A stretch of DNA of 43,005 nucleotides from Myxococcales bacterium (GCA_037441385.1 JBBISH010000044.1:1-43005); one strand, 5' to 3'. Positions 1 to 43,005 are shown, numbered from the stretch's first letter. The notes: generated by a model from the sequence alone, not told the origin. Program-made: numbers and translations.

Positions 1-153
1 GTCCGCACGAGGCGGCGACCATCGCATGCTTCTGCAATCGAAAACAGGTCTTTCGCCTGTTATTCTCTAATAATTTGGAATTACTTTGAAAGTCCGGATC
101 TGGAACCGGTGGGCAAGGCAGAGCGCAAGACGAAACGAATCGGGAGACACATC

Positions 154-1407
154 ATGAGCAAAGTCAGCATTATCGGCGCCTACAACACCAAGTTCGGGTC
201 CCTCGTCGAGGTCAAGGACCGCATCTCGTTCAAGCAGAAGGTGGACCAGAAGACCTTCTACGACCTGATCATCGAAGCCGGGCGCGGCGCCATCGCCGAC
301 GCGGGCCTGAAGGCCGAAGACATCGACGGCGTGTGGATCGGCGCCTGCGCCCCGTCGCGCTTCGTCAACCAAGAGCACATCGCCCCCATCGGCGTGATGA
401 TCGACCCGGCCCTGCGCTTCAAGCCCATGACCCGCACCGAGGCGGCCTGCGCGTCGGGCTCCGTGGCCATCTACGACGCGATGTACGCCATTGAATCCGG
501 GCGGTTCAAGAACGTGCTGGTGGTGGGCGTGGAGAAGATGAACCTGCTGGACACGCCGTCCATGACCACCGCGCTGGCGACCTGCTCGTACTGGCCCGAA
601 GAGGGCGGCAAGGGCGCGACCTTCCCCGGGCTTTTTGCCGAGCTGGCCAAGGCTTACATCGCCCACTATGGCCTCAGCGACCAAGAGTGGCGCGAGCAGG
701 CGGCCCACGTGGCGGCGCTGTGCTACAAGAACGCCAGCCACAACCCCCTGGCGCACGTGCAGAACGGCCCGCAGACCGCGGCCGACATCCTGGGCCTGCC
801 GGACAGCGGCAAAGGCAGCAACATGATGGTGGCAGCTCCGCTGCGCCTGCACGACTGCTCGCTGGTGACCGACGGCGCGGCGGCGGTGGTGCTGACCTCG
901 ACCGAAAACGCCATGAAGACGCGCGACAAGGTGGTGGAGATCGCCGGCATCGGCCACAGCGAGGAGCACCTGCCGCTGTCGCAGCGGGCGGTCAAGTGGG
1001 AGCTGCAGGCCGGCAAAGACGCGGTGCGCAAGGCGTTTGCCGAGGCGGGCGTCACGGCCAAGGACGTCGACATCGCCGAAGTGCACGACTGTTTTACCAT
1101 CAACCAGCTGCTGACGACGGAAGCGCTGGGCTTCTCGGCCGACGGCAAGGCGGGCCAGGACTACGTGGCCGGGCGCTTTGGGCCGGACGACGAGCAGGTG
1201 TGCATCAACCTGTCGGGCGGGCTGAAGGCCAAGGGGCATCCGGTCGGCGCCACGGGCGCGTCGATGCACGCGCTGGTGTACAAGCAGCTGATGGAAGAAC
1301 CGATTGGGCTCAAGCCGACCAAGAAGGTGCCGAAGGTGGGCGTGACGTTTAATGTCGGTGGGTCGGGGGTGACCAACTGCGTTACGGTTTTGCGGCGGGT
1401 GAAGTAG
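154..1407 (+). CDS. Thiolase (acetyl-CoA acetyltransferase), SCP2-type
   Basis: Motifs EAACASG (active Cys), EVHDCF (SCP2-type loop) and NLSGGLKAKGHPVGATG; GGAGA RBS before ATG 154; strong GC3 bias. Confidence 0.93.
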   Translation: MSKVSIIGAYNTKFGSLVEVKDRISFKQKVDQKTFYDLIIEAGRGAIADAGLKAEDIDGVWIGACAPSRFVNQEHIAPIGVMIDPALRFKPMTRTEAACASGSVAIYDAMYAIESGRFKNVLVVGVEKMNLLDTPSMTTALATCSYWPEEGGKGATFPGLFAELAKAYIAHYGLSDQEWREQAAHVAALCYKNASHNPLAHVQNGPQTAADILGLPDSGKGSNMMVAAPLRLHDCSLVTDGAAAVVLTSTENAMKTRDKVVEIAGIGHSEEHLPLSQRAVKWELQAGKDAVRKAFAEAGVTAKDVDIAEVHDCFTINQLLTTEALGFSADGKAGQDYVAGRFGPDDEQVCINLSGGLKAKGHPVGATGASMHALVYKQLMEEPIGLKPTKKVPKVGVTFNVGGSGVTNCVTVLRRVK

Positions 1408-1555
1408 GCGACAAGCGGGACGGCTTGCGCTGACATTCGGGCAATACCGTAGAGAAGCTGTCCGCGGACGACGCGGGTGTGCTCGCGAAGTGTCTTGGCG
1501 CCGCGAGGCGGGACGATGGCCGCAGAGGAGCCTGCGTGTCAGGTGGTGTGCGCCG

Positions 1556-1972
1556 ATGGACAAGGACGCTCGGATGGTCAGTCAACAGGACTTCGAAGCC
1601 GTTTTGGCCGAGATCTGTGCGTCTGGGCCTGCTAGCCACGGAGATGACCTGCTCGGCATGGAGATCGACGCCGACGTCTTTCTCGGTGACCCTACGTATT
1701 CTGACTGTGAGCCGGGACTGTGGCAGGACATGACGGTACGAATGGCCCGCACCGGCGAGTGGCTCATCCTCGGCGAGGCAAAGGGACACGTGGCGGACAG
1801 TTCAGCCATTGCGGACGCGCTCTCGCGGATCTGGTCGGGCCACCTTCGCTACCGCTTCCGGGCCGCGCATGTAGTGGTGTCTACGCCAGAGCTCGTTGAC
1901 CTCCGGGCGGTGACTCAAATTGGACCGGGTGGGCTCTGGGTCACAGCCAACGTGAGAGTACGCTTGACCTGA
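1556..1972 (+). CDS. Hypothetical protein (start 1556 or 1574)
   Basis: Open frame with globular, acidic composition (QQDFEAVLAEI...WVTANVRVRLT); no recognised motif. Confidence 0.6.
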   Translation: MDKDARMVSQQDFEAVLAEICASGPASHGDDLLGMEIDADVFLGDPTYSDCEPGLWQDMTVRMARTGEWLILGEAKGHVADSSAIADALSRIWSGHLRYRFRAAHVVVSTPELVDLRAVTQIGPGGLWVTANVRVRLT

Positions 1973-2012
1973 GCGAGCCAAGCATTTGGAGCGCACGAAC
2001 AAGGGCACACTG

Positions 2013-2162
2013 CGGATCACCGACTACGGGCGGCGCGATCAAGCGCCCCACGTGGCGGCGCTGTGCCACCGCAATGTCAGCCACAACTCCCTGGCGCACG
2101 TGCAAAACGGCCCGCAGACCGCGGCCGACATCCTGGGCCTGCCCGACAACGGCAAGGGCAGT
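2013..2162 (+). pseudogene. Diverged internal fragment of the upstream thiolase (matches ~670-819)
   Basis: HVAALCHRNVSHNSLAHVQNGPQTAADILGLPDNGKGS versus HVAALCYKNASHNPLAHVQNGPQTAADILGLPDSGKGS; long nucleotide identity. Confidence 0.9.
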
Positions 2163-2280
2163 AGGCGTCGAAATCCCTCGTTGATCGGCGCGGCGGTCGG
2201 GCGTACGCTCCAATAGGGGTGCTCGGGCGGCCGAGCCGCCCAGATGAGCGGCAGAGAGAGTATCGTGGGAGCCCCAATCG

Positions 2281-2586
2281 GTGCCTAAACTGTACGATTA
2301 CCTTGGACTTATCGTGCTTTTCTACGCGAATGAGCGCGAGCCCGTCCATGTGCACGGCAAGCGCGAAGGTCGTGAAAGCAGGGCCGAGTTGATCTACGTC
2401 GAGGGCCAACTCCGAGAGGTCCGCTTCACCGGAGTTCGCGGCAAAGAACCGCTCGCTCCGTCCGAAATGGCCGATTTCCGCGACCTGGTGACCGCACGGG
2501 CCGACGAGATCGTGCAGCGCTGGATCGACTTCTTCGTGCTGCACAAGACGTTCGCTCCTGAGCACATCTCGAGGAGGATCCGATGA
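2281..2586 (+). CDS. DUF4160-family protein (putative TA toxin)
   Basis: MPKLYDYLGLIVLFYANEREPVHVH...WIDFF pattern; ATGA overlap with the DUF2442 gene. Confidence 0.85.
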   Translation: MPKLYDYLGLIVLFYANEREPVHVHGKREGRESRAELIYVEGQLREVRFTGVRGKEPLAPSEMADFRDLVTARADEIVQRWIDFFVLHKTFAPEHISRRIR

Positions 2587-2855
2587 ATACGGTCAGCATC
2601 GCAGAGGCGGCTCAGGTAGGACCCCACCGGCTGCGGCTGACGTTCAGCGACGGCAAGGTCCAACTGGTCGACTTCGGGCCGTTTCTTGCGGAGCACGGGC
2701 ACCCCGCCATTCGGGCGTGGCTGGAGCCGGAGCAGTTCAGCCGCTTCCGCATCGAGTACGGCGACTTGGTTTGGGGCGACTACGAGCTGTGTTTTCCAAT
2801 CGCGGACTTGTACGAGAACCGCATCGATCGAGACCGGGTTGATGTGTCTGCGTGA
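2583..2855 (+). CDS. DUF2442-family protein (putative antitoxin)
   Basis: LRLTFSDG..VDF...F..FRIEYGDLVW...LY pattern; translationally coupled to DUF4160. Confidence 0.85.
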   Translation: MNTVSIAEAAQVGPHRLRLTFSDGKVQLVDFGPFLAEHGHPAIRAWLEPEQFSRFRIEYGDLVWGDYELCFPIADLYENRIDRDRVDVSA

Positions 2856-2954
2856 ACGCGGCGGGGGTGAAGGCCTCATCCGGCGAAGCCACGGAAGGAG
2901 AAGGCGAAGCTCGCCAAGGATGCGCGCCGACATCCGGAGGAGCGTAGCCTCCGA

Positions 2955-3383
2955 TTGCCCAAGCCCGACGTGGTGGCTGTGCAGGCGCTGGGGGATCACA
3001 CCGTGGCGGTCACGCTGGCCGATGGGCGGAGCGGCACGCTGGACCTGAGCTGGTTGCTTTGCTACCCGGCGTTCGCTCGGCTGCGTGAGCCGCAGTATTT
3101 TCCCCGGGTTGGCGTCGCCTATGGGACGCTCGCTTGGCCGGAAGGCGAGCATGTCTCGCCAGAGTCCGTGTCGGCACGGTTGCGGGTGGCGGCGGCGCGA
3201 ACTCGCGCAGTCTTGTCGGCTTGCACCAGAGTAAGTCGGGCATGTGCCCCCGCGTCAGCGATGCGAGCGCGAATGCGAGGTGGCCCGAGGGAGGGCCGCC
3301 TTCGCCGGGGCCGCAAGAACCTCAGACCCTTCAAGAGCTTCCTTCGGCCCGGCGACCGCAGCGCGACGGTCTGGCGCAAGTAA
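2955..3383 (+). CDS. Solo DUF2442-family protein; domain ends ~3195 and the frame runs on into the structured repeat
   Basis: VAVTLADGRSGTLDL...FARLREPQYF..VGVAYGTLAWPEGEHVSPESV; GGAGG upstream of the TTG start. Confidence 0.7.
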   Translation: MPKPDVVAVQALGDHTVAVTLADGRSGTLDLSWLLCYPAFARLREPQYFPRVGVAYGTLAWPEGEHVSPESVSARLRVAAARTRAVLSACTRVSRACAPASAMRARMRGGPREGRLRRGRKNLRPFKSFLRPGDRSATVWRK

Positions 3384-3463
3384 CCACGACTTCGCAGGCA
3401 CCTCTCTTCGCCAGACCGGGACGCCCACTTGCGACCCACCCAGCACGGCAACCAGCTGCTGAC
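3246..3463. repeat. Structured ~180-bp repeat (family S), copy 1, with 3' extension
   Basis: GCCCCCGCGTCAGCGATGCGAGCGCGAATGCGAGGTGGCCCGA...CGCCAGACCGGGACGCCCA, shared with copies at 5504 and 8617. Confidence 0.95.
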
Positions 3464-3776
3464 CACAGAGAGGCTGGGCTTCTCGCCGGATGGCAAGGCG
3501 GGCCAGGACTATGTGGCCGGGCGCTTTGGGCCGGACGACGAGCAGGTGTGCATCGATCTGTCGGGCGGGTTGAAGGCCAAGGGGCGCCACTTCGTTGGCC
3601 AAATTGGGGCGGTCGGTGCCACGGGCGCGTCGATGCACGCGCTGGTGTACAAGCAGCTGATGGAAGAGCCGATTGGCTTGACGCCGACCAAGAAGGTGCC
3701 GAAGGTGGGCGTGACGTTCAATGTCGGTGGGTCGGGGGTTACGAACTGCGTTAGCGTTTTTCGGCGGGTGAAGTAG
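3449..3776 (+). pseudogene. Duplicated 3' end of the thiolase (matches 1101-1407) with a net 21-nt insertion in the GHP motif
   Basis: NQLLTTERLGFSPDGKAGQDYVAGRF...VTNCVSVFRRVK; KGHPVG is replaced by KGRHFVGQIGAVG. Confidence 0.92.
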
Positions 3777-3858
3777 TTGCTGGGAGCGGGCGGCGGGGCC
3801 AAGGGGCCGGTGCGGGGATTTACGCGCGTAAATCTGGGCCCGGACCGATACACAGGAT

Positions 3859-3897
3859 CTTGCGGCGGGGGCAGCGGAATTTGGCTCCCGCCGCGAG
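3859..3897. terminator. Hairpin between convergent genes (terminator-like); diverged copy near 8105-8145
   Basis: CTTGCGGCGGGGGC / GCTCCCGCCGCGAG stem; no U-tract. Confidence 0.35.
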
Positions 3898-3938
3898 GTT
3901 CTGGATGACTGAGGTTCGGCGCGGGAACCCTGCGATAG

Positions 3939-4184
3939 CTACCCGCCCTCGACCAGCCGCAGCTCGGCGACGAGCGTTTCCGGCGCAATATCCTGCTCGT
4001 GTGGCCACGTCACCGCCCCGAACAAGATTCCAACCTGGTTGAAGTAGTGCACGTCGCGCAGCTCGCGGAAGACGCCGAAGTCCAGGTAGGGCTTGCAGTC
4101 GAACTCGCCGCGCCGACCGCTTTCCAGTTCAACCAGCAGGCAGTAGTTCGGCAAGGGTCTTACGGATTTGACGTCCCAGTCCAT
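3939..4184 (-). CDS. DUF2442-family protein
   Basis: MDWDVKSVRPLPNYCLLVELESG...FRELRDVHYFNQVGILFGAVTWPHEQDIAPETL. Confidence 0.88.
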   Translation of the reverse strand: MDWDVKSVRPLPNYCLLVELESGRRGEFDCKPYLDFGVFRELRDVHYFNQVGILFGAVTWPHEQDIAPETLVAELRLVEGG

Positions 4185-4191
4185 GCGCGCC

Positions 4192-4457
4192 TCACAGCGG
4201 AGCGATCTTGTAGGGTTGCTCGCCGCTGACCGCCAGCTCCCAATCGGCGACCAGTTCATCGCGGTGCAACTCGATCCAGGCCTGCACCAGGCGGAGCTGC
4301 TTGCGCGGCGGTTCGCCGCCCAGAATCTGCCATCCGCGAGGCCGATCGAAGCTTCGTACTCAGCGTACCTGGCGTGGATGTGCGGCAGGTTGTGGTGCTG
4401 GTTGTCCAGAGAGTAGAGCCGGATGATGATGCCGTAGAACATGGGAATAGTCGGCAT
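4192..4457 (-). pseudogene. DUF4160-family gene with a 1-nt frameshift near 4328
   Basis: MPTIPMFYGIIIRLY...HNLPHIHARY; continues in another frame as ILGGEPPRKQLRLVQAWIELHRDELVADWELAVSGEQPYKIAPL*. Confidence 0.85.
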
Positions 4458-4727
4458 TGGGAACACTCCGACGGACTCTGCGGCGCCTCGTTGCGCCACA
4501 GGCCGGCGTGCAGAGGAATCGCCAACAGGTCAATGAATTTTGGCGCGCGGAACGAGCGGACAGGTCCGACGTCGACTCAAGGCGACGTTGCCGGTGCGAC
4601 GAAGCGGCCGCATAATCTGCCTGAGAGGCGGTGTGCTCGGTAAAGAGCGACCACGCCCCGCATGAGATGGTTGCGGTGCGGCAGCGATACGCCGGCAGGG
4701 CTCAGAATGCGGCGAGGAAATTTCCCA

Positions 4728-5492
4728 ATGCTTTTGTTCGCCTGCCTTGCGTTGCTTGCGCCAGCCGCGAGCTGGGCCGAGCGTCCGACGGGACCGCCAG
4801 CAGTCTGTCTGGCTGACAGGGTATGGGTGTTGGACGTCCAGAGTGTGGAATCTTGGCCAACCGCGACGCTAGAGACGGCCGCAGGTGCCTGTACTTTTCG
4901 CGTAGCCAGGTTGTTCACGAGCGGTTGCGTTGCCATGATCTCGTGCGGTGCGCCGGCCGTCGGGGCTGTACGCCGTCCCGCGCAGCGTCGCGACAAAGGG
5001 CGTGCGGCCGTCGACCTTGCGCCAACACCGTGGCCGTTCGACCACAACGCCATCGCGATCATAACCAGCACGGGCCTGCGATTTGCGCATGACGTACCCA
5101 CGACCGAACTGGAATTTGTCCAGGCATCGGCGCGCTGCCCATGGGCAGGCCCTAACCACGAAACGCCTGCATCCTGCAGCGTGGAGCCGGAGCCATGGCG
5201 GCGCAGGCCAAGTGCGCTCCGATTCGCAGGCCGACCGGCCACGGGTCGGTTGCACGAATTCGCAGAGGAAATTCCACCCCCGTGTCCAACACGAGCGTGG
5301 GTGGCGGGGTACAAGACGCACGATCGGGAGTGGACGGATTTGGTGCGTGGACCCAGGAGCGTCGGGTCCATGGCGGTCTGTTTCGACCCGACGGCAGGAT
5401 TGCTGTGGGCATTCTCCTTCTCGGGGGTGGTTGGGTGGGACGGTGACGTCGAGCTCTTCATGAGCGAAATGGCCATTCGCCAGTTGCCCTGA
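4728..5492 (+). CDS. Hypothetical exported protein
   Basis: Signal-peptide-like MLLFACLALLAPAASWA; long ORF with atypical codon usage; stop lies 11 nt before repeat S copy 2. Confidence 0.5.
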   Translation: MLLFACLALLAPAASWAERPTGPPAVCLADRVWVLDVQSVESWPTATLETAAGACTFRVARLFTSGCVAMISCGAPAVGAVRRPAQRRDKGRAAVDLAPTPWPFDHNAIAIITSTGLRFAHDVPTTELEFVQASARCPWAGPNHETPASCSVEPEPWRRRPSALRFAGRPATGRLHEFAEEIPPPCPTRAWVAGYKTHDREWTDLVRGPRSVGSMAVCFDPTAGLLWAFSFSGVVGWDGDVELFMSEMAIRQLP

Positions 5493-5503
5493 GCCAAAGT
5501 CCG

Positions 5504-5722
5504 GCCCCCGCGTCAGCGATGCGAGCGCGAATGCGAGGTGGCCCGACGGAGGGCCGCCTTCGCCGGGGCCGCCGGAACCTCAGACCCAGCAAGACCTTCC
5601 TTCGGCCCGGCGACCGCAGCGCGACGGTCTGGCGCAGGCAGCCGCGACCACCGCCCGAAACCCTCTTCGCCAGACCGGGACGCCCAATTGCGACCCACCC
5701 AGCACGGCAACCAGCTGCTGAC
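5504..5722. repeat. Structured repeat S, copy 2
   Basis: Same ends and stems as copy 1; also shares the tail TTGCGACCCACCCAGCACGGCAACCAGCTGCTGAC. Confidence 0.95.
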
Positions 5723-6120
5723 GCTGCCTTGCCGTTTCCATACGATGCCAAGGCAGCTGCGGCATCGCCGGGCTGAGCTGGCCGGGCATGCTTCGTTCTG
5801 AGGCGATCCGTGAAACTCCGCAAATACCGTCGCGTTCGGGAGGCCCGTCTGCCAAAGGGCCAGTTTTCCATTGCCTATCAGGATCTTGTCAAGTCCGCGC
5901 ACAACCTGTGCTGCTGTCCATGCGGCCCGCCTGAGCGCTGCGGAGTTCTGTAGTTGCCAGCCGGCAAGGCAAGTGTTTGACCGAGGCCAACCGCGAGATC
6001 CTACTGGTCACGGCGACGGCCCCTACGGTACGCCTTGCGCCGCGACTAATTTCGGGCTAGATTCCGCCCGATCCTGGTCAAAACCTGGCCCGGATTTCAC
6101 TTCGGCCAAAGGTACGCGCC

Positions 6121-7386
6121 ATGCTGATTCGCTTCTCGGTCGAAAACGTTCTCTCCTTCCGCGCCCGCACCGACCTGACCTTTGTCGCGACGGCACGCAA
6201 AGAGGCGCCCGGCTACTCCCTGCCGACGCGGCACGCCAAGCACGGCCTGCTGCCGGTGGTTGGCCTCTGGGGCGCGAATGCCTCGGGCAAATCGAATTTG
6301 CTGACGGCGCTGTCGGCGCTGCGATCGAGCGTGGAGCACTCCTTCACCAAGCTGCAGCCCGACCAGCCCGTGCCGTGGCACCCGTGGATGATGCGCAAGG
6401 GCAAGGATTCCCCGCCCTCGTACTTCGAGTTGGAGTTCGTCAACGGCGAGGAGGTGCGCTTTCAGTTCGGCTACCGTCAGGATGCCTCGGGGTTTTGCGA
6501 GGAGTGGCTCTACCGCTGGGCCCAGAACCGGCCACAGCTTCTGTACCACCGCGACCATGCCAGGGCAGATCCTTGGTATTTTGGCCCGAACTTGAAGGGA
6601 AGCCGCAAGGAGATCGCGCAGGCGACGCGGCCGAATTGCCTGTTTCTATCGGCGGCGGCACAGTTCAACCATGCGGATCTGCTGCCAGTGTTCGAGGCGA
6701 TTACGCAAGGCGTGGCCAGCAGTGGTCCGGTCTTTCTTGGCACGGCTCCCATCTTTCTTGAGGACGCGCCACTGCTTTCTGCTGGCCTTCGACCCACGCT
6801 CATCGAACTCCTACGCTTCGCCGACACAGGCATCGTGGAGGCCGATGTGCAGCAACTCCGTGCAGAGGAGTACGAAACGGTGTTGGACTTTCGGCCAGAC
6901 GTGGAACCGGCCGCAAAGGGGCGCGTGGTCGTCCACTTCGTGCACGGTACAGACTCCATGGATGGTTGGACGGCGCCACCAACAATGGAGAGCGCTGGCA
7001 CGCACAGGCTACTCTCACGGATTTCGGAGATATTGTCCGCACTTCGCTCAGGCTCCCTGCTCATAGCCGACGAGTTCCACGCCGGCCTGCAGCCCGAACT
7101 TGCCGGGGCCCTCATCGACCTGTTCCTGTCGCCCGAAACCAACCCACACGGCGCGCAACTGCTGTTCACCGCGCACGATCGCGCAGCGTTGAGCCGTCTG
7201 CGCAGCGACGAGGTAGGTCTGATCGACAAGGACCGTCACGGCCAGTCGGTACTGCGCTATGCTTCAGACTACAAAGGTGTCCGCAGCCGCGACAACCTCC
7301 GGGTGGCGCACGAGCAGGGGCGCATTCGCGGCGTGCCCGTACTTGGGGACTTGAAGAGCGCGATGGCCAAGGCGGTGCGGGCATGA
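6121..7386 (+). CDS. AAA_21/ABC-type ATPase (RloA/AbiLi-like putative defence ATPase)
   Basis: MLIRFSVENVLSF start, Walker A GANASGKSN, signature ESAGT, Walker B LLIADE, H-loop QLLFTAHD, C-terminal GRIRGVP. Confidence 0.92.
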   Translation: MLIRFSVENVLSFRARTDLTFVATARKEAPGYSLPTRHAKHGLLPVVGLWGANASGKSNLLTALSALRSSVEHSFTKLQPDQPVPWHPWMMRKGKDSPPSYFELEFVNGEEVRFQFGYRQDASGFCEEWLYRWAQNRPQLLYHRDHARADPWYFGPNLKGSRKEIAQATRPNCLFLSAAAQFNHADLLPVFEAITQGVASSGPVFLGTAPIFLEDAPLLSAGLRPTLIELLRFADTGIVEADVQQLRAEEYETVLDFRPDVEPAAKGRVVVHFVHGTDSMDGWTAPPTMESAGTHRLLSRISEILSALRSGSLLIADEFHAGLQPELAGALIDLFLSPETNPHGAQLLFTAHDRAALSRLRSDEVGLIDKDRHGQSVLRYASDYKGVRSRDNLRVAHEQGRIRGVPVLGDLKSAMAKAVRA

Positions 7387-8034
7387 CGCGCAGACCCAAG
7401 CCGTCGGCCGACTCGAGCGGCGCGACAGCCAGTTGCCGCAGGTGCCGATGCTGGTCATCGCTTGCGAAGGCAAGACCGAGGAGCGGCTATTGACGGCCCT
7501 GAGCGGCCACCTGCGGATCCCGGCGAAACAGATTGAAGTCAGCGGGCAACAAGGCGTTCCACGCACCGTGGTGGATGCGGCTGAGAAGATGCGCGACGAA
7601 CAGCTCGCCAAGCTGCCCCGCCGCGAGCAAGCCACTGTGCCGCTGCAAACCTGGGCCGTCTTTGACCGCGACGAGCACGAATCGTGGCTAGAAGCGTGCA
7701 ATGCAGCCGCAGGCAAGCGCATTGAGCTGGCGATCAGCAATCCCTGCTTCGAGCTCTGGGGCATCCTGATGTACCAGGACCAGACGGCCCACATCCACCG
7801 CCACGAGGCGCAGCGCGTCCTGTCAGGCTTGCACCCAGCTATCACCACGACGACCATCCCTACCTGGACATGGATTGGCGCCAGGCGTTGGACGGTGAGG
7901 GCCAGCCTGTCAAGGCGGCGCAGACCCGGGCGCAGCGATTGCTGCAAGCTCGCGCGAGTAACCGGGATCCGCACGGCAACCCTTCGACCACATTTCATCT
8001 CCTCGTCGCGCGGCTATTCGAACTGGCGCAGTAA
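7383..8034 (+). pseudogene. RloB-like protein, frameshifted near 7405 and 7838
   Basis: ATGA overlap with the ATPase; LVIACEGKTE, WAVFDRDEH, ISNPCFELW; the terminal GNPSTTFHLLV..LF lies in a different frame. Confidence 0.85.
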
Positions 8035-8185
8035 CGTGCCTGCACCCCGCCTGTGCTTGAACTGCAAGCGGTGGATGGGCGGGAGTGCAGGCAGGTACAC
8101 AGGATTTTGCGACATGGGCAGCGGAATTTGGCTCCCGCCGCGAGGTGCTGAATGACCGAGGTTCGGCGCGGGAACCCTGCGACAA

Positions 8186-8431
8186 CTACCCGCCCTCGAC
8201 CGGCTGCATCTCCGCCACAAGCGTCTCCGGCGCAATATCCTGCTCGTGTGGCCACGTCACCGCCCCGAACAAGATTCCGACTTGATTGAAGTAGTGCACG
8301 TCGCGCAACTCGCGGAAGACGCCGCAGTCCAGGTACGGCTTGCAGTCAAATTCGCCGCGCCGACCGCCTTCCAGTTCGACCAGCAAGCGGTAGTTGGGCA
8401 AGGGTTTTACGGATTTGGCGTCCCAGTCCAT
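8186..8431 (-). CDS. DUF2442-family protein (paralogue of 3939-4184)
   Basis: Near-identical protein, plus ~90 bp of shared downstream DNA. Confidence 0.88.
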   Translation of the reverse strand: MDWDAKSVKPLPNYRLLVELEGGRRGEFDCKPYLDCGVFRELRDVHYFNQVGILFGAVTWPHEQDIAPETLVAEMQPVEGG

Positions 8432-8438
8432 GCGCGCC

Positions 8439-8546
8439 TCACAGCGGAGCGATGTTGTAGGGTTGCTCGCCGCTGACCGCTAGTTCCCAATCGGCGAGTA
8501 GTTCATCTTGATGCAACTCGGCCCAGGCCTCGACCAAGCGCTGCTC
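8439..8546 (-). pseudogene. 3' half of a DUF4160 gene, 5'-truncated
   Basis: Reverse strand reads EQRLVEAWAELHQDELLADWELAVSGEQPYNIAPL*; no N-terminal half. Confidence 0.8.
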
Positions 8547-8616
8547 GCGGCCGTCACGGTAACAGCGCCTGTGCCCTGGAGCAACGCCAAAGAGGGGCTA
8601 ACCCCGCAGCCGGGGA

Positions 8617-8798
8617 GCCCCCGCGTCAGCGATGCGAGCGCGAATGCGAGGTGGCCCGACGGAGGGCCGCCTTCGCCGGGGCCGCCGGAACCCGAGACCC
8701 AGCAAGACCTTCCTTCGGCCCGGCGACCGCAGCGCGACGGTCTGGCGCGGGTAGCGGCGACTTGGGCCGCACCTCCCTGCGCCAGACCGGGACGCCCA
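8617..8798. repeat. Structured repeat S, copy 3
   Basis: Same 5' end and stems; diverges after GGGACGCCCA. Confidence 0.95.
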
Positions 8799-9208
8799 AA
8801 GACCGAGTCACAGCAGGTCCTGGCCAGTTGCGAGTGGCAGTCCGTGCGGGCGCGTTGGCCGGAAATTCGGTTGAAATTTGCGTTGGCGCGGTCGCCAAGC
8901 CCGGACGGTGCGGTCTGGCGGCCGCGATGTCGGCACAGCGACCTGCGGTTCCAATGAGCTCGAGTCCACACATCCCGTGCATTCACGCCCCCATGACAAG
9001 CACGCCGGTTCTGGCCCAAGCAAGAGCCGGAGTCTTCGAGCCGCTTCGAACGGAAGCCCAATGACCACCAAACCGGGGTGATCTTCTCGTCTATCCAGCC
9101 AATACTACAGGCATTCCGGACATCCAGGGCTTGCCCGCGACTTGAAATGGACCGGAGGTACGGGCACGATGGCGGCGGCGTCTGTGCACCCCCAATTTGG
9201 AGACTTTG

Positions 9209-9991
9209 ATGACCGCGTCGACCCACATCGCCTCGCATGGCTACTTCTGTTGGCACGAACTGATGAGCCGAGATCCGGCAGCGTCTGTACCCTTCTACGC
9301 GGCCGTCGCCCGCTGGACCGCGGACAAAATGCCCATGCCAGGCATGGACTATACGATCTTCCGGACCGGCACCCAGGGCATGGCGGGCTTGATGCAGCTC
9401 CCGGCCGAAGCCGCGGCGATGGGCGCGCCCAGCCAATGGATCGGCTACGTGGCCGTCACCGATATCTCGGAAACTATTGCCGAAGCTAGCAAGCGCGGCG
9501 CACACGTCCACACCCCGCCGATGGCCATCCCAACCGTCGGCACCTTTGCCGTGCTCGCCGATCCGTGGGGCGCGGCGTTTGCCGTGCTCCAGCCCGAAAC
9601 CAATGGCGATCTGGTGCCTCCGCCCGCCATCCCGGGCGACTTCGGCTGGAACGAGTTGTTTACCGACGACCCCAAGGGTGCAGTGGCCTTCTACCAAGCA
9701 CTGTTCGGCTGGGATCTCCAGCACATCCACCCGATGGACCACCTGGGCGACTATCACCTGCTCGGCCTGGGCGGTCGCGAATTCGTTGGCCTTTTCCAAC
9801 GTCCGCCGCAAGTGCCCAAGTCCATGTGGCTCAGCTACATCGAGGTGGCCGATCTCGACGCGGCCATCGCGGCCGTCAAGAGCGGCGGCGGCACGGTCCT
9901 GGTGGGGCCCATGGAAGTCCCTGGCGGCACGCGGATCGCCCAGCTGGCCGACAACTTGGGCACGAGGATCGCACTGCACAGCAAGGGCTAG
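9209..9991 (+). CDS. VOC/glyoxalase family protein (two domains)
   Basis: FCWHELMSRDP...FY, WIGYVAVTDI, GTFAVLADPWGA; second domain FGWNELFTDDP...WLSYIEVADLD. Confidence 0.92.
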   Translation: MTASTHIASHGYFCWHELMSRDPAASVPFYAAVARWTADKMPMPGMDYTIFRTGTQGMAGLMQLPAEAAAMGAPSQWIGYVAVTDISETIAEASKRGAHVHTPPMAIPTVGTFAVLADPWGAAFAVLQPETNGDLVPPPAIPGDFGWNELFTDDPKGAVAFYQALFGWDLQHIHPMDHLGDYHLLGLGGREFVGLFQRPPQVPKSMWLSYIEVADLDAAIAAVKSGGGTVLVGPMEVPGGTRIAQLADNLGTRIALHSKG

Positions 9992-10361
9992 AGGCTCGGC
10001 CAGTTGCTGAACATGCATTCCCTGTGTCGTCCTCCCGGCCGCGTCTGCGGCCCCGTACCACCCGCCGCACCTGCGAATTACCGTCGCCAACCAGACGGGC
10101 GCGGCGCTGCCGGCGGAACAACTGCGCATCGATGACGCCTACGAGCGCTTCAAGTCGCCAGGGGTCGATCTACGGCCCGGTCCTTGCCCCAGGCCAGACG
10201 TTGACCATTCCGGTGGTCCTGATCCCGACCGCCATCGACCCGCAAGGGTGGAAGGCGTACCTCAAGTCCGGCTTCATGGGCGGACCCGACCTGGGTCGAA
10301 GGTCACCTCGTCGCGCCGCCGCGCCTCAGGTTTGCAGTCGCGGGCGGTTGCAGGCCCGGCC

Positions 10362-11290
10362 ATGCTGGACAGCGTGTGCACCGGGCGGGATACTGCCCCC
10401 ATAGAGCCCGGCACCCTGCTCGCTCGTCGCTTCCGCTTGGACCGCTACGTGGGCCAGGGCTGGATGGGTACGTTTTTTCGCGCCCTTGGCACAGCCACCG
10501 GCCAGTGGGTTGCGGTCAAAGTCCTGCGCCAGAGCGAACCCGACCGAGTGGACCGGTTTGCCCGCGAAGCCCGCGTGCTCGCTGACCTGAACCGTCCCGC
10601 GATCGTCCCCCACACTGCCGACGGCCAAACACAGCACAGCGAGCCGTTCCTGGCGATGAAATGGCTAGAGCACCGATCAGAAACCCAGTCCTGGGGGCAA
10701 ACGTCGCGGCGGGTCGCGCCAGTGCAGGGCTCTGGGGCGCCCGCTTGCGACCCACTGAGCATCCACGAGTTTTCGTCAGCGAGTGGTCGCGTTGCTCTGA
10801 ACCTCGGAGATTTGTGATTGGTGTTCTAGCGCCACGGGCAGACGACCCCACCACAGCCTGTCGCCGAGAGTGATCCGGTCGTGGCGGCGATCGCGCGGCA
10901 GCTGGAGCTGTTGGGAGGTCGGGTTTCGCCGCTGGCCGACGGCTCGATGGTCGCGTTCTTCGGCGCGGCTCGACGCGCGCTTGGATGGCGTGCGGCGCCC
11001 AAGCGGTCTGTGCCTGCTGGACGAGTTCGACAGCGCACCATCGGCCCGAGCGCTGCTGGGCCGCCAAGTGCCTCTGCGTGGCCGGCAGCGCGAGGCGGGA
11101 CAGATTCTCGGCGAATTCGATAGCTGCTTGCGGCAAGGGCGTTCCCGGCTGCGCCAAGTCGTCGGCCCAGGAGGCATCGGCAAGACACGGCTGTGCGAGG
11201 CCGTGTTGCCGGCGATGACCGAGCGCCCGACTTGGCTTCGGTCGGTGCGCTGCGACCCCGGCGGCGGGGGGACGGCGTTTGCGGCCATGA
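10362..11290 (+). pseudogene. Degraded Ser/Thr kinase + AAA ATPase gene interrupted by a MITE
   Basis: RFRLDRYVGQGWMG...VAVKVL...RFAREARVLA...FLAMKWLE, then the MITE; downstream fragments LRGRQRE and VVGPGGIGKTRL (P-loop). Confidence 0.75.
10665..10829. mobile_element. MITE (family B), ~165 bp, CTAG at both ends
   Basis: TIR CTAGAGCACCGATCAGAAA / TTTGTGATTGGTGTTCTAG (16/19 match); second copy at 19944-20107. Confidence 0.88.
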
Positions 11291-11371
11291 GTTTGCCGGC
11301 GGGGGCAAGCGGTCCCGCTACGGGCCACGGCCAACGCCGCTTTGCACACAAATGCGGAACTGCCCCCGGCG

Positions 11372-12640
11372 TCAATAGCCGCGGATCAGCATCTGGGTCG
11401 GGCACATCACCCAGCGGTGGACGACGCTCGGCGCAGAGTTGAGGCCGCTGGGAACCACCGTGAACGTGAGTTTCACGCCCTCTTCGTGCCACTCTTGGTG
11501 GCGCCGCTGAAATTCTTCCACGCACAGCGCACCGTTGATCAGCGAGACCCACGCATCCCAGATGGCCGGGCCAACAAGACCGTTCAGCCCCAAGATGACG
11601 CGCGGGAACTCGGGGACGCGGAACATCTCGCCAGCCACCCAGCCACGTCCGCCGCCTTCGACGCGCCTGGAGACGCGGTTCATCTCGCGGACGATCTGCG
11701 CTTGCGAGGCGTAGTCATTGTGGTGCAGCACCTCGTTGGTCATGCAAAGGCCCGACTCGTCTGGCACTGGCAGCCCATCGGCGACGTTGGTGCGACACAC
11801 ATAGACTTGTCCGCCCTCAAGCTGCGCCGGCTCGCCGGTCTGCGGGTCGACCAACTGCTTCTGCCCAAACAGGTCCTCGCCCATCGCGAGCACGCGGACC
11901 GAACCGTTGGCGATGAATTTCTCCATTACGGGCGAGAAATAGAGGTTGAAGCCGACGACGGCGAATTCGGGGCGACGGAGCGCGGCGACCTCGTCTTCCG
12001 AGATGCCGATGACCCACACCGGCATCGGCCCCGAGGCCGGCTTTTCGACGCGCCGGACCAGCGCCTGGACCGAATTGGTGACTTCGCTGGTCAGGAGCGA
12101 CACGCCAGCGTGGAACAGCGCGCCCTTGGCGAAGTAGTAGCCCATCCACACCATGTCCGAGGCAAGTCGCGCAAGCGTATGAAACCGCTGCGGTTCAATG
12201 CCCACCGACTCCAGCTCGTGGTCGGGATGACGCTCTTGGTAGTAGTCCATGTACTCGGTAGGCAAGGGCATCTGCTGCCACCAGTCGGGAAACTGGAGGC
12301 GACCGTCGCTTCCGCGCACGAAGCCCCAACTCTCGACCAGTTCCAACGCCGCGGCCGCACCGTCGACTTGCGCGGCGGCCATCTCGCCGGCTGCCTGCCA
12401 AATTCGCTGGTTGTGGGGGTACAGTTTCTCGTAGTAGCCGGCGAGTTCCTGCAGCTCGGCCAGCATGTCCGCACCTTGCCTGAACTCGGGCAGCCCCAGC
12501 GCGCGCATTTCGTCGCGGCGCCGCTGCACCTCGCCCGCGTTCTTCCAGCGGAGCACCCGCGGTCCCAGCGGCAGCGTCTGCACCGCCCATTCTTGCCATC
12601 CCCCACCCGACTTGGTCCGCGTCTGCGCTTTCTTGTTCAT
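11372..12640 (-). CDS. Hypothetical protein with a degenerate class I SAM-methyltransferase-like C-terminus
   Basis: GGAGG RBS before MNKKAQ; LPVPDES..MTNEVLHH...IVREMNRV..G..WVAGE; no GxGxG motif. Confidence 0.6.
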   Translation of the reverse strand: MNKKAQTRTKSGGGWQEWAVQTLPLGPRVLRWKNAGEVQRRRDEMRALGLPEFRQGADMLAELQELAGYYEKLYPHNQRIWQAAGEMAAAQVDGAAAALELVESWGFVRGSDGRLQFPDWWQQMPLPTEYMDYYQERHPDHELESVGIEPQRFHTLARLASDMVWMGYYFAKGALFHAGVSLLTSEVTNSVQALVRRVEKPASGPMPVWVIGISEDEVAALRRPEFAVVGFNLYFSPVMEKFIANGSVRVLAMGEDLFGQKQLVDPQTGEPAQLEGGQVYVCRTNVADGLPVPDESGLCMTNEVLHHNDYASQAQIVREMNRVSRRVEGGGRGWVAGEMFRVPEFPRVILGLNGLVGPAIWDAWVSLINGALCVEEFQRRHQEWHEEGVKLTFTVVPSGLNSAPSVVHRWVMCPTQMLIRGY

Positions 12641-12762
12641 CAATTCCTCCAGAGGCAAAAGCATCTGCCAAACCGGACGCAGCGTCAACGAGCCGCGGGC
12701 GATGCGCGATCACCGCCCTTGGGCCCGGTTGGCCCAGATCGCCGCCCAACGTGGGCCACCCG

Positions 12763-12822
12763 TGATTCTGGCCGGTTGCAGACCGGGCCAAAGGAACCCC
12801 ACAGGCTTGATTCCAGCTGGGT
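12763..12822 (+). repeat. Intergenic repeat R, partial copy
   Basis: TGATTCTGGCCGGTTGCAGACCGGGCCAAAGGAACCCCACAGGC, similar to copies at 16660 and 19778. Confidence 0.6.
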
Positions 12823-12880
12823 TCCTCTCCATCGCCATCTCGAGCCGAGTCTTTGGCAACCACGCTGGCGGGATCCGGGC

Positions 12881-15800
12881 TCAAGGTCGCGCCAGACCGG
12901 GCACCGGCCGCCAATCTCCGGTCGCTTGAAAGGCCGCCCAGAAATACGGATGGCGCAAACGGAGCTCTGGTCCCTGGTCGCCCGAGGGAAGCAGGGGCTC
13001 GGACGACCGCGCCACGCCTGCAGATCCGGGCCGGCCATGGGCCAGATTCAGCTTGGCGGTGCGCAGCGCCTCGGCCACGCCGCGCCCCGCAACCAGGTGG
13101 GCATACATGCCCGTCATCAAATCGCGTGTAGCTTCGTCGTCCACCTTCCACAGCGACATGACCACCGAGCGGGCGCCCGCCAGGCCAAACGCACGCTGCA
13201 GACCCTGCACGCCGTCGCCCCACTGCAGGTTGCCCACGCCCGTTTCGCAGGCTGAGAGCACCACCAACTGAGTGCCGGCCAAGTTGAGGCCGCTGGCTTC
13301 CAGCGCCGTGAGCAGACCGTCTTCGCCCGTCTGGGCCTTGGCGTTGCTCCCGGTCAAGGCCAACCCCGACTGGAGCAGCGGATTCTCGGGCGTGGTCGCC
13401 GGGCCCATCGCCTCCGCTTGGCTTGGCAAGAAGAAGCCGTGGGTCGCCAAATGCAGGACTTGCGGGGCCACGACGGCCTTGAGCGCACTCTCGCTGGCCG
13501 CGCGACCGATCCACAGCTGCGACTCAGCCAGCAATGCCGCGACCGCCCGACCTTCGGCCTCTGCGCCCGGCAAGGGCCGAAACTGCAGCGAGTTCGCGTC
13601 ATTCGACCGCCGCGGGGCAGCGTCGCCCGAACCCAGGAGTGCGGCGTCAAAGTCGGGATTCGCCAGCACCACCGCCCGCTGCCTGGGCGGACGCGGCACC
13701 GCGTTCTCGATCAGCTCGCGCCCGGCGGCCACGCGCAGAATCGGGCGTGTCTCGACCATGTAGCGCCCATCTTCGCCGACCAGGGCGTCAAACGGCAGCA
13801 AGTGCAAGGCCGCGTCGGGCGCGACCACCAGCGTCGCATCGGCCGGCAGCTGCGCGCGCAGGGGCGCCAGGATCAGGGCATCCAGCTTGCGCCCCAGCGC
13901 GTCTACATCTTGGCGTCGTGGATCGGCGAGCGCAGCCCGCCACCTGGGAACCAAGTCGGCCACGGGCTGCCACGGTCCAAGGTCGACAGCCCGCGTGGGC
14001 GCTCCGCGCTGGACGGTCAGCGCCGCCAGCCGCTGGGGGCCCATGCCCTCCAGCACGCCGTTGGGGTCGTCCTGCCAGGGTCGCCACAACATATACTCAA
14101 TCAGCACATAGTGCTCTGGAAGCGCGGCGCGCAGACCCGCCAAGGTCGCGGTCGGCGCCGCCCCCTCACCGCGCAACAGCGCATCGGCCAGCTTCCGTTC
14201 GATTTCGCGGATTTCCTCGGCCATGGCCAGCACGGCCTGGCGATCGCCGCGTGCGTCCAGCGCTGCCGTGGCGGTTCGACTGCGCAAGACCTGTAACTTG
14301 GCTTGAAGATCACGGACCTCGGGCGTCACGCTGCCTTGGAGGAGCCGGGCCTGGTCGCGCTGGGCGTCGAACAAGCGCCCCTTGCGCTGTAGCACGAGTT
14401 CGCCAGCCAGCTCGGCCACTTCGGGCTGCCCGGGCAGGCGCTGCAGGGCGAGGGCCAGCGCCATGACGACGTCGGCGCGGGCCTCGGCCAAAAAGGCCCG
14501 CTTGTCCGCCTCGCTGCCGACCGCCAAGAGGCGCTGGATTTGGCGCTCTTGCAGCGCGACATACGCACGAAACTCGCTGACTGCGCTATCGTTCTTCCCA
14601 AGGCTGAGTTGTGCTTTGGCCAGAGACAACCGCGCAGGCGCGGCGTTCGCCGAATCACTGCCAAACGCCTCGCGCGACCACTCGAGCGCCTGCTGGCAGC
14701 GCGGTATCGCCGCGGCCGCCTTGCCGGTGAGCCGCTCGACCTCGCATAGGTGTCCGACCAGTTGCGCCGCGAGCGTGGGCCGGGTGCCGGCCGACTGACC
14801 GATTCCTTCCAGGCCTGCCCGGAGATTGCGCTCGCCAACGGCCCGGTCGCCGGCGCGGAATTCCAGCCAGCCCAGCTCGGCGCGGGCCACGCTCACCATC
14901 AGGTGGTGCGCGCCCACGAGGTGGCTGGTCACCGCGAGCGACGCCCGCCGCGCCTTGACCGCACCCTTCAAGTCGCCGCGCACGAGCGCTAGGGTGGCGC
15001 TCTCGTCGAGAAAGATCTGTTCGAAGACGCTGCCGCGCAGCTCGGCCGTGAACCCGTCGCCGGCCGCGTGCAGGGCGCGGTCCGCATCGGCAAGCCGCCC
15101 CATGAGTCGCAGCACCGTGGCCCACTCGCAGGATAGCGCTACGAAGTCGGCCGAGTCCGTAGCGGCCGTTGCGTGGAGCAGGGCGAGCCCTTCGCGCAAG
15201 TCGCGCTCAGCCTTGGGGTAGTCCGCGTTGGCCCGCGCGAGCATGGCGCGAAACCGCAGAACCTGGGCCATGGCTCGGTCGCGCCTTGGGCCCGCCGCTG
15301 CTTTGGCCAACACGGCGGTGGCTTCGCCAAGGTCCTTTTCGGCCGCCCCAAGGTCATCCGCCAGCATCGCCACGCCCGCGAGTTCGACCCAGCAGCTGGC
15401 CCAAGCCTCGGCCGGGGCGGACGCCCAGTAGCGAAGCACCCCTTGCTTGCGATCGAGGATGGCGCGCAACTTGGCCAAATTCATCGAGCGATGCTTCTCG
15501 CAATCGAGCATGGCGTCGAACACCGCCACCAGGAACTCGGGCGTGGGCGATCCACGGACGGCGCAAGCCAACGTGCGCTCCCACCAGTCGATCGCCTCGT
15601 CGTAGGCCGCCAACTGCTGAGCTGCCGCTGCAACGATGGCCGAAACCATCATGGCGCTCGCGGGGTTGGGCCCTTCGCCGCGCTCGGCGATGGCCACCGC
15701 CTTCTTGCCGTGCTCACGGGCCTCGGCCCACTTGTGCAACCCTGCGCAAGCCTGCGCCGCGGCGGCGTGGGCCACCGCCAGGGCCGGATCATCGGCAGGC

Positions 15801-16213
15801 ACCCGTCCCCGCAGCCGTTGGAGCAGCCGGTCGAGGCGAACCAGCGCCGCGGCGTGCTGGCCGGCACGCAACTGGGCGTCGATGATGGCGAACTCGGCCT
15901 CCAGCTGGCTCTGCAGTTGGTCAGAGGCGTCGGGCGGTGGAGTGGCGCCCGCTGGACATGGGTGCACGACCAGCGCGACCGGGATCAAAGCGGCGAGCAG
16001 CAACGCCCCAACCCAACGACCGCGGCTGCCGGCAAAGGAGCGAGCCGTGCCAGTGGCCGAACCCGGTACGGGCTGACTCCCACGAACCCTGTCTGACTCC
16101 CCCCTGCAGGGCTTCTGTGTTCCATACTGCAACTCGCATGAATCAGGCAGGAATCCCGGATCGAGCCCGAGCAACTGTCGGAGTTTTCGAGCCGAATTGG
16201 AGGGATTCCGCAT
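12881..16213 (-). CDS. CHAT (caspase-like) domain protein with N-terminal TPRs; true start probably nearer 16030
   Basis: LHLATHGFF and LVVLSACETG (His/Cys dyad), SLWKVDD, HPYFWAAF; kinesin-light-chain-like TPRs; hydrophobic N-terminal segment. Confidence 0.9.
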   Translation of the reverse strand: MRNPSNSARKLRQLLGLDPGFLPDSCELQYGTQKPCRGESDRVRGSQPVPGSATGTARSFAGSRGRWVGALLLAALIPVALVVHPCPAGATPPPDASDQLQSQLEAEFAIIDAQLRAGQHAAALVRLDRLLQRLRGRVPADDPALAVAHAAAAQACAGLHKWAEAREHGKKAVAIAERGEGPNPASAMMVSAIVAAAAQQLAAYDEAIDWWERTLACAVRGSPTPEFLVAVFDAMLDCEKHRSMNLAKLRAILDRKQGVLRYWASAPAEAWASCWVELAGVAMLADDLGAAEKDLGEATAVLAKAAAGPRRDRAMAQVLRFRAMLARANADYPKAERDLREGLALLHATAATDSADFVALSCEWATVLRLMGRLADADRALHAAGDGFTAELRGSVFEQIFLDESATLALVRGDLKGAVKARRASLAVTSHLVGAHHLMVSVARAELGWLEFRAGDRAVGERNLRAGLEGIGQSAGTRPTLAAQLVGHLCEVERLTGKAAAAIPRCQQALEWSREAFGSDSANAAPARLSLAKAQLSLGKNDSAVSEFRAYVALQERQIQRLLAVGSEADKRAFLAEARADVVMALALALQRLPGQPEVAELAGELVLQRKGRLFDAQRDQARLLQGSVTPEVRDLQAKLQVLRSRTATAALDARGDRQAVLAMAEEIREIERKLADALLRGEGAAPTATLAGLRAALPEHYVLIEYMLWRPWQDDPNGVLEGMGPQRLAALTVQRGAPTRAVDLGPWQPVADLVPRWRAALADPRRQDVDALGRKLDALILAPLRAQLPADATLVVAPDAALHLLPFDALVGEDGRYMVETRPILRVAAGRELIENAVPRPPRQRAVVLANPDFDAALLGSGDAAPRRSNDANSLQFRPLPGAEAEGRAVAALLAESQLWIGRAASESALKAVVAPQVLHLATHGFFLPSQAEAMGPATTPENPLLQSGLALTGSNAKAQTGEDGLLTALEASGLNLAGTQLVVLSACETGVGNLQWGDGVQGLQRAFGLAGARSVVMSLWKVDDEATRDLMTGMYAHLVAGRGVAEALRTAKLNLAHGRPGSAGVARSSEPLLPSGDQGPELRLRHPYFWAAFQATGDWRPVPGLARP
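16085..16200 (-). repeat. Intergenic repeat R, degenerate copy
   Basis: Reverse complement reads TCGAAAACTC...CGGGCTCGATCCGGGATTCCTGCCTGATTC. Confidence 0.55.
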
Positions 16214-16659
16214 CACTGGTATCGACCTAACATGAGGTAAATACTCAAGATCTCGGGCGACTGCCCGTTGGAGCGCAAAGAGGCGACGTGCGAACTGGCC
16301 AGGCCAAATTCGCCAAGGCTCGCGCCATGCTGCTCCCACGCCCAGGCTGGGGACGTGGCCACGGCCAGCCCAACCGCCACTGCCGCCACTGCACTGCCGA
16401 TTCCCGTGGGCATGGGTCTCTCCGTTGGCCGTAGCCATGCCGGCCGGCCGAATGGGCTGGGTCCCAGTACAGCGGTGGCCGCGGCCCCCGTGCGCAAGGA
16501 CGGAGCTACAATCGCATGTGAGCATATTCTTGCGATTCCGTGGGCGTCAAGGCGTGACCAGCTGCGGTTTGGTGGCGAGGGCGAGCAGCAACGCCAGGCT
16601 CTGGCAACGACGCCGTGCGGTTCCGTTCGCTGCAGATCGGGCGACTTGGGCATCGCTGT

Positions 16660-16745
16660 GGGCCCGAACCGGAGTCCCCGTCTGATTCTCGTCCGTTGCA
16701 GGCCGGGTCAGAGAAGGCGTACAGCCGCGAATCAGGTGGAATTCG
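16660..16745 (+). repeat. Intergenic repeat R, partial copy
   Basis: GGGCCCGAACCGGAGTCCCCGTCTGATTCTCG...GCGAATCAGGTGG. Confidence 0.7.
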
Positions 16746-16796
16746 CGTCAAACGGATCCGGATCACACCGCCAGGCGGCAGACCGCAGGCCAGAGA

Positions 16797-18686
16797 CTAC
16801 TTCTGGCAAAGGCCCCACTTGGTCGGCACGCAGAACTGGCCGCCGTTGGCGCTGGCGTTGGTAGCTTGGATGGCCTGGCACTGCCATGCCCCGTCCGTCG
16901 TGCACGATTGCCCAAGGGTCAAGCCCAACGCGGCGCACGAGACGATGCAGATGCAGTCGCCCGCGGCGCCAAAGTCGATCCAGTCGCCGTCCGGGCAATT
17001 CTTGGGCGCGCCGGTGGGGTTGCAGGCCATGCCGAGCTGCTTGGTGTCGTTGGAGGTGTAGAAGGTCTTGCCCAGCGTAAAGTCGCCAAAGCAGCCCGTC
17101 TTGCAGTCGGCCGGGCAGTTGGCCGCGGTCTCGCCGGCTTCGCACGTGCCGTTGGGGCACACAGACGACGTGGTCCCGCAGTAGGTGTTGTAGTCCGGGC
17201 AGCAGTCGCCATTCTTGGCGCAAACCGTGTCGCAGTAGCAGCCGCCGATGCCGGCCTTGCCGCACAGGCCCTTGCAGGTCTTGGCCGAGGTTCCGCAGTC
17301 TTTGGCGCAGTTGCTGGCCGTCTCGCCGGTCTCACACACGCCGTTGCCGCATACGGTGTTGGGCGTGACGCAGATCTTGTTCACTGAGCACACCTGGCCC
17401 GCCGGGCAAGTGCCGCTGCAGGTTCCGCCGCAACCATCTGTAGCTCCGCAGCTTTTGCCGCTACAGGTTGGCGTGCAGGTGCCCATGCAGACCGCCTTGT
17501 AGTCGCTGCAGCAGTCGCCGGACGAGGTGCACGCGGTGTCGCACCAGCAGCCGCCCGGCGCCTGGGCCTGGCAATGGCCCACGCAGCTGCTGGGGTTTCC
17601 GGAGCAATCGTTCGGGCAGGTGGTGGTGGTCTCGCCGCTGTCGCACGTGCCGTTGCCGCACAGCGACGCTTTGGGTTCGCACAGGCCGGCGCTGCTGCAC
17701 GTGCTGGCCGAGTCACAGGTGCCGCAGGTGGTGCCGCAGCCGTCGGGCCCGCACTTTTTGCCGGCGCACTGCGGCACGCAGGGGCAGTCGTTCGGGCAAC
17801 TGGCGTAGCTCTCGCCCGACTCACAGGTGCCGTTGCCGCAGCTGGCAGCCTTGGGCACGCACTGGCCGGTGCTGCTGCAGGTGGTCGCGCTGTCGCAACT
17901 GCCACAGGTGTTGCCGCAGCCGTCGGGGCCGCACTTCTTGCCCACGCACTGCGGCTCGCACGGGCAATCGGCCGGGCAAGAGGTATAGTTTTCGCCGCCT
18001 TCGCACTTGCCGTTGCCGCAAATGGCACCGATGGGCACGCACTGGCCCGCGTCGGTGCAGGCCTTGCCTTCGCCGCACTGTGCGCACAGGCCGCCGCAAC
18101 TGTCGGGTCCGCATTGCTTGCCGGCGCAGTTGGGCTGGCAGTCGGGTTTGCAGTCGCTGCCGCACGTTTGGGGCGCCTCGCCGGTTTCGCATTTGCCGTT
18201 GCCGCACACCGCTTTGGTTTGGCAGTCGGCCGGGCAGCTGACGTCGGTCTCGTTGCCCTGGCAGGCGCCGTCGCCGCAGACCGGGCCGGTCGCCACGTCG
18301 GTGCTGGGCGCGTCGGCGACTGTGTCGGCTGCAGCGTCGTCACCGGTCCCGCTTGAATCGCCGGCCGCAACGTCGTTGGTCTGGCCGCTGGCGACGCAAG
18401 ACGTGACCTTGACGCTGCCTTGCCAGGTCTCTTGGCACAGGTCGCCAGCGTTGCAGGCGCCGTCGACCGCCCACTTGCCATCGGCGCCGCAGTGAACGCG
18501 TTGTGCAGGAGATACCGCAACATAGCAGCCCACCGTCTGCGTGGCGGCGTCGCAAGGGCTGCCGGCCGCGCCGCCTGTCGCCGCTGTACCGCCGCCGCCA
18601 CCGCCGCCGCCTGGTGCGCCGCAAGCCCACGCCACCAGCGCCAGGGTCCCAAGCAGGGACCTGGCGAACACCGTTGTCTTCTTCAT
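16797..18686 (-). CDS. Cys-rich repeat lipoprotein with two somatomedin-B-like modules
   Basis: MKK..LALVAWAC lipoprotein signal; repeats CGNGxCExGExxxxCPxDC and CxGKxCGPDGCG; CxCDxxCxxxGDCCxDY twice. Confidence 0.88.
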   Translation of the reverse strand: MKKTTVFARSLLGTLALVAWACGAPGGGGGGGGTAATGGAAGSPCDAATQTVGCYVAVSPAQRVHCGADGKWAVDGACNAGDLCQETWQGSVKVTSCVASGQTNDVAAGDSSGTGDDAAADTVADAPSTDVATGPVCGDGACQGNETDVSCPADCQTKAVCGNGKCETGEAPQTCGSDCKPDCQPNCAGKQCGPDSCGGLCAQCGEGKACTDAGQCVPIGAICGNGKCEGGENYTSCPADCPCEPQCVGKKCGPDGCGNTCGSCDSATTCSSTGQCVPKAASCGNGTCESGESYASCPNDCPCVPQCAGKKCGPDGCGTTCGTCDSASTCSSAGLCEPKASLCGNGTCDSGETTTTCPNDCSGNPSSCVGHCQAQAPGGCWCDTACTSSGDCCSDYKAVCMGTCTPTCSGKSCGATDGCGGTCSGTCPAGQVCSVNKICVTPNTVCGNGVCETGETASNCAKDCGTSAKTCKGLCGKAGIGGCYCDTVCAKNGDCCPDYNTYCGTTSSVCPNGTCEAGETAANCPADCKTGCFGDFTLGKTFYTSNDTKQLGMACNPTGAPKNCPDGDWIDFGAAGDCICIVSCAALGLTLGQSCTTDGAWQCQAIQATNASANGGQFCVPTKWGLCQK

Positions 18687-19046
18687 GCGAAAGTCCTTTT
18701 TGACCGGATCGGCCGCGACAAACACGACGGGGTGGCCGCACAGGTGCCACAAAACACGCGGATTCTAGGTGTGGATCTCGCCTCGGTCAACGTCCAACAC
18801 GGCCAGACGGCCCTGCAGACTTTGGATGCGCCGGGCCGATCCCACACGGCGGGCCAGCGATCGGGCGGTCGGGTTGCCGCGCCCGCACGGCGACCTTGCG
18901 CCATAAAGGCGAGTTGACGCGCGACCTTGGCCCAGCTGCGCTCGCGGAGGGTAAGGCGCAAGGATTGGTGGCAGATGCCAGAAATTTGGCAAGCCAACCG
19001 GCAAGGGGCATTCGGGCTCGCCGCTCGCGGTGGCTCGCGTTCGCCA

Positions 19047-19726
19047 ATGTCCGGCCGCGACCGGTCGCTGCAGCGATGGGCCCCGCTCGCGCTGATCCTT
19101 GTGGCCGTGGCCTGCCACCCGGCGTCGCCGCGCAACAAGTACTTCGCCAACTGCAGCACGCCGGACGACTGCGCATCCAGCGTGTGCTACCAAGGGCTTT
19201 GCACAAGCGCGTGCGTCGGCAACGGCGACTGCGGTGCGGCCGTGTGCGTCTCTGGCGACTGCAAGCCCCTCCAGCGCATCGAGTGCGACGTCGACGTGGT
19301 CTGCGCGCGCGCCTCTTCAAAAGCCATGATTGCCGCAGCAGCCAATGCACCGGCGGTCGCTGCGTCCCGCTAGCGGTGGCCTGCAAGTCGTGGACCACGT
19401 GACCGGGCTGCGCTGGCAGCGGACGCCCGCTGCGGCGCCCATGGACTGGGCCGCGGCCGACCAACACTGCGCCAAGAATGCAAGTTTGCTGCCCGGCAAG
19501 GGGGTGGCGTTTGCCCAAGTTGGGCGAACTCGTCACTGTCTTGGACGCGCAGGCCATCGACCACATGGACGCGGCCTTTGCGGCCGGGAGCTCGACCGCA
19601 CCAACGGCGTACTGGACCGCCACACCATCGGCTACGAGCGGCTCGCCTTGGACGGTCGACTTCGTCCATGTCCGCACGCGCAATCAAGACGCATTGACGC
19701 AGGCGCGGGTGCGTTGCGTGCGGTGA
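19047..19726 (+). pseudogene. Cys-rich lipoprotein with a C-terminal DUF1566 (Lcl_C) domain, multiply frameshifted
   Basis: LVAVAC lipobox; VVDHVTGLRWQR...MDWAAADQHC, then WRLPKLGEL...YWTAT...WTVDF...VRCVR in a different frame (extra G at ~19500). Confidence 0.8.
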
Positions 19727-19780
19727 GCGGCGTGTGCGGTGAGCGGCGTGTGGGGTGAGCGGCGTGTGCGGTGAGCGGCG
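19718..19780. repeat. Tandem 16-bp repeat x4
   Basis: (GTGCGGTGAGCGGCGT)n; the first unit contains the DUF1566 stop codon. Confidence 0.9.
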
Positions 19781-19947
19781 CGGCGCGCCCCCTTCGCCGA
19801 CGGATATGCACCCCACCTGATTCGCGCCTGTGGGGTTTCTCTGGCCCGGTATGCAGCTGCCAACAATCAGGCGGGGACCCGGTTCGGGTCCGAAGAATTG
19901 CCTGAGTTTTCGGTCCGATTCGGGCAGATCGGCTGTGAAAAGGCTAG
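19778..19947 (-). repeat. Intergenic repeat R, long copy
   Basis: Reverse complement begins CTAGCCTTTTCA as at 24066 and 42934, and ends GGGGCGCGCCGCGC. Confidence 0.8.
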
Positions 19948-20107
19948 AGCACCGATCAGAAACCCAGTCCTGGGGGCAAACGTCGTGGCGGGTCGCGGCT
20001 GTGCCTGGTTCTTTGGGCCCGCCTGCGACCCACTGAGCATCAACGAGTTTTCGTGAGCGAGTAGTCTCGTTGCTCTGACCCTCGGAGATTTGTGATTGGT
20101 GTTCTAG
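19944..20107. mobile_element. MITE family B, copy 2
   Basis: Same TIRs and CTAG ends as 10665-10829. Confidence 0.88.
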
Positions 20108-20355
20108 GAGCGTGTCGGGATAATCCCGGCACAATCCTAGCGCCGCGTCTTGCGCGGCGGCAACTGACTGAAATCGCACGAATTCACTTCGGGCGATTTT
20201 CGGCCAGTTGGACAAACGAACAAGGCTAGGAGACTGGCGGCACCCAATAAGATCATACTGTATAACTAAATAGACATGTAGTGTCGCCCATTCTGCCGAC
20301 AGGCTCCTAGCACTGCAAACCATTCAGAGACCCTAGCCCGACGCGACTATCGGGT

Positions 20356-20400
20356 TTGTAGTCCTACACATTGTAGTCCTACACATTGTAGTCCTACACA
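20356..20400. repeat. Tandem 15-bp repeat x3
   Basis: (TTGTAGTCCTACACA)3, perfect; each unit is internally palindromic (TGTAG..CTACA). Confidence 0.9.
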
Positions 20401-20426
20401 AGCTGCCGGAATTCGAAGAACATCGG

Positions 20427-22391
20427 TCAGGCTGTAGGGCTGCGCGTCTCGCGGGCCGGGCGGCGCACCACCAGCGGCACCACCACAAGAATCGCCAGGT
20501 ACACCACCGCCAGGGGCGCGAAGATCGCCAGCGCCTGGTCCGGCAGGGCCACCATCAGCACCGCGGTCGCCGCCGCCACACTCCCTGCCGTCAGCGCCGG
20601 CCAGCCTTGCTTCCAGTGGACCAGCGCCGAGCAGGCGAACAGCAGCGCGTCGTCGCGCAGCACCACCGGCACATTCAGGTTTCCAGCATGGACTGCCAGC
20701 GCCCGGTGCACGGTCACCAGGGCCAGCGTCATCAGCGCCGCCCACAGCATGGTCCGGTTGACGTCGGTGCGCACCCGCTTCCACAGCGCAACCGTCGCCA
20801 CCGCCATGGCCGTGGTCAGCGCGGCCGCGACGGCGACCAAGAAGCGGCCCGCGGTGGCGAATTCCTGGCTGCGCGCCAGCCACCAAATCAGGCTGCCAAA
20901 CGCCAACAGCGGCCCGAACACCAGCAATCGCTGCCCTACTGCGGCGTACGGGTCTTGCGCAGCGGCCATGGCATCCAGTTCGGCGCGCCGCTTGGCCGCT
21001 TCGGCTTGCCGCAAACGGAGCGCCTGGATGCGCTCGGCCAACTGGGGCGCAGCGTGCTTCAGGTCCCGATAGCGAGTCTCAGCCTCGGCCAGGTTGCCTT
21101 GCGCCAGCGCAAAGTCGACCAGCAGTTCGTCCAGGGATTGAGCGGCGCGATCCAGTTCGCGATCGTCCGGCCGCAGACCGCGCACCTGCTGCAAGCCAAA
21201 CCCCGCCTCGGTGGCCAGTCGGTGAAATTCACCAATCATTGTCGCAGCCTCGTCCTCGCCCAGCGCCGCGGCCTGGTCCACCAGCGCCTGCAGTTGTTCG
21301 ATGCGCGAGCGCACCGTCGCTGCCACGCCATCGAGGGCACGACTACGCAGAAAACCCTTGAGGTTCATGGCAAATTCGCGAACACTGGGTCGCTCGCCCG
21401 GATCGGCCGCCGTGGCGCGATTGGCCAGGAGGCTCAAGGCCGGCGCAACCTCGGGCGGATAGCAATAGGGCGCGACCTGCGCTGCCGCGCTCAGCACCTC
21501 GCGCAACGTGCGGCCCTGGTGGCGGCCCTTGCCCGTCAGGATGAGGTGCAGGGTCGCCCCCAGCAAGAAGACATCGGCCGCCGGTCCAAGGCGCTGGCGG
21601 TGGCCATCCAGCATCTCGGGCGCCATGAACATCGGCGTCCCGACCACAGCGCTCGCCTCGCTGACCTGGTTCAGGTCAACGGCGACGCCCCAATCGCCCA
21701 GGTGCACTTCGCCGTAGCGCCCCACCAAGACGTTGTCGGGTTTGATGTCCAAGTGCAGGACGCGGCGGTCGTGGGCGTAGTCCACGGCCTCGCAGATGCG
21801 CAACAGGATCTGCAAGTGGGCCTCTAGCGGATCCCCGCCCAGGCTCGCCAATGCCTCGTGCTCTGGATGCAACAGCAGCTTGTCCCAACTGACGCCGTCG
21901 ATGCGCTTCATCACCAGCGCCGGCCGGCCGTCGCGATCCGCGCCCAGCAGATGCACAGGCACCACGGCCGGATGCTCTAGCCGGCCCATGATGGTCGCCT
22001 CGTGAAGCAGATTCCGCAGGGCGGCAGGCGAATTCGCGGAGGGTTTGCAGGTTTTGAGGGCCACCTCGCGGCGCAGCGACCGCTGCCGCGCCAAGTGCAC
22101 CCGGCCCATGCCGCCCTCGCCGAGCAGGGACACCAGCGTGAACTCGGCCGACGGGTCAGGCAGGGGCACACTCGGGTCGCCGGGCGCGGTCGCGTCGGTC
22201 CAGGTCAGGCGCGGCAAGGTGGGTCCCGGGCTGGACGGCTGGCCTGCGACGGGCCCGGCCAGCGTGACGTCCGTCTCCGCGTCGGCGGGCCGCAGCGTTC
22301 GGCCCAGGTCCACTTCGGCAGCATCCAGCGTGTCGGCAAACCAAGCTTGATCCAGTGGCCGCGTGGGCGCTGCACAAGATTGAGCATCCAT
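20427..22391 (-). CDS. Ser/Thr protein kinase with C-terminal TM helices
   Basis: LGEGGMGRV, VALK, HLDIKPDNV, DWG, GTPMFMAPE, DVFLLG; GGAGGAG RBS. Confidence 0.93.
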   Translation of the reverse strand: MDAQSCAAPTRPLDQAWFADTLDAAEVDLGRTLRPADAETDVTLAGPVAGQPSSPGPTLPRLTWTDATAPGDPSVPLPDPSAEFTLVSLLGEGGMGRVHLARQRSLRREVALKTCKPSANSPAALRNLLHEATIMGRLEHPAVVPVHLLGADRDGRPALVMKRIDGVSWDKLLLHPEHEALASLGGDPLEAHLQILLRICEAVDYAHDRRVLHLDIKPDNVLVGRYGEVHLGDWGVAVDLNQVSEASAVVGTPMFMAPEMLDGHRQRLGPAADVFLLGATLHLILTGKGRHQGRTLREVLSAAAQVAPYCYPPEVAPALSLLANRATAADPGERPSVREFAMNLKGFLRSRALDGVAATVRSRIEQLQALVDQAAALGEDEAATMIGEFHRLATEAGFGLQQVRGLRPDDRELDRAAQSLDELLVDFALAQGNLAEAETRYRDLKHAAPQLAERIQALRLRQAEAAKRRAELDAMAAAQDPYAAVGQRLLVFGPLLAFGSLIWWLARSQEFATAGRFLVAVAAALTTAMAVATVALWKRVRTDVNRTMLWAALMTLALVTVHRALAVHAGNLNVPVVLRDDALLFACSALVHWKQGWPALTAGSVAAATAVLMVALPDQALAIFAPLAVVYLAILVVVPLVVRRPARETRSPTA

Positions 22392-23049
22392 GGCGGTTCT
22401 CCTCCCAGGCGCGAGCGAGGGTAGCGCCAACTGGGCCCAAAGCATAGGGTCTTGCTGACGCGCCGAGCGCGCGAAAGAAAGCCGGTGGCGAATCGTCCAC
22501 GGGGCTTTGGCGGCCGAGACTAGCCTCCGACGCGACCCCGGCGGACAGCGCAGACGCGGTCGCCCCAAGCGATGCAAGTGGGGGAATGACTGCCCCCAGT
22601 ACCACTGCAACGGCAGGTGCCAACCTGGATGGGGCGAGTATCGCGGCCGCCTGGTTCAACATGCTGAGTTTCATGGACGGCGGGTGCCGGTCGGACAAGT
22701 TGAACCAACCGGGATTGGGCGGTCCGCCCGGCAGCGACTTTGTCCGTCGGCGCGAGGGGCCGCCGACCTCGATGGGCAGGGGCGCAGACGGGGCCCCCCA
22801 ACGCAGCACGCCCACAGGCAGCGGCTACCCACGACGCGGGGCGCAGGGCGAAGATCGCCGCACTGCAGACAGGCGGGCGACGCTGGCGACCGCAAGGCCG
22901 CGAGCGGCAAGCCCACTGCCGGGACCGTGCGGCGCCCGACCGACGCTGCCAAAATCGTTGGAAGAGACCCGCACGGACAATCCTGCGCATGGCCCTTGCG
23001 GTCGTTTCACGGCCGTGCTTGCATCGACCCCAAACACCGGGAGCCCACC

Positions 23050-24012
23050 ATGATCAGTCCCTACCAGGAACGCCAGCGCAAGCTGCAGATCGCCTACCAC
23101 GACCAGCACCCTGGTCTTTTCGACCATACGCCGCGGGGCGGCCACTTCCAAAGCAAACCGCGCGACTTCGTCTTGCAGCACGGACCTTCCAACTTGCATC
23201 CGGCGATCCGCGCCGAGGCGCAAGCCTACTTTGCCCGACACACCATCGCGTGGTGGGGTGGTACGGGGCCCAGTGGCCACCTCTTGTCTTCGCAGGTTGC
23301 GTGCGTGAACCACCTGTTCGCGGTCCGCAGCGACCGGGATGCCGTGACCCGATTGCTGCAGGCGCTGGATGGCGACGTTGCCGAAGCGCTCGCCATTCCC
23401 AGTGACACCGGCGCGCCGGGCTTTGTGCAATTCGAGGCGACTGGCGACGAATCCCACTTGAACGAGGGCAGGTTGCAGCGCGGCACCCAGTGCACTTCGC
23501 TCGACGCGCTGGCCTACGCACGCTTGCGAGATGGCCGCCGGCGCCTGTTTGGCATCGAGTGGAAGTACACCGAATACTACGGCCCAGAAGACAAGTTTCG
23601 CGACACGAAGTTAGAGGCTGGTCACAGCAAGGGCGAAGTCCGCAAGCGCCGCTACGCCAGCGTGCTCGACCAGTCGGCGCAGTTGACGTCGAGACAGTGG
23701 ACCGACTACGGCTGTGAGCCATTCTACCAACTGCTGCGACAGACGCTGCTGCTGGAACAACTGGTCGCCCACCGCACCACTGAGCGACTCGCGGCAGAGA
23801 GTTGGCGGCACATCCACGTCATTCCACGACAGAATGAAGCGCTGCTGGCCAAGGCCTACCCGCCCAGCGGGCTGCCGATGGAGGCCCACTGGCGCTCGCT
23901 CCTTCGCGACCAGACGCAGTATGTGGTGGTCGATCCGCGCGATTTTCTAGAGCCCTTGGGGTCGCAGTACGACGATCTGCGGACGTATCTGGGCGAGCGC
24001 TACTGGAACTAG
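23050..24012 (+). CDS. PD-(D/E)XK restriction-endonuclease-like protein (PGN_0703-like)
   Basis: HLLSSQVACVNHLF, TSLDA...IEWKYTE, FYQLLRQ motifs; GGAG RBS. Confidence 0.75.
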   Translation: MISPYQERQRKLQIAYHDQHPGLFDHTPRGGHFQSKPRDFVLQHGPSNLHPAIRAEAQAYFARHTIAWWGGTGPSGHLLSSQVACVNHLFAVRSDRDAVTRLLQALDGDVAEALAIPSDTGAPGFVQFEATGDESHLNEGRLQRGTQCTSLDALAYARLRDGRRRLFGIEWKYTEYYGPEDKFRDTKLEAGHSKGEVRKRRYASVLDQSAQLTSRQWTDYGCEPFYQLLRQTLLLEQLVAHRTTERLAAESWRHIHVIPRQNEALLAKAYPPSGLPMEAHWRSLLRDQTQYVVVDPRDFLEPLGSQYDDLRTYLGERYWN

Positions 24013-24069
24013 GCCTGCAAACCCGAAGTCCGTTCAGGGTTGGGCCTCTCGAATGGTTGGTAGTACTAG
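24009..24069 (+). mobile_element. Mini-MITE (family A), ~60 bp, CTAG-bounded
   Basis: Homologous to 42877-42937; begins at the TAG stop of the upstream gene. Confidence 0.7.
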
Positions 24070-24236
24070 CCTTTTCATACCAGTTCCGTCCGAACCGGAT
24101 CGAAAATACGGGCAATCTTTCGGGCCCGAACCGGGGTCCCCGCCTGATTCTCGCCTGGGGTGCGTATCAGTAGGCAAAAGGGGGCGCGCCGCGCACTCTG
24201 GGACGCCCGCCCCGTGCGCCCCCCGCGTGCGCCTAG
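24066..24236 (+). repeat. Intergenic repeat R, CTAG-bounded copy
   Basis: CTAGCCTTTTCA...GGATCGAAAA...CGGGCCCGAACCGGGGTCCCCGCCTGATTC...GGGGCGCGCCGCGCACTC...CTAG. Confidence 0.8.
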
Positions 24237-24242
24237 CGCCGC

Positions 24243-24295
24243 CTAGTACTCCGGCGTTGGCAACCCCCGAACGAACTTGAGATTTGGCGTACTAG
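24243..24295 (-). mobile_element. Mini-MITE A-related unit, reversed
   Basis: CTAGTACTCC...GGCGTACTAG ends; internal GAACGAACTT is the reverse complement of AAGTTCGTTC in the 42877 copy. Confidence 0.55.
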
Positions 24296-24348
24296 TTCAC
24301 AGGCCTCTATGAAGTTCAGCATTCTGAACCAAGCGGCAGTGGGCGCCC

Positions 24349-25878
24349 CTAGCGCAGCGCAAAAGTGTTGGCCGCACCCTGGCTTTCGACCCAGATCCCC
24401 AGGCCAACCGGCTCGCCGCCCAGCAGCGCCTCCAGGGTCAACAGGTCGCCAGGCCGAGTCCGCGCGAGCAGCCGCCCGCCATCCGCCGCGCTGCGCGCCA
24501 CCACCACCGCGTAGTCGGGTTCGCGCTTGGCGAACACGACCGTCGCCGTCTCGATGGTCGCCGCGCCGCCCGGATGAGCGGCCCGCGGCGGCGCCGCAAC
24601 TGCGTCCAGCTCGTGCTGCAAGTCCTTGCACGCACACTCTTTCCACGCCGCCGGCAGCGTCGAGTACAGCCCCACCGAGTACTTGGACAAAAAGCCGCCG
24701 TTGGCGCCGACCAAGCCGAATTCGCCAGGCCGGGCGCGCAACTGCGTCGCCATCTGGGCGATCGCGTGCATCGAGTAGTTGTTGCCCGGCCCGCCAAAGT
24801 ACGGCAGGCCGCCCGTCACCGTTAGCCCGCGTGGGTCGCCGGCCGCAAGCCCCAAGCCGTCCAGCGCCACCGCGGACACCGCGATCGGAAAACAGCTGTA
24901 GAAATCAAGAAGTGCCAGCTGGTCGAGCCGCCTACCGGCCATGTCCAGCGCCGCGCGCACCGCCCGCACCGCCGCCGGGTAGGCGCCCAAATCCGGCCGG
25001 TCCAGCAGGTCGCGCTCGGCCAGGTCGGCGTAGCCGTGCAGAAACACCCACTTTTCGCGCGGAATCTGCAACTCGCGGGCCGTGGCCACCGTGGTCAGCA
25101 CCAGAGCCGCCGCCTGATTGACTTGGTCGCGCGCCACCATGTGCAGCGGATAGGGCTCGGCAATCCAGCGGTTGCTCGCGGACACTTCGGCCAACTGGGC
25201 ACCGGTTTGGGCGACCACTCGGGTGGCGCTGAACGGGTTCTGGGCCGCCACCTGGGTAAAGGGCGCGAACAACTCGCCCATGGCGGCACGGTACTCGGCG
25301 CGGCCCTGGCGCAGGCGGGCGCGTCGCGCGTTCTCGAACAGCGCATAAATCCCCGGAATGAAAAGGAACTGATGCGCCAGCAACTCGGGCGACAGCAGCT
25401 CTTGCCAGCCCGCGCCGCGGTCCTCTACCGGATCGTCCAGGACTTCTGCCCAGTTGCGGGCCTCGCCGCGCGCGTGCAGATGTCGCAGGGTCGACATGGC
25501 CTCGCCGCCGGCCAGCAGCACCGCCTGCAGCTCACCGCGAGCCAAGCGCCGGGCAAAGCGATTCACCAGCTGCTGCGGGGTGTTGCCCCCCATCGTTTCC
25601 CAGTAGGCCTCTTTGGGGTGCAGGCCCAGCCGCTTGGCCAGCGAGCGCGGGAAGTTGTTCGACTTGCCAAAGGTCGCCGGCCCCGGAAATGAGTCCTCAA
25701 AGGTTCGCACCGTGGCCACTGCGTCCACGGCCGCGGCCAGTTGCGGGGTACCGGCGTCGTCCAGCGCGCGCCGAGCCGCCTGCGCCGCCAATTCCACTGG
25801 CGACAGGCCCCCAAAGTCGCTCTGCTCGATGCGCTCGGTAAACTGGCCTACTCCCACAAGAATCGGCGTACGGTCCAT
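24349..25878 (-). CDS. Thiolase-like protein (acetyl-CoA acetyltransferase family) with an extra C-terminal domain
   Basis: TPILVGVGQ, GGNTPQ, DFYSCFP, LTVTGGLPYFGGPGNNYSMH, ANGGFLSK. Confidence 0.9.
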   Translation of the reverse strand: MDRTPILVGVGQFTERIEQSDFGGLSPVELAAQAARRALDDAGTPQLAAAVDAVATVRTFEDSFPGPATFGKSNNFPRSLAKRLGLHPKEAYWETMGGNTPQQLVNRFARRLARGELQAVLLAGGEAMSTLRHLHARGEARNWAEVLDDPVEDRGAGWQELLSPELLAHQFLFIPGIYALFENARRARLRQGRAEYRAAMGELFAPFTQVAAQNPFSATRVVAQTGAQLAEVSASNRWIAEPYPLHMVARDQVNQAAALVLTTVATARELQIPREKWVFLHGYADLAERDLLDRPDLGAYPAAVRAVRAALDMAGRRLDQLALLDFYSCFPIAVSAVALDGLGLAAGDPRGLTVTGGLPYFGGPGNNYSMHAIAQMATQLRARPGEFGLVGANGGFLSKYSVGLYSTLPAAWKECACKDLQHELDAVAAPPRAAHPGGAATIETATVVFAKREPDYAVVVARSAADGGRLLARTRPGDLLTLEALLGGEPVGLGIWVESQGAANTFALR

Positions 25879-25938
25879 GGCCTTGCCCTCGCTCGTGCAG
25901 GCTGGTAGCGCGAGCTGTTTGCCCGGTTGCAGCGCCTG

Positions 25939-26598
25939 CTAGCGGCCCAGGTGCTTGTACAGGGTCCTTGCGGCGTCGGCCGCGCGCAGGTCGCTGAGCA
26001 GCGGCTCTTTGGCTAGCAGCTTGATGCCGATCTGGGTCAGGCTGCCGCGCGCCGCCTCGCAGCCGTGAGTCAGGCCGATGCGCACGCCCACCCGGTCGTC
26101 CTTGAAGTCGACAAAAGCAAACGACTTGTCGAAGCCTTCTAGAGTGAACTTGCAGTCGGCGTCCGGGTCGCCTTTGGACTTCTTCAAGAAGGGGTCGGCG
26201 GCCATGGCGGCGTCCACGTCGGCCCTGTCGAACAGGTCGTACAGCGACACACGCTGGCCGGTGCGCAAGTCGATCGTGGCAAAGTTGGACGACGCCCAAG
26301 GGTGCGCCGCGCCTTCGCAATAGCCACTGCCATTCTCTTCGAACGACACCAGCGCCCCCACAACGGACAGCAGCCGCCCGGTGTGCTCTTCGGTACAACC
26401 GCGTTCGGGGCGCTGTTGCTGCCACAAGACCACGGACCGGCCCTTCTTGGGCCGCGCCACGCCCTTGTCCCTCGCGGTGGCGATGGTCCATGATCCTGTA
26501 ACTACAGTCTTTTTGTCGATACGCGCCGGTTTGGCCAGCACAGGTCCGGCCAAGCTCAAACTAGCGCCGAGCGCGACCGCGAGGAGCCTGCGATGCAT
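25939..26598 (-). CDS. Hypothetical exported protein
   Basis: Signal-like MHRRLLAVALGASLSLAGPVLA; host-like codon usage. Confidence 0.75.
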   Translation of the reverse strand: MHRRLLAVALGASLSLAGPVLAKPARIDKKTVVTGSWTIATARDKGVARPKKGRSVVLWQQQRPERGCTEEHTGRLLSVVGALVSFEENGSGYCEGAAHPWASSNFATIDLRTGQRVSLYDLFDRADVDAAMAADPFLKKSKGDPDADCKFTLEGFDKSFAFVDFKDDRVGVRIGLTHGCEAARGSLTQIGIKLLAKEPLLSDLRAADAARTLYKHLGR

Positions 26599-26756
26599 GG
26601 GAAGTCCTGGACAAACGGCCGCGATTGGCCGGCGCCCGCAGTATCGGGGCTGGGTGCCCAGACCGTCAACGCGCTCGGGTTGTGCGGTTGCGGACCACGG
26701 CGCAGTTGTGGCAGGTTCCAAGGAACTTGCGGCCGTTCGGGTCGTCCAATGCAGCC

Positions 26757-27887
26757 ATGATCCTTGCGCCGCCGGCCATCGCCCTACTCGCCGTTCTGGC
26801 CACGTTGGCCGGGCCCGCCGCTGCCAAAGAAGCCGTGGACCACAGCTCTTGGCAAACCATTGGCCGCGCCTGGTTCCGCGCCGGCAACGGCCCGCTGCGC
26901 GACGCCGAAGCCCCGGCCGAGTACGCCGAGTGCGGACGCTGCCACGCCCGCATCGCCGCCGAATGGCGCGGCAGCCTGCATGGCAACGCCTGGAGCGACC
27001 CCCTGTTTCAAGCCAGCTACCGCCGCGAGCCCGAGCCGTTCTGCCGCAGCTGCCACGCGCCCCTGAGCCGCGAGCGAGAACCTAGCGGCAGCGCAGCCAG
27101 CGACGGCATCAGTTGCGCGGTGTGTCACGTGCGCGGCGGCGAGATCTACGGCAGCCACGCCCGCGCCCGCGACGCCAGCGGCCACTCCGTACAGGCCAGC
27201 AGCGACTTGGCGAATCCGGGGTTCTGCGGCGGCTGTCATCAATTCGGCTTCTTTGTGCTGCCAGCGCGGCCGGGCATCGCGCGCTTTGAAGGCCCCTTTG
27301 TGCAGCAGGCCACGTTTGCCGAGTGGGCCGACGGCCCCCAAGCCCGCGTGGGGCTGCGCTGCCAGGAGTGCCATATGCCCGCGCAGCGGCCCGAGGGTGG
27401 CCCAACTTGGCGCAGTCACGCCTTTCCGGGTGCCGACAGCGACTTGCTGCTGCAGGCCGTGCAAGTGCAGGCCACGGCGCAAGTCGACGCCGAAGGCACC
27501 CAGGTCGAGTTGGTGCTGACCAACCGCGCCGGCCATGCCTACCCCACCGGCGACTTGTTCCGCCGGGCGGTGCTGGAGGTGCGGCCAGTTGGAACTCCGA
27601 ACGACGACCGGGAGTTGCGACAGTACGTGCTCGCCCGCGTGTTTACCCGCGCCACGGGTAGCAGCCCGGCCCAGGGGCCCTGGACGTCGAACCGCATCGC
27701 CGACGACACCCGCTTGATGACCGGCGAGACGCGGCGCCTGCAGTGGCGGTTGCCGCGGACCGACCAAGTGCAATGGGTCCTTTGGGACGACAAGATGCCC
27801 ACGCCGGATCCCCGGCAGACCACCCCCAGCACGCCCACCCGTCGCCGCGCCTTGGCCCGTGGCATCATCGCGGTGCGCCCGCAGTAG
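26757..27887 (+). CDS. Multiheme c-type cytochrome (5 CxxCH)
   Basis: CGRCH, CRSCH, CAVCH, CGGCH, CQECH; signal peptide; AGHAYPTG motif. Confidence 0.9.
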   Translation: MILAPPAIALLAVLATLAGPAAAKEAVDHSSWQTIGRAWFRAGNGPLRDAEAPAEYAECGRCHARIAAEWRGSLHGNAWSDPLFQASYRREPEPFCRSCHAPLSREREPSGSAASDGISCAVCHVRGGEIYGSHARARDASGHSVQASSDLANPGFCGGCHQFGFFVLPARPGIARFEGPFVQQATFAEWADGPQARVGLRCQECHMPAQRPEGGPTWRSHAFPGADSDLLLQAVQVQATAQVDAEGTQVELVLTNRAGHAYPTGDLFRRAVLEVRPVGTPNDDRELRQYVLARVFTRATGSSPAQGPWTSNRIADDTRLMTGETRRLQWRLPRTDQVQWVLWDDKMPTPDPRQTTPSTPTRRRALARGIIAVRPQ

Positions 27888-27914
27888 ACTCGCGATCATC
27901 CCGGGTTGAAGCCC

Positions 27915-28337
27915 CTATGCCGTGCGAGCCCACTGGTACCAGCCCACATGCATCAGGCTGACGGCGGGTTCGTCGGCCAGCTTCAGGCTAGCCAAGGGCT
28001 GCGCCAGGGCGGCGGTGGCCTTGATCGCCAGGTCGGCCAACAGCCGCAGCTGCGGGCGGTCATTCCACGCCCAGCCGGCCACGGGAAACTTGGGGGCATA
28101 GAGGCGCAACCCATCCAGCGGCGAGCCCGGCGCCTTGAGCTGGGCACATTGAGCTGGGCACATTGAGCTGGGCACATTGAGCTTTGAGCTGGGCACATGG
28201 AGCTGGGCACGCACGGTCGCTTGAGTCGCCGGGGTTGTCGAACCGGGCAATTCGACCTGGACGGTGCCCACCATGGTCGCCGCGACGCTGGTTTTCTCGT
28301 GCACCAGCTCGACTTCCATGCCCACGGGCAGCGGCAA
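27915..28337 (-). CDS. Hypothetical ORF or gene remnant containing an in-frame tandem repeat expansion
   Basis: Directly follows the radical SAM stop; protein-like sequence on both sides of the repeat. Confidence 0.35.
   Translation of the reverse strand: MPLPVGMEVELVHEKTSVAATMVGTVQVELPGSTTPATQATVRAQLHVPSSKLNVPSSMCPAQCAQLKAPGSPLDGLRLYAPKFPVAGWAWNDRPQLRLLADLAIKATAALAQPLASLKLADEPAVSLMHVGWYQWARTA
28135..28211. repeat. Tandem 14-bp repeat, ~5.5 units
   Basis: (TTGAGCTGGGCACA)n with one half unit. Confidence 0.9.
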
Positions 28338-28340
28338 GTC

Positions 28341-29741
28341 TCAGCGCGCTCCGGCGGCGGGCACCGTCACCGCGGGCGCCGGTTGGGCCAAGTGGGCCAA
28401 CGTCAGGCTGGCTTTGCGTTGAAGCGCCGCCTGGATACGCTGCAAGTGCCTGTCACTGTGGCGGAAAAAGTTGCGATCCAGGGCCGCATCGGCGGCATAC
28501 GCGCGCACGACCTCGGCGTGGTCCCACGCCGCCGGAAACGCCTGGTAGCGCAGGGGCGGATCGCGCAACCACCATTGCTCAAAGCCGAACTCAGCACGGT
28601 GCCGCTGATACTCCGCGGTGCCGGGGAAGGGGACCAGCACGCCGCGGGCATTGAACCAGGCGCCCAGCTCGGCCGCTTGGTCCATGAAGCGCAAAGTGTT
28701 GTCCAGCTCCTGCTCGGTCTCGCCCGGCCAGCCGAACATCAAGTTGACCACCACATGCAGACCTCGCTCGCGGCAGGCGCGCACCACCGCCAGGGTGCGG
28801 TCCACGGTCACGCCCTTGCCAATCGCCCGCAAGCGCTGGGGATCCCCGCTTTCCATGCCGATGTCCACGCCGCCGCAGCCGGCGCCGTGCATGGCCGAAA
28901 GTACGGCGCGGTCCAGGTGGGCCGGGTGCGCCGTACACGTCCAGTGCAGGCCAAGCGGCGCCAGGTGTGCGCACAAGTCGGTTGCGCGTTCGCGCCCCAC
29001 GGCAAACGAGTCATCCAAGAAGGCAAAGGCCCGCAGCCCCCAGTGATCGCGCAACTCGCTCAGCTCATGGGCGATCGCCGCCGCGCCGCGCGGACGAAAC
29101 TGGCGCCCGGTCACGTTGTTGCAGCAGAACGTACAGGCCGCCGGGCAGCCGCGGCTCGCCAACACGCCGCCATAGGCCACCGGCGCGGTTTGGCCATACC
29201 AGGCTGGGTCAAAGAGCGGCAAGGCCTGCACGGGCGAGGCCAAGCCATCCAGGTCTTGCAGGAAGCTGCGCGGCGGTCCCCAGCGAACTCCACCCTGCCC
29301 GTCGGCAGCACCCAGACCGGCAATTGGCCGAGTATCTGTGCCACTTTGCAATGCGTTCGCCAGCTCCACCAGCGCGTGCTCAGCCTCGCCGCACAGCGCA
29401 AAGTCGCAGCCGTGGGCCAGCACCTCGTCCGGCACCACCGTTGCGTGCGGCCCGCCCGCGACCAGCGGCACCCCCGGCCCGAACCGCGCGCGCAAGGCCC
29501 GCGCCATCGCCCAGGCGTCCTGCGCCGCCAGCGTCTTGACGTGCAATCCCACCAGCTGCGGGCGGAATTGCGCGACGTGGTCGACCACGGCCGCGTGGCC
29601 CTGCGGCGCCGCCACCGCCGACGCGTCCAGCAGGCCCACGGTGTGGCCCGCGCGCTGCAGCGCCGCCGCCAGGTAGCCAAAGGCTAGCAGCGGGGTGCGC
29701 ACCGGCTCGTCCGTGTGCGGATTGAGCAGGAACACGCGCAC
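28341..29741 (-). CDS. B12-binding-domain radical SAM protein
   Basis: N-terminal cobalamin-binding-like domain (VAGGPHAT, GEAE); SRGCPAACTFC; FLDDSF; IGMESG. Confidence 0.92.
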   Translation of the reverse strand: MRVFLLNPHTDEPVRTPLLAFGYLAAALQRAGHTVGLLDASAVAAPQGHAAVVDHVAQFRPQLVGLHVKTLAAQDAWAMARALRARFGPGVPLVAGGPHATVVPDEVLAHGCDFALCGEAEHALVELANALQSGTDTRPIAGLGAADGQGGVRWGPPRSFLQDLDGLASPVQALPLFDPAWYGQTAPVAYGGVLASRGCPAACTFCCNNVTGRQFRPRGAAAIAHELSELRDHWGLRAFAFLDDSFAVGRERATDLCAHLAPLGLHWTCTAHPAHLDRAVLSAMHGAGCGGVDIGMESGDPQRLRAIGKGVTVDRTLAVVRACRERGLHVVVNLMFGWPGETEQELDNTLRFMDQAAELGAWFNARGVLVPFPGTAEYQRHRAEFGFEQWWLRDPPLRYQAFPAAWDHAEVVRAYAADAALDRNFFRHSDRHLQRIQAALQRKASLTLAHLAQPAPAVTVPAAGAR

Positions 29742-29768
29742 CGGCCACCTCGCGCTCGTCTTCGGATG

Positions 29769-32762
29769 CTACTTCTGGATCGGCGGCAGCCAGGCGCAGC
29801 TCCAATCCAGCTGACACTTGTCCAGACTCAGATCGGTGCCGCTGGAATTCATATAGCGCATCAGCATGTTCACCAGCAGCGAGCCCATGTCAAAGGGCTT
29901 GCCGGGCGACGGCGTGGGGAAGCCGTGCACGCCCTCTGGCGTCATGTCAGGGAACAGGATCGCGCTGCGGCCGCCTACTTTGGCGTTGTTGTCGCGCATC
30001 AGCCGCATCGGCGGATCCAGGCGCGGCTGGTCAAACCCGTCGCCCGCCGGCACCAAGTTGGCCAGGTTGTCCACGTCCATCAGCACGCCCTTGCCGGTCT
30101 TGTCCACGTAGCGCTTGGTGCCGTCCACGCCCTCGACCAAGCCCACATCCACCAGGGTCTGCTGCACGGTCTTGCCATAGCGCGGGTCCACGTCGCGGAA
30201 GTTGATGAGCCCGGCCGCCCGCGCCAGCGCTACGCCCGTTGCGGTGGGCACCCCAGGGTCGCCCAGCGTGTTCATGAACAAAATTCGCGAGCTGACCACC
30301 TCGCCCGTGCCGTACTTCAGCTCGCGGTCGCGGTGGATGAACGGCGCAGCGTTGGCCGGATCCGCCCCGTCCAGCGCGACTTGCGCGATGCCCAACATGC
30401 GGCGCAGCTCGGGGTTGGCACGGCGCAGGCCAAAACCATCGCCCAGAGCCCGCAACGGCGAGCCAGCCTTGAACTCTTCGCCGGCGTAGCTGACCGCCTC
30501 GCTGAAGCTGTCGACCACCAAGCTGGGCTTGCCCACCAGTTCGCAGCCCTCGCGTTCGCGGCTGGGCAGCTCTTGGTCGTAGACCGACAGGCGCAGGCGG
30601 TTGCCTTTGTCGGACGACACCGCCACGCGCAGGTGCCCATTGGGCTGCACGCGCGCGCAGCGGTACTCGCCGGTGTCCAGGTTCTGCAACACCGCAATCT
30701 TGCCCGGAGTCAGCGCGGCAATCGGGCCAACCTTGACCTCTTTGTAATCCACCAGATCCGGGAAGGCCTGATATACCGCGCCGTCGCGCACCATCACGAG
30801 CGGCCCCATCATGCGCAGGATCATCGCGTCGCGCACACCGCCCAGCGAGCTGCGCGTGCCCACCTCGCTCAAGACGCCGCCGCCGATGATGGCCACCGCC
30901 GTCTCGATGTGAGGCTCCAAGCCCGCGACCAGACTGGACATGATCCCGCCCAGCGAACCGCCGACCATGTGCACCGGCGCGCTGCCGCCCACGTCCACCG
31001 TGCCGTCGCCGTCAAAGTCGCCGGCCAGATCGTCTTTGCCGTCGCCATTGGCGTCGTATTTCCACGTGTTTTTGCCGTCGAACGACTTGAGCGTGCGCAC
31101 CACCTGCATGATGTCCACGGTGGTCTGGCGCACCACGTCGCGGGTGTGGAAGATGTACGAAGTCCAGAAATCTACGCCGGAATCGGCCTTGCCGTCGGCG
31201 TTCTGATCGATGGCGCGCCCAGCCAGGATGGCGTCGGCCATCGGCTCTAGACCGGCGCTCTTGAAAAGTGCTTCAGCCATAGCCAGTTGCTGCTTGTCCA
31301 GGTCCACGCCGTGGCTGACTGCATCGATGCCCAGGGTGGCGATGCCGGCGCGCGCCAAGAAACCAGCAAAATTCATGGCGTCGAACTTGGTGCTGCCATG
31401 GCCGTGCACAAAGATCGCCACCGGCGCGGGGCCCTTGCGGTTCTTGGGCACGAACAGCCAGAAATTCACGCCTTCGTGGCGGGTGTACGCCTCGCCGGTC
31501 GCAGGGTTGACGCGCCACACCTGTTCGGTCAGCGGCAGCAGGTTGCCCGCCGCATCGCGGCGCTGGAAGAATTGCGGCGAGTCCACCGTGCCCAGAGCGT
31601 GGAAGTCGATGAAGGCAAAATTATCAAAGAACAGCTTCTGTTCCGCGCTGTTCAGCTTGGTGCCAAAGGTGGAGTAGATCAGCTTGGCGGTGCTGGTAAA
31701 GGTCTCGCCGGGGACGATTTTGGGATTCTGTCCAGCCGCCGGCGTGCGCACGTCCATCAGGTCCATGCCGGCCGGAAACTCCTTGGTCAGGCGCGCCAAG
31801 GGCCCGATGCCGTACAGTCCGTCGCGAACGGCGACAAAGGGTTTGGTCCACACTTGGGTCGTGAACGTCCAGGCAAACGCCACGTCGCTGACCTGCAGGC
31901 CCAGCGTGTCCAGGCAGCCGGGCAGCGGTGCCAACGCCTCGGTCTGGCCAGCGTGGTTGACAAAAGCAAACGGCGAGCGCACCGGCTGGCCCTTGGCGTC
32001 CAGAAGGTTCTTGGTCAGCACCACCGCGTAACGCGTGCCCTCGCGCAAGGGCATGACCGGCTTGGCGATCAGCGTATTGGTCTCGCGCTCGTAGAAGCTG
32101 AGCAGGGTCTTGTCGGCGGCGCTGCGGGTGTTGGGGTGGTCCAGCACGCCATCCATGTCGGTGTCTTCGCCGGGATCCAGCTTGCCGTTCTGGTTGGTGT
32201 CTTCCTCCACCTCCTCGAAGATCAGCTGGCTGAGCATGCCGCGCGGGTCATCGGGGTAGTAGTCGGGCCGGTCCAGCGCCAGCGGGAACAGGTTCTGGCC
32301 CAGATCCACGGGCATGGCCTTGCAGCGATCCGGCGAATTCTCGGTGATGTCCACCACCAGCAGCGTGTCGTTCTTGGGGTCGTAGCGGTCGGCATGGCGG
32401 GCAATGATGTTTTCCACGTCGAGCGGCGCGTCAAAACTGACCGTGATCGGCGCAAGCGTGCCCCAGCCGTCCAAATCATCCAGGTCCTTGCGGGTCTTTT
32501 GCTCCCACTCGGCGGGCGCCACTACGCTGGCGTTGATGCGGCGGCGAGTGGGCGAGCCGGCGTCAAAGCGCGTGGCAAAATCGTTGGGAAGCGGAATTTC
32601 GGGCAGCGGCCGATGAAACGTGTCAAAGCGCACTTGGGCGCCGCTCCCGGCGGGAGTCGCGGCCAATCCCTCTGGCGCAGGCGATTCACAGCCCAGCAGC
32701 GCACCGCTGATCAGCAGCCAGGTCGCGGCAAGCGCCATCTTGTTCTGTGCGATCATAGACAT
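29769..32762 (-). CDS. Large lipoprotein with an alpha/beta-hydrolase domain
   Basis: LLGC lipobox; PLPND, FVHGHG, nucleophile elbow GGSLGG; DxNxDG Ca-binding-like motifs. Confidence 0.85.
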   Translation of the reverse strand: MSMIAQNKMALAATWLLISGALLGCESPAPEGLAATPAGSGAQVRFDTFHRPLPEIPLPNDFATRFDAGSPTRRRINASVVAPAEWEQKTRKDLDDLDGWGTLAPITVSFDAPLDVENIIARHADRYDPKNDTLLVVDITENSPDRCKAMPVDLGQNLFPLALDRPDYYPDDPRGMLSQLIFEEVEEDTNQNGKLDPGEDTDMDGVLDHPNTRSAADKTLLSFYERETNTLIAKPVMPLREGTRYAVVLTKNLLDAKGQPVRSPFAFVNHAGQTEALAPLPGCLDTLGLQVSDVAFAWTFTTQVWTKPFVAVRDGLYGIGPLARLTKEFPAGMDLMDVRTPAAGQNPKIVPGETFTSTAKLIYSTFGTKLNSAEQKLFFDNFAFIDFHALGTVDSPQFFQRRDAAGNLLPLTEQVWRVNPATGEAYTRHEGVNFWLFVPKNRKGPAPVAIFVHGHGSTKFDAMNFAGFLARAGIATLGIDAVSHGVDLDKQQLAMAEALFKSAGLEPMADAILAGRAIDQNADGKADSGVDFWTSYIFHTRDVVRQTTVDIMQVVRTLKSFDGKNTWKYDANGDGKDDLAGDFDGDGTVDVGGSAPVHMVGGSLGGIMSSLVAGLEPHIETAVAIIGGGVLSEVGTRSSLGGVRDAMILRMMGPLVMVRDGAVYQAFPDLVDYKEVKVGPIAALTPGKIAVLQNLDTGEYRCARVQPNGHLRVAVSSDKGNRLRLSVYDQELPSREREGCELVGKPSLVVDSFSEAVSYAGEEFKAGSPLRALGDGFGLRRANPELRRMLGIAQVALDGADPANAAPFIHRDRELKYGTGEVVSSRILFMNTLGDPGVPTATGVALARAAGLINFRDVDPRYGKTVQQTLVDVGLVEGVDGTKRYVDKTGKGVLMDVDNLANLVPAGDGFDQPRLDPPMRLMRDNNAKVGGRSAILFPDMTPEGVHGFPTPSPGKPFDMGSLLVNMLMRYMNSSGTDLSLDKCQLDWSCAWLPPIQK

Positions 32763-32863
32763 CTCCGTGGCATTCGTCAGCAGGGCGACTCAGCGGTCGC
32801 GTTGGGCTTGGTGCGTCCACGGCCGTGCGGTGGCGGGCCAGCGCGGACGCAGGATGGCGGCAA

Positions 32864-34540
32864 CTATTTCTGGGCGGTCAGCGGCGGCAGCACGGCCAGG
32901 GTCAGGCGCCCGCCGTGCACCACGCCATCCAGGCCCTCAAGCACGCCGCCGGGCACCAGCAGGCCGTACTCGGCCCGAACTTCAAAGCTTGCAGGCCACT
33001 CGGCCGGCGCGAACCCCGCAGCGACGCCCAGATCCAGCTCGGTACCTAGCACGCTGCCCACCGGGACCTTGCCCAGGGCGTTGCGCGGCGTGCCGCCGCC
33101 GATGGCGCGCGTGGCAAACGGATCGACCACCGGCGTGGGGGCAAAGGCAAACAGGGCGCCGCCATAAACCTCTAGGGTCGGCGCGAACTTCCAGCCCACC
33201 TTGGGGAACGCGGTGATGGCGCTGGTCACGGCGCCGCGGCTGGCCAGGCGGTCCAAATCCTGAGCCGGATAGCCGCTGACCGCCGGGTCCGAAGCCGACA
33301 AACGGGCGCGGCCGGTCTGCCAGCCAAGGACTTGCGAGAAAAGCACGATCCCCTGCTGGAAGTTGGTGGTGGTCTTGAAGCCAGTCACGGCCTTGTCGTC
33401 CAAGTTGCTGTCGCCGCTGAACCAGCCGGCGTCCATCTCCAGGCGCAGGCCCAGCTCGCCGTCCTGCCAGCGCGCGCGCGCCATGGCGGCCCCTTGACGC
33501 ACGTCGTGCTCTGGAAAATCGGGCGACGGCCCCAAGCTCGTCCGCCCCAGGATCATCGCCGCCTCGCCCTGCAGGCGCAGCCCATGGCCCACGTGGCGGT
33601 AGTCCAAATCGAAGGCCGCGTCGACCACGTTTACCCGCAAGAACGGGTAGTTCACGCTGTTCGTGGTTTGGTCGCGGTGCGCATAGTACAGCCCCAGCCA
33701 GCGCTCTTTGGCCAGATGAAAGCGCACGACGCCGACCTGCTGATAGGCGCGATCGCCCTGGTCCCACACCGCGTTGTTGTCTTCGACCACCGCGTCGGCC
33801 GAACCGATCACATACAGACCGCGCAGGTCGCCGCCCGAGCGGCCAAAGGGCTGCAAGATCAACTGCGCGCGCGCAACCCGGTTGCCAATGCCGGGCAAGG
33901 TGAACCAGCTGTCGCGGCGGCTGTCCAGGGCGTGGCTGCCATCGTTCGTGACCAAGCCCATGCCCCAGTGGCTCGTCATCAGGCCCACCCGCAGCGATCC
34001 CAGGTCGCGCAGTCCCACGCCCACCAGCGCGTTGGTCGGCACCAGCGCGCGCCAGCTCGACTGGGGCAGATAGTCCCCCTCGGCGGTGTTTCGCCCGACG
34101 AACGCGCCGGTCAGAGCGTCGAACGACAGGGTGGCCAAGGCATTCCAGTCGCCCAGCCGGCGCCGGGTGTCCACGTCGGCCCGCACGGTGACGCGGCTGT
34201 CGGCCACGACGTCGCCGCTCGACATCGCTCCGCCGCGATCGACCGCGAAAGGACTGAATCTGAGCGCAGTTACGCGCCCTGCCGCCGTCAATTGCAGCAC
34301 CCCGGGCTCTGGCGGTTGGGGCAAGGGCGCCGCAACGGCCACCGCGGGCGGCTCGCTGGCCACGGGCGTGGGCGCGGCGGGCGTGGGCACGGCGGGCATG
34401 GGCACGGCGGGCATGGGCACGGCGGGCATGGGCTCGGCGTCGTCCGCGAAGGCCACCGAAGCAGTCAGGGTCGCGGCCCACAGGGCTGCCCGGGCAAGGG
34501 TGACGCAAGGCCGCAAGTTAGCAAGGGTTCGAGCGCGCAT
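32864..34540 (-). CDS. Putative outer-membrane beta-barrel protein
   Basis: Signal peptide, (PAVPM)n linker, alternating amphipathic strands, LGTELDL near the C-terminus. Confidence 0.75.
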   Translation of the reverse strand: MRARTLANLRPCVTLARAALWAATLTASVAFADDAEPMPAVPMPAVPMPAVPTPAAPTPVASEPPAVAVAAPLPQPPEPGVLQLTAAGRVTALRFSPFAVDRGGAMSSGDVVADSRVTVRADVDTRRRLGDWNALATLSFDALTGAFVGRNTAEGDYLPQSSWRALVPTNALVGVGLRDLGSLRVGLMTSHWGMGLVTNDGSHALDSRRDSWFTLPGIGNRVARAQLILQPFGRSGGDLRGLYVIGSADAVVEDNNAVWDQGDRAYQQVGVVRFHLAKERWLGLYYAHRDQTTNSVNYPFLRVNVVDAAFDLDYRHVGHGLRLQGEAAMILGRTSLGPSPDFPEHDVRQGAAMARARWQDGELGLRLEMDAGWFSGDSNLDDKAVTGFKTTTNFQQGIVLFSQVLGWQTGRARLSASDPAVSGYPAQDLDRLASRGAVTSAITAFPKVGWKFAPTLEVYGGALFAFAPTPVVDPFATRAIGGGTPRNALGKVPVGSVLGTELDLGVAAGFAPAEWPASFEVRAEYGLLVPGGVLEGLDGVVHGGRLTLAVLPPLTAQK

Positions 34541-34774
34541 AGGGGCTCCGAGAGGCGAGTTGAGTGACGCGGGAGGTGGAAGCAAGACCGCCCTGGGTGT
34601 GGCACTGTGTAACACAGTTGTCAGCATCCGGCTATCGTCGCCAAAATTGCGGAGTTGCACCGGCCAGTGATGATTGACAGAGGCGGCCAACGGCGCGGAT
34701 CATCACTTCATTCTCGCAGAAGCACCCTCCTGCGCGAAGCCCTGTTGCCGATTTTGGCGCATCCGGAGTTGTCC

Positions 34775-35185
34775 ATGTCGCGTATCGTAGCCACTGTGTT
34801 TGTCCTTTTGCTGGCGGCCTGCACGTCCAGCGTCACTACCGACTGCAACAAGGGCGACAAGTGCGCCTGCGACGGCAGCGGGGCCTGCACGTGGAACTGC
34901 GTAGGCGCCGGCTGCACCTTTACCGCAAGCGGTCAGGGCGCCGCGAGCCTGACTTGTCCAGGCGGAAGCTGCACGCTCAACGCGTCCGGGACCGGTGCCA
35001 CCAACATGAGCTGCGCAGGCGGCAAGTGCACGGTCACCGCCACGGGTTCGGGTGCGGTCGAATTGTCGTGCAAGGGCGGCGGCTGTACCGTCAACTGCCA
35101 GGGCACGGGCGCCTGCCACGTCTCGGACTGCCCGACCTGCACCTGCAATTCCAGCAGCGTCACGGCACCTTGCAGCGCTGACTAG
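34775..35185 (+). CDS. Small Cys/Gly/Thr-rich lipoprotein with 19-residue repeats
   Basis: LLAAC lipobox; CxGGxCTxxASGxGAxxxS x4; GGAG RBS. Confidence 0.8.
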   Translation: MSRIVATVFVLLLAACTSSVTTDCNKGDKCACDGSGACTWNCVGAGCTFTASGQGAASLTCPGGSCTLNASGTGATNMSCAGGKCTVTATGSGAVELSCKGGGCTVNCQGTGACHVSDCPTCTCNSSSVTAPCSAD

Positions 35186-35208
35186 TCGCGCAACGATCGG
35201 GGCTGTCG

Positions 35209-36486
35209 CTACGAGCCAGAAAGGACGGCGCGGAGCACCTTGCCGTCGGCGGTGCCAAAGTAGACAGCGTCGTGCCACACAGCCACCGACTCGACCCCAG
35301 TTTCGGCATCCCATTCGCCCAGCAGCGTCCACTCAAGCAGGTCTTTGCTGACCAGCACTTGCAGGTGCGGCGCGGCTGGCGCTTGCCCCCAAGTCGCGCC
35401 CGGCCGCGTCACCACCACCACTTCGCCAGTGGCCGCGTAGACGAATTGATCAACCACGGTCTGTTCTTGCAGTGCTGCGACCACCTCGGCCGAGCCGTCG
35501 GCCTGGACATGCCACAGACGCGCCAACGCGGGCTTGCTGGCGATGTCCGCCCCGCGCACCAACCCGCCACCACTGGGCAACACCTCGGTATCCATGGCAA
35601 ATGTCGTGGCGAGCGCGTGGTCGGTCGGCAGCGCGGCCAGTGCAGTGCCGTCCCAGGTGCTGTTGGGCAGCTGCCACAGGGCACCTTTGGCGTCCGTTTT
35701 GTAGCCGAACACCAGCATCTGCGTGTCTCCCAGCGGCAACAGCCGAATCCAGCGTGCGTCGCCCTTGTTCTGGTTGTAGGTCCGCTCGACGATGTCGAAG
35801 CTGGCGCCGTCGTCCTGCGTACGCCATAAGTGACCATAAATCTTACCTTTCTTCCACTCGTCCGCGGTCGCACCCGAGCCCACGGCGTAGGTCGCGCCTT
35901 GGAAACGCGCCACGTCGTGGACGTGCACGCCGTTCTGGACCGTACGCCGCTTGACCCAGCCGGTGGCGGGCCCGCGCAGGTAGACGTTGCCCAGCCAGGC
36001 GTCTTCGGTCGCGTCCACGCCCGCGATCCACAGTTGATCGCCCAGCAATCGGTAGCGCTCGATCTCTTCTTCGTCCGTCGCCGTTTCGGCGGCCGGCGGG
36101 CCAACTTCGCTGGTCCACGAGCGAACTTGGATGGGGATATCGCGCCCCAAGTTGTTGTCGGCGTCGCCGTAGGCCACGTACAGGCGCCCGCCATAGACCT
36201 CTAAGTCATGAACCCCACTGCGAAACGGCTTGCCGGCCAGCTTGGCGGTGCCCACGTCCAAGAAGTCTTGGGCCGGCACCCACGCCAGCTGTGGCTTGGC
36301 CATCTTGCGCCCGGTCAGCGGGATCGCCATCGGAGCGGCGTCAACTGAAGAATCGCCCACCGCCGCGCCGTCTTTGCCCGCTGCGGCATCGGCGGCGGTG
36401 GTCCCGGGCGACGTCGTTTCGCCGCAACCGCTCCATACGCCCAGCAGCACCGCCCAAAGCAGCCAAACCTTGCGTGGACCTAGCAT
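35209..36486 (-). CDS. Hypothetical lipoprotein, beta-propeller-like
   Basis: VWSGC lipobox-like; blade-like repeats (LYVAYG, LWIAG, TYAVG, VYFGT) and Asp-box-like RTQDDGASF. Confidence 0.75.
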   Translation of the reverse strand: MLGPRKVWLLWAVLLGVWSGCGETTSPGTTAADAAAGKDGAAVGDSSVDAAPMAIPLTGRKMAKPQLAWVPAQDFLDVGTAKLAGKPFRSGVHDLEVYGGRLYVAYGDADNNLGRDIPIQVRSWTSEVGPPAAETATDEEEIERYRLLGDQLWIAGVDATEDAWLGNVYLRGPATGWVKRRTVQNGVHVHDVARFQGATYAVGSGATADEWKKGKIYGHLWRTQDDGASFDIVERTYNQNKGDARWIRLLPLGDTQMLVFGYKTDAKGALWQLPNSTWDGTALAALPTDHALATTFAMDTEVLPSGGGLVRGADIASKPALARLWHVQADGSAEVVAALQEQTVVDQFVYAATGEVVVVTRPGATWGQAPAAPHLQVLVSKDLLEWTLLGEWDAETGVESVAVWHDAVYFGTADGKVLRAVLSGS

Positions 36487-36780
36487 GCCGCACCTCGTGG
36501 CCGCCAACCGGCAGCCCCTGGCAGGGGCCGCGGAGTGCGGCTGAGTCCGGACCGTATTGCATTGGTGCAGGGGCGTCAAGCTTGCAGTTTTGCGGACTTT
36601 GTTGCCGCCCTGACGCCATGCCAACCGCGTGCCGGGCGACTGCGTCGCTTGGCGAGTGCCGCAGCGCGGTCGTCGGCGCCGGCGTCTTCGGCAGCTAGAC
36701 CGCAGAAGATGGCAGAGACGTGCGGGTTCCGGCCGCCAACATCGAGAGGGAGGGTGAGCATCGCCGCCGACCTCACTCCT

Positions 36781-36843
36781 ACCGGTTCCGGCCAAATCGG
36801 ATCGAAAAACGCAGGCAATTTCTTCGGGCTCGAACCGGGGTGC
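36781..36843 (+). repeat. Intergenic repeat R, partial copy
   Basis: CGGATCGAAAAACGCAGGCAATTTCTTCGGGCTCGAACCGGGG. Confidence 0.7.
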
Positions 36844-36890
36844 GGTTCAGACGGGCTCCAACCCCGCGCTCTTTCTGGGGTCTTTGGCCG

Positions 36891-38285
36891 TCAAAGGGAC
36901 CGGAAGGGCACGCGCAGCGCCACCGAGACGATGTCCATCGACGCCTCGTAGACGCCGTTGCCGACCACTTGCGCCTTGGGCGGCGGCATGTCCGACATCA
37001 GCGACGGCGTCAGCTTCTGCATCACCGCGCTGTCCGTCACGGTTTGGGTCGCGACAAAGTGGTGGGCATAGGCCAAATCCAGCCACACGCCAAAGGCCCG
37101 GACCGATGCGCCCACGCTGGCGACGTGCCGCTCCCAGTTGGCAAAATCCACGCTGACGTGCTTGGTGGGGATGGCACTGCTCTCGTACAGGTAGCCGGCG
37201 CGGAGCCGCAGGCGGTCGGTCAGCAGTTCGTGTTCACCGCCCAAACGCAGGCTGATGGTGTCCTTGAATTCGTGCGGAAACACGATGTCTTCTACCGGCT
37301 TGGTCTCGCCCGACACGGACTTGACCTGGATGTTCTGGGTGTGGATGCGGATCTCTTTGAGGGCCGACCAGCCCTCGTACACCGCGTCGGCCTCGACCTG
37401 CCAGTCCGTACGCGGCTGCCACTGCACGCCCAGCCGCACCACATCGGCAAACTTCAACTGCAGTTGCGCCGTGTCGCCGATCTGGGTCGCCAGCGTTTTG
37501 GCCCAATCGGGGCTCACGGTCTTGAGCGTGCCGTCGGCGGCAAAATCGATGCGCGGCCGCCACGACAAACCCACGGCCAATGTCTTGCTGGGCAAAACGG
37601 TGGCGCCCAAGACCAACGCGGGCTTGACGCCGTTGCTGCCCGAGAAGGTGGCGGTCGTGTCGTTGGCGCGGTCGGTGCCGTCCGTGGTACCCGAGTAGAC
37701 TGCTTGGGTAAATGTGGCGTTGCCGTGGGCCAGTTGGAACGTGACGCCGACGCGCAACCAGTCCGACCAGCCCGCCGCGACGGCCGCCGAGTAGTAGCCG
37801 ATGAAGTAATCTGTGCTTTGGATCGAATACCGCTGGGCGCCGTCGGCGGGCAACTGCAGGTGGCCAATGGACGAAGGTCCGGTCGCGCCCAAGGCCACGG
37901 TCAATTCAGACAGCGGCCCCACTGCGCCAAAACCGTAGCTAGCGCAGGCACTTGGACCAAGGAACGGCCCGGCCGAGTTCTCGATCTTGGCGCTGCCGGG
38001 GATCGAGGTCGAGGTGAACGCCAGATGCTGCTGCGCGCCGCGGGCATCCAGCGTCAGGTTCAACCCGTGCTGCTGGGCCAGCCCGGCGGGGTTGTACTGG
38101 AAGGCCAGTCCGTCTGAAGGATTCGCGGCCCAGGCACCGCCGCGGCCGAGGGCGATGGTGCCGTTGTCGGGGTACTCGACACCGGCGGCCCAAGCGGTAC
38201 CGGCGAGCAAAAACGCAAGCAGCGCACCAGTTTTGATGGTCAGGGAGGCGACTCCCCACGGCGGTAGACGGACGGGACCGGGCAT
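36891..38285 (-). CDS. FadL/OmpP1-family outer-membrane transporter
   Basis: ALGRGGA...YNPAGLA hatch motif; LRAGYLYESSAIP; LDLAYAH. Confidence 0.85.
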   Translation of the reverse strand: MPGPVRLPPWGVASLTIKTGALLAFLLAGTAWAAGVEYPDNGTIALGRGGAWAANPSDGLAFQYNPAGLAQQHGLNLTLDARGAQQHLAFTSTSIPGSAKIENSAGPFLGPSACASYGFGAVGPLSELTVALGATGPSSIGHLQLPADGAQRYSIQSTDYFIGYYSAAVAAGWSDWLRVGVTFQLAHGNATFTQAVYSGTTDGTDRANDTTATFSGSNGVKPALVLGATVLPSKTLAVGLSWRPRIDFAADGTLKTVSPDWAKTLATQIGDTAQLQLKFADVVRLGVQWQPRTDWQVEADAVYEGWSALKEIRIHTQNIQVKSVSGETKPVEDIVFPHEFKDTISLRLGGEHELLTDRLRLRAGYLYESSAIPTKHVSVDFANWERHVASVGASVRAFGVWLDLAYAHHFVATQTVTDSAVMQKLTPSLMSDMPPPKAQVVGNGVYEASMDIVSVALRVPFRSL

Positions 38286-38470
38286 GGTTCACCTCTGCGC
38301 ACGAACAGTGGGGACGGCGGCGGCCGCCGTGCTGGGGCCAGCCGGCCTTGCGGCCGAAGGGGGTGCCGCTACCATGCCCGCGCACCGGGCGGGCGTCAAG
38401 CAGGCAAGGGCGCAATTGTGGTGTGCCGATGTGGGGTTGATTGGGCGATAGCGGCTTGGCGTGCTCGCCC

Positions 38471-39844
38471 CTACGACCGCACCCGGCCCAACAGGATTTC
38501 GTCGACCAGGGCGGCAGCGCCGGGGAAATCCGGTTGCGTCTCCAGGATCTCGTTCAGGTCTTGCAGGGCGCCGCCCGCGTCGTCCAGGAGCCGCCAGCGG
38601 CATTCCGCGTGAGCAAGAAGCGCGGGCAGCCAGGTAACTTGCGCGCGATAGAGGTCCAGCAGCGGCAGCGCCTCGTGCCAGCGCGCCAGCTTGGCCAGCA
38701 CCACGCCCAGCTCCCCTTTGACGCACAGGTCGTCGGGAGCCAGTTCGCTTGCCTTTTGCAGGAACGGGAGCGCCTTCTTGGGCTGATCCAGCGCCCGCAG
38801 CAGGCCACCCCGCAAAAGCAGCACGTCCAGTCCAGGTGGCTGTTCTTTGGCGCAGGCGCGCGTAGCGAATTCCAGGGCCTGGGCCAAGTCGCCCTGCGTC
38901 CATAGGATCTGCGCGCACTGCTGCAGGGGCCACGACGAATCGGGCACGCACAACGCCGCGCACTGCCAAGCCGCCAAAGCCCCCTGGGCATCGCCCAGTT
39001 CGCGAAGACACTCGGCCCGCACGCGGTGGGCACCGTAATCGCCCGGCTGGCCGGATTTGGCGCGGTGGGGCGGCGCCGCTCGCTTCAGCAGCTCGACCGC
39101 CTCTTGCAACGCCCCTTGCTTCTTCAAGATTTGCGCCAGGAACACCTTGGCCTCCATGGCAGCCGCGGGCGGAGCGTCGCGGTCAAGCAGCTCGACGCCG
39201 CGTTGAGCATCGCTCCGGGCTTCTGCAAGTTGCTCCAGAGCCAGATGCACCGCCGCGCGGTCGGTTCGGGCACGCCACGAGGTGGGCGCCAATTCCACCG
39301 CGTGATTCAGGTCCTGGAGTGCGCCCACATAGTCGTCGTGCTCGCGCATCCGCCTAAGACCGCGCAACTGCCAGGCCTCGGCGTGCTGGGGTGCCGCCTG
39401 CAGCACTCGGTCGAAGTCCGCCAAGTCCGCGGAGCGCGCCGCCTGGCGAGTGGCGTCGTCCACGTCGGCTCCCGCCGCCCACAGCGGCCGTCCGTTCGGC
39501 GCCCGCGGAGGGTTGGCAACGTAGCGTACGCGCAGCTCTTCCAGCAGGGCCCGCACCGCATACGGGGGACCGCCCGCGCGCCCGCACAGGTCGGCAGCCA
39601 CCTGAGCCCACACCGCGGCGTCGCCAGTCCGCCAGGCGCCGGCAAAGCACATTTCAAGGCCGGCAAAGTGCGCTGACACCCAAGCCTCTTGGGCCGCCGA
39701 GACGGCAAAGGACTCTGGCCCCCGCGGCACGATGGGGATGGTCAGCACCCCGCCCTCGCCCGAGGGCGATAGGGTGAATTCGAACGGAGCGTGGTGCGGC
39801 GGCAAGCCCGCGATGACCGGGATGCGAAGGGCAATGTCGGGCAT
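38471..39844 (-). CDS. Tetratricopeptide repeat protein
   Basis: Multiple TPR-like units (ALQDLNHAVELAP, ALPFLQKASELAP). Confidence 0.8.
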   Translation of the reverse strand: MPDIALRIPVIAGLPPHHAPFEFTLSPSGEGGVLTIPIVPRGPESFAVSAAQEAWVSAHFAGLEMCFAGAWRTGDAAVWAQVAADLCGRAGGPPYAVRALLEELRVRYVANPPRAPNGRPLWAAGADVDDATRQAARSADLADFDRVLQAAPQHAEAWQLRGLRRMREHDDYVGALQDLNHAVELAPTSWRARTDRAAVHLALEQLAEARSDAQRGVELLDRDAPPAAAMEAKVFLAQILKKQGALQEAVELLKRAAPPHRAKSGQPGDYGAHRVRAECLRELGDAQGALAAWQCAALCVPDSSWPLQQCAQILWTQGDLAQALEFATRACAKEQPPGLDVLLLRGGLLRALDQPKKALPFLQKASELAPDDLCVKGELGVVLAKLARWHEALPLLDLYRAQVTWLPALLAHAECRWRLLDDAGGALQDLNEILETQPDFPGAAALVDEILLGRVRS

Positions 39845-40199
39845 GGGGGCCTCGTGCCGCTGGCGGAACGCAGGACGCGGGTGCGTGCAGCAGGCCAGAC
39901 GATGGTAGCCGCAGCCGGCCGGCCCTGGAAACCCTGAACAGAAGTGGGAGCGCGCACAATCCTCCAACCGTCTTCTACTATCTGTAACGAAAGGGTTTCG
40001 CCACACCAACATGCCACCGACCCGGCAGTCGAAATTGCCCACCATCTTGCTTGGCGGAAAAGCGTTGACGACCGCCGCTTGGCAATCTAGCCTTGGCCGG
40101 GGTTTCGGCGACGATGGGGTACACACCAACGATTTTCTTTGAGGTGCGGGCCTTTTGCGGGCCTGCGGTGCGGCGGCATTGCGCCGTGGAGGGCTCGCG

Positions 40200-40709
40200 A
40201 TGAGCGGACAGGCAACCTTGGCGTCGGCGTTGGCCGCGCTGCCCGCCGTGCCTCCAAGCGCGCTGCTGGGCAGCTGGCGGGTGGCGACGACTACCTTCCC
40301 GATGTGGCACAAGGGCGATAAACGCGGCCCTAGCTTGAACTATTTGCCGGCGAGCGACCCCGAACAACTGCTCGACGTGGTGCGCTACCGCGACCGGCGC
40401 GACCGCGAGCACACCATCCGCGGCGTGGACCGCCGCAACCCCGGCCAGGGCGCGCACTACACCTGGCGCGGCGCGGGTTGGCTGTGGCCGTTTGTCAGTC
40501 AGTGGTATGTCGTGCACCTGGACGCCGCCGCCGGGGTGATGGGCATCTTCTTTACCCGCACCCTGTTTACGCCGGCGGGCATGGACATTGCGGTGCGGGG
40601 CGAGCCGAGCGCACAGCCCGATCCCGCCGCCCTTGCCGCGGCGCGGAACGCCCTGGCAGCATTGCCAGAAATCGGCCATCTGACGGAGCAACTCAAGGAG
40701 CCCGCATGA
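40200..40709 (+). CDS. Lipocalin-like hypothetical protein
   Basis: LLGSWRVATTTFPMW...YTWRGAGWL...SQWYVV...FTRTLFTPAGMDI; ATGA overlap with the next gene. Confidence 0.7.
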   Translation: MSGQATLASALAALPAVPPSALLGSWRVATTTFPMWHKGDKRGPSLNYLPASDPEQLLDVVRYRDRRDREHTIRGVDRRNPGQGAHYTWRGAGWLWPFVSQWYVVHLDAAAGVMGIFFTRTLFTPAGMDIAVRGEPSAQPDPAALAAARNALAALPEIGHLTEQLKEPA

Positions 40710-41515
40710 AGCCAGCTCCCTCCGATTCGGCCTCGTTGGCGGCTTCGACGCCGCCGGAGCGCCAGCCTGCGGAGTCTCGCTTTGCGCGCGATGGCGGCAG
40801 CCGCTGGAGCTGGTGGCTGCATGCCGTTTTCATCGTGCCCAAGTCGCAGGTGCACGTGCTGGATTTCCGATACCAGGTCTATGTTTTTGAGCTGTTCCAC
40901 AAGGTGTGGCCGAACCGGGTCTCGCACTACATCGGTATCCCGCTGCACCTGGGGGCGCTGTTCGTGTGGCTGGCGGCGCTGGCGGGGACGGGCGTGGCTT
41001 GGGCGGCGGCGGCGGTGTTGACGGCGCTGCACGTGACGATTGCGGTGCGGTCGCGGCTGCTGCCGCTGGCTGTGCTGGCGGCGGTGGTCGACCTGGGGCT
41101 GTGCGCGAGCGCGCTGACGTGGCTGGCCCCGCTGCTGCCGGTGGACGCGGCGCTATGGCAACATCCGCTCGTCTTTGTGCTGGGTTGGCCGAGTGTGCAG
41201 TTTGCGACCCACCTGCTGGAGCCGACGTTCCCGCCGCCCACCAGCGGCCGGTCGGGCTGGGCGAGTTTGCGCGAGTTGCTGCGCGACGCGGGGCCCACGC
41301 ACTTGGCCAAGATGGCGCTGTTGACGCCGGCGCACGCGGGGGTCGAGGTCGTGTCGAGCTACCGCAACCTGCTGGTGGCGCTGTCGATCTTGCTCAGGCG
41401 CTTGGGTGTGCGCCAGCCAGCTCTTGACCAGGCCCAGCCTTGGTTCGACGCGCAGTGTGCGGCCGCCGAGCCAGTGATGGACTACGACGCCTACCGCCAG
41501 GCCATGCCCGCCTGA
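40706..41515 (+). CDS. Membrane protein, Mpo1/DUF962-like
   Basis: FH..WPNRVSHYIGIP and QFATHLLE His motifs; several TM helices. Confidence 0.65.
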   Translation: MKPAPSDSASLAASTPPERQPAESRFARDGGSRWSWWLHAVFIVPKSQVHVLDFRYQVYVFELFHKVWPNRVSHYIGIPLHLGALFVWLAALAGTGVAWAAAAVLTALHVTIAVRSRLLPLAVLAAVVDLGLCASALTWLAPLLPVDAALWQHPLVFVLGWPSVQFATHLLEPTFPPPTSGRSGWASLRELLRDAGPTHLAKMALLTPAHAGVEVVSSYRNLLVALSILLRRLGVRQPALDQAQPWFDAQCAAAEPVMDYDAYRQAMPA

Positions 41516-41659
41516 CCCGAAGTGCCAGGCATTTTCTACCCTGCGCTTTCATTAGCTTTGTGGGGATGCTCCCGTGCGCGGGCCGTCGGTCGCGCCGCCT
41601 ATTGGCAGCCGGTGTTCGTACAGGTGCCTTACCGGATGCCGACAGCAGTCGCGGCTCGG

Positions 41660-41846
41660 CCCCCTCACCCGGCCGGCGTTGCCGTCCACCCTCTCCCGCC
41701 CAGGGGAGAGGGTTATTATTGATAAATCAATAGTTGCCCCTCTCCCCCTTAGCGGGAGAGGAGGGGTCCCCGCGGTGAGCGAAGCGAGCGAGTGGCGCCA
41801 GCGGCGCCGCGAGAGCGGGGCAGACGCGAAGCGTCGGGGTGAGGGC
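41660..41846. repeat. REP-like palindromic doublet
   Basis: CCCTCACCC...CCCTCTCCC..GGGAGAGGG, an AT-rich spacer, then an inverted partner ending GGGGTGAGGG. Confidence 0.7.
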
Positions 41847-41899
41847 TCATGCGCCCAACGGTATACAAATACTGAGTATTCTTGTCACTGTTGCTAACC

Positions 41900-42084
41900 G
41901 GAAAGGCAGGGTTCGCACAGGTGCCCTGATTGCCGTTGCTGGTGCGGGTGCTGGTGCTGGTGCGGGTGATGCATGGGGTGCCCGTGGCCTTGAACCCGCC
42001 GTAGACACAGGCGTAGTAACCCTGGAAGTGGCAGTAGTCGTTGGTGGTGCACGGGTTGCCGGCGTCGCAGGCGGTGCCCTTGCG
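41900..42084 (-). pseudogene. Remnant of a Cys-rich repeat protein
   Basis: Reverse strand reads KGTACDAGNPCTTNDYCHFQGYYACVYGGFKATGTPC; no start codon; begins right after a CTAG. Confidence 0.55.
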
Positions 42085-42238
42085 CTAGAAAATGCCCCCA
42101 ATTCTCCGGCGCCTGTTGTCAGCTAGCGGCGGCCGTGCTTTCGTAGCCAGGTCGGGCCGGCGGTCGCTCGCAGGATCGCACAAACCGCCCAGACAGAGGA
42201 GCACCATTAGGAGCCCAAAGGCCATCGTCGCCAGCTAC

Positions 42239-42880
42239 ATGGGCGTCGTGGTGCTGGCGATGGTCATCTTCCTGGCCGCCGGCCGGCTGCTGTTCTGGCA
42301 GGGTCTGCTGTACCTGGCCTTGGCGGTGCTGGGCACGACGCTGAGCCACCTGTTGGCGCCCTCGGCGGTGGAGACCGCGGAGCAGCGGGCCAAGGGCGCC
42401 GAGCAGGGCGAAGCGTGGGACAAGCGGCTGTTGCGGGTGTTCTTCTTGAACTCCACCGTGATGTTCGTGGTGGCCGGGCTGGACGCGGGCCGGTTTGGCT
42501 GGTCGGCGGCGATGCCGCTGGCCGTCACCATAGCGGGCGCGGCTGCGATGGTGGCGGGGCAACTGCTGTTTGCGCTGGCGCGGCGGCAAAACGCGTTCTC
42601 TTCCAGCACGGTGCATATTCAGCGCGAGCGGGACCATCGAGTGTGCGACACGGGCCTGTACCGCGTGGTCCGCCACCCCGGCTACTTGGGGATGTTGTTG
42701 TCGCTGCTGGCGTTTCCGTTCGTGCTGGGCTCGTACTGGTCGCTGCTGCCGGCAGGCGTGAACGCGGCGGTGCTGGTGCTGCGGACGATGCTGGAAGACC
42801 GCTACCTCACCGCGAATTTGCCAGGCTACGCCGAGTACACCCGGCGCACGCGCTGGCGCCTGCTTCCGGTGGTCTTCTAG
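42239..42880 (+). CDS. Isoprenylcysteine carboxyl methyltransferase (ICMT/PEMT) family membrane protein
   Basis: HRVCDTGLYRVVRHPGYLG, EDRYL...GYAEY...WRLLP. Confidence 0.9.
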   Translation: MGVVVLAMVIFLAAGRLLFWQGLLYLALAVLGTTLSHLLAPSAVETAEQRAKGAEQGEAWDKRLLRVFFLNSTVMFVVAGLDAGRFGWSAAMPLAVTIAGAAAMVAGQLLFALARRQNAFSSSTVHIQRERDHRVCDTGLYRVVRHPGYLGMLLSLLAFPFVLGSYWSLLPAGVNAAVLVLRTMLEDRYLTANLPGYAEYTRRTRWRLLPVVF

Positions 42881-42937
42881 TACTACAAACCCGAAGTTCG
42901 TTCAGGTATGGGCCTTTCGAATGGTTTGTAGTGCTAG
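42877..42937 (+). mobile_element. Mini-MITE family A
   Basis: TIR CTAGTACTACAAACC / GGTTTGTAGTGCTAG (14/15); starts in the TAG stop of the ICMT gene. Confidence 0.8.
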
Positions 42938-43005
42938 CCTTTTCAGCAAGTGGAGGGGGCGCGCCGCGCACTCTTGGACCCCCGTCCCCTGCGACCCCCG
43001 CGTGC
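42934..43005 (+). repeat. Intergenic repeat R, internally deleted copy running off the window
   Basis: CTAGCCTTTTCA joined almost directly to GGGGGCGCGCCGCGCACTC...CCCCCGCGTGC, as at 24181-24230. Confidence 0.75.

Follow-up and report, generated by a model that had tools for sequence, protein, structure and literature searches.

The window, meaning the whole stretch of DNA analysed here, is a metagenome-assembled contig of 43,005 nt from an uncultured myxobacterium (Myxococcales bacterium, GCA_037441385.1 JBBISH010000044.1:1-43005), and the array under study lies at positions 1408 to 8798 (Table 1). Downstream of an intact thiolase-like gene, the array can be read as three units, each made of a thiolase 3' piece, a cargo and one copy of a repeat that we call S, which would have been stacked into the 3' half of the thiolase gene. 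Each unit opens with a duplicate of the thiolase 3' end, so that the gene itself remains whole and displaced 3' pieces accumulate behind it. Positions 1000-9400 are wholly covered in an independent assembly of the run that holds them best, at an even depth, most bins lying at about 10-17 and two at 27-30. The listed pieces of this independent assembly end at the repeats, so the order of the units rests on the deposited assembly; likewise, all genomes compared are metagenome bins, and order across repeats therefore depends on their assemblies.

Table 1. Features of the array and its left flank (window coordinates).
Feature	Position	Strand	Evidence
Intact thiolase-like gene, conserved left flank of the island	109..1407	+	Pfam Thiolase_C_1, Thiolase_N; orthologues 82-91% in G007, G009, G001
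Orphan ORF, 160 aa, cargo of unit a	1490..1972	+	Unmatched in Pfam, NCBIfam and PADLOC, and in the DNA of 10 relatives
Stray copy of thiolase nt 674-818	2017..2161	+	Direct repeat, 87%
DUF4160 (2281-2586) and DUF2442 (2583-2855) pair	2281..2855	+	Pfam
Solo DUF2442 frame running into S1	2955..3383	+	ORF list; Pfam DUF2442, residues 6-72
S1: core 3246-3427 and 21-nt extension	3246..3448	+	Covariance-model match 3250-3429, 149 bits
Displaced thiolase 3' end (nt 1101-1407), 24-nt insertion	3449..3776	+	91.5% to intact gene, 90.5% to G007
Block B1: DUF2442 and frameshifted DUF4160	3849..4293	-	Repeat of 8096-8540, 90%; Pfam
Orphan ORF, 276 aa, coding status doubtful	4662..5492	+	No family match; GC3 0.69, GC2 0.61
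S2: core 5504-5685, extended to 5708 and followed by 14 nt equal to thiolase nt 1101-1114	5504..5722	+	Covariance-model match 5508-5688, 143 bits
AbiL-type abortive-infection pair: AbiLi 6121-7386, AbiLii/RloB 7433-8034	6121..8034	+	PADLOC AbiLi 2e-68, AbiLii 4e-13; Pfam AAA_21, RloB
Block B2: DUF2442 (8186-8431) and 5'-truncated DUF4160 remnant (8484-8552)	8096..8552	-	Pfam; repeat search
S3, last copy; G007 homology stops at its 3' edge	8617..8798	+	Covariance-model match 8621-8800, 139 bits

An earlier, sequence-only reading of this DNA had described its cargo as unrelated: two orphan genes, DUF4160/DUF2442 modules and an AAA ATPase with RloB. Part of the cargo is in fact related: block B1 recurs as B2, and pieces of the thiolase gene recur as well (1101-1407 at 3449-3776, 674-818 at 2017-2161). 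The ATPase and RloB domains were found and could be refined to AbiLi and AbiLii, the latter with a broken frame that appears as two in the ORF list. The second orphan, ORF 4662-5492, has weak coding statistics and may be no gene. In block B1, the DUF4160 match is split over two frames (4237-4326 and 4323-4433). Relatives carry parts of the same arrangement: an orthologous B-S pair lies on contig C168 of G007 (78-79%), and in G005 a piece similar to the stray thiolase copy sits directly 3' of an S copy.

A repeat search of the window returned a single family with three 182-nt direct copies on the same strand, the three that the sequence-only reading had placed at 3246, 5504 and 8617. They are 90-92% alike (gapped identities of 91.3% for S1/S2, 89.6% for S1/S3 and 91.8% for S2/S3), and S1 and S2 have a further 36 nt in common, up to 3463 and 5722. 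Their position at module boundaries was also borne out: the solo DUF2442 frame enters S1, ORF 4662-5492 ends 12 nt before S2, and the truncated DUF4160 near S3 is a minus-strand remnant that spans profile positions 43-65 of 65, with its missing 5' part towards S3.

With an iterated nhmmer profile, S becomes a family of 177 nt whose 42 copies in this genome are spread over 25 contigs, a number beyond chance since the 40 full-length copies match with E-values of 1e-15 to 1e-39. No Rfam family matched S when positions 1-12000 of the window were scanned (cmscan, E <= 1). Several other repeat families are present in this genome. S turned up in 6 of the genus's 11 genomes and hardly anywhere outside it, at patchy copy numbers (42, 22, 17, 11, 3, 1 and 0). 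In a tree of the copies, clades track loci across three species, and G000 and G007 show full synteny at one locus that has a single copy. Thus, S is a genus-specific, non-coding repeat, long resident at fixed intergenic sites beside conserved genes. The unit has sharp ends, at CC|CCGCGTC on the 5' side and, at the aconitase locus, after a conserved extension of ~60 nt on the 3' side. On the 10 contigs with several copies, spaced 0.6-6 kb apart, every extra copy lies on the strand of the first (17/17). This co-orientation also holds for non-sister copies (contigs C167, C178 and C102) and for array loci fetched from relatives; the orientation of S is unrelated to local GC skew, the two agreeing at 10 of 28 loci. 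Residence sites of S tend to be hot spots for variable genes. In fact, 15 of the 25 S-bearing contigs carry a single copy, in several cases between ordinary genes; S can therefore sit quietly, and its link with variable genes holds as a tendency, not as a rule.

As judged from covariation among its copies, S is predicted to fold on one strand into a conserved multi-helix structure. The consensus holds 39 pairs, 25 of them with compensatory changes, in 7 helices with 3 branch points, and has several junctions with conserved unpaired bases. Of 1557 cells, 98.3% are paired, against 91.1 +/- 0.3 in shuffles, and none of 500 shuffles reached the observed values; slid controls gave just 5-7 pairs with double changes. 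The fold is biased to one strand, with 63 G-U/U-G cells against 6 A-C/C-A cells among 2364 and an alifold energy of -58.7 for the top strand and -47.0 for the bottom strand. Stems stay intact within locus lineages at ~20% overall divergence (non-canonical cells 1/221 and 4/222).

How do such arrays grow? In the tree, copies of S that share both locus and genome group as sisters. Within a locus, identity is 89-92% in the window, 90% at the aconitase locus of the same genome and 98% at that of G005, against 75-83% between species. Blocks flanking S are co-duplicated with it, both in the window and in C64. Together, sister copies and co-duplicated adjoining DNA point to local array growth rather than to the import of cassettes each bringing its own site, although the sister copies could stem from gene conversion instead. 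The joints between S and the thiolase gene are fixed on the S side and vary on the gene side, at about nt 1101 in the window (twice), nt 1259 in G005 (contig C140) and nt 730 in G005 (contig C128).

Between S copies, this genome and its relatives carry toxin-antitoxin (TA), Abi and defence genes, so that same-orientation clusters with variable cargo, which the sequence-only reading had hoped to see, do occur. Its expectation for cargo boundaries also held at two conserved hot spots, where three species have different cargo between homologous S copies and lose homology at the edges of S. At the aconitase-B locus, the cargo comprises orphans and AAA_15/21 in this genome, DUF2442 with DUF6188 and orphans in G007, and a ParB-HTH protein with HigB in G005; at the C139-type locus, it is a PKD protein in this genome, DUF4143 with DUF4160/DUF2442 in G007, and DUF2442/DUF4160 and RhuM in G005. 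When the window island is compared with G007, homology lost at the 3' edge of S3 resumes at 24386. At this divergence, S may be the sole recognisable sequence left around replaced DNA, which would inflate the impression of exact boundaries; against this, VapB DNA at 72% identity was still detected beside S. No cargo block of at least 280 nt at 80% identity or more is common to different arrays of this genome, which leaves cassette movement hypothetical.

Arrays of defence and TA genes are usually put down to integrons or integrase-bearing islands. The attC sites of integrons have R'' (RYYYAAC) and R' (GTTRRRY) cores and form a single imperfect hairpin of ~55-140 nt with extrahelical bases. Such cores are absent from S, as the sequence-only reading had said, in all 3 window copies and all 40 genome copies, on either strand and with 30-nt flanks included. 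It was also right that the window holds no recombinase, none being found among 16 ORFs of 1-12.7 kb and 20 ORFs of 11.4-42.9 kb. The recombinase or HUH gene that it expected to accompany S did not appear: 294 scanned ORFs neighbouring S copies contain no recombinase, HUH or transposase domain. No integron integrase was found in this genome (best TIGR02249 score 71.4 bits, cut-off 265), although at 90.9% completeness a gene could have been missed. The five tyrosine recombinases, the single serine recombinase and the IS110 gene all lie on contigs without S; six Y1 matches occur, none beside S, and no TnpB-type match was found in this genome by a search that, as a control, matches 8 genomes.

A second, REP-like motif, R, lies within 400 nt of 27 of the 40 full S copies. 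One S subfamily, expanded in this genome, sits between two inverted copies of R in R-S-R doublets of ~290 nt (for example on C14, C63, C112 and C113); R is missing at all three window copies and throughout the thio, aco and C139 clades. About 22 S copies group in a clade to which none of the G005, G007 or G009 copies in the tree sample belongs. R adjoins RAYT-like genes in G000 (C69, C128, C173) and G007, the only genomes where motif and gene co-occur, and its exact copies number 90, 17 and 1, with 0 in 8 genomes. S is present in G001, G002, G005 and G009 despite 0-1 copies of R and a best RAYT match at most 61% identical there, and thus, unlike R, does not follow a cognate RAYT.

Several known classes were compared with S by their defining features. 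S does not fit a MITE of a DDE transposon, as the window copies have no terminal inverted repeats and visual inspection of ~10 R-flanked copies gave no target-site duplication; a clean empty site was not recovered for S. With no TnpB match and no Y1 gene beside it, it fits neither an IS200/IS605 PATE nor a TnpB guide-RNA scaffold. Of the marks of an attC or CALIN site, S has the co-orientation of sites that separate gene-sized modules; cores are absent, no IntI was found and its 177 nt form several junctions. Accretion of integrative elements at a gene 3' end does not fit for want of an integrase, for repeats of 307 nt at 91.5% and for gene-side breaks that vary. Finally, S is not the REP of a REP/REPIN-RAYT system in the strict sense, as flanking of and co-occurrence with RAYT hold for R and fail for S.

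Three stacked, S-bounded units make S the seam of a cassette-like array, yet one with neither attC nor any integron part. We favour, at about an even chance, the reading that S is a REP/REPIN-class structured repeat, in a broad sense, which forms such seams at hot spots. The data show that S multiplies locally, in direct orientation and with adjoining DNA, the break falling within ~8-21 nt of its 3' side and at a variable point upstream. They also show that the DNA between two S copies differs among species, with homology lost at S edges. Beyond this, we envision that recombination at S, or inside it, exchanges this inter-S DNA, and that S may serve as portable homology or be acted on, as a folded strand, by an enzyme in trans. 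What speaks against this explanation is that neither the window nor the 294 ORFs around S copies yielded an enzyme tied to S. The single-copy contigs, the want of cargo blocks common to different arrays, the chance of gene conversion among sister copies, the possibly inflated exactness of the boundaries, the missing link with GC skew and the dependence of unit order on assemblies count against it as well.

Two further versions of exchange can be considered. S could be the folded single-strand recognition site of an undescribed cassette exchange that uses no integron integrase and works at many hot spots at once, a 'distributed integron' driven by a HUH or tyrosine enzyme in trans, which we hold to be improbable. 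Equally doubtful is a dedicated site-specific system, whose recombinase, encoded elsewhere, would excise and insert units of cargo plus S at resident S copies. The strand-specific fold recalls attC, arrays are co-oriented even where copies are not sisters, unit ends are sharp, cargo swaps at S edges and is of integron type (TA, Abi, orphans); homogeneous sites within sedentary chromosomal integrons (PMC12614218) are a known parallel. However, no candidate enzyme emerged (the integron-integrase score is far below cut-off, and the tyrosine, serine and IS110 genes lie away from S), array copies are local sisters co-duplicated with their flanks, no cassette is common to different arrays, many copies are solitary, and S with its several junctions differs in shape from the single hairpins of known ssDNA sites. 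The proposal of the sequence-only reading, S as capture site of a cassette system, thus keeps its arrays, cargo swaps and lack of attC, and loses ground on local sister copies, copies nested with R and RAYT, and the missing enzyme. That reading had named scattering beside core genes, with cargo edges away from S, as evidence against itself; the single-copy contigs, several with S between ordinary genes, go part of the way.

S might also, with only a small chance in our view, be a passive selfish repeat, a MITE/REPIN relative best kept in dispensable island DNA, its boundary position being incidental. Its patchy distribution, the ~22-copy clade, the frequent proximity of R with its RAYT-like gene in G000 and G007, the single copies between ordinary genes and the other repeat families of this genome would all suit this. 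Random insertion, however, would not yield 17/17 co-oriented neighbours, joints fixed at the S 3' side, or, at two loci in three species, a swap of cargo precisely from one homologous S copy to the next; nor do the four S-bearing genomes without R and the close RAYT, the R-less window copies or the stems kept intact at orthologous sites across species agree with it. Least probable is a functional RNA (processing, stabilising or ribozyme-like) transcribed with or beside modules that carry S into arrays: conserved unpaired junction bases, G-U tolerance on one strand only, purifying selection on structure and a position often a few to ~60 nt after a same-strand ORF (12 nt after 4662-5492, 9 nt after L010 9843-10589) would fit, but cargo can run either way with respect to S (against it in the G005 aconitase cargo and in window blocks B1 and B2), S copies follow locus and not cargo, and Rfam gave no match.

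On the favoured reading of S as a REP/REPIN-class seam, a structured repeat with strong covariation marks the joins of defence/TA arrays at many sites, with no integron parts. If S promotes exchange, bacteria would have a second way to organise swappable gene modules, and S would be a practical marker by which to find hot spots of variable genes in the genomes of myxobacteria. Should S be passive, it is still a new structured nucleic-acid motif with good support and no entry in Rfam.

Compared with known systems, S arrays resemble integron arrays, above all those of sedentary chromosomal integrons, and CALINs (attC clusters without an integrase) in their co-oriented structured repeats at module boundaries, strand-specific folding, cargo of TA, Abi and orphan genes, sites homogeneous within an array, and lack of an integrase beside it. 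They differ in that S has no cores (0/40), is a 177-nt multi-junction structure and not one hairpin, and goes without IntI; at least 10 arrays per genome lie beside different core genes and not on one attI platform, solitary copies are many, and array copies are local duplicates with co-duplicated flanks. In Salmonella, REP sequences occur at the joints of tandem duplications, another point of likeness to S. REP, BIME and REPIN elements go with RAYT (Y1, HUH) transposases (PMC3116915, PMC3337134), and S shares with them an intergenic position, a structure, many copies, restriction to a lineage and long vertical persistence at fixed sites. Also recalling them, one S subfamily lies between inverted REP-like R copies, and R flanks a RAYT-like gene. 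In contrast to a REP, S has a much greater size and complexity, is present also where R or a close RAYT is absent and lacks R at the window copies, and it forms direct-repeat arrays bounding swappable genes, which is no described REPIN property. Each window unit opens with a piece duplicated from the 3' end of its target gene, which recalls tandem accretion of integrative or cis-mobilisable elements at gene 3' ends, though no integrase is present, the repeats are 307 nt at ~91% with no short identical att core, and breaks vary (~nt 730, 1101, 1259) while the S side is fixed. The pdif modules of Acinetobacter plasmids are small TA or accessory modules bounded by short XerC/D sites, 28-bp dsDNA Xer sites of alternating orientation, with no dedicated integrase. 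S likewise bounds small TA/accessory modules without a dedicated integrase, but as a 177-nt, folded and co-oriented repeat.

The three window copies of S, a folded repeat of 177 nt, are 90-92% identical to one another, gaps allowed. The 5' edge of S is sharp, between CC and CCGCGTCAGCG, and on the 3' side S1 and S2 have 36 extra bases in common. By iterated nhmmer profile search, the own 6.6-Mb genome, from which the window comes, has 42 copies spread over 25 contigs, and 40 of these copies are full length. A covariance model of these 40 detects S in six of the 11 genomes of the genus (42, 22, 17, 11, 3 and 1 copies), which, like all genomes compared here, are metagenome bins, most of this set being fragmented. 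The wider search with this model, run at order level, gave one weak match outside the genus, in another genus of its family, and none in the 16 genomes that represent other families of the class. A pattern search across 185,579 species genomes gave 30 loci, of which 27 contain S and come from five Myxococcota-type metagenome bins; the remaining three (Anaerolineaceae, Mycobacteriales, Acrocarpospora) match the pattern by chance. In a metagenome collection, the 23-nt core of S yielded eight short loci, four with S on short contigs and with no new context.

In the own genome S forms arrays. Ten contigs carry two to six copies each at a spacing of 0.6-6 kb, and all 17 extra copies lie on the same strand as the first copy of their contig. 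Arrays fetched from relatives are also co-oriented, except for one weak inverted partial copy in G005:C52. Orientation agrees with GC skew at 10 of 28 loci, which is no signal. The arrays hold toxin-antitoxin (TA) and defence genes (AbiEii, HipBA, VapBC, AIPR, OLD-like AAA_15/21 ATPases, DUF4143, HigB, RhuM, MNT/HepT), orphans and some ordinary secreted proteins, with GmrSD nearby. Clustering of S in arrays with variable TA/defence cargo, which the sequence-only reading named as support, is thus seen in the own genome and in relatives. The commonest cargo is DUF4160/DUF2442, a pair that parts of the literature treat as a TA-like module and for which sequence comparison gives no PDB relative. 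Among the neighbours of S this pair is the most frequent, yet it is present in the S-negative genomes G003, G004, G006 and G010, and we rejected it as an S-specific partner. Two further protein families lie near S (see table). An unannotated one of 205-248 aa adjoins S copies in two genomes, one member starting 6 nt from S, and has no Pfam, NCBIfam or PADLOC match. The other, weakly ParB-HTH-like and 220-258 aa long, lies 0.3-2 kb from S at four loci in three genomes; it has no NCBIfam match, and PADLOC gives weak PDC-S02 matches on three members. Copies of both families exist away from S too, and neither was retained as a partner.

How such arrays grow can be read from the window. The last 307 nt of the thiolase gene (1101-1407) are repeated at 3449-3776, right behind S1 and a 21-nt extension, and the first 14 nt of this displaced piece are repeated behind S2 and the same extension. 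A stretch from the middle of the gene (674-818) has a copy at 2017-2161, and the minus-strand DUF2442/DUF4160 block at 3849-4293 is repeated at 8096-8540. Thus the region consists of three stacked units, each made of a thiolase 3' piece, cargo and S, with the intact thiolase first and the displaced gene ends downstream. The cargo had been called unrelated, which is right only in part, since the units also share these repeated pieces. The ORF list and Pfam agree with what had been noticed at the unit boundaries: a solo DUF2442 frame (2955-3383) reads into S1, an orphan ORF (4662-5492) ends 12 nt upstream of S2, and a truncated DUF4160 (8484-8552, minus strand), reduced to the last 23 of its 65 profile positions, points towards S3. 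The pair first seen as an AAA ATPase with RloB matches AbiLi and AbiLii, an abortive-infection system, and its second gene has a broken frame. That gene (7433-8034) is apparently frameshifted: RloB profile positions 2-134 lie in the frame from 7433, and frame 7870-8034 plausibly encodes the C-terminus, which makes it a pseudogene unless the assembly is in error. The DUF4160 of the first block is split over two frames (4237-4433) and is thus a frameshifted TA-like gene.

The joints are fixed on the S side: breaks fall about 8-21 nt from the 3' side of S and vary on the gene side. In the window, the junction of S (with 8-21 nt) and thiolase falls near nt 1101; the junctions in G005 fall near nt 1259 and near nt 730. 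One backward joint, in contigs of a subsurface-metagenome study, was accounted for by a stray thiolase piece. The displaced thiolase piece, the 3' end of the intact gene and the G007 orthologue are about equidistant (90.5-92%), and such near-equal distances do not distinguish the two events from which the piece may derive, either an old local duplication or a Campbell-type insertion of a circle from a relative. Blocks beside S have been duplicated along with it, in the window and in the six-copy array of contig C64, and no cargo block common to different arrays was found. In a tree of 64 S copies, the clades are grouped by locus (thiolase, aconitase, C139 type, others), and the copies that one genome has within a locus clade are sisters. 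Thus S multiplied locally after the species split, or was homogenised by conversion.

Locations of S copies, accessory elements and neighbouring protein families, and cargo at homologous S loci (G000, own genome; G005 and G007, relatives in the genus; C-numbers, contigs)
Feature	Location	Description	Source
S1	window 3246-3427	direct copy	repeat search of window
S2	window 5504-5685	direct copy	repeat search of window
S3	window 8617-8798	direct copy	repeat search of window
TTGCGACCCACCCAGCACGG-like motif	window 3428-3448, 5688-5708, 10734-10761	first two 3' of S1 and S2	
CHAT-TPR protein	window 12881-16522		
REase-ARP nuclease	window 22507-24009		
Two other short repeat families	window 19804-19923, 20104-20313		
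Y1/RAYT-like gene (L093)	G000 C69:33266-33957	HUH-type HYH motif; preceded by two R copies	
Further Y1/RAYT-like genes	C128:1-524, C173:2-394		
205-248 aa family	G000 C80:14124-19846, C139:5033-6560, C37:4261-4860; G005:C170:60-806, G005:C35:4562-5206		
ParB-HTH-like family	G000 C13:73923-74579, C102:16698-17414, C106:7594-8238; G005:C52:1539-2315; G007:C231:14533-15192		
Aconitase-B cargo, own genome		orphans and AAA_15/21 ATPase	
Aconitase-B cargo, G007		DUF2442 and DUF6188, middle S, then orphans	
Aconitase-B cargo, G005		ParB-HTH protein and HigB	
C139-type cargo, own genome		PKD protein	
C139-type cargo, G007		DUF4143 and DUF4160/DUF2442	
C139-type cargo, G005		DUF2442/DUF4160 and RhuM	

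Between homologous S copies, the cargo is species-specific. At the aconitase-B locus of three genomes, S lies 15-70 nt beyond the gene stop with a second S further on, and the DNA between them is unrelated among the own genome, G007 and G005. The C139-type locus follows the same pattern. At the thiolase locus, the order in G007 is simply thiolase, DUF2442/DUF4160 block, S; its homology to the window stops at the 3' edge of S and restarts only at 24386, so that 1408-24386 is a variable island. This island, from thiolase to a TLP1-type thiolase-like gene, is 23 kb long in the window and 8.2 kb long in G007, with the S array at its left end. It also holds a CHAT-TPR protein, a REase-ARP nuclease and kinases. 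Two other abundant repeat families of the own genome, of ~130 nt and ~210 nt, with dozens of copies each at 85-95% and unrelated to S, have copies there as well. We read S as a resident repeat of the REP/REPIN class, folded strand-specifically, that serves as the recombination seam of variable-gene arrays, and we give this reading an even chance. The fold, the arrays, local duplication, joints fixed on the S side and cargo that differs by species between homologous S copies are all observed. We infer from them that S itself brings about the breaks, by offering portable homology or by being targeted, in its folded strand, by an enzyme.

A dedicated integron-like system acting on S in trans could also build such arrays, and we consider it unlikely. 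As first noticed, S has no attC (the cores are absent on both strands) and the window no recombinase: 0 of its 36 scanned ORFs has a recombinase or transposase domain, and neither does any ORF in the full set of 294 scanned, which come from around S copies and from the window. The own genome shows neither an integron integrase nor TnpB. Its five tyrosine recombinases, one serine recombinase and one IS110 gene are all on contigs without S; Y1 matches number six, and Y1 genes occur in 10 of the 11 genomes of the genus. No link to S was found for the Y1, tyrosine or serine recombinase or IS110 genes. A search for IS91/Y2 gave no match, its control being equally silent.

R, a 15-nt REP-like motif (GGGGGCAWTTTCTAC), lies within 400 nt of 27 of the 40 full S copies, on one or both sides, and an R-S-R unit is ~290 nt long. 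The own genome has ~135 R copies at up to two mismatches, 90 of them exact; exact copies number 17 in G007, one in G005 and none in eight genomes of the genus. Y1/RAYT-like genes, of the REP-associated transposase type, were seen on three contigs, and the R-flanked one has close orthologues (at least 85%) only in G000 and G007. The comparison of genes that track S across the 11 genomes covered this R/RAYT pair and DUF4160. In the 64-copy tree, R-flanked S copies form a clade of ~22 from the own genome only, which points to a recent expansion there. R and its RAYT-like gene are an ordinary REP-RAYT system that picked up S. They do not explain S itself: S occurs in four genomes that lack R, and R does not flank the window copies. 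The TTGCGACCCACCCAGCACGG-like motif, about 21 nt long and found behind S1 and S2, is also present without S, for example at G000 C6:104218-104462, a tandem array of 115-nt units in which it abuts R.

S might instead be a passive selfish repeat whose position at boundaries is incidental, an improbable reading in our judgement. Fifteen contigs carry a single S, and several of these copies have an ordinary gene on either side, for instance thioredoxin on one and a class-V aminotransferase (Aminotran_5) on the other, or genes for a transglutaminase-like protein and for an Fpg-type glycosylase. The single-copy locus on C41 is fully syntenic with G007:C363, and so S can stay unchanged since species separation. 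No clean empty site for R-S-R was found at three single-copy loci (C14, C7, C9), where the flanks are non-syntenic or occupied in G007 too; G005 lacks the thioredoxin gene together with S.

S is folded. The RNAalifold consensus has 39 pairs in seven helices, which make up a closing stem, a three-way junction and an inner four-way junction. Standard pairs fill 98.3% of 1557 cells, versus 91.1 ± 0.3 in shuffles, and no shuffle attains any of the observed pairing measures. Compensatory changes occur in 25 of the 39 pairs, a count inflated by related copies; with partners slid by 1-3 columns, controls that retain this relatedness, 5-7 pairs keep double changes. The fold is strand-specific, with 63 G-U versus 6 A-C cells over the 64 copies and a consensus energy of -58.7 on the given strand and -47.0 on the opposite one. 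Inside locus lineages the stems are nearly invariant despite ~20% overall copy divergence. S cannot be a coding sequence, given its single-base indels and its insertions of 17-23 nt. That S is a functional RNA is very unlikely in our view, and Rfam has nothing on it (window 1-12000, E <= 1). An HDV-like ribozyme match (RF02682) at window 11052-11122, with 25.5 bits versus a gathering score of 44 and E 0.27, is probably due to chance.

Among titles and abstracts in the literature, PMC12614218 included, we found no description of such arrays. The known systems that come closest each match S in part. S arrays work like CALINs and sedentary chromosomal integrons, but differ from them in every sequence-level feature by which membership is tested. 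The thiolase stack is similar to integrative elements that accrete in tandem, but lacks both an integrase and a short att core. S resembles REP/REPIN elements in residence and structure and differs from them in size, RAYT linkage and array behaviour.
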